64,000 bases of DNA from Klebsormidium nitens. Taxonomy: Eukaryota; Plantae; Klebsormidiophyceae. The stretch covers positions 186,001 through 250,000 of the forward strand of contig DF236986.1 in assembly GCA_000708835.1 (NCBI GenBank), read 5' to 3'. Shown here in pieces: positions 1 through 64,000 of the stretch. The notes under the pieces are model-generated. The model saw only the letters and a list, made by a program, of their open reading frames with translations, was not told the origin of the DNA and made no database searches. The translations under genes and the position numbers were made by a program. The first letter of the stretch is position 1. Each line of letters opens with the position of its first letter.

Positions 1-640
1 GAGTTGCATTACAAAGGAGTTCTTGGAGAATGACGTAATATGGACACCAGAGAACTCAACCAAACAGCCTTGGGCTTAAAGCAGCTCCTTGAAAGCTTTT
101 GGTTCTTTCTGGGGCTTGACAGAAGCCCAACAATAGATAGACTCAGCATCACGACAAGTCATCAAGGAGATCTTCCAAAGAACACCAAAGAACACTATTG
201 TAAGAACCTCATCACAGCATTAGTATCTCAAAAATAGTAAGCAATGCAAGGATGACCCAAGAACCGCCGGTTCGCTCCGACCAGTCCAAGGGGGCAATGC
301 TGGCCCAGGAAACCAGAAATGAGAAATTTTCCTCGTGCACCGGCAGATCTCGGCTTGTAAATAGGATTGCAGTTGAGAAGATTGATAACCGAGAGAGAGT
401 ACCAGACACATCCAAAACCAGTCATGTGATCAAAGTAAAGGTGAGCTGTGAATGAAAGCATAGGCAAAAGCGTGAAGATGATGATCAGGGTTTAGATGCT
501 GCGAGGGCTGCAGGCTTTTGCAACCAAGCCACAAGTCTTGACCAAAAAGAAGAATATCAAGAAAGCAATACGTGACGTGGTTGCCTCAAGCTGCACACCT
601 GTGACATGAAGCAGAAACCTATCATGTTCCCAAAGCTGTG

Positions 641-1895
641 TCACCAACCACAGCACCAGGCACTTTGAAGCAGACAATCACTAGGGCTCAATGACATTGT
701 CGTCGCTCTCTTTACCAAGGACGCTGCAGAGATCAGGTGGCGGGCCCTACCAGGTATATAACTGCTGAGACTCCAGTTCCTTTCATTGCTTCCACTGTCC
801 GACGATCGTTGGAGGTCCGCAGCACTCGCACTAGCCCAGAGATCTTCACAAAAAGAGTTGTGGCACATCCCACACTGCATGGAATCGCCCTCCTCGTCGT
901 TGAGAAACGTACACACGGGACAGAGTCTCCGGCCCTCGCCGCTGGTTGCAGCATGATCATGTTCCCAGTGTGCAGACGGCCCTGCCGCTGGTTCTGCCTC
1001 AATCTCAGCTTCCTCAATCTCCGCCATGAGAGGGTGCGACCCTGCAACTTGACTGCGGCTTACGAGAAGGATTCAAGCGAGCAGACGAGCAATCAGCCAG
1101 ACTGCCCGAGCACTTTGGGGATGGGACTGTCATGCCTGTGCGGCAGAACCGACAGGGCCTCGCTCATGTTTAACGAAATTGCAACCAACACTTTGCCCAG
1201 CTATTGCTTCAAACGTTCTTGATGACTAGGATGATGACTAGGACAATGACTGGGACGTCTTCTTTCCCAACAGCTACGCTGCTAGGAGCAATGAAGCCTC
1301 TGCCTGCACCATGCAACAGTCTGCCCCACCCAAAGGACCAAGTGAGGCCAGTATGATTAGAGCACAGCTACTTGAGAAAATATATGGAACAATTCCAGGT
1401 CAATCTGCTACACCCGACTGCTTGCGATTGCTCATTCAACATACTGTTGAAAGCAGGGGTCCTTGCGACTTGCCCAGCTGCTAAGGAAGCTGATGGCACT
1501 CCCCAGAATCCCACCCAGCACACCCTCTTGTTTCTTCCCGAGTCAGCTCTGAACAAACGCGGAACAGAGCACGAGGAATCCAAGGGAACAGAATGCAACC
1601 TCAGGCAAAGCCCAACCACATCTTCCACTCAGCCCTTCCCTCGATTTCTCCGTTGGTCACTCGGCTGCCTCGTCAATTAAACAGCGGTACAACACCCCTT
1701 GCAGATGCGGTAGCCATTCTTGTCCCCTCTCGCCCCTTGATGCCAGTCTATGGAAAGAAGCTGTGCTCTACTACCGTATTGCCTGAGGCTTTGCGGACGG
1801 CTCGGACGGCTAGCCTGAGCTGTCCGCTTTTGCTGCAGCGTCCGAAAGCGTGACTGTGCAAAGTGGACCCTTTCGCTGACGTCATCATCCGACAT
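641..1895 (-). CDS. Partial multi-exon gene containing a RanBP2/Npl4-type (NZF) zinc finger; exon structure unresolved, probably continues past the left edge
   Basis: 862-921 encodes CPVCTFLNDEEGDSMQCGMC (C-x2-C-TF-x-N...C-x2-C). A possible first exon MSDDDVSERVHF... starts at 1895. I could not join the exons confidently. Confidence 0.45.
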
Positions 1896-2583
1896 GGTTC
1901 ACGTGCTAACCAATCATCCATTAGTCGCACCTGACGGCTCAGAAGCCGCCAGCTGGGCACCTCATCCGTGAGCAGTGAGCACTGAGCACTGAGACACTGA
2001 GCAGTGAGCAGTCGACCCAATGAGTTCTGTGCGTCAATGACAAAGCCGGGAGTGCTCTGACGTCTGCAATTCATCTGCTGTGCACCTTTGAACCATGAGT
2101 ATTCCGAGTGCCAAGCCAAATTGCTATGCAAGTTGCAGTTCAGCGAAGTTCCTCAAATTCGACTTGAGTTCAATCAGTCGGCCTATGCAGTATATAGCTA
2201 ATCAGTGTGTCAATTATCTACTATTTGCGTACAACACCCGTACATTGCATCCCTTGCATAATCAGGCCTCTGTCAACCTTGTATGGTTTGCCAGTTTGCC
2301 GGCGTCGCTGTGGTATTTTGCTAGAAGGCCTTTGATGTAATAAACCAATCTTGAATTTCTATTCCGCCAGCAACTTGAATGGCAGATTACTGACCGTTGG
2401 GTGCTCAACGACTGCCACTATTGCGTCAGTGAATGACAATTATTGAAATTGCCAAGATGCCAAAAGCACGGCCTTTCGAGTCTGTGTCGGTTGTCTTATC
2501 GTCTTCTGACATAGCTTTGCACATGCGCAATTCACTCCATCATGGACGGCTGTATGATTAGTACGTGCCAGCTCATGGTTACA

Positions 2584-3342
2584 CACAAGCTACCTATGGT
2601 GGGTACCGGCCGAGTCGATTCCGACTCCGGCCGCCACAAAATCGATTTAGCGCGTATCGAATATCGTCAGTGTTACCGGCGGTTCGCGTCACGGCTACTC
2701 AGGTTTATGTTACTCGGGCGGTACAAATACTCAGAGAATTTTGCCGGGCCGTAAGTAAGTGTGAGGAGATTCTTAAACAGTGTCAGGTTTTACACTTTGA
2801 GAGGAGCATCAAATTGGCACGCAAAGAAGAGCCATATGCAGGCTTATAAAAACCTCTGACAAGCAGAAAAAAATGTTGGGAGAGCGTCATGAAGGCTCCT
2901 TCGAAGCTCCAACATCTTGTTATGTTGAGGACAAATCGGAAGAAGCACCATCGTGGCTGCAAATTGGCCGCCATTGCTTGCTTCTAAAAAGCGCCATTCC
3001 CTACACTCCCGTTTCCATCTTCTGCACTCTCCTTTCAAGTTAGGTACCGCGGTACTCTAGGGTGGTTCGAGTCGGAACTTCCGATCGAAACCATGATTTT
3101 CAAATTTCACGTACGGTCAGACTTGATCGGTACCGTACCGCCGGAAACTCCGGAAGTTTCTGACGATCGGAATGTCAGACAGATTCTAATTTATGAACTC
3201 GGACCGGATTCTCAAGTACCGGTCTGCACGGTCGTCAGTACCGCGTACAGTAATTGTCGCGACGCGACACACCGGTGATTCAAATTTGTGACCGGATCGT
3301 CGCGCGATCGAGACCGCCGATACCCACCATAGGTTGCTTGTG
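2584..3342. mobile_element. 759-bp segment bounded by a 27-bp imperfect inverted repeat (MITE-like)
   Basis: 2584-2610 CACAAGCTACCTATGGTGGGTACCGGC versus the reverse complement of 3316-3342 CACAAGCAACCTATGGTGGGTATCGGC (2 mismatches). No clear TSD and no coding capacity. Confidence 0.45.
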
Positions 3343-3926
3343 CAACGCGCTCGGCATGCCGTGGCGCTGCGTGGCTGCATCATCCAGATCATCCTAGCAA
3401 TTAAAGCGGCCGCGAGCCATGTAGGCAGAATTACATATAGCCTAACTGGCAGTGACTGCTGCAGCTCGTGGTGCCATGCACTCTTCCATGCTATATAAGA
3501 CGATCAACGTTCAGGCTGGAAGCTCAGTTAGTCGAACCAGGTCCATGTATGCAATCTGGCGATTGTCCTTGATTTGAGATGACGTTTGGTCGGTCGAAGG
3601 CTGTACATAAAACTTGCATTCGTAGAATGAGTCCGAGAGATCGTAGCTGGACGGACACACCGTTGAAAGACGTCTGCAGTGAAAGATAGTCGCATCATAA
3701 AAACGAGCCAGCTGCAGCCTTACGCTGAATAGTGACACCGACCTGATTTGAAATCTTCGAGAGCTTTCTGTCGGATATTCCTGGTCTTGTGTTATTGCGG
3801 TTCAATGGAGCGACCGTCCCGTATCAAGCAGCAGCTGGCATAAAGGTACAATTTCCGCTAGACACTTGTTTCTAAGAGGAATTATGTACACGTTCAATCA
3901 GTCGTAAGGCAGGTATGTTGTCTTCT

Positions 3927-6900
3927 CTAAATCTTGTTGGCCGCCCCAACAACGGATTTCCTAAGAGCCGCAATGGTTGCAGGAGGATCCGATGATCCAA
4001 ACACAGAGCTGCCAGCAACAATACAGTTGGCCCCGGCACAGGACGCGGTGTCGATGGTGCTCGGCCCGAGCCCTCCGTCAACCTTCATAAAGTGAGCGGC
4101 AAACATCAAGCTCGACAGCATAGTTCTCCAGTAAGGAAGGACAGAACTAACTAGTCATAGATCGGCAAAGCCTTCAGAAGTAGAGAGCCGCTGTAATCTT
4201 TGAGGCTCCAAGCCTCTCAGATGTTACGCAGGGCAATCCAGCTTGACACGAAGTAGTAGTGACTGCACGGATCATGAGCCCCTTTGCAAGGAATTTCAAG
4301 GCCTTTCGTGCAACCGTGGGGACGTCTATTCAGCAAATCAACCGAGCCTGGCTGCGCTGGTAGCCTAGAAGCACAAATTCCACAACAAGATTTTCAAGGC
4401 GAGTCTTTCGGAGCATCTCAACAGCAACCTTCGAACGGCCAGGCGGCAGTAGTCAGCGACTAAGGATGGGGACACGGAGCGACGGCCTGAAACGCGAGAT
4501 AGAAAAGGTATCCAGAAGCCTGACAAGGTGAGCCAGTGTTGGGGACCAAACAGTCTCGCTGTGAGCTTACTCACCTCGATGTCGAGTTCTGGGTACTTTT
4601 TCCGCAACACTTCCACCTGCAGGAGCAAAAGATTACGATGAGGCTAGTAAACGAAGCAACATGGAAAACGTGCGTGCCATGAACGCCGTTGGACGTGAAA
4701 AGACGCGAACTGGCGCAGACCAGGTTTGGAAGCTCACAGAAGGTCAAAGCAATGGACGAGACGTTGAGATCTGCTTCTTGCAAGAGACACAGTCACTTCT
4801 GGCGTGATCGGCAACATGAACCGTTTTGAAAATCTAAACGTGGACGCGTCAGAGGGAGTGACTCTTCATCTGACAGTGACGCTTGAAGGGCGAATTTGAT
4901 CAACTGGCTACCGAAGCAGGCTGACAGTTCGTCTGGATATGGCCTTGATGAAGGAGCAGGGAACACTAGAAAGAGGGGGCGAAGCATGACGTCACCTTTG
5001 GCATCATCTCCGGCATGAATTTCTGGCCTCCGAAACCGGGCTCCACTGTCATGACCAGGACCATGTCGACAGGAGGGTCGTGCTCAACCTGCGCAAACCG
5101 AATGGGTTAAGATTGTTGTTAGCTTCAATTGTGTTCTCTCGAACTTTGATCGTGGTCAAGGTTGTGCTCACAATCAGCACTGGCTAAATCGTGATACGGG
5201 AGTGTTTACAGGGTCCGTGAGGTTTGGCAAGTCCTTAAGTCTCTAGGCGCTGTCAATGCGCTTACAAGGCCGTTGGGTTTCCAAGGACAGAGACGGAACG
5301 CGAAAGTGGGATGGCAAGCCAAGGGCGAGTGGAGGAAACGACGAGTCAGTAGCCAATGTAAGCTTTGATTGGTTCTTTGACGCAACAAAAGGTTTCATCA
5401 CAATTCACAGTCCGGACAGAGAAAGAGAACCGGATAGAGACTCTGGTAGATGTATGGCGCTCGGAAACGAAGGATTTGGCCTCTGAGTCGGCCGAACGAC
5501 GTTTCTGACTCGACGCTGCCTCCAAGAAGGGTAGAGAAGGCATTGGCAGAGTCGAGAATGCAGATACTTGACTGTCTGAGCGTCGAGTGGGAGTCTGGCG
5601 CAGCGAAGAGCACCAGCTCTCAAAAAACGCTCGGAAGTCAGTTTTCGCCTTGTGAAAATCCCAACCGGCCGAGCAGAACAACCGGATGAGCTCGTAAAGG
5701 CGTTGCGACAACCTCCACATGCAAAACATGAAGGGTTTGGGAGCAGCTATCAGAATGCTGCCCTTCTGAGGGGTCAGTATCATCGAATTAGAAGTTCGGA
5801 ACGTCGTCATGAAGTAAAGAGAAAGAGATAGCACTGACCAGGGGGAAAACGTCTTCGACGGGTGTGCCTGGCTTGATGGCGACTGCGACCCGCATGCCCG
5901 CGTCCTTCACGGTCCGGAGAAGCTCAGGCCACGTGTCTGAGAGGCAAGCGAAAGTAACTAGGTTCGTAAGAGGGAAACGCCATCATATTTTTGCAAATTA
6001 TGCTCCTGACACAGAAACATAGACGGGGTCCCTCATCTTCTACATTTGTTACACCACCTCATTACATATGTAAGTATATTTACATATAATAAAAAGCTCG
6101 ATAGGTTTGCAAGAGAGGCGCTGCACAGAAGATCGATGTTGACAGCGACACAACATCTTGTGAGGGGCTTTTATTCATTTCATCTCACGGGCAATCACAA
6201 CACCTCACCTCTGGCTGTTTCGAGGTGGAAACAGAATTGGGATGCGCCGGCCTTTTTGAAGGGCGCCACGTAGTCAGCGGGGTTGCTAACCATCATGTGG
6301 CAGTCGAGAAAAGCGCTGCAACAAAAAACAAGTTCATGACAACGGTTTGGCTGTTGACCAGGCTGGATGACCAGACTTCTGTCCAATTCTTTGACCAACA
6401 ACCGGGCTGCCTTAACCATGTTAGAAAGTCTGGTCACTGCTCGAAGTCCGATTGTTGGACATATGACGAGCTTCAAACGGGCCCGTAAACAACCATGGGT
6501 TATCCGCCATTACTTCTGTGGCATAGTACATAGTGTACATAAGCTGGAAAGGCAATCAGTACAACAACAGGCAGGAGGGCTTGGCTTCGCTGTTGCAAAT
6601 GATTCTTGAAAAGGATTTACAAAACTATAGGCACGGGAGGCGGTTCTGCTGGTGTCCTGCATTGCAGGAATGGTACATAGTTTGCCACCTGTTCACTCCA
6701 GGGATTCACATTCAGAAAGGCTGCCTCCTCAGAGATAATAATGAAACTTCAGAAGAGCTTTGGAAAGATCAGAGGATCTGTGGGGGTGGTAAGAAACCAC
6801 ACCTTGAATGCTTTCTCAAGGACTCAATCACTGGAGCGCCTATGGTTAGGTTGGGGACAAAGTGACCATCCTGCAAAGAGGAATGCCTCAATTCTGCTGC

Positions 6901-7446
6901 GCTCATATTCTGCTGCGCTCATATTGCTCCGCACAACTGTGAGCCAAGACACAGACTAGTTACGCATTGCTTGCAATCATCTTCGACTTATGTTAGAACC
7001 TGTGTAAACTTTATGTGCAACGTTTAGCACTAAATTGAGGTGCTGCAGAACCCGCATACAACAGGGAATGCTGTTGATTCAAGCCCGTTCTCAATCCTGC
7101 CCTGATAAGAAGTCCAACAGTAGATAGTCATACAGCAACCACACCACAATCTGTGGTCATAGAGCAATCTAGCCTGCAAAGTAATACTGCCCCTTGATTC
7201 CCCAAGCTAACCACTCCACACATACGCTGGAACTCCCAATTGACACTGCTCGCACAATTCAAACCACACTATTCATGGAGGGCAATCAATCCACTTTCTG
7301 TCATACGGTCTGGGACAATTGCTACTCACCATCACGTCCATGTGCAGCCAGTCCGCCCCCGCCTTCTCCATTCTCTCCGCCTCTGATGCCAGGCATGCAA
7401 AGTCGCACGAGAGCATGGACGGAGCAATCTTGGCAGCGGGCGCCAT
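3927..7446 (-). CDS. RPE: Ribulose-phosphate 3-epimerase, cytosolic type, 7 exons
   Basis: Exons 7446-7330, 6870-6803, 6315-6209, 5936-5839, 5088-4996, 4616-4575 and 4082-3927 join in frame through GT-AG introns. Motifs [54 protein letters not shown]. No transit peptide. Confidence 0.97.
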
Positions 7447-8987
7447 TGTTGTCAATTGCTGCAGCTATTGGCGCCCAAATCAGGAGGAAGAGCGAGGGCC
7501 CTGGTGAGGCGGTCATGCAAAACCAACTGCGCGATGTGGCCGTCCTGTGCAGCTGAGCTGTGGAGCTGATCCTTCAAAATTCATAAGGTTTTGTCCAATT
7601 CCTGCTGATCTAGAGTGATCTAGCTAGAGCTATTAGCTTCTTATGTAGCTTTTCAAGGTAGGAGGCTCTGACACCGTCGATTGAAAGGCGCCATCGACGA
7701 CACAAACACAATGAAAGAAGTGAACCGTCCGATAGTCGATTGGGGCAATCGGAAGGCTCGAAGTCTGCAAAACGGTCTGCTTAAAACAGTAAGCAAAATA
7801 GTCTGCAAGTGAAGGACAAAGCTCAGTGCACAGGCTGCCACCAGGCGGCACTACAGTGGTAGGTACCATCTATAATGCGGTACGTGGTTCCTTCGAGACC
7901 ATCCCAATTTGCTGCGTATCTGAGTTAGCTTCACCTTTGGTTATTCCCGCGTACAGTACATTGCAAGTCTGCGACCTCGCAATATACTACTGGCCGCATG
8001 CATTTCACGTGAGGCTTCAAGCTCGAGGTGTAAGCCCACCAGACAATACGTGATCCTACGCTTCTTTGCATCAAGCAAGTGTATTAGACGCAAGTGAATG
8101 CAGATTTTGGGGGATGTCACGGTCTGCTGGTCCAATTAGTAGGAGGGTAACCATATGGTAATATCTGTGGTATGGTTCTATCCAGCCACGCAAGCTGTCA
8201 ACTCGCGGCGAACTCGAAGTGCCTTTTATAACTTGCTCACTCAAACCTCGAAATCCATCTGACCGGGGCGAAGCCCTCAATCATATGCAGTTTAGAGAAA
8301 AATGCACGGACAGTATGGAATCATCCTCCCCGTCTTGTAAGAAGGTTGCAAAGAAGTCTGTCTCAAGAACACCCCGGACCGTTCAAGAGCCCATCCTTCA
8401 CCCAACTTCTCTCAATCCACGGGTCTAAGTGAATGATCTGGCGCATTGATCAAACTCCTCACGTTCTTCTCAAGACTCGTTGACCAGCTGTTCTAGAAAA
8501 AATTCAGGGTTTTATGTTACACAGGGCTCTTGTTTATTGAGAACCGCAGCTTGCCATCTGATACGCTTTTCGTCCTGCGTCTTTCACTTGCTTTCCAATC
8601 TCGTCGTTCCCAAGAACCCTACACCGTCGAAAGTTCTCACACGCTGCCCATTATTACCTTTTCTTTGATTTGTCCGTTCACCTCTGAATGATTGGTCAAT
8701 TGGTGGACCTACAGGCGCCAGGTCATCGGTCTTACCATTGCAAGAGCACTTTCGAACCGCTCGCTCAGACTCTCCCTCTGAGGAAAGCGCTCGCCAGACT
8801 CTATTACGATGTTCTATCCTGAACTGTAAAGAATGCACTCACAACCTCACCCTCAAAGTGACTGTTGCCAGCGGCCGTATGTCTGACGTCATCTGTAACA
8901 CCCTTTTTACCAGCGCGCGCCCAACACGCTAGCCTCGATCAGGCAACCGTATAGGCCTCCTGGAAATTCTTTGGAACGGCTCATACG

Positions 8988-11900
8988 CTATGAGCACGGC
9001 AGGTTTGCGAAAGTGATGTTGTAAACGACGGCTGGACACACCACGAAGAAGAAGGCCATGGCCAGCAGGCCGGCGGGGGGCAGGGCCGCCTGTTGGAATG
9101 GGGGCGGGTGTGAATACGGGCGCAGCGAAGTTGGATTCTTGGATTGTGTAGCGAAGTCTGAAGTAGCGAACTGCCCGATGCGGGCATAGGTCCGAACATT
9201 GATTGGGGGGTGATCTGCAACCTGGCATCTTCGCTTATTCCGGACATATAAGCCGGTGAGACTTAATCGATAGTTCCGAAGTACGCGAGATTTACTATTC
9301 TGCTCCACTCTTAACGCGGTAATCTCGCTACCAGATGGAGCCCTTGTGGGCCCGAGTCTAGGAAACAATCGTCTTGCAAGCTCTTGCAATCCCCCCTCAT
9401 GAGAAACAACCGGTTTGCAGATTGTCAGCCCCTCACCTCCCACCAGTCGTGCTTGAAGTTGGGCAGGTAGAGGAAGGCCGGGAACAGCCCCGCCAGAAAC
9501 CCGCCCACGTGGCTGAAGTGCGACGTGCTGCCGGCGGTTGCGACGGTGATCACGAAGTACAGCAGGAAGATGGCAAACGAGAGCAGCCGCAGGACGGGCC
9601 TGCATACGTATAAGGACATACGAGATTGGAAAGTGGTCATACGCTTTGATTCACTCTTCAACACCACTTGCTATGCTAAGTTGATTCAACGCAAGGTCTG
9701 CTTGCGACGGTGATGACGGAGAAGAGCAGGCAGATGGCGAGAAAGAGCAGCCGGAGGACGTGCCTGCGTAGGTATGAGGGCATGAGAGTTCGTGTCAAGC
9801 ATACGTAAAGGGCATATGCAGTGCGAGTGTGATCGTAAGGTAAGGTGATAATGATTTTCTGGCATTCTTTATCAAGGAAGTAGAGCAAAGAGGTAGCGAC
9901 GCGGAGCAGCAGCAGGAGGGGTCCGCTTAGTTTTGGAGCTATATGAGACATTGATGGAAAAAGTTAGAAATGAAAAGCGATCCACGTAAGAATTGGCACA
10001 GCACTAGGCAAGCCGTTCAGAACGAGACCATCCGCTCAGATCTGCTGCCGGTGCATGTAGTCCCTACCCCCGAAAGTGTGTGCTCGTGAAGGAAAAGTAT
10101 CTGAGATCTCAGAGCAGGACGCGTGAGATTCTGTCACCCCCGAGATACGTGGCAAACTCGCGCAGAGATTTCTCGACGGCAATGGTAATGTTGTCAACAA
10201 ATTTGCAGTAAGAAATCGACGAGAACGCACCGTCGGATGGTTTTCGAAGTCGGGCATGAAGTCGCCGACGAACAGTCCGACCACTCCAAGCACAAATGCG
10301 AACCGCTTTGCGAATGCTAGACATCCTTACAACGTACTTTTCGAAACAGTATAAAACTGCAAACAACCTACCTTCTGATGGTCTCAAAGTTGAGCATGAA
10401 GTCGCCGACGAACAGTCCGACCATGCCGAAGACGGCCCCGCTGGCGCCCACGACGAGCGTGCACTTGTCCTCGAAGAGCGCGCTGAAGAAGTTGCCGCCC
10501 AGCCCCGACAGCAGCCACAGCAGCGCGATGCGCCACGTGGCGTACTTGCGCTCCTGCACGTGGTGGGGGCGGTAAGTCAGAAGGGGCGATGAAGGCCTAG
10601 CGTTTCTCAAAAGTAGATTGAACGAGTTGGAATCCTTCAGATGCTAGCGGTCCGTAGGCACTTAGACAGTCGCTTTTGATCTTTTTGCGTCATTGCAGTG
10701 TAAGCGGGTCTTGCCAGGAAGTGGTCGAAGATGAACGAGCGCAGCATGTTAAGAATGAAAAGAACGGTTTCTTTCACGTCCAGATGGGTTTGAAAAGAGA
10801 AAGTCAATTGTTACGAACTCAAACCCCTCAATTCTTACCAGGTAGAGCTCGAGGAGACCCAGGACAGCACGTTAAAGGTGAAGTCAGAAAGCCGACCTTT
10901 TGACAGGTGTTTCGAGCCTTGAAGTCCGTAGCTCAACCCAAACCTCAGGTCAGACTCTCGACAACCCTCCCCAAACCCTCACCAGGTAGAGGCCCAGCAC
11001 GAGCCAGAGCAGCATGTTGGAGGTGACGTGGTTGAAGCTCTCGTGCACGAAGATGGAGGTGAACCAGCGGGACCACTGGTGCTGCCGCTTGATGGCCGGT
11101 GCGTACCGGCCGCCCCAGATGCGCAGGAAGCCGAAGTCGAACATGCGCCACGATTCTTGCCGGAACACGACGGCCGTCAGCTCGCTGGGGCCCACGTTGA
11201 GCTCCAATTTGCCCACCTGGACCTGCGGAACCGGAACGGAATGCCGCATGAGCGGAGCGGAAGGCGACTGGGGATGAAGACGGAGAGGAGTCCTTGATTG
11301 GACGGAACAGATGCTTGTGAAACGAAGCGGATTGATTGATTAGAATTTGTCGGAAGAGAGTGGGTAGGCAGCGCTCGAAAGCTAGAGAAATGCCAAGCAG
11401 AGGTTCTCAGAAAGCAACTCCTTCTGCCCCCATCCAAACGAGGAAACGCGTGCTCTCTGTCGTCTCTGGCCTCGCATCGCGCAGATTTCGCAAAGAAGCT
11501 GGGATCTTGAAAAGACGCCGGGTTCCTTCAAACTCCAACGCAACGAAAGTTCCGACAAAAACACTCCTTTACTTCGTAGGGCGTTCAATACCTACAATAA
11601 AAGCGCACAACCCACTTAAGCTTCCGTCGACTCACAAGCGTCGAAATATGCAAATCTCAAAAACTTTTAAAGCTCAAACCCCCCACAACAACGTCCGAAA
11701 CACTCGCGGCCTTCTCGTCCTGCCCTACGTAACGCACGTCTTGCAGGGGAAGCGTATCTGCAGCCACCAAACATTGAGTCCCATCTAAACCACCGGATGT
11801 CCAAATTTTTGATTCCCGAAACTTCTCAACCCAAACCCTTGGACTCCAGTCCCCGGAACCTTACCGCCTTTTCGGTCTGCCCCGCGTAGCGCACGTTCTG

Positions 11901-14900
11901 CAGGTAGGCGGGGTACTCCCCGGCCATGAAGAAGAAGACGGCGAAGCACACGAAGGCGAAGGCCCACGTGAAGAAGCGCGAGTGGCGGCGCGCGCGCGGC
12001 GTGAACCAGTCGAAGATGGCCTGCCCGGTTATGAATAGCTCGTCGGCGACGCGGTCCGAGAGGCGCGCGTACGCGCGCGGGCCGGCCTTCTTGCGCTCGA
12101 GCGCGTTGAAGAGGCGAACCTGCGGGTTGGAGGCGGGGCGCGGAGGAAGTTTGGGAGGAGTTTGGTGGAGCGATTCTAGAACGATGTGAGGATTTGAAAG
12201 GTTTTGGCGTCACGGAACTCGTCTGGATTGGAAAGCTTTCCCGATCGCTAGAGAATGCAAAGGTGAGACGGTAAATGATTCTTCGAACGGAGTGGCGGGC
12301 GTAGAAAGCTTTGCGTGATTCAAAGATCTGGAGTCTAGAAAATCTTGCTTTCGCATGCTTTGCATTGGATGCATCGACAAGCAGAAAGGGGGGCTGCCAT
12401 TGAGTGCGCCAATGTTTAAGACTCTGCTTCAACTCCGAGTTTGTGAACCGACACATCTTGTACGAGCTTACATTCTCTGAAAAAGTAATTATTAAAACAC
12501 CCTCATCTGGCGGATTTGGGCGTGCAGTTCAAAGTGCACGATCTTTTTGGGACTCCTTCTGGAAAATTCCAACACAGAAGCCCACAACTCTGGAGATACT
12601 GCTTTCGAGGACTTTAATCATATGACTAAACACCCTCACCTTGCTGGCCTTGGGCGTCCCGTCAGGCTCCACAATCTGTCGCTGCCACTCCTCGATGCTC
12701 AGCACGCGGACCTCCTCTTTCGACAGCTCTCGCCCGTTCTCGTCGAAGATCGGCGCGCGCGGGCTGAAGAGCGCGGCCAACGGACTGCGCGGGGTGCGCG
12801 GGCTAAAAGGCGACCGGGGCGAATTGACACCGCCTGCAAAAGAGGGCCTGGATGTCAGAATGGAAGTGTGATGTGGTGTCAAAGAGAGTAAAGCGCGCAC
12901 GGGCTGAACAGCGCGGCCAGCGGACTGCGGGGGTGCGCGGGCCGAAGGGGGACCGGGGCGAGATGACGCCGCCTGCGAATCGAAGATTGAATTTGAGTGT
13001 AGCGGTGTATTTTGGTGTCAAGAGGAGGTGGCCGGAGTTGGGCTGAAGCCTCCGGGGGTTCTTTCCATGTAACTACGCAATCGAAGTGAAGATATAAGTA
13101 GTACCGAGAAGGATCGGATTGTCTGGAGATAAGCATCTGTGAGTTCGCGTAGTAAGCGGTGAGGCACAGGGGGAAAAATCCATGGCGGTTCAGTCAAGAG
13201 ATGAGCTAAAAAGCGTTGATCATGTATCTATCCCCGTTTCCCAGGATCCGCTCAAGTCCGTCAGCCGATGAGGTGGCCGTTCTTGGTTTGGGGAGCAGCT
13301 TACGCAGTTACGACTAGCTTGACCGCTGTCCAGAGGCCGGTTAGGCCCGCATGATTTCTCGTCTTTTTTTTGAGAAGCGATGGGGTAAGCTTACGTGTAA
13401 ACTTACGTCCCGAGACGTCTGGAAGAGATTGCGAAGAACCTTGGCGTTGCTCGAAACGGCTCTCACGAGATTTGCATTGGCCGGAGACCACGGATCCTTT
13501 GTGGCATAAGGACTTTGATGACAAGAACATCAAGCTGCTGAACCGGAAGCACTTACCCCCTCTTTGTGACCGTGCACTCCTCCCCCCATCCTGCGCATAC
13601 GGGCTCCCCCTCTCCCGGCCTCTCGTCTCATTATACGCCCGGCTGTGCGGTAACCGGGACTCTAACCCACTTCCTCTGCCCTGGGGAGACGCCCCTTGCA
13701 CCCCTCTCTCTATCCCATTTTCGCTAACCTCGTTATTTTGCGGCGACCCGCCCTGCTCCTCGTCCCCATTCCTGGTCGCCCCCCCGCTCTGCGCCCGCAG
13801 CCTTTCCAGGGGGTACTCGTCCGTAACAAAATGCGCGATCGTCGAAACGATGCTGATCGACCGCTCGAGAACGCTCCCAGAGCTTAACCGGCTCCGCCCC
13901 GTGTCAGACGCGAACGGGGACCCCTGGTGTGCGCCGGGGTAAGCGTTTCCCAGGGGGTTGTTAGAGACCGGGACGGACCCCCCCGACGCGTTCGCCGCAT
14001 TGTTGGGGGGTGGTTTTGAGGTGTTGATTTGGGGGGGGCGCTTGACATCGTCCAGGTTGGCGTCTGAGCTGCTCATGGCTTGGCCGGGGATGGTTTCGAC
14101 GACGGTTTCGAATGCGGAGTTTGCGGGCGGGTTAGGGTTTCCGGTCATAAGGTAGCGGGAGGAAGCACGGCGGCGGAGGCTTAACAGAGAGTCGACCCAG
14201 CCTGTGTAAAGGAAAAGCGATTACCATTTGGTAAGAAGACAATGTCCAATGGATCACACGCAACAGAATAGCAAGTTGGCTGCGCAAATCTTCGGTTGTT
14301 TGACAGGCTTTTATCGGACTTTTGAGACTGTTTGTAAGCAGAAACCATGCTCGAGAATCTTCAAGCCCGTCTGCACGTGCAGATTGTGTTCAGACTTTTC
14401 AGAAAGATGGTGCTCATGACTTCGAATCAGCTCCGACTCTATCTCTCTTCGGAAGTATTGCGAGATCCCTTGAAATCGTTTTCGGTCCTGACGCCAGGTG
14501 TCACTGCTAGCCCGTCAGAGACCTTTGCCAGAACTTCCCACTGGAAGAATGTACCAGCTTGTTCCAATCGGCAACTTGCATCTTGTATCTTTGTATCTTG
14601 TAACTTGTATCTTGTATCTTGCAAGACTCCAACGCCTAAGAACCTCCAACAGTATACGCGTTCTTCGTTTACATACAGGCAACTATGAAACCCTGCGAAA
14701 AATAAGCTTTGAGCTTATCCGCCGGGCCATTGAAAGTGACGCTTCACCCAACAGATTCCACTCAAATACTGGCCAGCAAAGCGAGCTCCATAGAAAAGTG
14801 CGCCCTTATCTGCTTTGACCGACTTTGAACGTGGGTATCAAAGTACAAGCGATAAGAGAGCCAGCTTTGACAGCTTGTCTTCTGCCAGCTGTCACGTTGC

Positions 14901-15706
14901 TATGCGGCAACGACCTTGTTTACTTACTTTGGACAAGCGCTAGACTGAGTGAGTGCGCAGAATGTTGCATTCTTCAACCCCCACATAAGATGCTGTTTCC
15001 TTGATGCTCAACACCCAACGATGCGCGTTACTCCAAGGAATCAAAGGGGCATTCTCAGACTTCAATTTGGCACTGCATCATCAGTTTCTCATTTGAAGGC
15101 ATGTCAGCGAATCCATCACGTGGGTGCATAGCTTTTAGTGAGCCAGCCCCCTTGCCCGAGACTCGCAATGTATCCGACCATTCTTGAGCAAACGGATCGC
15201 ACGTCTGCATGGGATGATTCCCCCGTGCTTTACAGCAACAGTGTGGCGCTAGGGTTCAGCGGGCAGCAGCATTGCTCAAAAATGAAGACCAAGGTGATCA
15301 AAATTGAATCGCATGCAAAGCTTTACCTGATTCCGCGAACTGCTGCTCCTTCAAACCCCTGCTCAAAGTCTGAAACAAAACGACCTGAATATTGTAAGTG
15401 TTTAGGCGGGACCTTACTGAGTATAGCGGGCTGTTCTTGCGGCAGCATTGCTCAAACCTGGAAACCTGATCTGTTCATAAGCGGAACTTTACCGCACCCG
15501 GTCTAGCGGGCTCCTGCTGCAGCATTGCTCAAACCTGGTCAAGAAAGCTGGTCAAGTTAAGCAGAACCTCACCCAGTCTAGCTCTTCCTTTGGAAGCACT
15601 GCTCAAAATAAAAAACAAACCTGGTCAGGTCAAGCGGAACCTTACTGGGTCTAGCAGGCTCTTCCTGGGGCAGCACTGCCGGGTCTGCCGCGGGCCGGGG
15701 ACTCAT
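8988..15706 (-). CDS. Rhomboid intramembrane serine protease (catalytic type) with long low-complexity N-terminal extension
   Basis: Exons encode QWSRWFTSIFVHESFNHVTSN (WR/L1 region), VVGASGAVFG (catalytic Ser) and SHFSHVGGFLAG (catalytic His); stop at 8988-8990. A short first exon 15706-15646 (MSPRPAADPAVLPQEEPARP, GTAAG donor) splices in frame to an acceptor at 14201, extending ORF 13300..14148. This first exon is less certain than the core. Confidence 0.92.
9703..12985 (-). repeat. Four intronic echo copies of rhomboid exon edges (9703-9775, 10228-10295, 10833-10871, 12893-12985)
   Basis: Each aligns by eye to the nearest true exon boundary, e.g. echo cag|GCACGTCCTCCGGCTGCTC versus live cag|GCCCGTCCTGCGGCTGCTC, and echo CTCTACCTG|gtaag versus live CTCTACCTG|gtgag. 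Confidence 0.85.
14580..14625. repeat. Short TGTATCT-type heptamer tandem repeat in rhomboid intron 1
   Basis: cttgtatctttgtatcttgtaacttgtatcttgtatcttg. Confidence 0.8.
15400..15680 (-). repeat. About 75-bp tandem array, 4 units: rhomboid exon-1 3' end plus donor site and three degenerate copies
   Basis: On the minus strand the units read ...CTGCTAGACCCA|gtaagg (live), ...GCTAGACTGG|gtgagg, ...GCTAGACCGG|gtgcgg and ...GCTATACTCA|gtaagg. Confidence 0.8.
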
Positions 15707-16920
15707 GTGCCCTCTGCGTGTGCGCCAGGGTGCCGCCAGCGTGGAGGCACGTGACTGGTCCCCCTATACGTTTTTCGAACCGCATGATCCTCCCTGCCTC
15801 TTTTTGAACCTTTAGGAGTGCCCAATGGCGCACTTTTGTGAAAGCTGCTCTAATTGGGCTAGGTTGGGTCCCTTTGGCTTGGGCCTACGAACAGACTAAC
15901 ACTCGGATCTCAAAGCAATTCTGATCAGCATTGCAATCTTTGCCTCTTAATTGCTGGAGCCCTTCGAACGATTACTGAGCACATCCTGTCTGCTCGTGGA
16001 TCTCAGTGGTGAAGGCACACTAAGGCAAAAGACAAGCTTCCTTTCTAAACACCTCACAGCACAGCCTCATTGGGGTGCCCCAATCTGTGAGGGATACGTG
16101 AGCATCTCACTTCATAGGCTAGAGGAGGAAGACGTCCTTGTAACACCATGGACACTTTTCAAGACGTTGTTACCTATCTCATAGCTTCAGGATGAGAGTT
16201 TGGGGCAGTGTCCTCCAGGCTATTCTTGTCATTGAAGAAGCGGCGCCAGGCAGACGGGTGCGCTTTGCATATGCCTGACAACAATTTGACAGAGTCGATC
16301 TGTGCAGAGCTGAATAGCGTTCAATTATAACCTTGAGAGAGAACATGCAATCGATCCCGCCTTTGAGACGGGGTGGCCCGGTCACTGTCGTGCATTGCTC
16401 ATCAAGCTGATGTTTGCAGTTGACTGCATTGACGGCGCAAAGTCTGTATGGAAAGACGTTCATTGCATGACCGGACGTATATGCATGCATGGTCGTTACT
16501 CATCGTTAGGGCCCAGCTCATACCCATGCAGTGCACCACCAGTCTTGATCAGTGCGCTTCAACATCGTTAGGTAGTTACCAGTATGTAGTAGCGCAGTAG
16601 GTACGCTGAAGTACCTACTCCTGCAGGCCAATATACCTAGTCGGTAAATTAACCGCAAATGAGCGGGGCGCTGGACTGTTGCTATTCGAGAAGTGTTCGA
16701 CAGGCAGGCCGGGTCAACGGTTTCGTGCGCGCGGGCAAATCGGATTTTTCGCAGCCGTCGATACTTCCTGAGTCCTGACGAAGGGAAGCTCGCGGTTCAG
16801 GTACGTACCGGGCAATGCGTGAGTGTCGGTTGCCAAACCCCCAAAACCCTGCGGCGGCCTGCGCGCGCCTTCCGACGGGTCGGAGCTTTTATTTAATTAT
16901 ACTAAGCTTAGGCCTTGCAT

Positions 16921-18166
16921 TTAAGGTCGAACTCCCCTAATTCGGAGATTCAAAACCCTATTGCCCGTGGTTGAGAATCATGAAGACGTCTTCATTCATA
17001 TCTCGAGCTTCGCTTGATCTTTTTGAGATTTGTCTTTTGCATGAGCAAGGACANNNNNNNNNNNNNNNNNNNNNNNNNNNNNNNNNNNNNNNNNNNNNNN
17101 NNNNNNNNNNNNNNNNNNNNNNNNNNNNNNNNNNNNNNNNNNNNNNNNNNNNNNNNNNNNNNNNNNNNNNNNNNNNNNNNNNNNNNNNNNNNNNNNNNNN
17201 NNNNNNNNNNNNNNNNNNNNNNNNNNNNNNNNNNNNNNNNNNNNNNNNNNNNNNNNNNNNNNNNNNNNNNNNNNNNNNNNNNNNNNNNNNNNNNNNNNNN
17301 NNNNNNNNNNNNNNNNNNNNNNNNNNNNNNNNNNNNNNNNNNNNNNNNNNNNNNNNNNNNNNNNNNNNNNNNNNNNNNNNNNNNNNNNNNNNNNNNNNNN
17401 NNNNNNNNNNNNNNNNNNNNNNNNNNNNNNNNNNNNNNNNNNNNNNNNNNNNNNNNNNNNNNNNNNNNNNNNNNNNNNNNNNNNNNNNNNNNNNNNNNNN
17501 NNNNNNNNNNNNNNNNNNNNNNNNNNNNNNNNNNNNNNNNNNNNNNNNNNNNNNNNNNNNNNNNNNNNNNNNNNNNNNNNNNNNNNNNNNNNNNNNNNNN
17601 NNNNNNNNNNNNNNNNNNNNNNNNNNNNNNNNNNNNNNNNNNNNNNNNNNNNNNNNNNNNNNNNNNNNNNNNNNNNNNNNNNNNNNNNNNNNNNNNNNNN
17701 NNNNNNNNNNNNNNNNNNNNNNNNNNNNNNNNNNNNNNNNNNNNNNNNNNNNNNNNNNNNNNNNNNNNNNNNNNNNNNNNNNNNNNNNNNNNNNNNNNNN
17801 NNNNNNNNNNNNNNNNNNNNNNNNNNNNNNNNNNNNNNNNNNNNNNNNNNNNNNNNNNNNNNNNNNNNNNNNNNNNNNNNNNNNNNNNNNNNNNNNNNNN
17901 NNNNNNNNNNNNNNNNNNNNNNNNNNNNNNNNNNNNTCCAAAACGCCCCAGAAAGCATATTTTGAGCATGTCGTGGCATGTGGCCAGAGCTCCTCATTTC
18001 TGCCGACTAGAGCTTTGAAGATAGCATCTCATGTGTCTTTGCTCATGCAAAAGACGAATCTCCAAAAGATCAAGCGAAACTCGAGATATGAATGAAGACG
18101 TCTTCATGATTCTCAGCTACGGGCAATAGGGTTTTGAATCTCGGAATTAGGGAAGTTCGACCTTAA
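16921..18166. mobile_element. TTAA-flanked DNA transposon with long (at least 129 bp) TIRs and GG...CC termini; Kolobok-like, probably non-autonomous
   Basis: TTAA at 16921-16924 and 18163-18166. 16921-17053 is a near-perfect reverse complement of 18034-18166. The interior is mostly the N gap. Confidence 0.75.
17054..17936. other. Assembly gap (883 N)
   Basis: Run of n inside the long inverted repeat. Confidence 1.
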
Positions 18167-18272
18167 TGAAACTCAAGAAAAATAATAGTTAAGCCAAGAT
18201 GATAGTAAGGTAACCGCACTGGTATAGGTAGGGTCAGTTTGGTGGTTAGGGTGGGCCGTCGGGTGCGGAGCA
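18166..18272 (+). mobile_element. Truncated copy (left half) of the small inverted-repeat element at 53651-53838
   Basis: TGAAACTCAAGAAAAATAATAGTTAAGCCAAGATGATAGTAAGGTAACCGCACTG...GGGTGCGGAGC aligns at roughly 80% to 53652-53755. Confidence 0.7.
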
Positions 18273-19142
18273 GGTATGATACTCTACTTAACGTGGAATT
18301 GACGGTGTCCACAACAACATTTCTGTATTCCTGGCCCGGGCATCATGGCATGAGAACCATGAGGCCTTTCCCCAATCATTGCATGGAATCGCGCGAGAGA
18401 CGAGTCACTGAAATATAATTCCCGCTGACGCGCCATTTGGGCACATGGAAGAGCCAGCCGCCCGGCGCTAGCGTCCTATAATTTAAGGTTAAGTGAGAAT
18501 AAGTAGGGAATAATTTGTAACTCGGGCCGGCCTCCAATGTTGCAAGCTGTCATGCATGCAATCGCTGGCCTACTTAATTTGATTAATTCACCATCTGTGC
18601 GCGCTCGCTTAACAATTGAGAATATGACGCGTGCACCCTATGCAACATGTGCCACAACCCTTTCCGGAGCAACGCGTGATCGGACGTGGCGTCCAAAAAA
18701 CAACACGTACACAGATATCTGATGAGTCCTGTCATGGCGGCAAGCGCAAACATTACTTTAATTGCACATTCCCAGCTGCATGGCATGCTTTTTCAAGCTC
18801 TTGCTCCACCGTTGAGCTGCTAGGTATGTGCAGAATTGTGACGACGGGCCTAGCTGTGACATTTTCAAGGATTACATCCGTTGAGAACGTCCATATTTCA
18901 CTACCCACTGGTGGCATACGACATGAATGGATGCGGCCTTACGAGACGTCATTAGGCAAATGGTGTCACCAAACACATCCCGTCAATATACTAATGCTCT
19001 GGTTAATGTACAAATTTCTATTTACAGTCTGGTAAGTATGAGCGCGGCCAACCCCCAATTGAAATGCGGAACCGACCGCAAATCTTATATACTGTCACGT
19101 GGTGACAAGGGTCGAACTCTTGCTGAAGCCGACCGCACAGCG

Positions 19143-22100
19143 TCATCGTTTCCGCCCAGGCTTGGCGCCTTTTTTTGCACTCGTCGGGGGGTTCGCTGGT
19201 ACTGCTTGAACGGACCCCTCTCGCAGCTCTGGATCCGCAGATGCTGCCTCCTCGAACGTCCTTTGCGCCTCGAAGTTGAAGAGAAGGTCTCGAACCTGGG
19301 AACGAAGAGAAGAAGTCTGGCGCTCTGCTCTTCTTGATCAAGCAGAAGCGGCTTCACGCGTGAATGTGACGTCAGCAACGACACAAAGCAAAAATGCCAG
19401 CGGAGCCCTGCTCGTAGACAAAGTTTCGAAACCCTGCTCGTGGACAAGGTTTTGCAACGGAAACGAGGCAGCAATTCACTCAGTGCGAATAAGGGGGCAA
19501 TTGCTTGTCGAACCTAGGTCAGTCAGCAGTTTCCCCAAGCAAAACTCGTTGCAACAGAGAAGCGCGGCAGAAACACCGGCAAACTGAAAACAACACAAAC
19601 GTCTGTTAGGAGATAGACCTTAGCTGTACGTCAAAGTTTCCTAAGCCCGCACGGAGCGCCTCAAACCTACCGCTTAGACGTGTGGAAACGCTGATCTAGT
19701 CCAACACGTGACGCCATCGGCTCAATCATGGTTAACAATGTTGCCTCTCGAATCACCCCCAACTTCTGACCTCCAGAGGGATCTCTTCATTCCAGGACGT
19801 CGTATAAAAAAGCTTCTCTTGCCTCCAAGGGGCTCAAACGATGCAGAAGGTAAGTACGCAACTAGACCGACGAGACCCTTACCTGTTCGTTCAGGTCTTC
19901 TATGGTAGCATCCTTGGCCGCCAGCTCCTTCTTATGCCTGCAGCAGAGGGGTCCATGACTGGCTTACTGACTGGGTTAATGAGGGGGTGCGTGACTGGGT
20001 TAACGAGAGTTGCACGACTGGGTTAACGAGGGGTTGCATGACTGGCTTAATGAGGTATGTTAACGCGGGCTTGATGTCACAGAGCACGTTGCGATACCAG
20101 GATCTCTTTCTCTCTTGATCACATCGATTGTAAAAGGTCGGCGCTTGCATCCGCAGGAAGAGCTCGCTCGAACCTGCTCGATCCGTGCACTAGTCCGATA
20201 GGGTGCTGAACGCTTCCCATGTCAACGCGCCGACTCAAAACTTCGAGTTTCCTCAGTGGAGATGCGGGACAGCGCCAAATCGAGCCCTACAACTTTCGCT
20301 CAACCAGAGGCGCCGTATGATACGAAAGCATCCCTTGTCTCCGTGTGGACAAGGTTTGAAGCTTAGATAGAGCTTACTCCGTTCTCACGTAAAGTCCGAT
20401 GCTTGCTGGAGGTCAAGGTCAGTTGGAAGGACGGATGGGCTGAGCTATGGGAGGCCGGGGGAGGTAAGGACCTGTCCTCTCACTGCTTACTCTGGTCTGA
20501 CTCATTCCTCGCTCAGAGGGGACTGAAGGATATCAGAACGGGTGGAAGGAGAACGCGGACTGCAGTTCGCGCTACTAGACCCCCACACCGCCTGGGACTC
20601 GATGCACGCGCGAACGGTACGTACTACTTCATGGTCTGACCCGTCGGTGCGACTTTCGCGGCCGAGCTATAGGATGACGATGGGTATGCTAGGTCGCCAG
20701 CTTCTGGCACGCTGAACCTTGCCGGCCAATGACGTTACCAGACCGGCATTCGCGCAAAGAGTACCAAGCGGTGTGGGGGTGCGGAACTGCAAACTGCGGT
20801 TCGCTTTCTCCTTCCATCCGTTCTATCAGGAAAACGAATTGTATGAGCATCAGGCGATGGATGAGGTACGTACCGGTCTTCTCGCTGCTTCAGCAGCCCC
20901 TTGAGTTCCTTCACGTTAGCCGTCAGATCGTTGATCATCTGCACGGGAACGCGACACCGAGTAAGGGGTCACAGACTCAGCTTGGCCAACCTTGAACGCG
21001 TACATACGAGTAAACTGCCGAACGATGTAGCAGCCCCAGGTGTGCCCACTGGATTAACTCCTTACGGACCTCTCCAACGAAGGTTTCAAACAAAGGAGAT
21101 GAGGAGCCGAAGAAGATGAAGGATGGAGAAAAGCAGAAGCGTTCTCACCAGCCGCGCCTCTTGCAGCTCTTTTGTGACCTCGACTGATTGCTCCACTGCC
21201 TCTTCCCTCAAAGCCTCTCCACTTTTTCGAGATACGAACACGAAGTTGAACAACCAACAAAACAAAAGAAGACAGAGATACTCAAAAGCATTCTAACCTG
21301 CCCCGTTTCTTGCAGCTCCTTCTCGACCTCGACTGAATCCCTCCTCGCCTTTTCTTACCAAAAATTTCCTCCGCTTCTCCGAAACAGAAAACGGAGAGAA
21401 AAGAAAGCAAACAATGTGAAGAGGAACATAGATACGTTTACGCATCCTCACATGCCGCGCTTCTCGCAGCTCCTTTTCGGCCTCCACGACCCTCGCCCCC
21501 GCCTTCTGCGACACTCGATGGTTCGCCTTTTCTACTTCCCGCGCGACGGCCATGTCTCGTTCCAGATCTTTCTGCGCGAGCCGCTCCTCGAAGTGCTGAC
21601 GTTGGCTGTCCAGGCACGCCAACGTCATCTGGTTGTACTCCATCGCAATCGCGTCGTATTTGCTCGTCTGCAGAGGAAAGTCTTCGTTTCAATGATCGGT
21701 CTTCATGACGTCTTACAAATTAAAGTACTGTTTCAGGCACAGGATTCTCCGCTGCTTGACTCAAGAAGGCAAACGTTCGACAATCTGTGCCTTCAGTGTG
21801 CACAGAGTGCACAAGTCTTGCCATCACCAATCGGACGCCGTTATCTGAAGGAACTTCCGTCAACATAAGTCCGAGACACGGTCCCATACAAACATCCTGC
21901 AAATTTGATTCTGCAAAACCCGACATCAAAACGTCACCTGCAGTGCGACCTCCATTTCGGCGTCGATGACGTCCTCGGGGCGTCCCGGGCGCGCGAGTTC
22001 GACGACCTTGCCGTCGTCCAAAGACGAAAGCAGGCGGTGGACGTAGCCGTCACCAGCATAGTCCCACACCTGAATCGCAAACGAATGAATGGATTTCAGA

Positions 22101-25100
22101 GTCCGAATTTTAACCTCTGAAGCATTTGTGGACGTGTAACAGATGGATGACGTGAGCACGTTCGCCGTCATCTGAAGACGCGACCAGATGAAGGGCTTTG
22201 CTGTCGCCCAAGTCGTCACACCACAAAAATTCGACAAAATGGTGCGAGTTAGGGTTCCGGGGCTAAATTGGAGCGGCTCACCAAGGTGAAAGGAGGGGGC
22301 TCGCACAAGGCTATGAGTTCTAGAGGGGGCGGTATAATCGAAGCTATCCATCCTGGCCTTCAAAGAAGAAAGGGCGATGGCGAAGCGGCAGGCTAGGATG
22401 GGGGAGCGGGAAGAAAACCACCTCAGGACGTCCCAGCTCTAAACAAAGCGCGCGTTCAAGAAGGCAGGCGACCTCAACTGCATCTAGAGCCATAGCTACC
22501 CTTTTCTGCACTCGTGTGAAAAACGAAAAGGTGCTGAAGATGAGTCTACTCAGATTATAGGGCCCGCAAAACCTGCCAAAGACGATCACGGACCTGCAAA
22601 CGGGGCTCTCTTTGAACGGAGAAACACTGAGGCGCTCTGCAATCTTAGCGGCCTTCGCGCCTTATCACCTTCACCTTCATGAAGGCTACGCTCTACCGGT
22701 CACTATGCGCAGCCAATATCGACCACCTTATTGTTTTAGCCGCCCTTTCGAGAATCTGCAAGCTCACGTTTTGGGTGCCGCACTCGAGCGAGAATGCGTG
22801 CCCCGTCTGCTTGTAGTGGTTCACCGCGTGCTGCATCTTGTAGCGCCCGCAGCCGACGTTCCCGCAGATGACGCACATCCACAGGTTCTCCGTCGTGCCG
22901 CAGTCGTCACACACTGAGTCGGTCGGCTGCTCTTGGACATATCGACAGACCTGGGGCATAGGATATGGGGGTCAGCAACAGGATATGACGTGAGAGGCTT
23001 CAGTCTATTTTGAGTTTGTTCCCGCAGATGACGCACATCCACAGGTTCTCCGTCGTGCCGCAGTCGTCACACACCGAGTCAGTCGGTTGTTCTTGGACGT
23101 ATCGACAGACCTGGGGGCATACGATATGGCAAGTGAGCAAGGTTAAACGACTGAGGAGGCTCCAGAATGTGTCACTTGAATCCCTGCGTTAACGTACATC
23201 CACAGGTTCTCCGTTGTGCCGCAGTCGTCGCTCACTGAGTCGCACGGCTGCTCTTGGACGTTGCGGCAGACCTGGGGGCATACGCTATGGCGCATCAGCA
23301 ATAAGGTATGTCGCAGGAGGCTTTGAAAGTGTCATAATTCTGTGACAGCAGATGCAATCCTTCAAGCGCTGCACGCACCCATCCTACCCATTGACTAAGC
23401 CGACCCGACCAAATACTGGCACTTATCCTTGCACTGAGCTTATCTATCCTTGCACTAGGCTAATATTGCTCAATGATTCTATCGAAATCCTCAAAGGAAC
23501 GAATTACCTGGACGTACCGGGAAAGGTGAATCCGCACCGCTTGGAGCACGAAAGAAAATTGGAAACAAGTACTTCCAATCGAAAAAGACCGGTGCATAGA
23601 GCAGCATGAGACAGGAACGTACCGGACAGGTGGAGTCGGACCATTTCGATATACAGCTGCTGTGGAAGGAGTGGTTGCAGACGGTGATGAGAATGCCGCT
23701 GATGTGCGCATCCATCCGTTCTGAAAAGGAGGCAGGGGTCAGACGTCAGCATTGCAGGGCCCACGTCAGTTTCGGTATGTGCATGCATCATCCCTGTACT
23801 GTCACCCATGTCAGCAGAATTCACTTCACGTCAGCGCATGTCAGCCGTCTCAGCAAAGGCAATAGTATCCAGATGTGGGCGACGGGAAGAAGGCCTCGAA
23901 ACGGAGACGGAGACGGCGTTGTGGGCATTGGCAGTGGACGAAAAGTTCGTTCATCAGGACGATATTGGGAATTCTTTCACGTCATTGACAGCGACGGCAG
24001 AACCGACAAGTCAAAAGTCTATGATCGGGACATCAAAAAAACCGGTTGGAACGACCTGACCATCTGCCAGCTGCAAACCCGTCACCACTTTGAGCAGCGT
24101 CACTAAACCCACCAATTTTCCGATGTAACCCAGACTTATCTGTTTTCTGCTTGCGTAGACTGCCCGTCTCGCTTACTTCGTCAACATCCGCTTTCTCTGT
24201 CACGCTGGGCGCCGCACTTGAGTATTCCTTTTCGTATTTGCAATTTAATCTGAACCTAACCCAATCAGCCTCGTTGAAGAGCCTCGGTGCTTCCGGGCGA
24301 ACCATTCGATTAGGGCAATTGTAATTCCCTGATATCAGAATGGTTGACAAGAGTCTCCAGTAACACCAGAAACAACTAAACCCACAAAACAGACGTACCT
24401 AGGCAGACTGGACACGTGGGCAGTTCCACCAGGCCTGCAGGTGGGGTCGACGCCACCTCGTCCGAATCCGTGTACTGGACGTCCGAGGTAAAGAAAACGT
24501 GGCAGAAGATGGGCTGCAAGGAAATGAAGGCAGACTTGAGTTCGAAAATTTACTTTGAAACGAAAACGTCTACACTACTGTTAGCAACAAGAGTCGGGCT
24601 ATGAGCATCAGCGGCCGATTAGTGTAAGTGGCATCGTCTATAGATGGAAATGATATCGAGAAGGTCTTTCCTCTGAGAAGCAAACGGAATGAGAAGCACA
24701 CGGAATGGAATGGCATGCTGCTCACAGACGACCGAACCTGCCTGCGTATCCAACTTCGTCAAGCTAATGGGTGTCACCCGAAAAGGTACCAAAATTGTGT
24801 CTGCTTATCTTCCATAACGAGACGAGGAACAATTCGAACGAGCTACTCCGGACAGAAGAAAGTGAAATGAAGACATAAAAGAGGATGTTCACGTGTTCCT
24901 CCAGGAAGAATGAAAGGATGGTAGTAAAGAGGACATCCAAGCTCACCTCCAGGGAAGAAAACTGCTTCCCGTTGTATGACAGGTAGAAGTCGTCAGCATG
25001 TTCCTGCGAGTCGAACTTAAGCAGGACCATGTACTGATTGGTCGCGTTTTCGTACCTGCAACAAAGCTGTCCAGATTTTAGTTGATGATGCGGAGTGATC

Positions 25101-26950
25101 AAAGTCAAAAAGCGTAGCTTATGAGTGGTTGGCTCGTCTCTGGATGTCTCGCATGCCTTCAGAATCAATTTGTTGCTCCAGATCTGACTTCCTGTCTTAT
25201 GAAGTACGATTTGGTGTGGATTCAACGTTTGGATAAGCTCGTTGCGGCAAGTTAAAATGTTGTATGTCTTCCAGAAGTATCTGACGTAATCCATTGATCT
25301 CCTTTCTCATGGAGCTCATCCCGATGCAAACAACATTCCGGTGGGATCATTTACGAAAATCCTGTCCGAGGGCCACGAAAGGAAGCAGGGGCCCCAATCT
25401 GCCAGCATTAGATATGATCGGAAGCATTCCAAAAATGGCTCCGATTAAAACCGCCCCAACCGAGAATGGCTTCGAAGATACAACGTCAGGCGCTGCATAC
25501 GCGCGCTTATCTGTCAAACAAATGAAAGCAAGTCCTCAAACCATGACCCCGCCAGGTCATTCCTCATAAGTTGCAAGCCGCGCTCGCCTGACTATCCTGA
25601 GTTTTGAGATGTACGCGAGGTGTTCCCCCGTGAACTGGCAGAAGTCGGCGCCGGACATGTAGGACGGGACTGCCAGCACGCACACCTGCTCCGTCCGACC
25701 GTCCTGCACAAACACAAAGAGGGTTTATTCTTAACCGCGTTCGACCATTCTTGGTTTAAGAAGGCCCGTCGACAAGTAGTTGGTGCATCCGTCTGCTCAA
25801 AAACTGGTCGATCCTCGGGGCAAGTTACTCTGATGCGAAGGGACTTTGGCAAACTGATTTTCGTGCACAATGCGGGGAGAAATTTGTCCTTGACGACCTC
25901 TGCTCCGGGGCCCGTACTTGGCTGAAGGGCTCACCGCCACATACACAGAGCCTCTGTCTGCCCTTAGGTGGTTATGCACTATTGTACGTTGTGAAACGAA
26001 CCGCCCGGGTCTCTTCTTGAAGAAGCCGACATCGATACAGAGCGAGGACTCGAAGAGAAAATTCCATTCAAAGCAACTTTGTGAAGTAAGCGAATACATG
26101 AAAACTATTGAAGTGTGAAGGCAGAGGAGCTCATGCAATCAAACAGATCATCTCTGAAACGAAACGTAGGTTGCAGAAGAAAAGGCAAGTTGAATTTTCA
26201 CCACCACACCCCAATCACGTATGATGCCACTCATGGGGGTCTCCAAAGAACCCACGCAAGTCTGAAGCAATCCCAATGAGTTCGACATTGCCGGGACACG
26301 GTGTTTCGAAAGCATATGTCCAATGAGAGAAAAGCTTATCAGCACTTCACGCACAGCAATCGCTCCAAGCACAGCGATTGGCTGCTACTGAACAATCAAA
26401 GAGAAGATACAGTCCCTCCCTGCTTCTAGCAGTGGTGCCTTTGAAACAATACAGTGTTCCAGAATTGTCTGCTCAAAGATGGCTCAGGAACTGCAAACTC
26501 ACAGCATTGCATAGTTGCATCATTTTGGACCGCTGCATTCACTGTGGGGCAAACCTGAGCTCTATATGTGGCAGCATTGCTCAAGTAGAAGTCAAAATAC
26601 CGGTGAATTGCCAAGTACGGTCAGCTTGAATCAATCTGGCTCACCGGCAAAACTTGTAGCGCCTCCGTTGATTGCTCCACGTTTCTGAACAAGTGGACGA
26701 CCCCAGACCTCTTTTCCATCTTCGGATTTCCTGAAGAAAAGCGCACCGTCTTCAGTTCCCCACCATCGTCTTCTTCCTGTCCGACCATGAGCTTCTTCTC
26801 TTTGTCCCGCCGCTTCTTGCCCACTGTCACCCAGCCGCCATCCAAGAAGGCGACTTCATCATGCGCCGATTCTCCTTGAGAACTTCTCTCCCCCGACGTT
26901 GAAGTTTCTTCCCCCGCCGCATCAGCGCCCCTGATTTGGACGTGCAACAT
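19143..26950 (-). CDS. BRAP: BRAP2/IMP/BRIZ-family E3 ubiquitin ligase (BRAP2 domain, RING-H2, ZnF-UBP, coiled coil)
   Basis: FSSGNP...GVVHLFR; VCVLAVPSYMSGADFCQF; NQYMVLLKF; ELPTCPVCLERMD...[47 protein letters not shown]...HAVNHYKQTGH; VWDYAGDGYVHRL; EQVRDLLFNFEAQ. Stop TGA at 19145-19143. Confidence 0.95.
19955..20072. repeat. About 24-bp degenerate tandem repeat, ~5 units, next to a BRAP acceptor
   Basis: Units such as GACTGGGTTAACGAGAGTTGCAC and GACTGGGTTAACGAGGGGTTGCAT. Confidence 0.75.
21143..21340 (-). repeat. Two donor-side echo copies of a BRAP exon end
   Basis: Live VEAEKELREARH|gtgagg; echoes VEVEKELQETGQ|gttag (21293-21340) and VEVTKELQEARL|gtgag (21143-21192). Confidence 0.75.
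23017..23292 (-). repeat. Two acceptor-side echo copies of the BRAP ZnF-UBP exon start
   Basis: ccccag|GTCTG... occurs three times; the echoes carry about 93 nt and about 75 nt of exon sequence. Confidence 0.92.
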
Positions 26951-27696
26951 GGTTGCTCAACCAGGCACCTCCCTTTCAACAACAAGCACAGCAGTTAGGC
27001 TAGCAGATAGCCTCTTAGGTCCAAATTTACCGAGCTTGAAAGAAGGATGAAGATGCCGCGCCAGAACCTTTGCTTTCTGATTGCTTCAACCATGATCACA
27101 TGAGCTTTAGCGAAGGTCCTGCCAATCCAGCAATGGCGCCAATTAGCGGCAAAGCGCAGTGCAGCTGGGCTGGCATTAGGGTTTCTGGAGCTTTTGCATC
27201 TTTTAAGCATTTAGGGTTCTGGTGAGCTCGTGACGTTACACCGTGGTACGTACCAACGCGTTTGGGTGAACTTGTATTTACCGAGTAACGGGACACCGCG
27301 GTGCGTACCCATGCTTTGCCCATGTGGCACATGCCAAGTCAGCACGGCTGCAGATGACGGTACCTTCCATGGTACGCACCGTTTCGTAGCGTGCCCGTTT
27401 CCCGACCCTTCCGGAAGTTGCAAGCACGCGTCTCGGTCAGCCGGTACATCACCTTTCGTATGTACCGGGCAGAATCAGAGGGTCTCAGGAAAAATGCCAT
27501 GGGTTCAAAGAAGTCAAGCAAGCTCCCCAGGAAGTCTCAACAGAGAGACCGGCAAACTTACTACTGACCGGTATGGACCACCGGGGCGCTCGACAGTTTT
27601 GAACAGACGTTTGCAGCTTGCAAAAAGGAATTGCACCGGAGAGAAGAAGATTCGGGACCCTCGACCCCTGGCCAGCATCGGTGTGAACGAGTGTGA

Positions 27697-30471
<2,775 letters not shown>

Positions 30472-30813
30472 ACGATTATGGTACTTGTCAGAGAGGTAGC
30501 GGCCATTGTGTAGGACGCAAACTGTACAGTGTATATTGTCCAAAGCATTGCTGAAATGGTTCCATATCTCAAGACACTTCCAGTTCATACAATTCTGACA
30601 ATGGCATGATTTGCAGAGATGAATCGAAGCTCAGCCAAAATGTTTCATGGTATTGGCAAGACGGACGTTATGACTTGGATATGCGCACATGCCATGCTAC
30701 AAAGTGTACATTTCAGTGTTCAAGCCATCTTGTCAGCCAACAAAGATACCTTAATGAGAATCTGCTTTGAGATGTGCTACTATTCACACTTCCACACTTG
30801 GCTGATCGCCAAC

Positions 30814-31215
30814 TTAAACCCCCACCAGGGGTATAAACAGTGCTGGTTACCAGCTTTGCCATAATCATCTTTCGCAACTTGAAAATTGCGACGGGCGCAT
30901 TAGGGCACAACTTGAACATATACAAGAAGGTGCTCCGCCAGCAGAAAAACAAGCCGCTTCTTTCGGTTTTGAGCGGCGGTTTCGATCCCCTGGCCTCATC
31001 CAATATAGACTGAAACGAAGCCATAGAAAGAAAGACCGCCGAAAACAGAGGAGTAATTACTCCTCCATTTTTGAGATTATATAAGCTCAGATTTCCAGGA
31101 CTTGTTCAAGCATGCTGCATGCGCCTTCGGACCGAAAGTTGAATTCCGGCCCTGGCCGTTGGCGAGAATGACAGCCGGTTAATCGCCCCAAGTTATATCC
31201 CCGGTGGGGGTTTAA
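30814..31215. mobile_element. 394-bp TTAA-flanked element with about 19-bp imperfect TIRs
   Basis: Left TTAA|ACCCCCACCAGGGGTATAA (30814-30836). The right end, reverse complemented, reads TTAA|ACCCCCACCGGGGATATAA (TTAA at 31212-31215). Confidence 0.55.
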
Positions 31216-31564
31216 GAAGTCTTTTGCATAAAAACCCTGATATACCGACCATGCGCCCACGCAATCCATGGATCATGCCATGGGTTGACAGACTCCTCAT
31301 CGCAAACATCCAATATACAATATGTATCTGGTCGGCCAACTGAATTTGCAATCGATCCATCCAGCAACTGTGCATATTGATTTGTCGTGCATGGCAGATT
31401 TAATCAGTCTTCAAGCTTGCACGAAATTACGAGTTCATGACCCCCTAGTTAGCTATCAATGCATATATTCGACCATGCTTTACGTGCTTGACGCACACGG
31501 TATGTAACAAAAGTGAAGACTCAGCTTGTCAGGTTGCAGCTGGACATCTGTGCCAACAATTGCA

Positions 31565-34500
31565 TCAGATTTTGCTATATTGAAGGTTATGATGTCGCAC
31601 AGAGAAGATGTCCTGCAAGACTCCCCCTTCGTTGACGTCAGCCAACTCCCGAAGCTCGTCCACTGTCGACCGCCAGGCAATGTGCCCGTCGGGCCGCACG
31701 AGCAGTATCACTCCGGGGCCGATACGTGGCATCGCAGCCCAGCTCTCATGTACATCTACCAGGTGCAAAACGCTTTGATCCGTTTCCTCATTTCCTATGG
31801 GGCTTGTCCGCTCGCTCCTGTTGCCACTGATCTCTTGAGAGTCTGCTTTAGCGCCGTCGGGCCAAATAACGGCCCCACGAATTGGAAACGGAAGTAAGCT
31901 TTGGAGGTCTGCGAGCGCGCGCTTCCAATCGGCGCCATCTCGGTCGACTGAGACGATTAGCCTCAGGAATAGCTGCCCGGAATCTGTCAGGTCCAAGGTC
32001 GATACGGTGTCCTGCAAAGAGGCATGCATCTGCTTCAGCGACGATTCCAAATCCCCATCAGTACCGAGATTCGTTGAAAGCGCACTCCTTTGAGCGCCGA
32101 ACATTTTGAATATGCTCAACATCGGCACGGATACTGGTCTTAACCCTCCCGCACGGGAAACTATGAGGATCCAGAACCGAGACGAGTTTGTCTTGGGACT
32201 TTACCGTAGACGCTCTCAGGATGACCAGGAGAAAGTAGACGTTTGAGAGGGGACTAGGGTTCTGATCAACCCAAAGGAGCGGATCTCTTCGAGTAGCAGG
32301 AAAGTAACAAGACGAGCAACCATTGAGGATGAACGAGAAGCAAAAGCTCATACGTGCCCCACTCCCAGAAGCAAGTGACGGCATCAACCTGCATTGCCAA
32401 CGAAACTCCATGCATAACGTCACTCAAGCTCTGTGTGGATCCTGACACCAAGTAAGAACCTGACCTTTGTCGCAGACACAGCGCCAGTTTCGATGTCAAT
32501 CAGCCCAACTGCGAGCTCGCAGTGGGGCAACCGGAACCCCGGCCGCGTGTCCGGCTCATAGCCGGTCCGCCTGCCCATGGCGTTTGCCCGCTCCGCACGC
32601 TCGATGACGTCAGGCACACCGGTCCAGAGCGCTCCCTGGGTGTACCTGTTGACGTTTTCAGACGGGGATCAGGATAAGCTATGAGCAATAGGTTCGAAGA
32701 GCGTATGAAAAAGTGGAAACATGAGGATGCAATAATGTACACCGTAGCGGGAAGGCCTTGATCCGAAGAAGAGTGACGCCACCTATCCGTGAATGACTAA
32801 TTCGACTTGGTTTTCCATATAATGTTGCATAAGCGCTTTCAGATTCCGTCGGCTGCAGCTGGTTACGCTCGCCCCTTTTCAAATCACCCGTCAAGAATCA
32901 GTAGTGGTCCGTTTGCTCTCTCGGTCTGGAAGCCTTTTCCCAAAGACTGACAACTCCCAACACGCTAAGGACAACGTTGCTTAGGATTCCGCTGCGCTAA
33001 CCGGAATCCGAGGTCCTCCGCCGGAAACTGCAGCTGCAGGCTCTCCCCCTCGCGTATGATCCGCGCGACTTCCGCCAGCCGGGCCCTGCCCACGGGGTTG
33101 TTGGCGTTTAACAGTAGGGGCGACATTTGTGCGCGGCCCAAAGCAAGGCCTCTCTCCAACAGTTCTCTTTGGTAGGTCGCAGGAAGGAGGCTGATAGGCG
33201 GGCGGTTGAGGGTCCGGAGAAGTAACCTGGGCGGTTAAGAGAAAAGGTTTAGGAGCATTTTAACGAGGGTTAGGCGCGGCCCAACGGAAGGCCTTTCTCG
33301 AGGAGCTCCCTCTGGTAGGCCGCGGGGAGGAGGCTCATTGGAATTTGGGGGCCGGTTGAGCGCCCGGAGAAGTAACCTGGGCGGTTACGAAGAAGGGTTA
33401 GGAACGGGTTAGCAAGTGTTAGGCGCGCCCCAACGTTTTTTTTGAGGAGCTCCCTCTAGTAGGCTGCAGGAGGAGGCTGATCGGCGGACGGTTGAGCGTC
33501 CGGAAAATAAGCTGGGCTGTTAAGAAGAGGTTCAGGAAAGGGTTAGGGAGGGTTAGACGCATCCCAATGCAACTCTCGAGCAGCTCCCTCTGGTAGGTTT
33601 CGGGGAGAAGGCTACAATCATTGGCGGGCCGTTGAGCGTCCGGAAAAGCAGCCTGGGCTGGATTTACAAAGGGTAACGGAGGAACCGGTGAGGGTTTAGG
33701 CAGCTCGCCAAGGGTTGGCGATGCTAAGTAACAAGACGTATAACGCCCGGAGAGAACAGCGCTGCGGGTGCGGAGAGCTAAGTGCACAGCACAGCGACCG
33801 AATTCTTCCAAACGGACCGGAAGAAAAAGCAAACGTCTAGGTCAAGACCTGGGTCCGTAACTGAGGTTGACGAGGTGAAGTTTTGAGACAGAGACCCAGG
33901 AAAGAGGAAAGTGCTTCTCGGCAGACGGGCCAGAATTCGGACAGAAGCAAGTGAGCCAATTTCAAAACGAACTCTGCAACGTAAGGAGCATCATCGGAAT
34001 GTCGTGTTCGGAAAAGATGGAACGTGAACGCCTGAACGCCTGAGAGCCTGACGTTAGCTCGCACAAGACGGCGTCCCGAAACACGACCGGACGTCACTCA
34101 CTTTGCTGCGGCAGGGTCCAACCCCAGCGCGGACGGGATGGCCATGGCGCCCTTGAAGTTGGACACGCTGAGCGCCGTGTTCGCCTCTGCGATCTGCGGA
34201 AAATGTTCGAGAGCTGAGCTGTGCGTCCAATCTAGTTCCGAAGTCTTGCAAAATTGTTTGAGCAGTAGTCACGTTTCCAGTGAAGGGCTCCGTGTTCGCC
34301 TCTGCGATCTGCGGAAAATGTGAAGAGCTGAGCTTCGCGTCCAGCCTAGTTCTGAGCCTGCGGAAACTCTAAGTAGCATCCACGTCTACAATAAACCACG
34401 TTTCCAATAGAGGGCGCCTTGTTCGTTTCTGCAAGCTGGATCACGGTCAGGAAGACCTAAACTCTTGATCAATGCAATTTCAAGCCTCTTGCGAGCGGTC

Positions 34501-37500
34501 CAGAGCTCCATTTAGGATCCTTGAGGAGGCGAGCGGAGCCGTGATCTTCAAGAGCTTCTACCAATCACTTGCCGTTGATGACGAAGCACTCAATGACGGC
34601 CCGACTCCCCATTCCGCAAGGAACTGCCAGCAGACGACTCGCAGTTCCAAAACCTTTGCTAGGAACCTACCTTCAGATCAAAGGAAGTGTACTATGAATT
34701 AACGCATCCAACTTTCAAAACCAGATTCAAAGCATACTATTTTGAAAACCCTGAGTCTGAGAAAGTTTGAATGCGGTAACAAATTTGAGAAAAGCCCCAG
34801 TGACTCACCGGTCGCCTCTCCTGTTCGTACGTCCGCATAAAGCTGACGTCCGAAACGCCGCGTATGACAGCCGCGAGCTTCCAGGCCAGGTTGTGAGCGT
34901 CCTGGATTCCGGTGTTCATTCCTGCGGGGAAAGGAACGGAACCGGAATCAGTAACGCGAACTTTAGGGTTGTACGCGTCCTGGTTTCCGCTGCTCATTCC
35001 TGCGGGGAACGGAACGGTATTGGAATAAATAACGCGAGCTTTGAGGCCTGGTTGTGGGCGTCCTGCTCTCCTGTCTTCATTTCTGTGTGAACGGAATGGA
35101 ACTGGAATGAGTAACGGGAGCCTGAAGGCCACAATGTGAGCATCCTGGAGTAGGCTGTCTACACCTGCAGGCGACGGAACCGAAACGGAATGAAAAACGC
35201 CAGCTTTCAGGCCAGGATTTGACCGCCTGCATTCCGGTGTTCATTCCTGCGAAGGATGTTGAATGCAGGTTTTATTAAGGCGGCTCAGATGGGGGACGCA
35301 ACGGGAACGCACTTGGCAACGGGTCAGAAGGCCTCCACTCTTTGCCTGATGCTGTCCTCGACTCTGAACACGCACGAGAGGAGTGTTCGCCGTTGTTGAA
35401 GGAGACAGGGGAGAAGACAGGGAGACCTGACGCGAAAGTGCGAATGGCCGGATTTCTTCGAAAACGTCTCCGCTTGACCGCTCCAAGTGAGTCGTCCTTC
35501 CGGAGAACTGAACCTTGAAGAGCAAGAGCATCTCTTCTAAAGAACCAAAGGACTGAGTCAAAAGGCTGTAGGGCAGAAGCATCGGGCAACGATCAGAAAT
35601 GACTTGATAGCACGGCTTGGCGATGCTGGCTGTTCATCATACCAACGGAGGAACGGAAACGGAACGAGCGGGTTTTTGCAAGAGGGAAGGGGCCGTTCTG
35701 CTTCTTACTGCCTAGGAAACGCCTGGAGTCTCGCCTTTAGAAGACCGGACGAGCAGCCTTCACAGGGGCAGTGGTTGATACGTGAAAGGGGGTGGATTTC
35801 AGGGCCTCACCGAACCCCCCGGCGGGAGGGAAACGATGAGCTGCATCGCCCATCAGAAAGACGCGCCCGCTTTTGTCGGCGTACTTCTCGGCGACTTGGG
35901 CGGTCATGGTCCAGGGCCGGATCGAGCGAACTAGGACTGGAGAGTTTGCGTCGCCAATCGCCTTTTGGATCATATCCCGGCAGACCTGATACACGATGGG
36001 GCGGAGTTTGTGCATCAGCCGCTGACATAAGCAACTGAAGTGGTCTAGCGGAGCAGAGCCACCCGCAGGTAGCCCGACTCGAAGAGAGCCGTCAGAACGA
36101 AAACGCCGCGTTTCCGGGTGTGACCACTTCGTACCTAAGTATCCCCATCTTGAGAAAGTCACGTAATCAGTAGCTCGAGGGATGCTGCCTCCAAATGGGG
36201 AACACGAGGATGCGGGTCCTTCAGCACTTGCTTTACAAGTGCTAATGACAGCGACCAAACCTTTTGTTTCAGAAGAAGTCGCGTCCGTGTAGGAAAGAAG
36301 CGAGCAAAACTCGAATAGGCGAGAGGCTCCCACCGCAGTGAATAAGAGTTTTGAGCTTGTTCGTTGCCTTTCTTCTCTCTGATCCTTTCTCATCGCCGTG
36401 GTTCACTGTCTTTCCCATCTGCGTATCCTTCGACTGACCACCATCCACTCCGAAAAGGAAAAGCATACCGCGACTCAAATATGCAGTCCTCGGGCGCCCT
36501 ATGAAAGAGAAACGGTTCCCCCCTCCTGACAGACAGTTCCTTCAAAACAGATCCAAACTGGTGCCCAGGGGGGTAAGGTTCCTGGATCCTCTAAGGGGGC
36601 GACATGGTGGCAAGCCTGTGCCACTCATCCCCCCCTTGCGACTCAAATTCCTCCACAACCAACATACAGACCAGAAGCGCAGACCATTTGGCGCGTGTTC
36701 GCATCGCAGGGAACCCGGCTACCCACCTCGGGGGTGTATTCCTCGGGCCTTTGCTGGGGGGGGTAGAACGGGATCTGCGCCACGAACTCCCCCTTCCTGA
36801 GATCGTGCGCCACAACGACCATGATCACATCTTCGTTGAATACAAAGTACAGCATTGCCTGCCGCCCGTTGAGCTTCTCATGCAATCCCCGACACTCGAA
36901 ATGCACGCTGAGGAGCGATTCAATTGCGCCATCCCCTTCTAAAGAGATCCGCAAACGGCTTCTTATTCCGCTGCTTGCGCCATCCGCCGCGATCAAAAAC
37001 CTGCTATGTACATTGATTGAGTGAGGGCGAGCCGTATTTGGCTGATCTCTCGCAACTCTGGTTCCTAATTGATCCACAGTGCTCAATGGATTTGTATGTT
37101 CTGAAGCTGATTCTTGCAATGCTTGATTAAACGGGACTACTCTTGATAACACCCCCCCGGCTGCCGTCTCAAACGCCATGCACTTGTAGCCCTCTAAGAT
37201 ACACCCAAGCCCCTCGAACCCCCCAGCCAAATCGTCATCTCCTGCGCTACCCCCCACATCCTGCGCCGACCCCCTCGCTTCTTTCTCGAGCGCTTTCGCG
37301 CTTCTCAGCAGAAGCGGCACCAGCTTGTTCTGGGAGAAGTGCGCCACCGACACGGGGCTCATATTCGGACGCGCGGTCTGGTCCGAAAAGTGGTCCACCT
37401 GTCCGAGAACCGTCCCTGTCATTGTGTGGCAGTAAATGAAGCGGCGCCACTCCTCGAGGGGGGGCTGCTCGCGCCCGATGGTCGTCGCAACGTCGCCCAT

Positions 37501-38592
37501 GTGACGAAAGATCTGCAGGTGTCCAACTTGCACATCTTATCAGAAGACCGGTTTTCCTGTGTTTGAAAAGCAGGTAACATCCCAGCTGTAGTCTCATTAG
37601 TGTCACCTGCCTAGCAGAAGATCTGCAGACAATTCAGACTTTGTGGTGATGATCTTTTTTAGGAGCAGTGCGTGAAGATCTCTCTGGTGCTGGAGCGCTC
37701 GCAGCTCACTTTACCTGTTGTAGAATGATAGACTCTCGGGGGTGGGCTAAACGGAATTGCTAATCGCGGGGGGGCTGATGGCTCGCACCATCTGTCCTGA
37801 TGAGATCTGGATTTCGACTGAATATAACCTGCCAAAAAATAATTACCCGGTGCGGGATTGAGTGGTGTGACGGCTGGCACCAGCCCGAGGTGATTCAGGG
37901 TTCGCACTTCCTGGAGCGGAGCGTTGTCCACCATGGTGTCAAAAAGGTGAGTTCCTACACACTTTCGCGCGATTGGCACTGACTATTCTGTTCCACCGCC
38001 ACCGATCATCAGATATGGCTTTTCGCAAAGCACCAATCAATGTGCGCCACCTTAAGAAGTTGTCATGGCAGGTTTTGAAAGTTTGTTTTGCATTCAAAAG
38101 TTGCATTCTGCTAAGGCGGCACATTGATTGGTGCTTTGCAAATAGCCACATCTGATGATCGGTGGTGGTGGAACAGAATAGTCAGTGCCAGTTGCCCCAA
38201 GCGATGAAAGCAAAGCCAGAAGCAGACCACAACAGACAGCAGGCAGAAACCAAGGCGCCCACAAGTAAGATTTTACACCACCTCACCTCCATCGTCCGGT
38301 TGTTTATGAAGTGTGCCTGCGGGTGCGTCGTGGGGTGCAGCCTTTTCTCCACCAGCAGCGATCTAACGCCTAGGTTTGAGAGCAGAATCGAAAGGGAGAG
38401 CCCCACGGGCCCCCCGCCCACTATCAACACATCTGTGTCGACTTTTCGGGGGTGCCCGCTGGCAGGCAAATTTGAGGGGGGGGAAGTGGCCAAGAATGAA
38501 GGTGAGCTGGTGAAGGATCTTCTAGCGTGTGAGGGCCTCCCCCAATGCAGGGCGCCCGTGAGAAGCTTTCTCATTGCAACGGTGGCGGACAT
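31565..38592 (-). CDS. Flavin-dependent aromatic-ring monooxygenase (FAD_binding_3, PheA/TfdB type), probably the CoqF/At1g24340 (EMB2421) family; start at 38592 or 38574
   Basis: DVLIVGGGPVG (Rossmann), HPQAHFINNRTME, FLIAADGASS (DG motif), [32 protein letters not shown] (GD motif), C-terminal LLVRPDGHIAWR. The Arg/Ser-rich, acid-free N-terminus resembles a mitochondrial presequence. The family call is firm; CoqF orthology is inference. Confidence 0.88.
33290..33790 (-). repeat. About four tandem acceptor-side echoes (~140-bp period) of a monooxygenase exon start
   Basis: The live cccag|GTTACTTCTCCGGACCCTCAACCGCCCGCC... near 33228 is repeated with decay upstream in the intron. Confidence 0.88.
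34291..35265 (-). repeat. Acceptor-side echoes in two further monooxygenase introns (34291-34350, one copy; 34960-35265, about four copies)
   Basis: ttttccgcag|ATCGCAGAGGCGAACACGG is duplicated; gcag|GAATGAACACCGGAATCCAGGACGC is repeated about four times. Confidence 0.85.
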
Positions 38593-40323
38593 AGAGAGAT
38601 TGACAGGTGGCAGGCTCGAGGACAAAAGAAGTGCCAGGTGGCAGGCGCAATGCTGCCAGCTCAGAGTGGAAAACTGATTGCTTGATATATAGATAGATGC
38701 AAAATCAAATCAGACTCTTCGATTCGTAGGCGGCGCAGATTGTTGCAGACCAGCCCGCCAAATCAACCGAGGCGTAGAAACTTCCGCAGCGCTTGAGCGT
38801 CCCGTAGCTTATCAGCTCGTGGCAGAGTGCCTCTGAGCTTCTACTTTCATGGCCCAGATTATGATGCACCAATCATTTCACATGACTCTGAGCACGCCAA
38901 GCAATAAAGATTAAATGTTTGACCAGCAGAGCTCGCGATCTGCTAGTGCCTTCGCGCGAGCCAACCACTGCATGTGTAGCTTGTTGATAATGGTGTACTA
39001 ATTGTGCGGTAACGATAATGCAGCTACGCGCGCGAGCTGACTGCTGCGTGGCCTGGTTTTGGGTCGTCCGATGAAGATGCGTAGGATTCTTAACCGCCGA
39101 TAAACCAACGATTCTTTGTTCCGTTAGCATGCGTGGATTGATAATAGGAAGCTGTCAAGGCACGCCGAGGCTGACTCCTGCGGCAGTAAGCGGAACACAG
39201 TTGCAACTTCCGCCGTACATTTAGCAAGCCGTCCCTGTCCTCATTCCGCGTCACGACTAATGAGTCTCTGATGAGTAGACCGCTTGTTCACTGACGAGCC
39301 GCAAACCCTAACCCTATACCGTGGCACCTTAGCTCAAGTCTCAGCTCCAGTCTGCCAACCCGCGGCTCAAGGTTTGCGATATTTGTGCACTTTTTAGGGC
39401 AGACTAAGCCGTACATCAAAACAGTCCAAGCGCCTAGCCAATCAGGGAGCGCAGCTTCAGATAAAGCTCGGATCCGCATGCGCAAAACTGCGCGCGGATT
39501 TGTCCACTTGCTCTTAAGAGCGTCTGCATTTACTCCATCACGTGAGCACTGAAGGAAACGCTGTCACCAGCGGTAAAAGCAAAGCTGGATATGGGGCCAT
39601 CGGATAGATCAAGTGAAGTCATTTCTCTTGCCATCATTGCAAGCCAGATACCTACTGGTTGTACAAAATTGCTAATTAAGCAGGTTGGCTGAAGCTCAAT
39701 AGGTTTTCAATACGGGTGTCTGAGAGATTGGTCATGGGAAGTACATCCTATACACCTCGGCATGTAGGGTCAGAATACATGGCACTTGTGAATATCTGAT
39801 AGGTACTTACAGACGTTCCAATGCGTACTGATACCTTAATATCGACATTTCATGGCTAGACGAAGGAGCCTGATCAAGCTCTTCCGAAGCTAGTACAACA
39901 CTACCTACGAGCTCTGTTAGCCTTATCGAAGTGTTTTGCAAAGAGCGAACTACCGAAGTAACGGAGGACGTAGGTACACAAGTTGTGCGCCGGCCGTTGC
40001 GCTTCCGCGTGTCGACACCGAGATGGATAACCTTAGCTTTGTCAGCGGCCCCGGGTTCTCAGGATCAAGCTGCTAAGCTCGCCAGCGTCCTGAGTTCTAC
40101 CTAGCACCTGACTCTGGAAAAGATATCTCCGACCTAGGCTGCACCTGGCCCCAGCTCCGCTGGATTTGTCTCGCTTTCCCCCCGTCTCCCCCTTCATTTC
40201 TCATGACACTTTCATCGGTCGACGCTTCTTGACCTTGGCAGGAGCCGCAAGGGGAAGCCGCCAGGGCTTGCTCCCTTTTCTCTCCGTCCCGCCGCTCGGC
40301 GCGTGACATCAGCATCAGCAGCC

Positions 40324-43300
40324 ATGACGGTCGACGCGCACTCCACGGTTGACGCGCACTCGACGGTCACGGACAGTCACTCGGCCGGGAACGGGACCGA
40401 GTCATGCTACGTGGCTGATTTCCTTGGGATGCACCATGAGTCGCACGAGGGCGCGCTTTACTCGGTGTACAAGTCGCTCGAGTGGGGCTGCTTCCTGATC
40501 TCCATCGGGCTGTTTGTCTTCTACCTGCAGCAGTACCGCAAGAAGACGGCCGGATGGGAGGGTGAGGGAGCGCAGTGTGGCTGTGCAGTGTTTGTGAAAA
40601 AGCTGTCTTAAGTTTGCAGAATGGCTGTCTTATGTTTGCAGAGTGGCTCTCTTGTTCCGATCTTTGTCTTGTGAGCGACTCTGGTTTGCCATCCACTTTG
40701 TCATGGGTGACCCGTTTTCTTTAATGATTGCTGGATTGGGGACTGGGCATATCTGGTGAGCAATGCATTGTGGGGCGATCCTGATTTGCGTGTTAACCGT
40801 CCGGATCAGTCCTAGTCTTCTGAATGATCTATCTTACTAGGCAAATGCGAGTAGGATCAATGCATGTCCTATGAGCAATTTGTTCATGGGCGAGTCTCGT
40901 TGGTAGACAATTCTGGCCTGTGAACAGCGTCTGGCGTTAGAAAATTATGGCATTTAAGCAATTGAGTCTCTTGGATATCAGTCAAGTAGATCTGTGGGTG
41001 CATCCACGTTATAGTAGGCAATGGACGAAATCAGAATTTGGTTTCACAAAAGATGAGTAATCACGGTAGAAGGTCTAGGTAAGGAGGAATGTGCAAGTGG
41101 GAAGCAGACTCCCTAGGCAAAGGAAGGAGTCAAGCGTTGCTGCGACAATGATTCACCCGCTTCTGAAAGAATCTTGTGTATACTATGACTAAGTACAAGT
41201 GTGACATCCTTCATGGGTGGAATTGATTGGTGTCATTTAGGGTGGATGGTTTAATTGCAATCATGCCTTTGGAAGTGAGCACTTCTGGTAGAGCTTCCTT
41301 ACAACGGCGTTGAAGAGCATAGGGTCCAGAGTAACTTTCCTTTCTCCTCCTCTTTGCTTCCTGGTAGCGTTTGACGTGCTTTACCCGTGTGTGGTCAGAA
41401 CAATTTTAGGTTTGCATGTCATCCAAGTACAAGTTAAGTCGCTAACCGGAGCTCGGGCTCACCTACATTCATAAAGTTTTTCATTTACAAATGAGTTGCT
41501 AACCTGTGCTGACCCCGTTTCTCACAGTTATCTACATCGCCTTCATCGAGTCGTTCAAGTACATTTTCGAGATCTTTTGGCCCCACAACAATCCCGCGCA
41601 GCTGAACATCTATGGCGTCAACAAGAGCGTCCCATGGGTTCGCTACATGGAGTGGATGATTACCTGCCCTGGTGAGCTTCGTAACCCCTGGTTTGGCTAA
41701 TAAACCCTTGTTAGGTAGTCATTCCTTACCTGTCCTGGTGAGCTTCGTAACCCCTTATATGGCTGGTAAACCCTGGTTAGATTATTGTTTCTTACGTGCC
41801 ATTGTGAGCTTCGCAACCCCTTGTATGGCTGGTAAACGCTGGTTAGATATTTTTTTTTTACCTGCCATTGTGAGCTTCGTAACCCTGGTTCAGCTGGTAA
41901 ACCCTGGTTAGAACTGCGTGTAAACTGGTTGGACCTATCAATCCGTCGAATACCAGCTTATCTGTCCCCGTGATTACCAGGTCGGACCCTGGTTAAGGTT
42001 TCGCGACTTTTCTGCTCAACCTCGAATCTGCGGATCTAGTTGTGTGCGAAGCTCGATAAGCTCCTTACCGAACTGTTGAGCAGCTCGAGAGCTGGCCGTT
42101 TGATTGTAAGCTTGTGGTTACCTCGCAACCTCCTTCAAGCAGAAATCAGAATGATTGACAATCCGAAAGAAAGACGGGCCTCAGCTTCGTTTCACATCCA
42201 CGTTGCCTGACCCCATTCACACCGCCTCCCCGCAGTGATCCTGATGGCGCTGTCCAACATATCGGGAGAGGAAGGTGAATACACTCACAGATCGATGCAG
42301 CTGCTGGCGACTGATCAGGGCGCCATTCTGTGCGCAATCACCGCGGCCGCGTCCGAGGGCGCGATCTCCGCCGTCTTCTATGCGATTGGCGTCTGCTACG
42401 GCATCTGCACCTTCTACTTCTGCCTCCAGGTGCGGCCCCGCCTGGTTTTCGATTCAAACCCCCAGATCCTGCAAGTTCTCTGTGGAATTGACCGAAGTGT
42501 TTGTCTCAACCCTGATCCAAAGGCGTCCTGTTCGGAGGACTTTGCTCGAGTCGATTCGAGAAGGATACGAAAGCGTTTCGCGGAAAGAGAACGCGTCTCC
42601 ATATCTTGCGCACTCTGTAACCGTTCTAATTGATTGTTCCTCTCGATCGGGTCCTTTTGATGTTTCTCTTTGTTATTTCGAAGTTGACTAGAAACACTAG
42701 TGCAACAGCTGATGAGACCTCAGCCTGAAGACCTTCGGAACATTCCAAAGCCAACCTTTTCCAAAATGCGTTCGCCAACCACAACCTCCTCGCCCGTTCG
42801 CTGACGCGTCGCTGACGTCACCCGCAGATCTGCATCGAGCCGTACTTCGCGCTCCCCGAGACGTGCGTACCCAAAAGTCCTTTACAGTCCGACTCTATGT
42901 CATAACAATATCTGCACGAGCTTCCCATCTTCCTCGCCCGATCGCTGACGCGTCGCTGACGTCACCCGCAGATTTACATCGAGGCCTACTTCACGCTCCC
43001 CGAGACGTGCCACAGTGCCGTCAAGTGGATGGCCGTCATCTTCTACGCGGGGTGGCTGTGCTACCCCTGCTTCTTCCTCGCCGGCAGCGAGGGCTGGGGC
43101 AACCTCTCCTACGAAGGCTCTGCTATTGGCCACTGTATCGCCGACCTGCTGTCCAAGGTTAGAACTAGACCGGGCGCTTTCTCCTTTTCAGTGTTTGTAC
43201 GTTTCAGCTCAAACGGTCGCGGAGGAAGGGGCAAGGTCTCCTACGAAGGCTCCGCCATTGGTCTCTGTATCGCTGACCTGCTCGGAATTCGGCCGGGGCA

Positions 43301-46300
43301 ATTATCCGGGCCCCTACTACAGCTTGGATCACCGGTCGGGTCACGTCCAGGCTTGGGTCAAGTTAGGCGCATAGCTTATCCTCCAAGAGCCCCTTCACTC
43401 TTACCCGGCCTGTTGCACCCCGGCGCGTAAATGGTGCTTCGATATCCCCTCGCAAGTTACGTACTTCCACTTGGGACCCCCCACGGCTCACCTGGCGGAT
43501 TTTGCTCCCCCCTCCTTACGAACGCGCGGCGCGTATCGACTTCCCCCTTCCTCCATCTTTTCATTTTCTCGGCACCCACTTCTAGCTTCCATGTTTTCGT
43601 TCCCGCAAACTCCCCCCCCCCGCCGCTTACCCGGCTCGTTGCGTCCCCCCTTCGCAGAACGCCTAAGGCGTAATGCACTCGTGCTTTTACATCTCAATCC
43701 TTGGTTGCAATTCCATTTTCTCTCCCTATCAAGAACTGCTTACTTCCGAAACACCCCCCCCGCTCACCCGGCTCTTTTTGCCCCCCCTCCGTAGAACGCG
43801 TGGGGCGTGATGCACTGGTGGATCCGGTGCCAGCTGGAGGAGTACAAGCACACGCACAACGGGCAGCTGCCCCACTACTCCCTGGAGACGCGCGCCAAGA
43901 TGCGCGCGGAGGCGGGCCACATCATCGCGGGATCCCTCGGGTCCGTACTGCACGTGGCAGGCCACCAGCACCACCACTTCCACTTCGACGAGGACAGCGG
44001 CATGCAGGGCGCGCAGGTGGGTTTAGCTTTGAACTTATCAGGGTTAAGGGCTTATGCTTTTGGGTCTATGAGATCAAAGGTTTGGGTTAACGCCACTTCC
44101 GCTTCGATGAGGATACTGGCTTGCAGGGCGCGCAGGTGGTTCTCTTTTTCTAAGTTATAGGCTTGGGGTTTTGGTGGTTCTCATGTTGGCTTCGTTACCG
44201 CCACTTTCTCTTCGAGAACACCGACATGGGTTGTGAGGCCTTATACTATTTTCAAAAAGGCTACTGGGATTTATACGAGGGTTTGTGTCTTTAAAGCATC
44301 GCAACTCCGACTCTTACCGCCAGATTTGATCCTTGGAGGTCGTAACGTCCATTGTAAAAGTAAACTGTACCGTTACGCGTGATGCATCTTGGGCTGTTCT
44401 CATTCTTTCTCCCAAGGCCGGCCCCACAATACAGAGCGCCGCAAATCCATATCCACCCCCCTCAAACATCGCGTCTCAACCACCCCCTTCTCGTTGTTTC
44501 AGGTCCAGGGCCAGCCCCTGGCTCAGGCCAACGAGGGCGCCAACTCGAAAGCTTCTCTCCTTAACGGAAAGGCAGTGCAATCTCAACCGTTTTCCCCCCC
44601 TGAAAAGGTCTCGGACACAACCCCCCCTTTCCGCTTTTCCAGATTCAGGGCCAGCCCTTGGCTCAGGCCAACGAGCGCGCCAACCTGAAGGCGTCTCTCC
44701 TCAACGGAAACGCCGTCAACTACAACCAGGCCGTTCAGGCTCAGCCCCAGGCGTTCCAGATCCAGTCCGGCGAGGACGGTTACGTCATCTCCATGAACCA
44801 GGGCGAGTCGTCCGCGAGCGGGTCGCGCAGGACCACCCAGAACATGTGAGCCCGGCTGACGTCACGCTGACGCGGCGTTGCAAAGCTGCGCTTTACTTTG
44901 AATTTTTGAAGGCAGGAAAATTGAAGTCGAGAATGGGTAAAGGTCTCGGGTCCGCGCTTTAAAGAGTAGCGACGTGCTTCTGAGTATCTGTCTTCTTGCC
45001 CCTCCCTATAGTTTCCCGCCTCGACTCCCTGGTTCCATCCCGTGAGTCCTTTTGTAATGTAACACCCTACCAAAAAAAGTAACGGAAAAATTTCTCCTCC
45101 AACAATCCTCCTCGTAGTCTCACACTCTCCCCCCACCAAAAGCAATATTTGAATACGCCCTTTCCACCCCCCCCTCCCTCGCAGCGAGGGCCCCAAGAAG
45201 GACCCCGTCGCGTCCGCCTTCTTCGTCCCTTTTCTTTGCCCTTAATGTCACCTCCTCCCCCCCCTCTGAAAGCACAATTCTAAATCTCTTCACCCCCCCC
45301 TTCTCGCAGCGAGGGCCCCAAGAAGGACCCCGTCGCGTCCGCCTTCTCCAAGGCGCTCGGCAGCATGAAGAGCAAGGTCACGGAGCACTTCACGAAGGAC
45401 CTCCCCCCCTCCGCGCGCCCCGACTCGCCCTCCCGCCGCGGCTCCGCGCGCGGGGGCGCCGACGCGCCGACCGCGCAGCCGCAGCAGAGCATGAAGATCG
45501 ACCTCAGGGATTTGGCGAACAACCCGCAGCTGCAGCAGCAGCTGAGCATGATGCTCAAGGGACAGATGGCAGGTCAGGATAACACCCTTTCTTAACCCAC
45601 CTTAAATTCGATCGGTTTGAAGGTGGTTACGCTCTGAAGACTGACCTCAAGGATCTGGCCAACAACCCGCAGCTGCAGCAGCAGCTGAGCATGATGCTCA
45701 AGGGACAGATGGGTGCAGGTGGGCATTGAATGGTGTTACATTTCCTCATTATGCACGATTAATGGGTTCTTGCGTTAAAGGGCTCTACTTCTTTGGACGG
45801 TTGGAATTTTCGCCAAGGACAGATGCACGCCCGTGAGGCCAGAGTATACAATATAAGTATCATAATCTCTCAATAAGATTGGCTTCGTACGACGCAACTC
45901 GCTCACTGGGAGATTAGTATATCTTAGAGGTCCAAGAGAAGACCATAATTGACGTCACATTTGGCTACCTGGATGTAGAAGCGGCATCGAAGGCAGCCCG
46001 TAGTGGGCCTCCATTCAAGCCGACTGTAAGATAGATAACGCAGCCAAGAAACGTCCTCAATCCACGCCTCGAAAAGTGGACTGCTTTCAATCCCTTGTTT
46101 ACGTATCTCCAATCTCAATTCAATCCTTGTCTAAATCCTTTCTAAATCCTGCCCTTCTTCTCCAGGCAACTCCAACACCAACCAGGGCAGCAACAACGGC
46201 AGCCCGCGCGCGCGCCCCGTCTCCGAGGAGCTCGCGCAGCCCGCGCGCCTCCAGAAGGCCCAGAGCGCGCGCGCGACCAGCAACCTCGACGACGAGATTG

Positions 46301-48163
46301 AGGAGCAGGCGCCCGCGCAGATGAGCCGCCGCCCCAGCGCGCGCGTACCGCGCGCGACCGCCGCCGCCGACGAGGAGCAGGCGCCCGCGAGGACCCTGTC
46401 GCGCAAGATCAGCCGCGGGGATGGAGGTGAGAAGCGAGGCGCCATCGCGTTTCAGGAAATCTATTATTTGCAATGTGTTTCCTTCTCTGTACTTGAATCA
46501 TTTTCTTAACAGAGTCCTGCTTGAAGGCTTTCTTATGGTGTAGATATCGTGGGCGTTCGATACGGTAGGTGCATTATTGTGAGACTCTCGTGTGTTCGAA
46601 ACGATCACGAACTTGCCGTTTGCAAGGCGTTCTTCTCCAAGATCCTCTCCTTGCTTGTCAAGAAAGGATTTGAGAATCCACTGTACTTTTCGAGTCCGTT
46701 CAGCAGTATCCGACACCGCACAGAAGTCCAAACTACCACATCCATTGACACGGTCCCGTTTCCATTTCTCAGGTGAGCCCGTGAGTGAGGAGCGCCTGCA
46801 GAAGCGCCCCAGCTACCGCGCCGCGAAGGCGGCCGCGGAGGCCGCCGACGAAGACATGACCGACGCGCCGGCGCCCGCGCTCGCGCGCCGCCCCAGCGCG
46901 CGCGCGCCCGCCGCCGACGCCGACGAGGAGACCGCGCCGGTACGCACCGCTTCTCTGAGGCGCGCCGGGTCCAAGAGCCCAGGGAACAGCCTGCCTTCCA
47001 GCCCCAGCCGCAGGGTTAGCAGGGCTAACTCGCTGAGGGCCCCGGTTAGCGCCTCGGTGCTGCTGTGCGACGCGGACGGCGACATGGGCGACTTCTTCCT
47101 GGACCAGTTCGCGGCCGTGCCCAACTCCAAGTGCAGCGTCAAGGTGAGGGTTCAGGGTTTTCCAGCTTCATGTTTAAGGGTTTTGGTTTTAGGGTTTCAA
47201 AGCTATCAACGTAGAGAGCTTCCTTGAGCAGCTTTTCAATCGGCTACTGTCCAAAGACGTAGATCTTTTGCTGCTTCTGACTGAACTGCGAAGCCCCTTC
47301 AACGTAACACAAAGACGTTGATTCCAGTCAAATGTCCGTTCTGGAACGTTCAAAGCCTCGAGTCACTTCCTCGCAACTAGCAAGCAAAGGGATTGCTGCT
47401 GCAATGAAGCATCTGCAACTCGTTCCGTCAAACCGACTACGTTGGAAGCTGCACAATCGCTCCCCCCACTAAAATCCAAACCCCGCGCGCGCAGGTTGTC
47501 GCCACCCCCGACGAGCTGATCGACGCGCTCGCGACCGGGCGCGCGTACGACTTCGTGATGGTGCCCAAGGGCGTCATCACCAGCGACCCCGAGATCAGCG
47601 AGGAGATCCGCGCGCACGCGCAGACGCCGCTCGTCGCGTTCGGGCCCGCGCTCGAGGGCATGGCCGTTGCGGAGGTCAAGGCGCACATGTTCGAGCTTGG
47701 TGAGCGCGCGCGCTTTCCCATACTGCTCCAAAATAATGGGGAAGAGACGAGCGAACTATATTCTGTGTAGCCGAGAGCTCTCTGTCTACTGATGGTCTAC
47801 TAGATCCACCCGATTGAGTCTCATTTACATGAGCGAGTCGACGAAGAAGGAGCTTGCGACCTTCGAATCAAGAGATGCAACTCGATTACCTGTACCTCTT
47901 CACAAAGACTCAGAGTGACTGAGCCGATTGATTTCGCCCAACGACGCTGCAAGCGCATGACCAACTTGCAGAAGCCTGCCCCCTCTGCCAGATCAAAGGG
48001 TCGCCGCCCTCCGTTCTCCCGATCCCCGAGACTGACCGGTTCTTCCCCCCGTGCAGATGTGGACGATTACATTGGGCTGCCCAAGAGGGGCCAGGAGTAC
48101 CCGGTGGAAGACTTGGAGGCCCTGGTGTGGAAGTACAAGAAGGTGGCTGACGACAGCAACTAG
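40324..48163 (+). CDS. ChR: Cation channelrhodopsin with long cytoplasmic tail and C-terminal receiver-like domain (797 aa by my model, 11 exons); likely KnChR
   Basis: Exons 40324-40561, 41528-41671, 42236-42429, 42972-43157, 43795-44016, 44643-44845, 45310-45572, 46166-46426, 46773-47143, 47495-47699 and 48057-48163 sum to 2394 nt in frame. Motifs AGWEVIYIAFIESFKYIFE, PWVRYMEWMITCPVIL, LATDQG and IADLLSKNAWG (retinal Lys). Confidence 0.97.
41661..45722 (+). repeat. Splice-junction echoes in channelrhodopsin introns 2-7 (eight sites)
   Basis: 41725-41912 (donor x3), 42800-42866, 43230-43283, 43395-43680, 44103-44140, 44491-44577, 45170-45222, 45642-45722. Confidence 0.88.
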
Positions 48164-49662
48164 AGGGTGACGCCAGCGTCCTCTCTCCGGGGAACCAGGA
48201 CCGGGACCGGAACCGGGGCCGGGACCGGCCCCCGACAGAGATCAAGCCTAGGAGTTGGATTGGCATTCATTTGTTTACAGGAGCATGGGCGGATTCGGCA
48301 GTGGACAGCCAGAAACTTGAGAGCGACAACGTCGGGGCTCCGCGCGTTTTGCGCGCGAGCGGAACCTGACGTCAGAGCTTCGACCGTAGTGCATAGGGAT
48401 CCCCCAGAGCGGCGGGGTTTAGGGGTTTAGGGGCGAAGCCTCTGGACCCCGCGGCCGCGCCGCTCGTCAACACGAAGCAGATTGTTCGGAGACGCAACCC
48501 GACCGCTTCGCCGCGCCCGACTCACATTTTTATGTAGCGCAGGTTTTAGATAAATACGCAGGGATGAGATATATATTAGTTAAGCGCTTTTCGGATGACT
48601 TGCGAACTATTTGCAAGCTCCAAAACAATGCCAAAGAGCTGAGCTTCAGCGTTGGCGGCAGAGGAACCGAAGGACCTAGCAAGCTTTGCTTCAGGTAGGG
48701 TTTTGTGTGTGCAAAGCAGAGCAACCGAGATCTTTGAAAAGGGGGTCGAGGGCTCTCGATCTATCAAAACATCCGTGGCACGGTGCTTCAACGGCTTTTC
48801 AATTGATTTTAAAGAGCATGACTGATGAAACAAAAGCATTACCATGACTCACGTGTCAAGCCGATTGCATGAACAGCACAATTCCTTTCCGTGCCTTCTT
48901 CCACATGTGACTTCATTGCTCATGCAAGCATCTGGTGATTCGGCTGGAATTGCAACGGCAATGATGTAGCGTCGCATGCCTTTCCCGATAGTTCCTGCTC
49001 TTTGCAACGACGGAGCGGTTGAACAGGCGGCTTTCAGATGGACTCGAGCCTGCTCAACTAGCTTGTGCTTGCGCGCTTTGCAATCTCAATTCCATTGCAT
49101 TCCGGCTCTTGCGCGGTTAGCCGGGCGAAGCAATGAATGTATCGCGTCCTAGGGGCCCTCGGGGCTAATTGGTTGGGCGGAGTGACAACCGGAACTAGAT
49201 ATGAAAGGTTTGCATCGGAACATGGATACACACCGCGGGTATGCCGCTTTCACTATGCACTTGCTGACAAATTAGATTACTTATACATTGCTTATAGGCG
49301 CCAGGAACGTGCATACACGAGGCAGTCTTCAGGGCCCCCAAATTCTAGAGGCTGGCTCGAACACTCCTAAAAGATCGCCGGAATCTCCTGAAGCTAAGAT
49401 AGCGCCCATTATTCAGGCTCATTGGTTTCTTTCGAACGGATCAAGTGCAAGCTTCCGAATCGTTTTTGTGTCAAAAGCTAGTTCTTGTGCTTTCGTAAAA
49501 GTGCATTCACTTAAACCTCTGCTGCGATTTCTAACCACCGAAGTTCCTTGAAAAACGGGTGACGTTAGGAGTCTGTGATTAGGTACAAACCCTTGCTTTG
49601 ATCCATGAGACCATAGCAGGTTCCTTATGAAAAACCGTGAAAAAGAGAGAAGACATCCTAGC

Positions 49663-50567
49663 TCATTCTCCACACTTGAAGAACTTTAGAACAGCAGTTC
49701 CTGTATCGGGCCTTGCTGAGTTCGTACAGTGAACTCCCCCGATGATTCTCCACGTCAAACTCACTGAGCTGACAACCTCGATTGGCAGTTTTCTATTGCT
49801 TACGCCTGCAGCCCAGGCCTCAGGACTGCAGGTGATCTCAAACTCTTGACTTATATATCCACGCAGACTTTGCTGTATTTCCAACCTCAAGATCGACTTT
49901 GGATGACTCCAAGCTCCGAAGGACATGCTGAGAGCGCGCGCATGGGCCGCCGTGACGTCAGCTCGTGAAACGAAACCCCAGCCAAGCACTCTCCCAGAAT
50001 GCGGACCGTCCGTCTTTTCGACGATAAAACCCGCACCGGACAGAGGCAACGCTGCGGAGACCTCTATCGAGCACTCAAACCCGCATGTTTCAAGGAACCT
50101 CCAGTCCGAGAAGAGGCGTTTGTACCCCCCCATGTAAGCAAGCTGCAGAGCGCTGAGGTTCTCAAGGGGCACTTCAGGCCACGTGGCTTGGTAAAGCGTT
50201 TTCCAGAGGGATTCTCCGGAGCCGAAGTCATTGAAGCCCGGCGGACGCAGCAGGCACGCGCGAGCGCGCGCGCGAGTGCGCGCGCATCTGGCTGACCGAC
50301 CGTTCCCAACATCAGGTTGAACAAGGTCGAATCGGTGCAGATGGCGGGTTCCTGGGTGACGTCATCATTTCCAGCTGTAGCGTCGGCTTGCAGGTCGCTC
50401 ATGGTTGTGCACTCTAAGATGACGTCAACTTTCTGGTGGTTCGTCTTCTCATGACCTTGCTGAGAAAGCTGTATCAGGTCTCTTTGAAAGGTCTTCTCAT
50501 CTGCAAAAGCAGTAGGGCTCGCAGTTGTTCCATGTTCTTTCATGTTACGAGATGTTATTCTTGTCAC
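49663..50567 (-). pseudogene. Intronless F-box protein copy 1, frameshifted by a 1-nt deletion near 50236
   Basis: The upstream frame ...LFNLMLGTVGQPDARALARALARACCVRR shifts to FNDFGSGESLWKTLYQATWPEVPLENL...GGYKRLFS...LPLSGAGF...WGFVS. The start codon is uncertain. Confidence 0.7.
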
Positions 50568-51998
50568 TACGTTTTCTTATGTTATGTTGCCCCACATGTA
50601 TCCCATAAATCTAGGAAGCCCCCACCAGCCCAGTCTCTTACCCCTCCTAGTCTGAAATAATCAGAGAGCAGCCTTTGCTGTGATAGAGAGATAATTGGTG
50701 CTTTCATCCAGATTCGAGCAGATCAGGTAGTACAACGCAACTACCAGGATTTTCTGCGTCAGAACATCAGCCGAGATTGGGGTATCAAATCTGACCCATG
50801 TCAACACTGACAACAGATGAGTCTCCGCTGTTCAGCACGTATATATGCCGGCAGATGGCGAGAAGAGGCAAAGCCTTTTGAATATTAGAAGCTTCTTTTC
50901 CTGACAGACCCAATCTGCTTTGTGTCAAAAAGATCACAATAACAAGCTTACAAGAATTGCGATCAGTCACAAGTAAACAAAAACCACAGATGTTCTTTCA
51001 AATCACCCTCCTCCATGTTGTCCCGGAAGGCGCTGATGCACGGAGGCGAAGAGTCCTGGCTGTGTGAATGAACCACCGGCATGATGGATGGTTGAAGAAA
51101 CAAGAGTGATGCTCACAGCTTCTCAAGAGCCCTGCCCACCATCCTGCGTTTTTGTCGGCACCGTTGTTTGCGTATCTCTGTGCCGCATCCTTGAAGTTGA
51201 AGACAATCTCTAGAAGTGCCCGCGCGCCGCCGGCCTTTCAGGCGCCGGTGCGACTAAGTGACGTACCCTTCCGGCTGCAAACCCCGCGCCCGGCCGCGGG
51301 CAGCCGCGAGGCGTTACGCGAGGAGATCATGGAGCTCAAGGAACCTACCGTACCGTATGATTGCAAGAGGAGCGTATGACCGTATGATCTGGGTTGCATG
51401 ATTTCTCATTATTCACAAAAGATCGATTTCATTGTGCAACTGTCTTCAGCTTAATTCAGCTGGCATCAGCTAGATAAATAAGCATCAGACGTTGAAGATG
51501 CCTTCCGGTTCCGGATTCTCTGTTGCGAAAAGACGGCTAATGGTTTGCACATACTATCAACGGACGCGAACCTGCATCTTTGAGACTACGTGGAACACAT
51601 GCTAGTTTTATCATACAAGTCAGCGTGGAGAAAGAGGATGTCCGATCCTAGCAATACTAATGCTTCGCACGCATGTGGTCGTCTTGAATCAGGAGTCAGC
51701 AAAGTTTGACAATCATGCCGTATACGTAGTCGATCGCGGCAGAAGGAATACATGTGGTCGAAAGGATCGACCACATGATTGCTTTTTCAAAATAAGGCAA
51801 CTCTTCATTATCTGAGGGAGAGCTAATTTGAACAGGGACTCCCTGAACAGCAAGCTCTTTCCAGGGTCTGCCCGAGGTTCAAGCAGTACGTCGAAAACAG
51901 CTATGCAGCCTTAAGTGCGTCAACGCGAGTCACTCATACACGCGTACCTTTAGTGGATGCTAAACGTATAGGCTGTCTGAATCAATCATAGACGGACG

Positions 51999-52741
51999 TT
52001 ACTTGTTGCAGCCAAGAAATTGAATGACGCAGTCCTTTGCCTTTGACACAGTCTTAAGGACTCCGCCACCCCGAACACGGATCCGCATCTTACTACTTGA
52101 CATGCAGGACATCGTTGAACGCATCCGTTCCTTCTCCAGAGCTTCGGTCCAGTCCTGAAGACTGCACGTCAGCTCATACCGAGCCTCACGGTGCCCTTGA
52201 CGGTGCTGCAGCTTCAGTTTGAAGACCACCGGCGAAGCTTTCACTATGTACAGACCCGCCACTGGGAAAGAGTATCGGTGATCATGGTTCGTCCATTTCG
52301 CACGAAGCCCTTCGTGCTTTTTGGGGTGTTCAAACGCACTCCTGATTTGTGTTTCGGAAACGAATCCCCAGCAAAGCCCCGTTTCTACAGCAGGGTCATC
52401 CTCTTCTTCCACGGTGAACCCCGCCCCGGAAAGCGGTAAGAGAGCCGTTATTTCTTCCGAGCATCCAAAATTTCGCACGCGAAGGAAGTTCTGGCGCTTC
52501 GAGTACATCTTCTTGTAGCCCCCCAAGCGCTCGACAAGACGTGATAGACTATCCAGGGGCACTTCGGGCCACCTTGCTTGGCAGATCGCCTTCCAGACGG
52601 AAGCCTCAGAACCATACTCGTTGAAAATTCGACAGACACAACAGGCGCGCGCGCATCTTGTTTTCCAAGTCGCGAGAAGAGGGGAAGTAAGACTGACTGG
52701 GAGCAGATTGCCAACCCCTGAGCACCAGCGTTGTTACTCAT
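51999..52741 (-). pseudogene. Intronless F-box protein copy 2, frameshifted in a (GC)n run at 52644-52654
   Basis: The upstream frame ...VLLPLFSRLGKQDAR shifts to ACCVCRIFNEYGSEASVWKAICQARWPEVPLDSL...GGYKKMYS...LPLSGAGF...WGFVS; clear paralogue of copy 1. Confidence 0.7.
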
Positions 52742-53650
52742 CCCTAAATCGCTGAAGATGGAGTACTTCTTGGTAAAAACAAAGCTCTGGAGCTCAAGTT
52801 TTAACGCCCGCTTCTCAGTAAACGTCCTGGCCCGAGAGACCTGCAAGATATGTTGGAAACGCGTGTTGGATGCAGCAACTCCCCTGCGCACAAATTTAAC
52901 TTGAAGGTCCAAACGCTGCTCTTTGCGTTCACTAGAAAGTAGGTGTTAGCAAAACCTCTGCTTCCCAACATTATTGAAGAGCAGAATCATCGGCGCTTAT
53001 TGCTTACGTTAAAACATGGTGTCACAGAGAACCTGTCTGGTTAGCAAGTAGACATCTGATACAATCATTGAAGGAAATCTGACCGCAAAAGGCGTCCATA
53101 AAAGAACGGAGTTCTTGACACTTTGAGGAGCTCCTTCCCTGTGACGTTGTGACGTGTATAGCTTTCAAAGCTTCAGAACGATACAAAGACTGACGCAAGA
53201 AACAAGAGATTGCCATCATCCAAGCATCTGATGCTGCATTTCTGGCTTCTAAAGATAATGCTGGTATTATGATGTTGCATCTGGACGGGGAAGGATTGAA
53301 GCTCACTGCATGTGAACAGATTGATCACAGTCGACCTGTGTAGTCTGGTCGACAGAATCATCAGATGCTAAAGAAAGGGGCAACATTGATGTTGATACAG
53401 ACAAGCTGATTGAAGACATTGGTCAGATGCACTCACCTTCTAGAGTCAACGACCACTATCAAGTCCTCTGCACAAGTCGGTGCCGCCGCCCTCGTAGCCT
53501 TCCAGGCTCTTGGAAGCACCTAAGCAGTACTGTATAAATCGTCGCTGGCGGCCGCCATGATTGAACCCTGACCAAAGGCGTGGCGCGGCTCAACGTACCG
53601 CGGCCGGCCGCCACATACTCCAACATCGTCACCGGCCAGGGTTTCACCGG

Positions 53651-53838
53651 ATGAAACTCAAGGAAAATAATAGTAAGCCCAGATAATAGTAAGGTAACCG
53701 CACTGTGACGGGTAGGGTTAGTATGGTGGTTAGGGTGGGTACGGGTGCGGAGCGGGTGTTTCATTTAAGGTTAGGGTTTTTAGTGTTAGTCGGAGCTTAC
53801 TATCTTGGCTTACTATTATCTTTCTTGAGAGTTATCAC
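53651..53838. mobile_element. 188-bp MITE-like element with about 40-bp imperfect inverted ends and a flanking CACCGG direct repeat
   Basis: Left ATGAAACTCAAGGAAAATAATAGTAAGCCCAGATAATAGTAAG; right end reverse complemented GTGATAACTCTCAAGAAAAGATAATAGTAAGCCAAGATAGTAAG. CACCGG at 53645-53650 and 53839-53844. A second copy lies at 18166. Confidence 0.6.
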
Positions 53839-54955
53839 CACCGGGCCCCAGGTTGAGTTTCCGATCGGCTAAACCTCGGCCTCGGGTAACTGCCGCGGCC
53901 GCGCTCGCAGCGTTGGCCTGCCCCGGGCCGCCGCCGGGGAAACCGTTCTCTCTGACTGAGATCAATCTTAGCAGGGTTTGCGCATCATCTTCTTTGATCT
54001 GATCTTAGATCGTGCATATTAGGAAGGACAGCAATTTGAGATCATGGACAGGCTCAAGTTCCTCGATCCAGAATCATTTGCGCGAATCAAGTGCAATTAA
54101 GCTCATGCCTCAGTGAGTGGATAAGCTAGCGGCCACTTATTAAGACAGTACAAGACTAAATAGGACCACGCTAATCATATGCGCAGCAGCAGCTTGGCAG
54201 CTCATGCATGCACATTCGCGCGCAACTATCGTTAAATTTGCATACGGACATACACGATCGTACCGGCCGTATTGCACAAAATATACGCTGTGGCGTCGAT
54301 AATTTGCGAGCTTAATCTCATGACGATCTTTTTGAATTATCGCGACAAATTCAACAATGGTTATACCATATTGTTGGTTTGCTTGGGTGATGGCATGTTG
54401 GCTCCGGCGAACTACCAATCATGAAGCTAGCTATGAATATGCAGTGCCAAATTGATTAAGTCCGAGTACGTTGATAAAGTTGATGATAAATTGCAACAAT
54501 CCTAGCCGCCGCATGGGGGCAACATGACGTCAGGATCATGCAGTGAGTCGCAAAGCTAAGCAACTGAAGTCAGAACGTGGCAGCGTTAGCCAGCCATAGG
54601 ACCGAAGAGGACTGTTAGTGTCACATGACCATGTCCGATCCTGGACAAGCTAGCCTAGAATTTGTCAGGTCAACTGCAGGCCACTCTCTAACAACCTGAG
54701 ACGCGTCAGCTGTCAGAGTCAAGGCAATCGAGGCGGCAGGGCTGCATTGTGAAGACGGCACGCTTTGGGCATTTACTGGGGGTCAATCCTCACCCTAAGC
54801 GGAGCCTTTGCGCACCTCCGCACGGTTAGTTCCTTGTCGATCAGTTTCTAAAGGAGCTGGGGTGCCTCGCAGACTGTGGTTAGTACCTCCCTCACCGTTA
54901 ACCCCAAAATTAGTCACAGTCATTCCCGTTTGCTCAACCGTGTCATCAGTCTACG

Positions 54956-57900
54956 TTAGACCAGGGTCAGTTCGCTCGCGACTAATCTACACCCCGCGTA
55001 CCCCTCAACGCAGGACGTCTCTATCGTGAAAGCCACGTCAACTACACAGCCGTGTGGGAAGAAGCTCCGGAAAATGAGCGGGTCAACGACGCCAAGTGGC
55101 AGTCGTTCGATGCCCTTTCCGGAGCGTTTCCGTCGGAGGAACTTGGTGGTATACGTGGCGGTCTGCTGGTGTCCCCGGGCGCCGATCCGAATACGGATCG
55201 AATCCACCTCGCCTTCCTGCAGTTGAAAACGAAGACTTCATTTGATGAGTCGGCCTCGCTTGAACAGAGGAGTCGAGGGGTGGGAGCCTATCAAATCAAG
55301 GGACTGTGAAAAGACAGCAACGTTGCGCAACGAGCAGGTTATATGGATACTGGAGGCACTTCAAAGCAGATTGGCCAAATTACCGTCAAGGTGCAAACGG
55401 CGACCCGCTTTTGCACCCCAGCCTGACAATATTCTAGATGAAATCGAAGCGGAAGCATATAAGAAGACGAGGAGAAGACGCTACGGTGGGGCACCGTTTG
55501 TTGGGTAGTGCAAAACAACTAGAGCTTGACTCTTTCAGACCCAACAGCGGCTCCAGAACTATCCCAAACACAGGAGCGCCCACCTTTTGGACGACCGTGC
55601 GGCGCCACACGGCCGGCCCCACACGCGGGCTCAGCTGCTGACGCAGCATGACGTCACACCCCTCCAGGAAGTTCTTGAGCTCCGTCGAAGGCTCCCCCAC
55701 GACGGAGAACGTCGGGCGGCCGTGCGCATCGTACGCGTACGAGTCCCCGACGCTGAAGCGCAGCCGCATCTGGTGCTCCTGCACCCGGAGGGGGGTGTCG
55801 CCGAAGTGGATCGTCAGGGAGGGGGGGCCTGCACAAGGCAAAAGTATCCCCCTGTTATGCGTAAATTTGTGAATTTGGGATTCTGGGGAGGTTTGGCACT
55901 GGCACTCCTGCACCCGGAAGGGGTGATCGTCTAAGTGGATCGTCAGGGAGGGGGGGCCTGCAGAAGGCAACATCGCCCCCTGTTGTGAGTCAATTTCTGG
56001 GGGAATCTGCGCTGACGCTCCTGCACCCGGAGGGGGGCGTCGCCGAAGTGGATTGTCAGGAAAGGGGGGCCTGGACAGGGCGAAGTGTCCCCTTGATTGT
56101 AGGTGGATATCATGGGGGGCTTGATACAAGCCAATATAGCTTCCTATCCACCTACAAAGTGGGGGTCCCGCAACAACTGCAGCAGCCAAATGTGAGCCCC
56201 TTCTAGCATTCAGTAGAGGGCCCCACACGTGTCGAGATGCAGTCTCTTGATTTGTGCAAAGCTCAAGTCTCGAAGCAAAAACCGTTGGAGATCACAAATG
56301 GCAACATCGTTTGGCGGACTGCATTAGCCGGCATGCAAGTAGTAGCCCTCTGAAGTTTAGAGCGGTCGAAGATAGAGTCCCAAGTTTCGGAGCAGGTTGC
56401 TTGGTTCGCCGAGGCGTTCCTCAGAAGATGGAGAGCCTACTGGAAGGCGCTCCGGAGTGAATGGAAGGGAAGACCTTACAAGGCTTCTTTCTGTTCTCAA
56501 GCACTGTTTATGTAACAAGCAAATCGCCACAAAGTGAAACAGACGGACAGAACTTGTCGACCACCAATGCAGCAATTTGCTCACCTGCATGATGGACCGA
56601 CTCAACCACGTGCAGCAAGTCCACGTTCACTTCCCGGGGGGCGTACGCGGGCCACACCGGCGACCCTTTTCCCCCCGTTTTCCGCCTGGGGGTCGCCCCG
56701 CTCTCCCCCCGGGTCCACGACGTCGCCACGTCGCTGCTCGACGTTTCGACGTACGGCCCCCGGAGCGTCTCCGCCGGAGAGTAATCGTCGGGGGGCTGTA
56801 ACACGTGCCCGAGCGGTCCCCTCTTCGCGAACTCGCCGCGGTCCCGCCCCGAGCTGCTGACGTCAGCAAGGCCCGTGCTGGCGTCAGCGAAGCCCCCCGG
56901 CGGGCTGTGCCGGGGGGGCGCCCGCATGACGAAGTAGCGGTCGCCGGTCGCGCGGGGGAACCCCCCCTCGGCGAAACCGGGGGAGTTGTTTCCGTGGACA
57001 CCGGGGGACGGCACCGCGCCAGGGGGGTCGTACGAGGAGCGGCGAGGGGGGGGGTACCGTGTGAGCGGGAGGTCGATGGCCATGTGGGCGGAGGAGTAGC
57101 GGCGGGAGGGGCTCTCGAGGGGAATTGCGAGGGGGTCGAAGACGGCGTTTGGGCCGAAGAAGGAGGTCTCGGGGTAGGCACCGGAATCTGTGAGAGAAAA
57201 TGTACAAACGACAAGATTACCAGCTGTCTAAGCACATTTACTCGTACTAGCAAGACGAAAAGAAGGCTTATTTGAAGCTTTGAGAATCTTCGGCCCTGGG
57301 TCTCGCGATTCCGTGGTGGATTTAGGATTTTGCGGATTCAGACAGGGAACACTGCCAGCCAGAAATAGGTGAATCCTCAGCCCTCCAAGAGAGTATTAGT
57401 TTCCGGCTGAAGGTTGAAATGCCTGTAATTCGCATCAGGCAAAAATTGATTCAATGCGCTTTGCGTGGGCAGGCATTATCCTCAAGATAACTCGTAATCG
57501 GAGTAGTTATTTATATCTGCTTTATTTTAGACAAGCTCACCTCGATTCCCCGCCTCCAGGCCTAGCGTAGACGTGCTTGCAGGGCTTGATCCCACAGTAA
57601 CATACGCCTCCTCTGTATACCCACCATACGACTGACTCAACGGATCCAAACTACTCTCCCTCGCAGACTGGAACCCTACAGGCCCGCTGTCAACTGACTC
57701 GCGATGCGCTATGATCAGGCGGTCAGCCTCCCGGTTAGTGCTAACCCTCCCCGTTTTGCTCTTTCCGACCAGTTTCTGGAGCGTGGGAAAGCATATGAAT
57801 TTCCGCTTCGGTTGGAAGTCAGGGGTCGCGGGCGGCTCGGGCTCCTCCAATGGCGACTCGCCATCTGGCACGTCCTCGTCGTCGTACCGGAAGTGGTCCT

Positions 57901-60900
57901 CCCGCGCTAACCCCGGGTTGTCCCGGTAACCCGAGTCGAGCGACCACCGGCGATTCGACCCGTTTGAGTCCGCAACGATCTCCTCGTTCTCCGCTAACGC
58001 CGCCAACCGGTTCGCGGAGTTTCCGCTGCTCATCGACTTTCGCGCGCTCCCGCTACGGGATCCGTGCGACCACCGGCGAAGCACCTCTTCTTCTTCCGGC
58101 AGATCCTGGTTAGCTGCTACACGCGCAACCTCAAGGACCTTCGTGTGATATTCGCCCCCAGTGTCAGCTCCCCCGTTAGTGTGAATATCCTCCCTGGTGT
58201 TACTACCTCTCCCAGTAACACTCCCGTTGGTCTCAAGCACAGTCCTGGTGCGCTCGGCCTCGTCCCCTTTCAGCCGGGCTGCTCCAGAGCTTTTCGCTTG
58301 GGGAGGCGCCGTTCCTTGCAAAGCTGGCCCCCCCTTCTCATACCTGTCCCCCCTCCCCGCATGCCCCTTATTGTCTACACCAACCAATGGCCGCCCGACA
58401 GCTGGCGAGTCGCTGAGATCCGGCCCATGTCCCTCCGGTTCTGCCCAAACGTCAACTGCCGGAACCTGGTTAAGCCAGTTAACCACCTTATCCGCAATCT
58501 CGTTCTCTCCCAAGAACCGGAGCCGCTCCTCCTCCTCCGGTCCCTTCCACTGCGAGTCCGACCCCCCCGTTCGCATACTGCCCCCCTTGGGGGGGCCTTC
58601 CCCCTGCAGATCCTGGCCCCCGTTTTGTGTCGCGCTCCCTTCGGGGGGGATCTCCGAGTGCGGATCTGACCCCCCGGTTTGCGACGGGCTCCTCGCAGCG
58701 TAAGCCACTGGCAGACCGCTGTCCAGCGATGCCCCCCGCTGCAACGCGGGCGCGCTTTTTACCTGTGGAAGTCTATCTTTCGCGAGCCTAATCTCAGTCC
58801 CGTAAGGGGACAGTTGCGGCCCGGGGGGGTCCTTTCCGGGGGTGCTGGGCATTTGGGCCCTTTCTGCTGGGCTGCCCATATGGATCCCGGAGAATGGGCT
58901 TTGCGAGCGAGGGGGATTTTGGGAACCCCCCGGAACGGGACCCCCCCCTGCGAGGCTCAGGGCGGCCAGGCTGCTGATGAGGGCGTCGGTTGGGGGGCGG
59001 CCGTCTTGTGGGGGGGTCTGGGAAGATTTGTCGAGGGCGTGGAGGAAGGCGGCGGTGCTGACGGCCTGAACGGCAGAGACTCCGCCTGCGTGGTTAAGCG
59101 AAACCAAGGCGGTTAGGCGCACACTTGTGAAGGGACAGATGGGCAAAAGCTGATGATCAGCAGGACTGATTGTGGGCTTTTCCAGCTTTTCTCTAAGAAA
59201 ATGGTTGTTGGCAAGTGTGAAATCGAGAAGCTTCGAGCAGAGCATGGAGTGCCCACGTGCACAGATAAACGATCGTCCAGGTCGTCCAAAGTCCTCAAGG
59301 GGTTTGCTTATGGTCCGGCACCGGCAGTATGTGTGCGACTCAGCGACTCAATCTTCGAAGCATGCAAAAGCCCGCAATCCTCAATCATAGGAGCATACAT
59401 ACAAGTAGTAGTGGACTGGTATTCAAAGCCCTGAGCGAGCGCTCTGCAAGCTCTTGCAGAGGCCAGCTACATATCAATCTGGGATGCAAACTTCCGAGCA
59501 TCACAATCAACTTGGGGACAGCACACGGCGTCTTACTTCCAAAAGCCGCTCAAGAAGCACATTCGAGTCCCAGAACTCTAACAACCATCTTCTATCTGTA
59601 AGAACAAAGGATTTGAAACACGCTCTTACCATCGGATGGTGGCTCCTCGCTAGACGGAAGGATGGAGACGGGCGGCGTCCTCTCCCCGCTTCGGGGGGGC
59701 AGCCCGCGCTCGGCGAGCCGCTTTGCATGGCCAGAGGACGAGAGGGGGGAGCTTGCGCTAGAGGACAAGACGGCTGCCAGAGTGGAGGGAGAGAAGATGT
59801 CCGCGAAGTTGGCTTCCTGGAAGTGGGGCGGAATGAAGTGCGAGTCAGGTTCCGCATCGAGCGGAACGTGTTAGAGCTCAGCTGAGGTGTTCCCAGATTC
59901 CTGAGTGCAGAAGAGTGTATAGGTTTGGGTGTTGCGTCGACCGGAAGGTGTGACGATTGGATGGGAAGGGTCACTTGTTGCGTCAAACAAACGTACAAAA
60001 CATGCAGCGATGTAAATGTAGGCGCCACACTTAACGGAGTGTACCTGCATTTACTTGAATCAGAGATGAGAGGCTGGAGACCGAAGCGGTTTCAGGCGAC
60101 GGCAAAACTTCTACGAGTCGAGACAGTCACAAACGTCGCATGCAAGGAACTGGACTTGACTCGTCCTGGTTCGGAATCGTTGGAACGGTCGGAAAAAGAG
60201 GGAGAGCAATGGAGGCACTCAAGTATCGAGGGGAGAACACAGGGAGTAAGACACGGGGAGGGCCTGGGTTTTGGATCCTGACACGCCCCAAAGGCGAAGG
60301 GAGAACGAAGATGACCCGCGGGGCGCAACTGAGAAAGGCGCATGGAAGATGGGGAAAAGCGGAATGCACGGCAAACTTCGACATAACGAGGGAAGGAGGT
60401 GGCTGCTTACCAGAAAGAGCATCGCTGCGCAGTGCTTCAGGATCTCGATGTTCATTCGGCAGTCCTCGAGGCTCCTGTAGAGGTCGAAAACGTCAAGCTT
60501 CGCAAATCGCAGTCGTAGAAGCGGCACTCGGAGTGAACCCGGCTTGACCTTACAAGCTCTCACACACGTTTCTCTCCACTCAGTCCGCACCTAAATCCTG
60601 ATCCTGAATGCCTCTTAGAAACGAATAGAGGCGAAAACTCTTAGCATTGTCAAACCAATCAGAAGCCAGTAGCAGTGCAGCGAGAGCGGGTTGAAGTGAC
60701 TTCTGACCTGTGCTCCTGTTTCCCAAGCCCGCAATACTCGCCCAGCCTCGCCATCTGCAAATTAAAGGGTAAAGCATTTGCGTTTAGCAACCTTGCTGTA
60801 TCGCTCTCTTTTAGTCGTCAATAAGCGAGAAGATTAGGTAGATCAGACACGGGATGTTTGGCCGTAGGTCCTCGATTGATCTGGAGCCTTTCAGGGAAGC

Positions 60901-63402
60901 CTTGTCGAAAAATGTCTCTGACACAACTTAGCAAGGTTTTAGTTTGAAATGACAGGTAATTTCACATCATTAAAAGTGCATTCTTCAGTGGTAAATGAAA
61001 CGAGGTCTGTGTGCACTTCTACTCAGTGCAAATAAGGTAGTTCCAGCCTTGTGACTGGTGCCTCCAGTGGAAATTACTGATTATGGAGCCCAGCGAAGAT
61101 CATTACTCCACTTCGGCAGTCCTTAAGCAGTCCCTTGACCTCCCTATGACCAGCCGCCAACCTGCCAACTACAGGTTGCAAACACCGTAACTGTGGTACA
61201 ACCTACAGCTGTTGAGCGCCAAAAACATAACCCCGCATAACAGCGACCATTCCCACAATCGCATGGCCTGCGATCAAGATGGAAAGTCTGACCATGCTTC
61301 AACCCTTGCTTGAAATAGAACTAACCACTCGCACAGCTCTCCAACAGCTCTCTCTGCGGCCTTTAACCCACAGTAAAGGGGTTAACTGGTGGTGAACTGG
61401 GGGTTTGTGAACTCACAGTAGGCCCTTGACCACTTCTTCAACATCATCGAAATGCTCTGACTTGACCCTCGACTAACTTCTTGATAACCTTCGACTGCCA
61501 CTCAACTAACCCACCTTGAGGTTTCCGGCCCGCATGCCAAACTTGGACCGCAGCAGCGGCAGCGTGTCGATCACTCCGAGCGGCTCGGGAGCGGTCTGGT
61601 TGCACTTTTGAAATGCTTCTCGAATCCGCAGATTGTCAAACTTGACGATGTTGTGGCCGGCCCATACTCGGCCTGGAGGAAGAAAGGTTGAGGAGTGGGT
61701 CAAACTTTAGAGTTGATCTTACTAACCCCTGCGCAGCCTTAAAGAAGATACTGTTATGAACTGGGTTAAAATTCGACGTCGAGGGCACACGGCCTGGGGG
61801 AAGAGAAGGGCAAAATGTTGGTTTCGCGATTTGTGGTTGAGAGTGAAATTGTGAACTATATAATGCTGTGGCCATTCGATTGGTCGTGTGAGGGGGAGAA
61901 TGATTACATGTCACTGCAAAGAATTTAGTGCACTTCGCAAAGCAAAATGGTAACTGTTGGAATGCAAGAAGCTGTGGCCAGCCCCTAAGCCAACTGGGGA
62001 GAGAGACTGTTCCGATGTTGGTTTAGGCGTATTATGACGTGCTTCAGGTAGTAAAGCTGGATATTACCAGTCTACAACACTGGGGCCCAAACTCCGCTCG
62101 ACGGGGGAGTTCAGTGAGATTGGCTCAAGCATCTGTCCATGCTGCCCGTCACCTGATTCAGCGAAGCTGTTAAAATCCTGACAACATCATGGCCCGCCCA
62201 CAAGCAGCCTTTGGAAAAATAGGTCACATGTATCTGGTTTCACAAGACATCATTGAGGGTGAGATTTTGCGCAGAGTGTCAACATCTCAATGTCATGTCA
62301 AAAGTACCACATAGTGGGTGCCTCAGCAAAAGGTTGGGCCAGGTGCACTGTGTGATAACATGCCTTTCAATCAAACATGCCTTTGTTAGGACCAAGGTTT
62401 AGCCACACTCTTAGTTCTGCCTGTCAGACGAACTTGTTCTGCGGTGGGATGGCAAGGAGATTGAAAAGGACACTTTGTGTTGGAAGAGGTGGGGGGCAGG
62501 TTCCAGGAAATTGCTTGTCACACCAAGTACTTGGGGAAGGAGTGCTCAATTACCAGAGGGCACCAAGCTCCCCAATCCGATGGTACTACTCACGAAATCT
62601 TCCAGCACGTGTGTCCAAAAAGGTGAAACGATGAAGACCAACCAGATAAACGAGGTGCACAGCGAAAGGACACCAGAATACCCAATGCTGAATGCTAAGC
62701 GCAAAGCCCCTCCCAGCATGATGGGGGCAGCTTTGCACTCCCTGTCGTAGGCCCCAGCTCCCCAAAGGCAGTGGAAATTCTGGCCTCTTTTCATGATGCC
62801 AGTTGCGCGAGGAAATACAATCTCCGTCAAGCGTGCCAACAAAAGAATTTATAGAAAATGCTTTCTATGGCGTCTCGAGAGTGGGGCGCAAGCACAATTG
62901 TGCTTTTATATTTTGCTGGGACGATGTTGACAAAGAACCTGAAGACAACTTTTACGAGGGCCAAGCGGTTGATGGGCTCCCCTTCGGAGTTTTCATCCAA
63001 TGTCTCCTGACTCCTGATAGTCCCACCTCCTCTGGAACACCAAAAAGTTGACACCTAGAAACTTCCAAGCAGTCACCATAATCAACGAAGACTCAGCTAT
63101 AGGAAGAAAAGAACTATCTTCCCACCGTGTAGAATCCTGTAGATCTGCTCCGCAACCTCCGCAAAACGAGGGGCGCCCTCGCACTTCTCCCCCGTGATCC
63201 CGTTGCAAGCAACACTCTTGGGTGTGATGAGAGTCAAATCCGCTGGCCGTACGAGCGTCGAAAAGGAGAACACCTCGTAGAACCCCTCCGCTGCCAGCAC
63301 GACTGCCGCAAACTCAAGCAGCTCATACTGCTCGCCCTTCTTCGAGGGTATGGTGGTTTCAACGTCCAGAAAAGCGATCTGCAGGGGGGCCTCTCCAGCC
63401 AT
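54956..63402 (-). CDS. NEN: NEN-like (NAC45/86-dependent exonuclease-domain) DEDDh exonuclease, 9 exons, 1128 aa by my model
   Basis: Exons 63402-63126, 61672-61515, 60754-60708, 60474-60411, 59816-59630, 59085-57541, 57187-56585, 55828-55584 and 55216-54956 join in frame (3387 nt). ExoI FLDVETT, ExoII HNIVKFD, ExoIII HRSLED. The C-terminal region (RLRFSVG...DAHGRPTFSVV; AGCRLVASEL) resembles the plant NEN C-terminal domain. Confidence 0.88.
55899..56078 (-). repeat. Two acceptor-side echoes of NEN exon 8
   Basis: cag|GCCCCCCCTCCCTGACGATCCACTT... is repeated at 55899-55975 and 56018-56078. Confidence 0.88.
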
Positions 63403-64000
63403 GCTAGTTCGCCGAATGTGGGGACTGGGCAGCATTTTGGCTATTTGGAAGTCCCAGGTTTCAAACCAATGTTTCTAACACCTCAAGATGCAACATCTAA
63501 GAAATAAGTCCAACCTGAGCTGCCACCACTTGAGAGCGAAGAAACGCAGAGACACGCCTTCACATGCCGCAAACGCAAAAGCCTAGAGAAGAATCAAACT
63601 ATGTGTCTCTCGTTGCCTAACCCTCGTGCACCTGAGGATCTTCCTGACTTTTGCTTTGTGGCCATTATGCATCTGGCTGCTAAAGCTCGAGCTAACTGGA
63701 GTCTGGGACAAAATGAGTACATGTATGCTAGCATGTCCCCTACTTTTTCTCCTCCATTGTGAGGCGCTGCAGACACTTTCTAGCCCCTACAAAAATAGCG
63801 GGAGTGTGCAGGTTCAGCTCCGGCAAGTCAGGCTGAGCGGATTCCGAAGCCCGCGGAAGATCGTCTCTGACACAATCTCGATTCCGCCGGAATCGACGGA
63901 GTCGGCCCTGGCATAAGGAAGGAGATTGACCATTATCGGACACCTGGCAGGCTTATAATGTTTAACTTTCCTAGTGTCAGTACTTTTGCGGCTGGCCATA

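Follow-up and report, generated by a model that had tools for sequence, protein, structure and literature searches.

Does the channelrhodopsin-like gene in a 64,000-nt stretch of the Klebsormidium nitens genome (contig DF236986.1, positions 186,001 to 250,000; hereafter the window, whose numbering we use) represent a new light-gated channel, and which protein is made from it? We are almost certain that window positions 40324-48163 on the forward strand are the K. nitens KnChR gene, encoding a chlorophyte-type cation channelrhodopsin, as an initial annotation of a Klebsormidium-like cation channel had proposed. This gene is already known: earlier work has cloned and mutated KnChR, recorded it by patch clamp, determined its structure by cryo-EM and applied it in neurons and zebrafish. 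Identity to KnChR thus removes the novelty of the locus and leaves the channelrhodopsin call standing. The channel mechanism described below comes from published experiments; gene structure, splicing and constraint come from the present analysis.

Gene structure and product length

Our gene model comprises 11 exons with canonical splice sites and a 2394-nt open frame encoding 797 residues, reproducing the length reached in the initial annotation. The earlier placement of the rhodopsin region at 40324-44016 was exact at both ends, with the ATG at 40324, the exon 5 donor directly after 44016 and five GT..AG-bounded exons in between. Spliced KnChR mRNA occurs in public runs: of the ten junctions, seven are backed by contigs with GT..AG joints from three runs (X1, X2 and X3) of two studies, and the exon 8-exon 9 junction is covered by no contig. 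A word-based protein search with exon 7 returned one match, P0001, which led to a syntenic metagenome ortholog (L001) that encodes 795 aa in 11 colinear exons, matches the K. nitens gene in its intron phases and shares FAD_binding_3 neighbours upstream with the K. nitens locus. The exons, with matches to the KnChR chain in PDB entry 9j7w (9j7w_A), are as follows.

40324-40561, forward strand: exon 1, with the start codon (the same in the ortholog), N-terminal region (C28 of the dimer disulfide), TM1 and E79; 9j7w_A 1-53 at 100%; donor GT
41528-41671, forward strand: exon 2, TM2-TM3 (V80, E87, K90, E94, P98, R118, E121, C126); 9j7w_A 55-101 at 100%; Pfam Bac_rhodopsin
42236-42429, forward strand: exon 3, TM3 end to TM5 (A132, D154, A157, A161); 9j7w_A 103-166 at 100%; a loose X1 contig end joins its last 27 nt to exon 4
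42972-43157, forward strand: exon 4, TM6-TM7, including the counterion D250 and the retinal lysine K254; 9j7w_A 167-228 at 100%, E 7.6e-40; Bac_rhodopsin at 36.8 bits; contig joint 43157/43795
43795-44016, forward strand: exon 5, TM7 end and proximal C-terminal modulator (H261, R265, Y282, R287, R291); first 37 residues are 9j7w_A 229-265 at 100%; joint 44016/44643 in X2 and X3 contigs
44643-44845, forward strand: exon 6, cytoplasmic linker; contig joints 44016/44643 and 44845/45310; agrees with the published sequence
45310-45572, forward strand: exon 7, cytoplasmic linker; contig joint 44845/45310; a 32-nt contig side is placed at its end, joined to 46166; the ortholog exon is L001 9952-10208
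46166-46426, forward strand: exon 8, linker rich in Ala, Ser and Arg that carries RRxS-type motifs; an X1 contig confirms the acceptor; donor 46426 chosen, in agreement with the published sequence across the junction and with the ortholog
46773-47143, forward strand: exon 9, linker and then the putative receiver-like domain, starting at about residue 665; an X1 contig spans 46852-47141 and shows joint 47143/47495; agrees with the published sequence
47495-47699, forward strand: exon 10, core of the putative receiver-like domain, with P718 in place of the phospho-Asp; both of its joints are seen in contigs
48057-48163, forward strand: exon 11, end of the putative receiver-like domain and TAG stop (48161-48163); joint refined to 47699/48057 with GT..AG

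KnChR as published has 831 residues, against 797 in this RNA- and ortholog-supported model. The initial annotation had called for a comparison of its 797-aa model with the annotated one; the two differ in length, and the published sequence equals our model plus a 32-aa insert (45623-45718) and two extra terminal letters. These two letters were not found in the genome, where a TAG stop directly follows the final Asn. The insert is encoded by one additional segment.

45623-45718, forward strand: 'exon 7b', an in-frame segment of 96 nt that duplicates the exon 7 tail in tandem, AG/GT-bounded, present in the published 831-aa sequence and outside the 797-aa model

The reference full-length KnChR sequence probably carries a duplicated 32-aa segment. 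We lean, by a modest degree of confidence, towards a native KnChR of 797 aa, with the 831-aa form bearing a duplicated insert and the true C-terminus being an Asp-less receiver-like domain that has so far been in no functional construct. Native K. nitens mRNA may instead include the 96 nt, giving the longer published form (829 aa from the genome sequence, 831 in the papers), a possibility that we take seriously and nonetheless doubt. Although the segment is in frame with AG and GT at its borders, its inclusion requires an intron of only 50 nt ahead of it, whereas the other introns of the 797-aa model measure 346-966 nt and those of the ortholog 248-998 nt; a literature search found no usable K. 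nitens intron-length statistics for judging an intron of 50 nt. The KnChR papers worked with a sequence that contains the segment and was taken from the genome project's gene model, but the ortholog lacks the segment and the ortholog protein aligns without an insert. One contig, the only one over the exon 7-8 joint, appears to skip exon 7b, its 32 nt (from X1) being placed on the exon 7 end without the GGT that marks the copy; this contig comes from a related organism, those 32 nt are all it has on the exon 7 side, and no K. nitens contig lies there.

The segment is a 94% copy of 45492-45569 and resembles unused boundary copies in introns 2-6. Introns 2-7 contain decaying tandem copies of their own exon edges, which in introns 2-6 include the following.

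41660-41912, forward strand: intron 2 array of 3.8 copies, its 66-nt unit beginning 12 nt inside exon 2 and repeating the exon 2 donor; TRF score 310, and repeat search
42782-42866, forward strand: intron 3 copy of the exon 4 acceptor and first 39 nt of exon 4, 91%; repeat search
43214-43282, forward strand: intron 4 copy of the exon 4 tail, 81%; repeat search
43470-43713, forward strand: two successive decaying intron 4 copies of the exon 5 acceptor region; alignment
44093-44139, forward strand: intron 5 copy of the exon 5 tail and donor, 87%; repeat search
44447-44576, forward strand: intron 5 copy of the exon 6 acceptor and exon 6 head, 75%; repeat search
45168-45222, forward strand: intron 6 copy of the exon 7 acceptor and exon 7 head, 95%; repeat search

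The in-frame 39-nt copy at 42828-42866 was considered as an additional exon and rejected, as it is missing from the solved, functional protein. Under the 797-aa reading, the 831-aa form would owe its insert to the annotation, as an exon, of a recent tandem duplicate of the exon 7 tail.

The rhodopsin domain

In an exon-by-exon search, the translations of exons 1-5 each matched 9j7w_A without a mismatch (100% identity; E-values between 2e-21 and 8e-40). Residues 1-265 of this chain correspond to KnChR residues 27-291, and the exon matches are contiguous, the two chain residues absent from them being split codons. All 29 published KnChR residue numbers that we checked fit the spliced model (including C28, E79, E87, K90, E94, R118, E121, D250, K254, R287 and R291), the sequence downstream of the rhodopsin exons also agrees with published full-length KnChR, and Pfam Bac_rhodopsin (PF01036) matches exons 2-4. 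The KnChR mentioned in the initial annotation is thus this very gene, with the same functional-residue numbering and the same downstream sequence as in the published work (Tashiro et al. 2021, PMC7902849; Wang et al. 2025, PMC12177036; 9j7w). Several K. nitens rhodopsin genes are mentioned in the KnChR paper, yet a separate channelrhodopsin paralog, or a divergent allele, is a very improbable reading of the locus: the other rhodopsins are described as histidine-kinase types, no residue differs across the 265 of the PDB chain and the remainder agrees with the published full sequence, and we rejected this reading because the identity is complete.

Aligned to C. reinhardtii ChR2, residues E82, E83, E90, K93, E97, R120, E123, C128, H134, D156, D253 and K257 correspond to E79, V80, E87, K90, E94, R118, E121, C126, A132, D154, D250 and K254 of the spliced protein. 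The retinal-binding lysine K254 sits in the DLLSK motif of TM7 within the 7TM fold of solved structure 9j7w. Both carboxylate counterions are present (E121 and D250), as described in the structure paper (PMC12177036), and the DC gate is kept (C126 and D154), a pair reported as conserved in KnChR (PMC7902849). Twelve of the 13 residue calls in the initial annotation were right; the exception is the ChR2 E101 equivalent, called His, which is P98 by ungapped alignment to C1C2 and in the published paper, H99 being the neighbouring residue. The TM2 glutamate ladder (ChR2 E82, E83, E90, E97 and E101) retains three of five positions (E79, E87 and E94), with V80 and P98 at the others. Partial TM2 glutamate ladders are common in the channelrhodopsin family.

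KnChR shares with ChR2 and the C1C2 chimera (6eid, 3ug9) a 7TM fold with its retinal lysine, counterions of the E123/D253 type, the C128/D156 gate and, of the five TM2 glutamates, three; exon-level E-values are 1e-6 to 1e-13, and the published identity is 34.5%. In contrast, the equivalents of ChR2 E83, E101, Q117 and H134 are Val, Pro, Pro and Ala, and KnChR is reported to be blue-shifted relative to ChR2, with an approximately 10-fold higher Na+/H+ permeability ratio, an I-V relation close to linear, and closure kinetics that are tuned by the segment following TM7. The blue-shifted action spectrum, high Na+ selectivity and Ala at the ChR2 G163 position (A161) are shared with PsChR/TsChR-type chlorophyte channelrhodopsins, which differ in being of prasinophyte rather than streptophyte lineage; KnChR further carries Ala rather than Gly where ChR2 has T159 (A157). 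The optogenetic interest that the initial annotation saw in such substitutions has already been pursued in the KnChR papers.

Patch clamp of KnChR revealed light-gated H+, Na+, K+, Ca2+ and Mg2+ currents with shifts in reversal potential and action maxima at 430/460 nm (PMC7902849), and its cryo-EM structure was solved at 2.7 Å (PMC12177036; PDB 9j7w). According to these experiments, retinal is bound as a Schiff base on K254 with E121 and D250 as counterions, blue light (430/460 nm; 6-s-cis retinal) opens a pore formed by TM2, 3, 6 and 7 that passes H+, Na+, K+, Ca2+ and Mg2+, and the stretch right after TM7 lies on TM5 and speeds channel closure through R287 and R291.

The 7TM domain of the ortholog, 86% identical to that of KnChR, is under strong purifying selection, with a dN/dS of 0.115 at an overall dS of 0.61; two scans of metagenome contigs (an exon 5 query and an exon 4 alignment query) found no further relatives. 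The gene's words occur in only 3 of 24 listed runs and at low contig depth, but a silent or decaying gene in this mostly non-motile alga can be dismissed with near certainty, and a pseudogene was rejected, given the 2394-nt frame open across canonical splice sites, correctly spliced contigs, constraint at this level and a protein reported to function on expression.

The C-terminal linker and tail

Beyond the rhodopsin domain, the protein would continue as a disordered Ala/Ser/Arg-rich linker with conserved RRxS-type motifs, ending in an Asp-less receiver-like domain. A FimV (peptidoglycan-binding) domain has been published for KnChR residues 410-690. Searching exons 6-9 and 7b as pieces rather than one chain, we found no Pfam family at E<=1 and no NCBIfam model for FimV at E<=10; the sole match, to GltG, scored 14.7 bits where the cutoff is 650 bits. 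More broadly, the exon pieces that follow the rhodopsin domain, from exon 5 on, matched no Pfam or NCBIfam family, including FimV, LysM and Response_reg. The published FimV region is rich in A, S, R, Q and P, and is disordered in the cryo-EM map (PMC12177036).

The last ~130 residues (about 665-797) look like the Asp-less receiver-like domain of green-algal cation channelrhodopsins, judging by sequence motifs, a weak lead from a language model and published work. Such channelrhodopsins carry a receiver-like domain in which the Asp57, Ser/Thr87 and Lys109 positions are mutated (10.1101/2020.04.15.042127). By motif reading, the KnChR tail follows an alternating strand and helix pattern in which the phospho-Asp, Ser/Thr and Lys positions appear to be replaced by P718, by a small residue of the VAFGP stretch and by L770. 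An atlas feature search with exon 10 gave the CheY-like families OKR_DC_1_N, Response_reg and GlnR_1st at 0.83-0.88, below the 0.9 line and thus a lead only. A Pfam search gave no match for exon 10, a single-exon piece of a candidate domain that spans three exons, and exon 10 gave only chance-level matches to PDB sequences, both alone and as a two-species profile. Compared with the con2 Asp-less receiver domain (Rozenberg et al. 2020 preprint, 10.1101/2020.04.15.042127), the KnChR candidate stands at the very end of the protein and goes unnamed in the KnChR papers.

All constructs that gave photocurrents were 697 aa or shorter, and the 831-aa 'full length' expressed poorly and gave no photocurrent. 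Because the working constructs all end at residue 697 (published numbering) or earlier, directly before the tail, the putative receiver-like domain would have been absent from functional studies. The published truncation at residue 697 takes off exactly this conserved, putatively receiver-like tail, a point that, together with the duplicated segment, may be of use to those working with KnChR.

Identity and structure of the rhodopsin gene

The translations of five plus-strand exons at 40324-44016, with borders assigned manually from splice-site motifs (GT/AG) and reading frame, were each searched separately against the sequences of solved structures. The best match of all five was KnChR, the published K. 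nitens channelrhodopsin (chain 9j7w_A, E-values 2e-21 to 8e-40), followed by C1C2, ChR2 and iC++ at 1e-6 to 1e-13.

Rhodopsin exons and their matches to 9j7w_A
40324-40561 (+), exon 1, residues 1-53, 100% identity
41528-41671 (+), exon 2, residues 55-101, 100% identity
42236-42429 (+), exon 3, residues 103-166, 100% identity
42972-43157 (+), exon 4, residues 167-228, 100% identity
43795-44016 (+), exon 5, residues 229-265, 100% identity

Because every exon matches at 100% and the only gaps, residues 54 and 102, are codons interrupted by introns 1 and 2, both the identity of the gene and its exact splice junctions are confirmed. In Pfam, exons 2-4 match Bac_rhodopsin. This is the published, already known KnChR gene, as the initial annotation had suspected.

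KnChR currents are light-gated and reverse with voltage; the channel conducts H+, Na+, K+, Ca2+ and Mg2+, with a Na+/H+ permeability ratio about 10 times that of ChR2 and action maxima at 430 and 460 nm (PMC7902849). Removing the stretch after residue 272 slows closure more than 10-fold, an effect for which R287 and R291 are key (PMC7902849). The 2.7 Å cryo-EM structure is a disulfide-linked dimer with E121 and D250 as counterions and a K254-bound, 6-s-cis retinal; the stretch that follows TM7 rests on TM5 (PMC12177036). Given the identity of the gene, this published function means that its interpretation as a cation channelrhodopsin was correct and that the gene is not new.

We assembled the spliced protein by script and checked it at residues discussed in the two KnChR papers. 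The published residue is present at all 29 positions examined, among them C28, E79, V80, E87, K90, Y91, E94, P115, R118, E121, C126, E139, D154, E196, Y239, D250, K254, N255, H261, R265, E269, K272, Y282, E285, R287 and R291. Twelve of the 13 residue assignments initially made in ChR2 numbering stand; the exception is E101, whose equivalent is P98 rather than His, both by ungapped alignment to C1C2 and in the KnChR paper (PMC7902849). His99 sits one position further on.

Downstream exons were placed using open segments and public-run contigs mapped to 42500-48350; one run represents a related organism (95-99% alike) and the other two an organism at least 99% alike.

Downstream exons and their support
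44643-44845 (+), exon 6, open segment and contigs
45310-45572 (+), exon 7, open segment and contigs
46166-46426 (+), exon 8, open segment and contig at acceptor side
46773-47143 (+), exon 9, open segment and contig at donor side
47495-47699 (+), exon 10, open segment and contigs on both sides
48057-48163 (+), exon 11, open segment and contig, cut refined

The contigs contain GT..AG joints at 43157/43795, 44016/44643, 44845/45310, 45572/46166, 47143/47495 and, after the cut was refined, 47699/48057, while a loose contig end joins exon 3 to exon 4. Among these public-run contigs none spans exon 8-exon 9, the sole such junction, and the one chosen agrees with the published protein and with an ortholog. 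The spliced contigs demonstrate that the gene is transcribed and correctly spliced, and are silent on expression level. The resulting model (11 exons, 2394 nt) reproduces the 797 residues originally proposed. One low-depth contig from X1, the run of the related organism, connects the exon 3 end with 42709-42783 through a cryptic acceptor at 42708, which lies 263 nt before the genuine exon 4 acceptor. In the K. nitens sequence a stop follows shortly after, and the joint looks like a minor mis-spliced form.

An ortholog under selection

A protein search with exon 7 matched one fragment, P0001, on the 54-kb contig L001 (JGI metagenome sample 3300060285). This contig carries, at 5815-12988, a complete and colinear KnChR ortholog of 795 aa with 11 exons and intron phases identical to those of KnChR. 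Synonymous divergence of about 0.61 indicates a different species, another Klebsormidium-like one. We know of no characterisation of this ortholog.

dN/dS between KnChR and the L001 ortholog
7TM domain (86% identical), 0.115
Residues 273-328, 0.25
Linker, 0.29
Last 133 residues, 0.43
Whole protein, 0.25

The ortholog keeps all listed functional residues, including R287, R291 and the gating and counterion residues. The gene has thus been preserved in two or more species of the lineage. At the N-terminus, an 18-nt coding tandem repeat (40327-40368, 2.3 copies) yields a repeated TVDAHS motif; the region is less regular in the ortholog, with identity of only 52% across the first 45 residues.

Upstream of KnChR, at 31565-37533 on the minus strand, are FAD-dependent monooxygenase genes resembling aromatic-ring hydroxylases (Pfam FAD_binding_3 and Rng_hyd_C), and FAD_binding_3 genes occupy the same relative position at L001 977-3848. 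Two similar downstream ORFs share an N-terminal motif; neither has a Pfam family, and both may represent exons from tandem paralogs.

Downstream ORFs
49663-50172 (-), 169 aa
51999-52562 (-), 187 aa

The 32-residue insert of the reference sequence

The KnChR sequence printed in the first paper's supplement has 831 aa (PMC7902849). Allowing for letters dropped or misread in the machine-read PDF, it equals the 797-aa model except for 32 additional residues between exons 7 and 8 and two terminal letters. In the genome a TAG stop (48161-48163) takes the place of these two letters directly after the final Asn, and the genome with the insert encodes 829 aa, not 831.

The 32 residues are encoded by an AG/GT-bounded segment at 45623-45718, here called 'exon 7b', that repeats the last 78 nt of exon 7 in tandem at 94% identity (copied part 45635-45712). 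Only 50 nt separate it from exon 7; the gene's other introns all measure 346-966 nt. 'Exon 7b' belongs to a series: in each of introns 2-7 the adjoining exon edge and its splice site recur as one to four decaying tandem copies at intervals of 66 or 119-144 nt, several of them with an intact AG or GT.

Exon-edge copies in introns 2-7 (+)
41660-41912
42782-42866
43214-43282
43470-43713
44093-44139
44447-44576
45168-45222
45635-45712

None of these copies is present in the L001 ortholog, which dates their origin to after the separation of the two species. Intron 7 of the ortholog has no duplicate of the exon 7 tail, and the ortholog protein can be aligned with the 797-aa model with no insert. The sole contig across 45572/46166, from the related organism, has a short 32-nt side placed on the exon 7 end, where the copy-marking GGT is absent. 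We lean towards the 797-aa form as the native K. nitens product.

Elsewhere in the window, about nine further places show similar short-range tandem duplications (spacing 113-165 nt), some of which contain reverse-strand splice-site-like motifs.

Other tandem duplications
9538-9788
10244-10423
12791-13021
21126-21508
22860-23301
33131-33675
34889-35207
55767-56095

The cytoplasmic linker and putative receiver-like tail

A FimV (peptidoglycan-binding) domain has been published for KnChR residues 410-690. Searches with the separate exon pieces did not support it: none matched a Pfam family or an NCBIfam FimV model, and the only match scored 14.7 bits against a 650-bit model. This Ala/Ser/Arg/Gln/Pro-rich region is disordered in the cryo-EM map (PMC12177036). 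Linker exons at 46166-47143 encode Arg-Arg-x-Ser-type motifs (RRPS twice, RKIS, RTAS and RRVS), of which the ortholog keeps RRPS once, RKxS, RTAS and RRVS, the second RRPS being KRPS. These motifs may be kinase sites, a pattern that would fit a phospho-regulated linker.

Judged by motif, the final ~130 residues resemble a receiver domain, with a hydrophobic strand followed by acidic residues and YDFVMV, PLVAFGP and DVDDYIGLP strands. P718 appears to occupy the phospho-Asp position and L770 the Lys position, a replacement of both that resembles the Asp-less receiver-like domains that a preprint reports in green-algal channelrhodopsins (10.1101/2020.04.15.042127), a point repeated in a later paper. 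An atlas feature search with exon 10 returned CheY-like families only, at weak scores (0.83-0.88, under the 0.9 line), and sequence searches of exon 10 against Pfam and solved structures were blank for a receiver domain. The widely used 697-residue KnChR construct stops exactly before this tail.

For the reference KnChR sequence, it is of some use that the 32-residue insert is a probable annotation artefact; the unstudied receiver-like tail is the second useful item.
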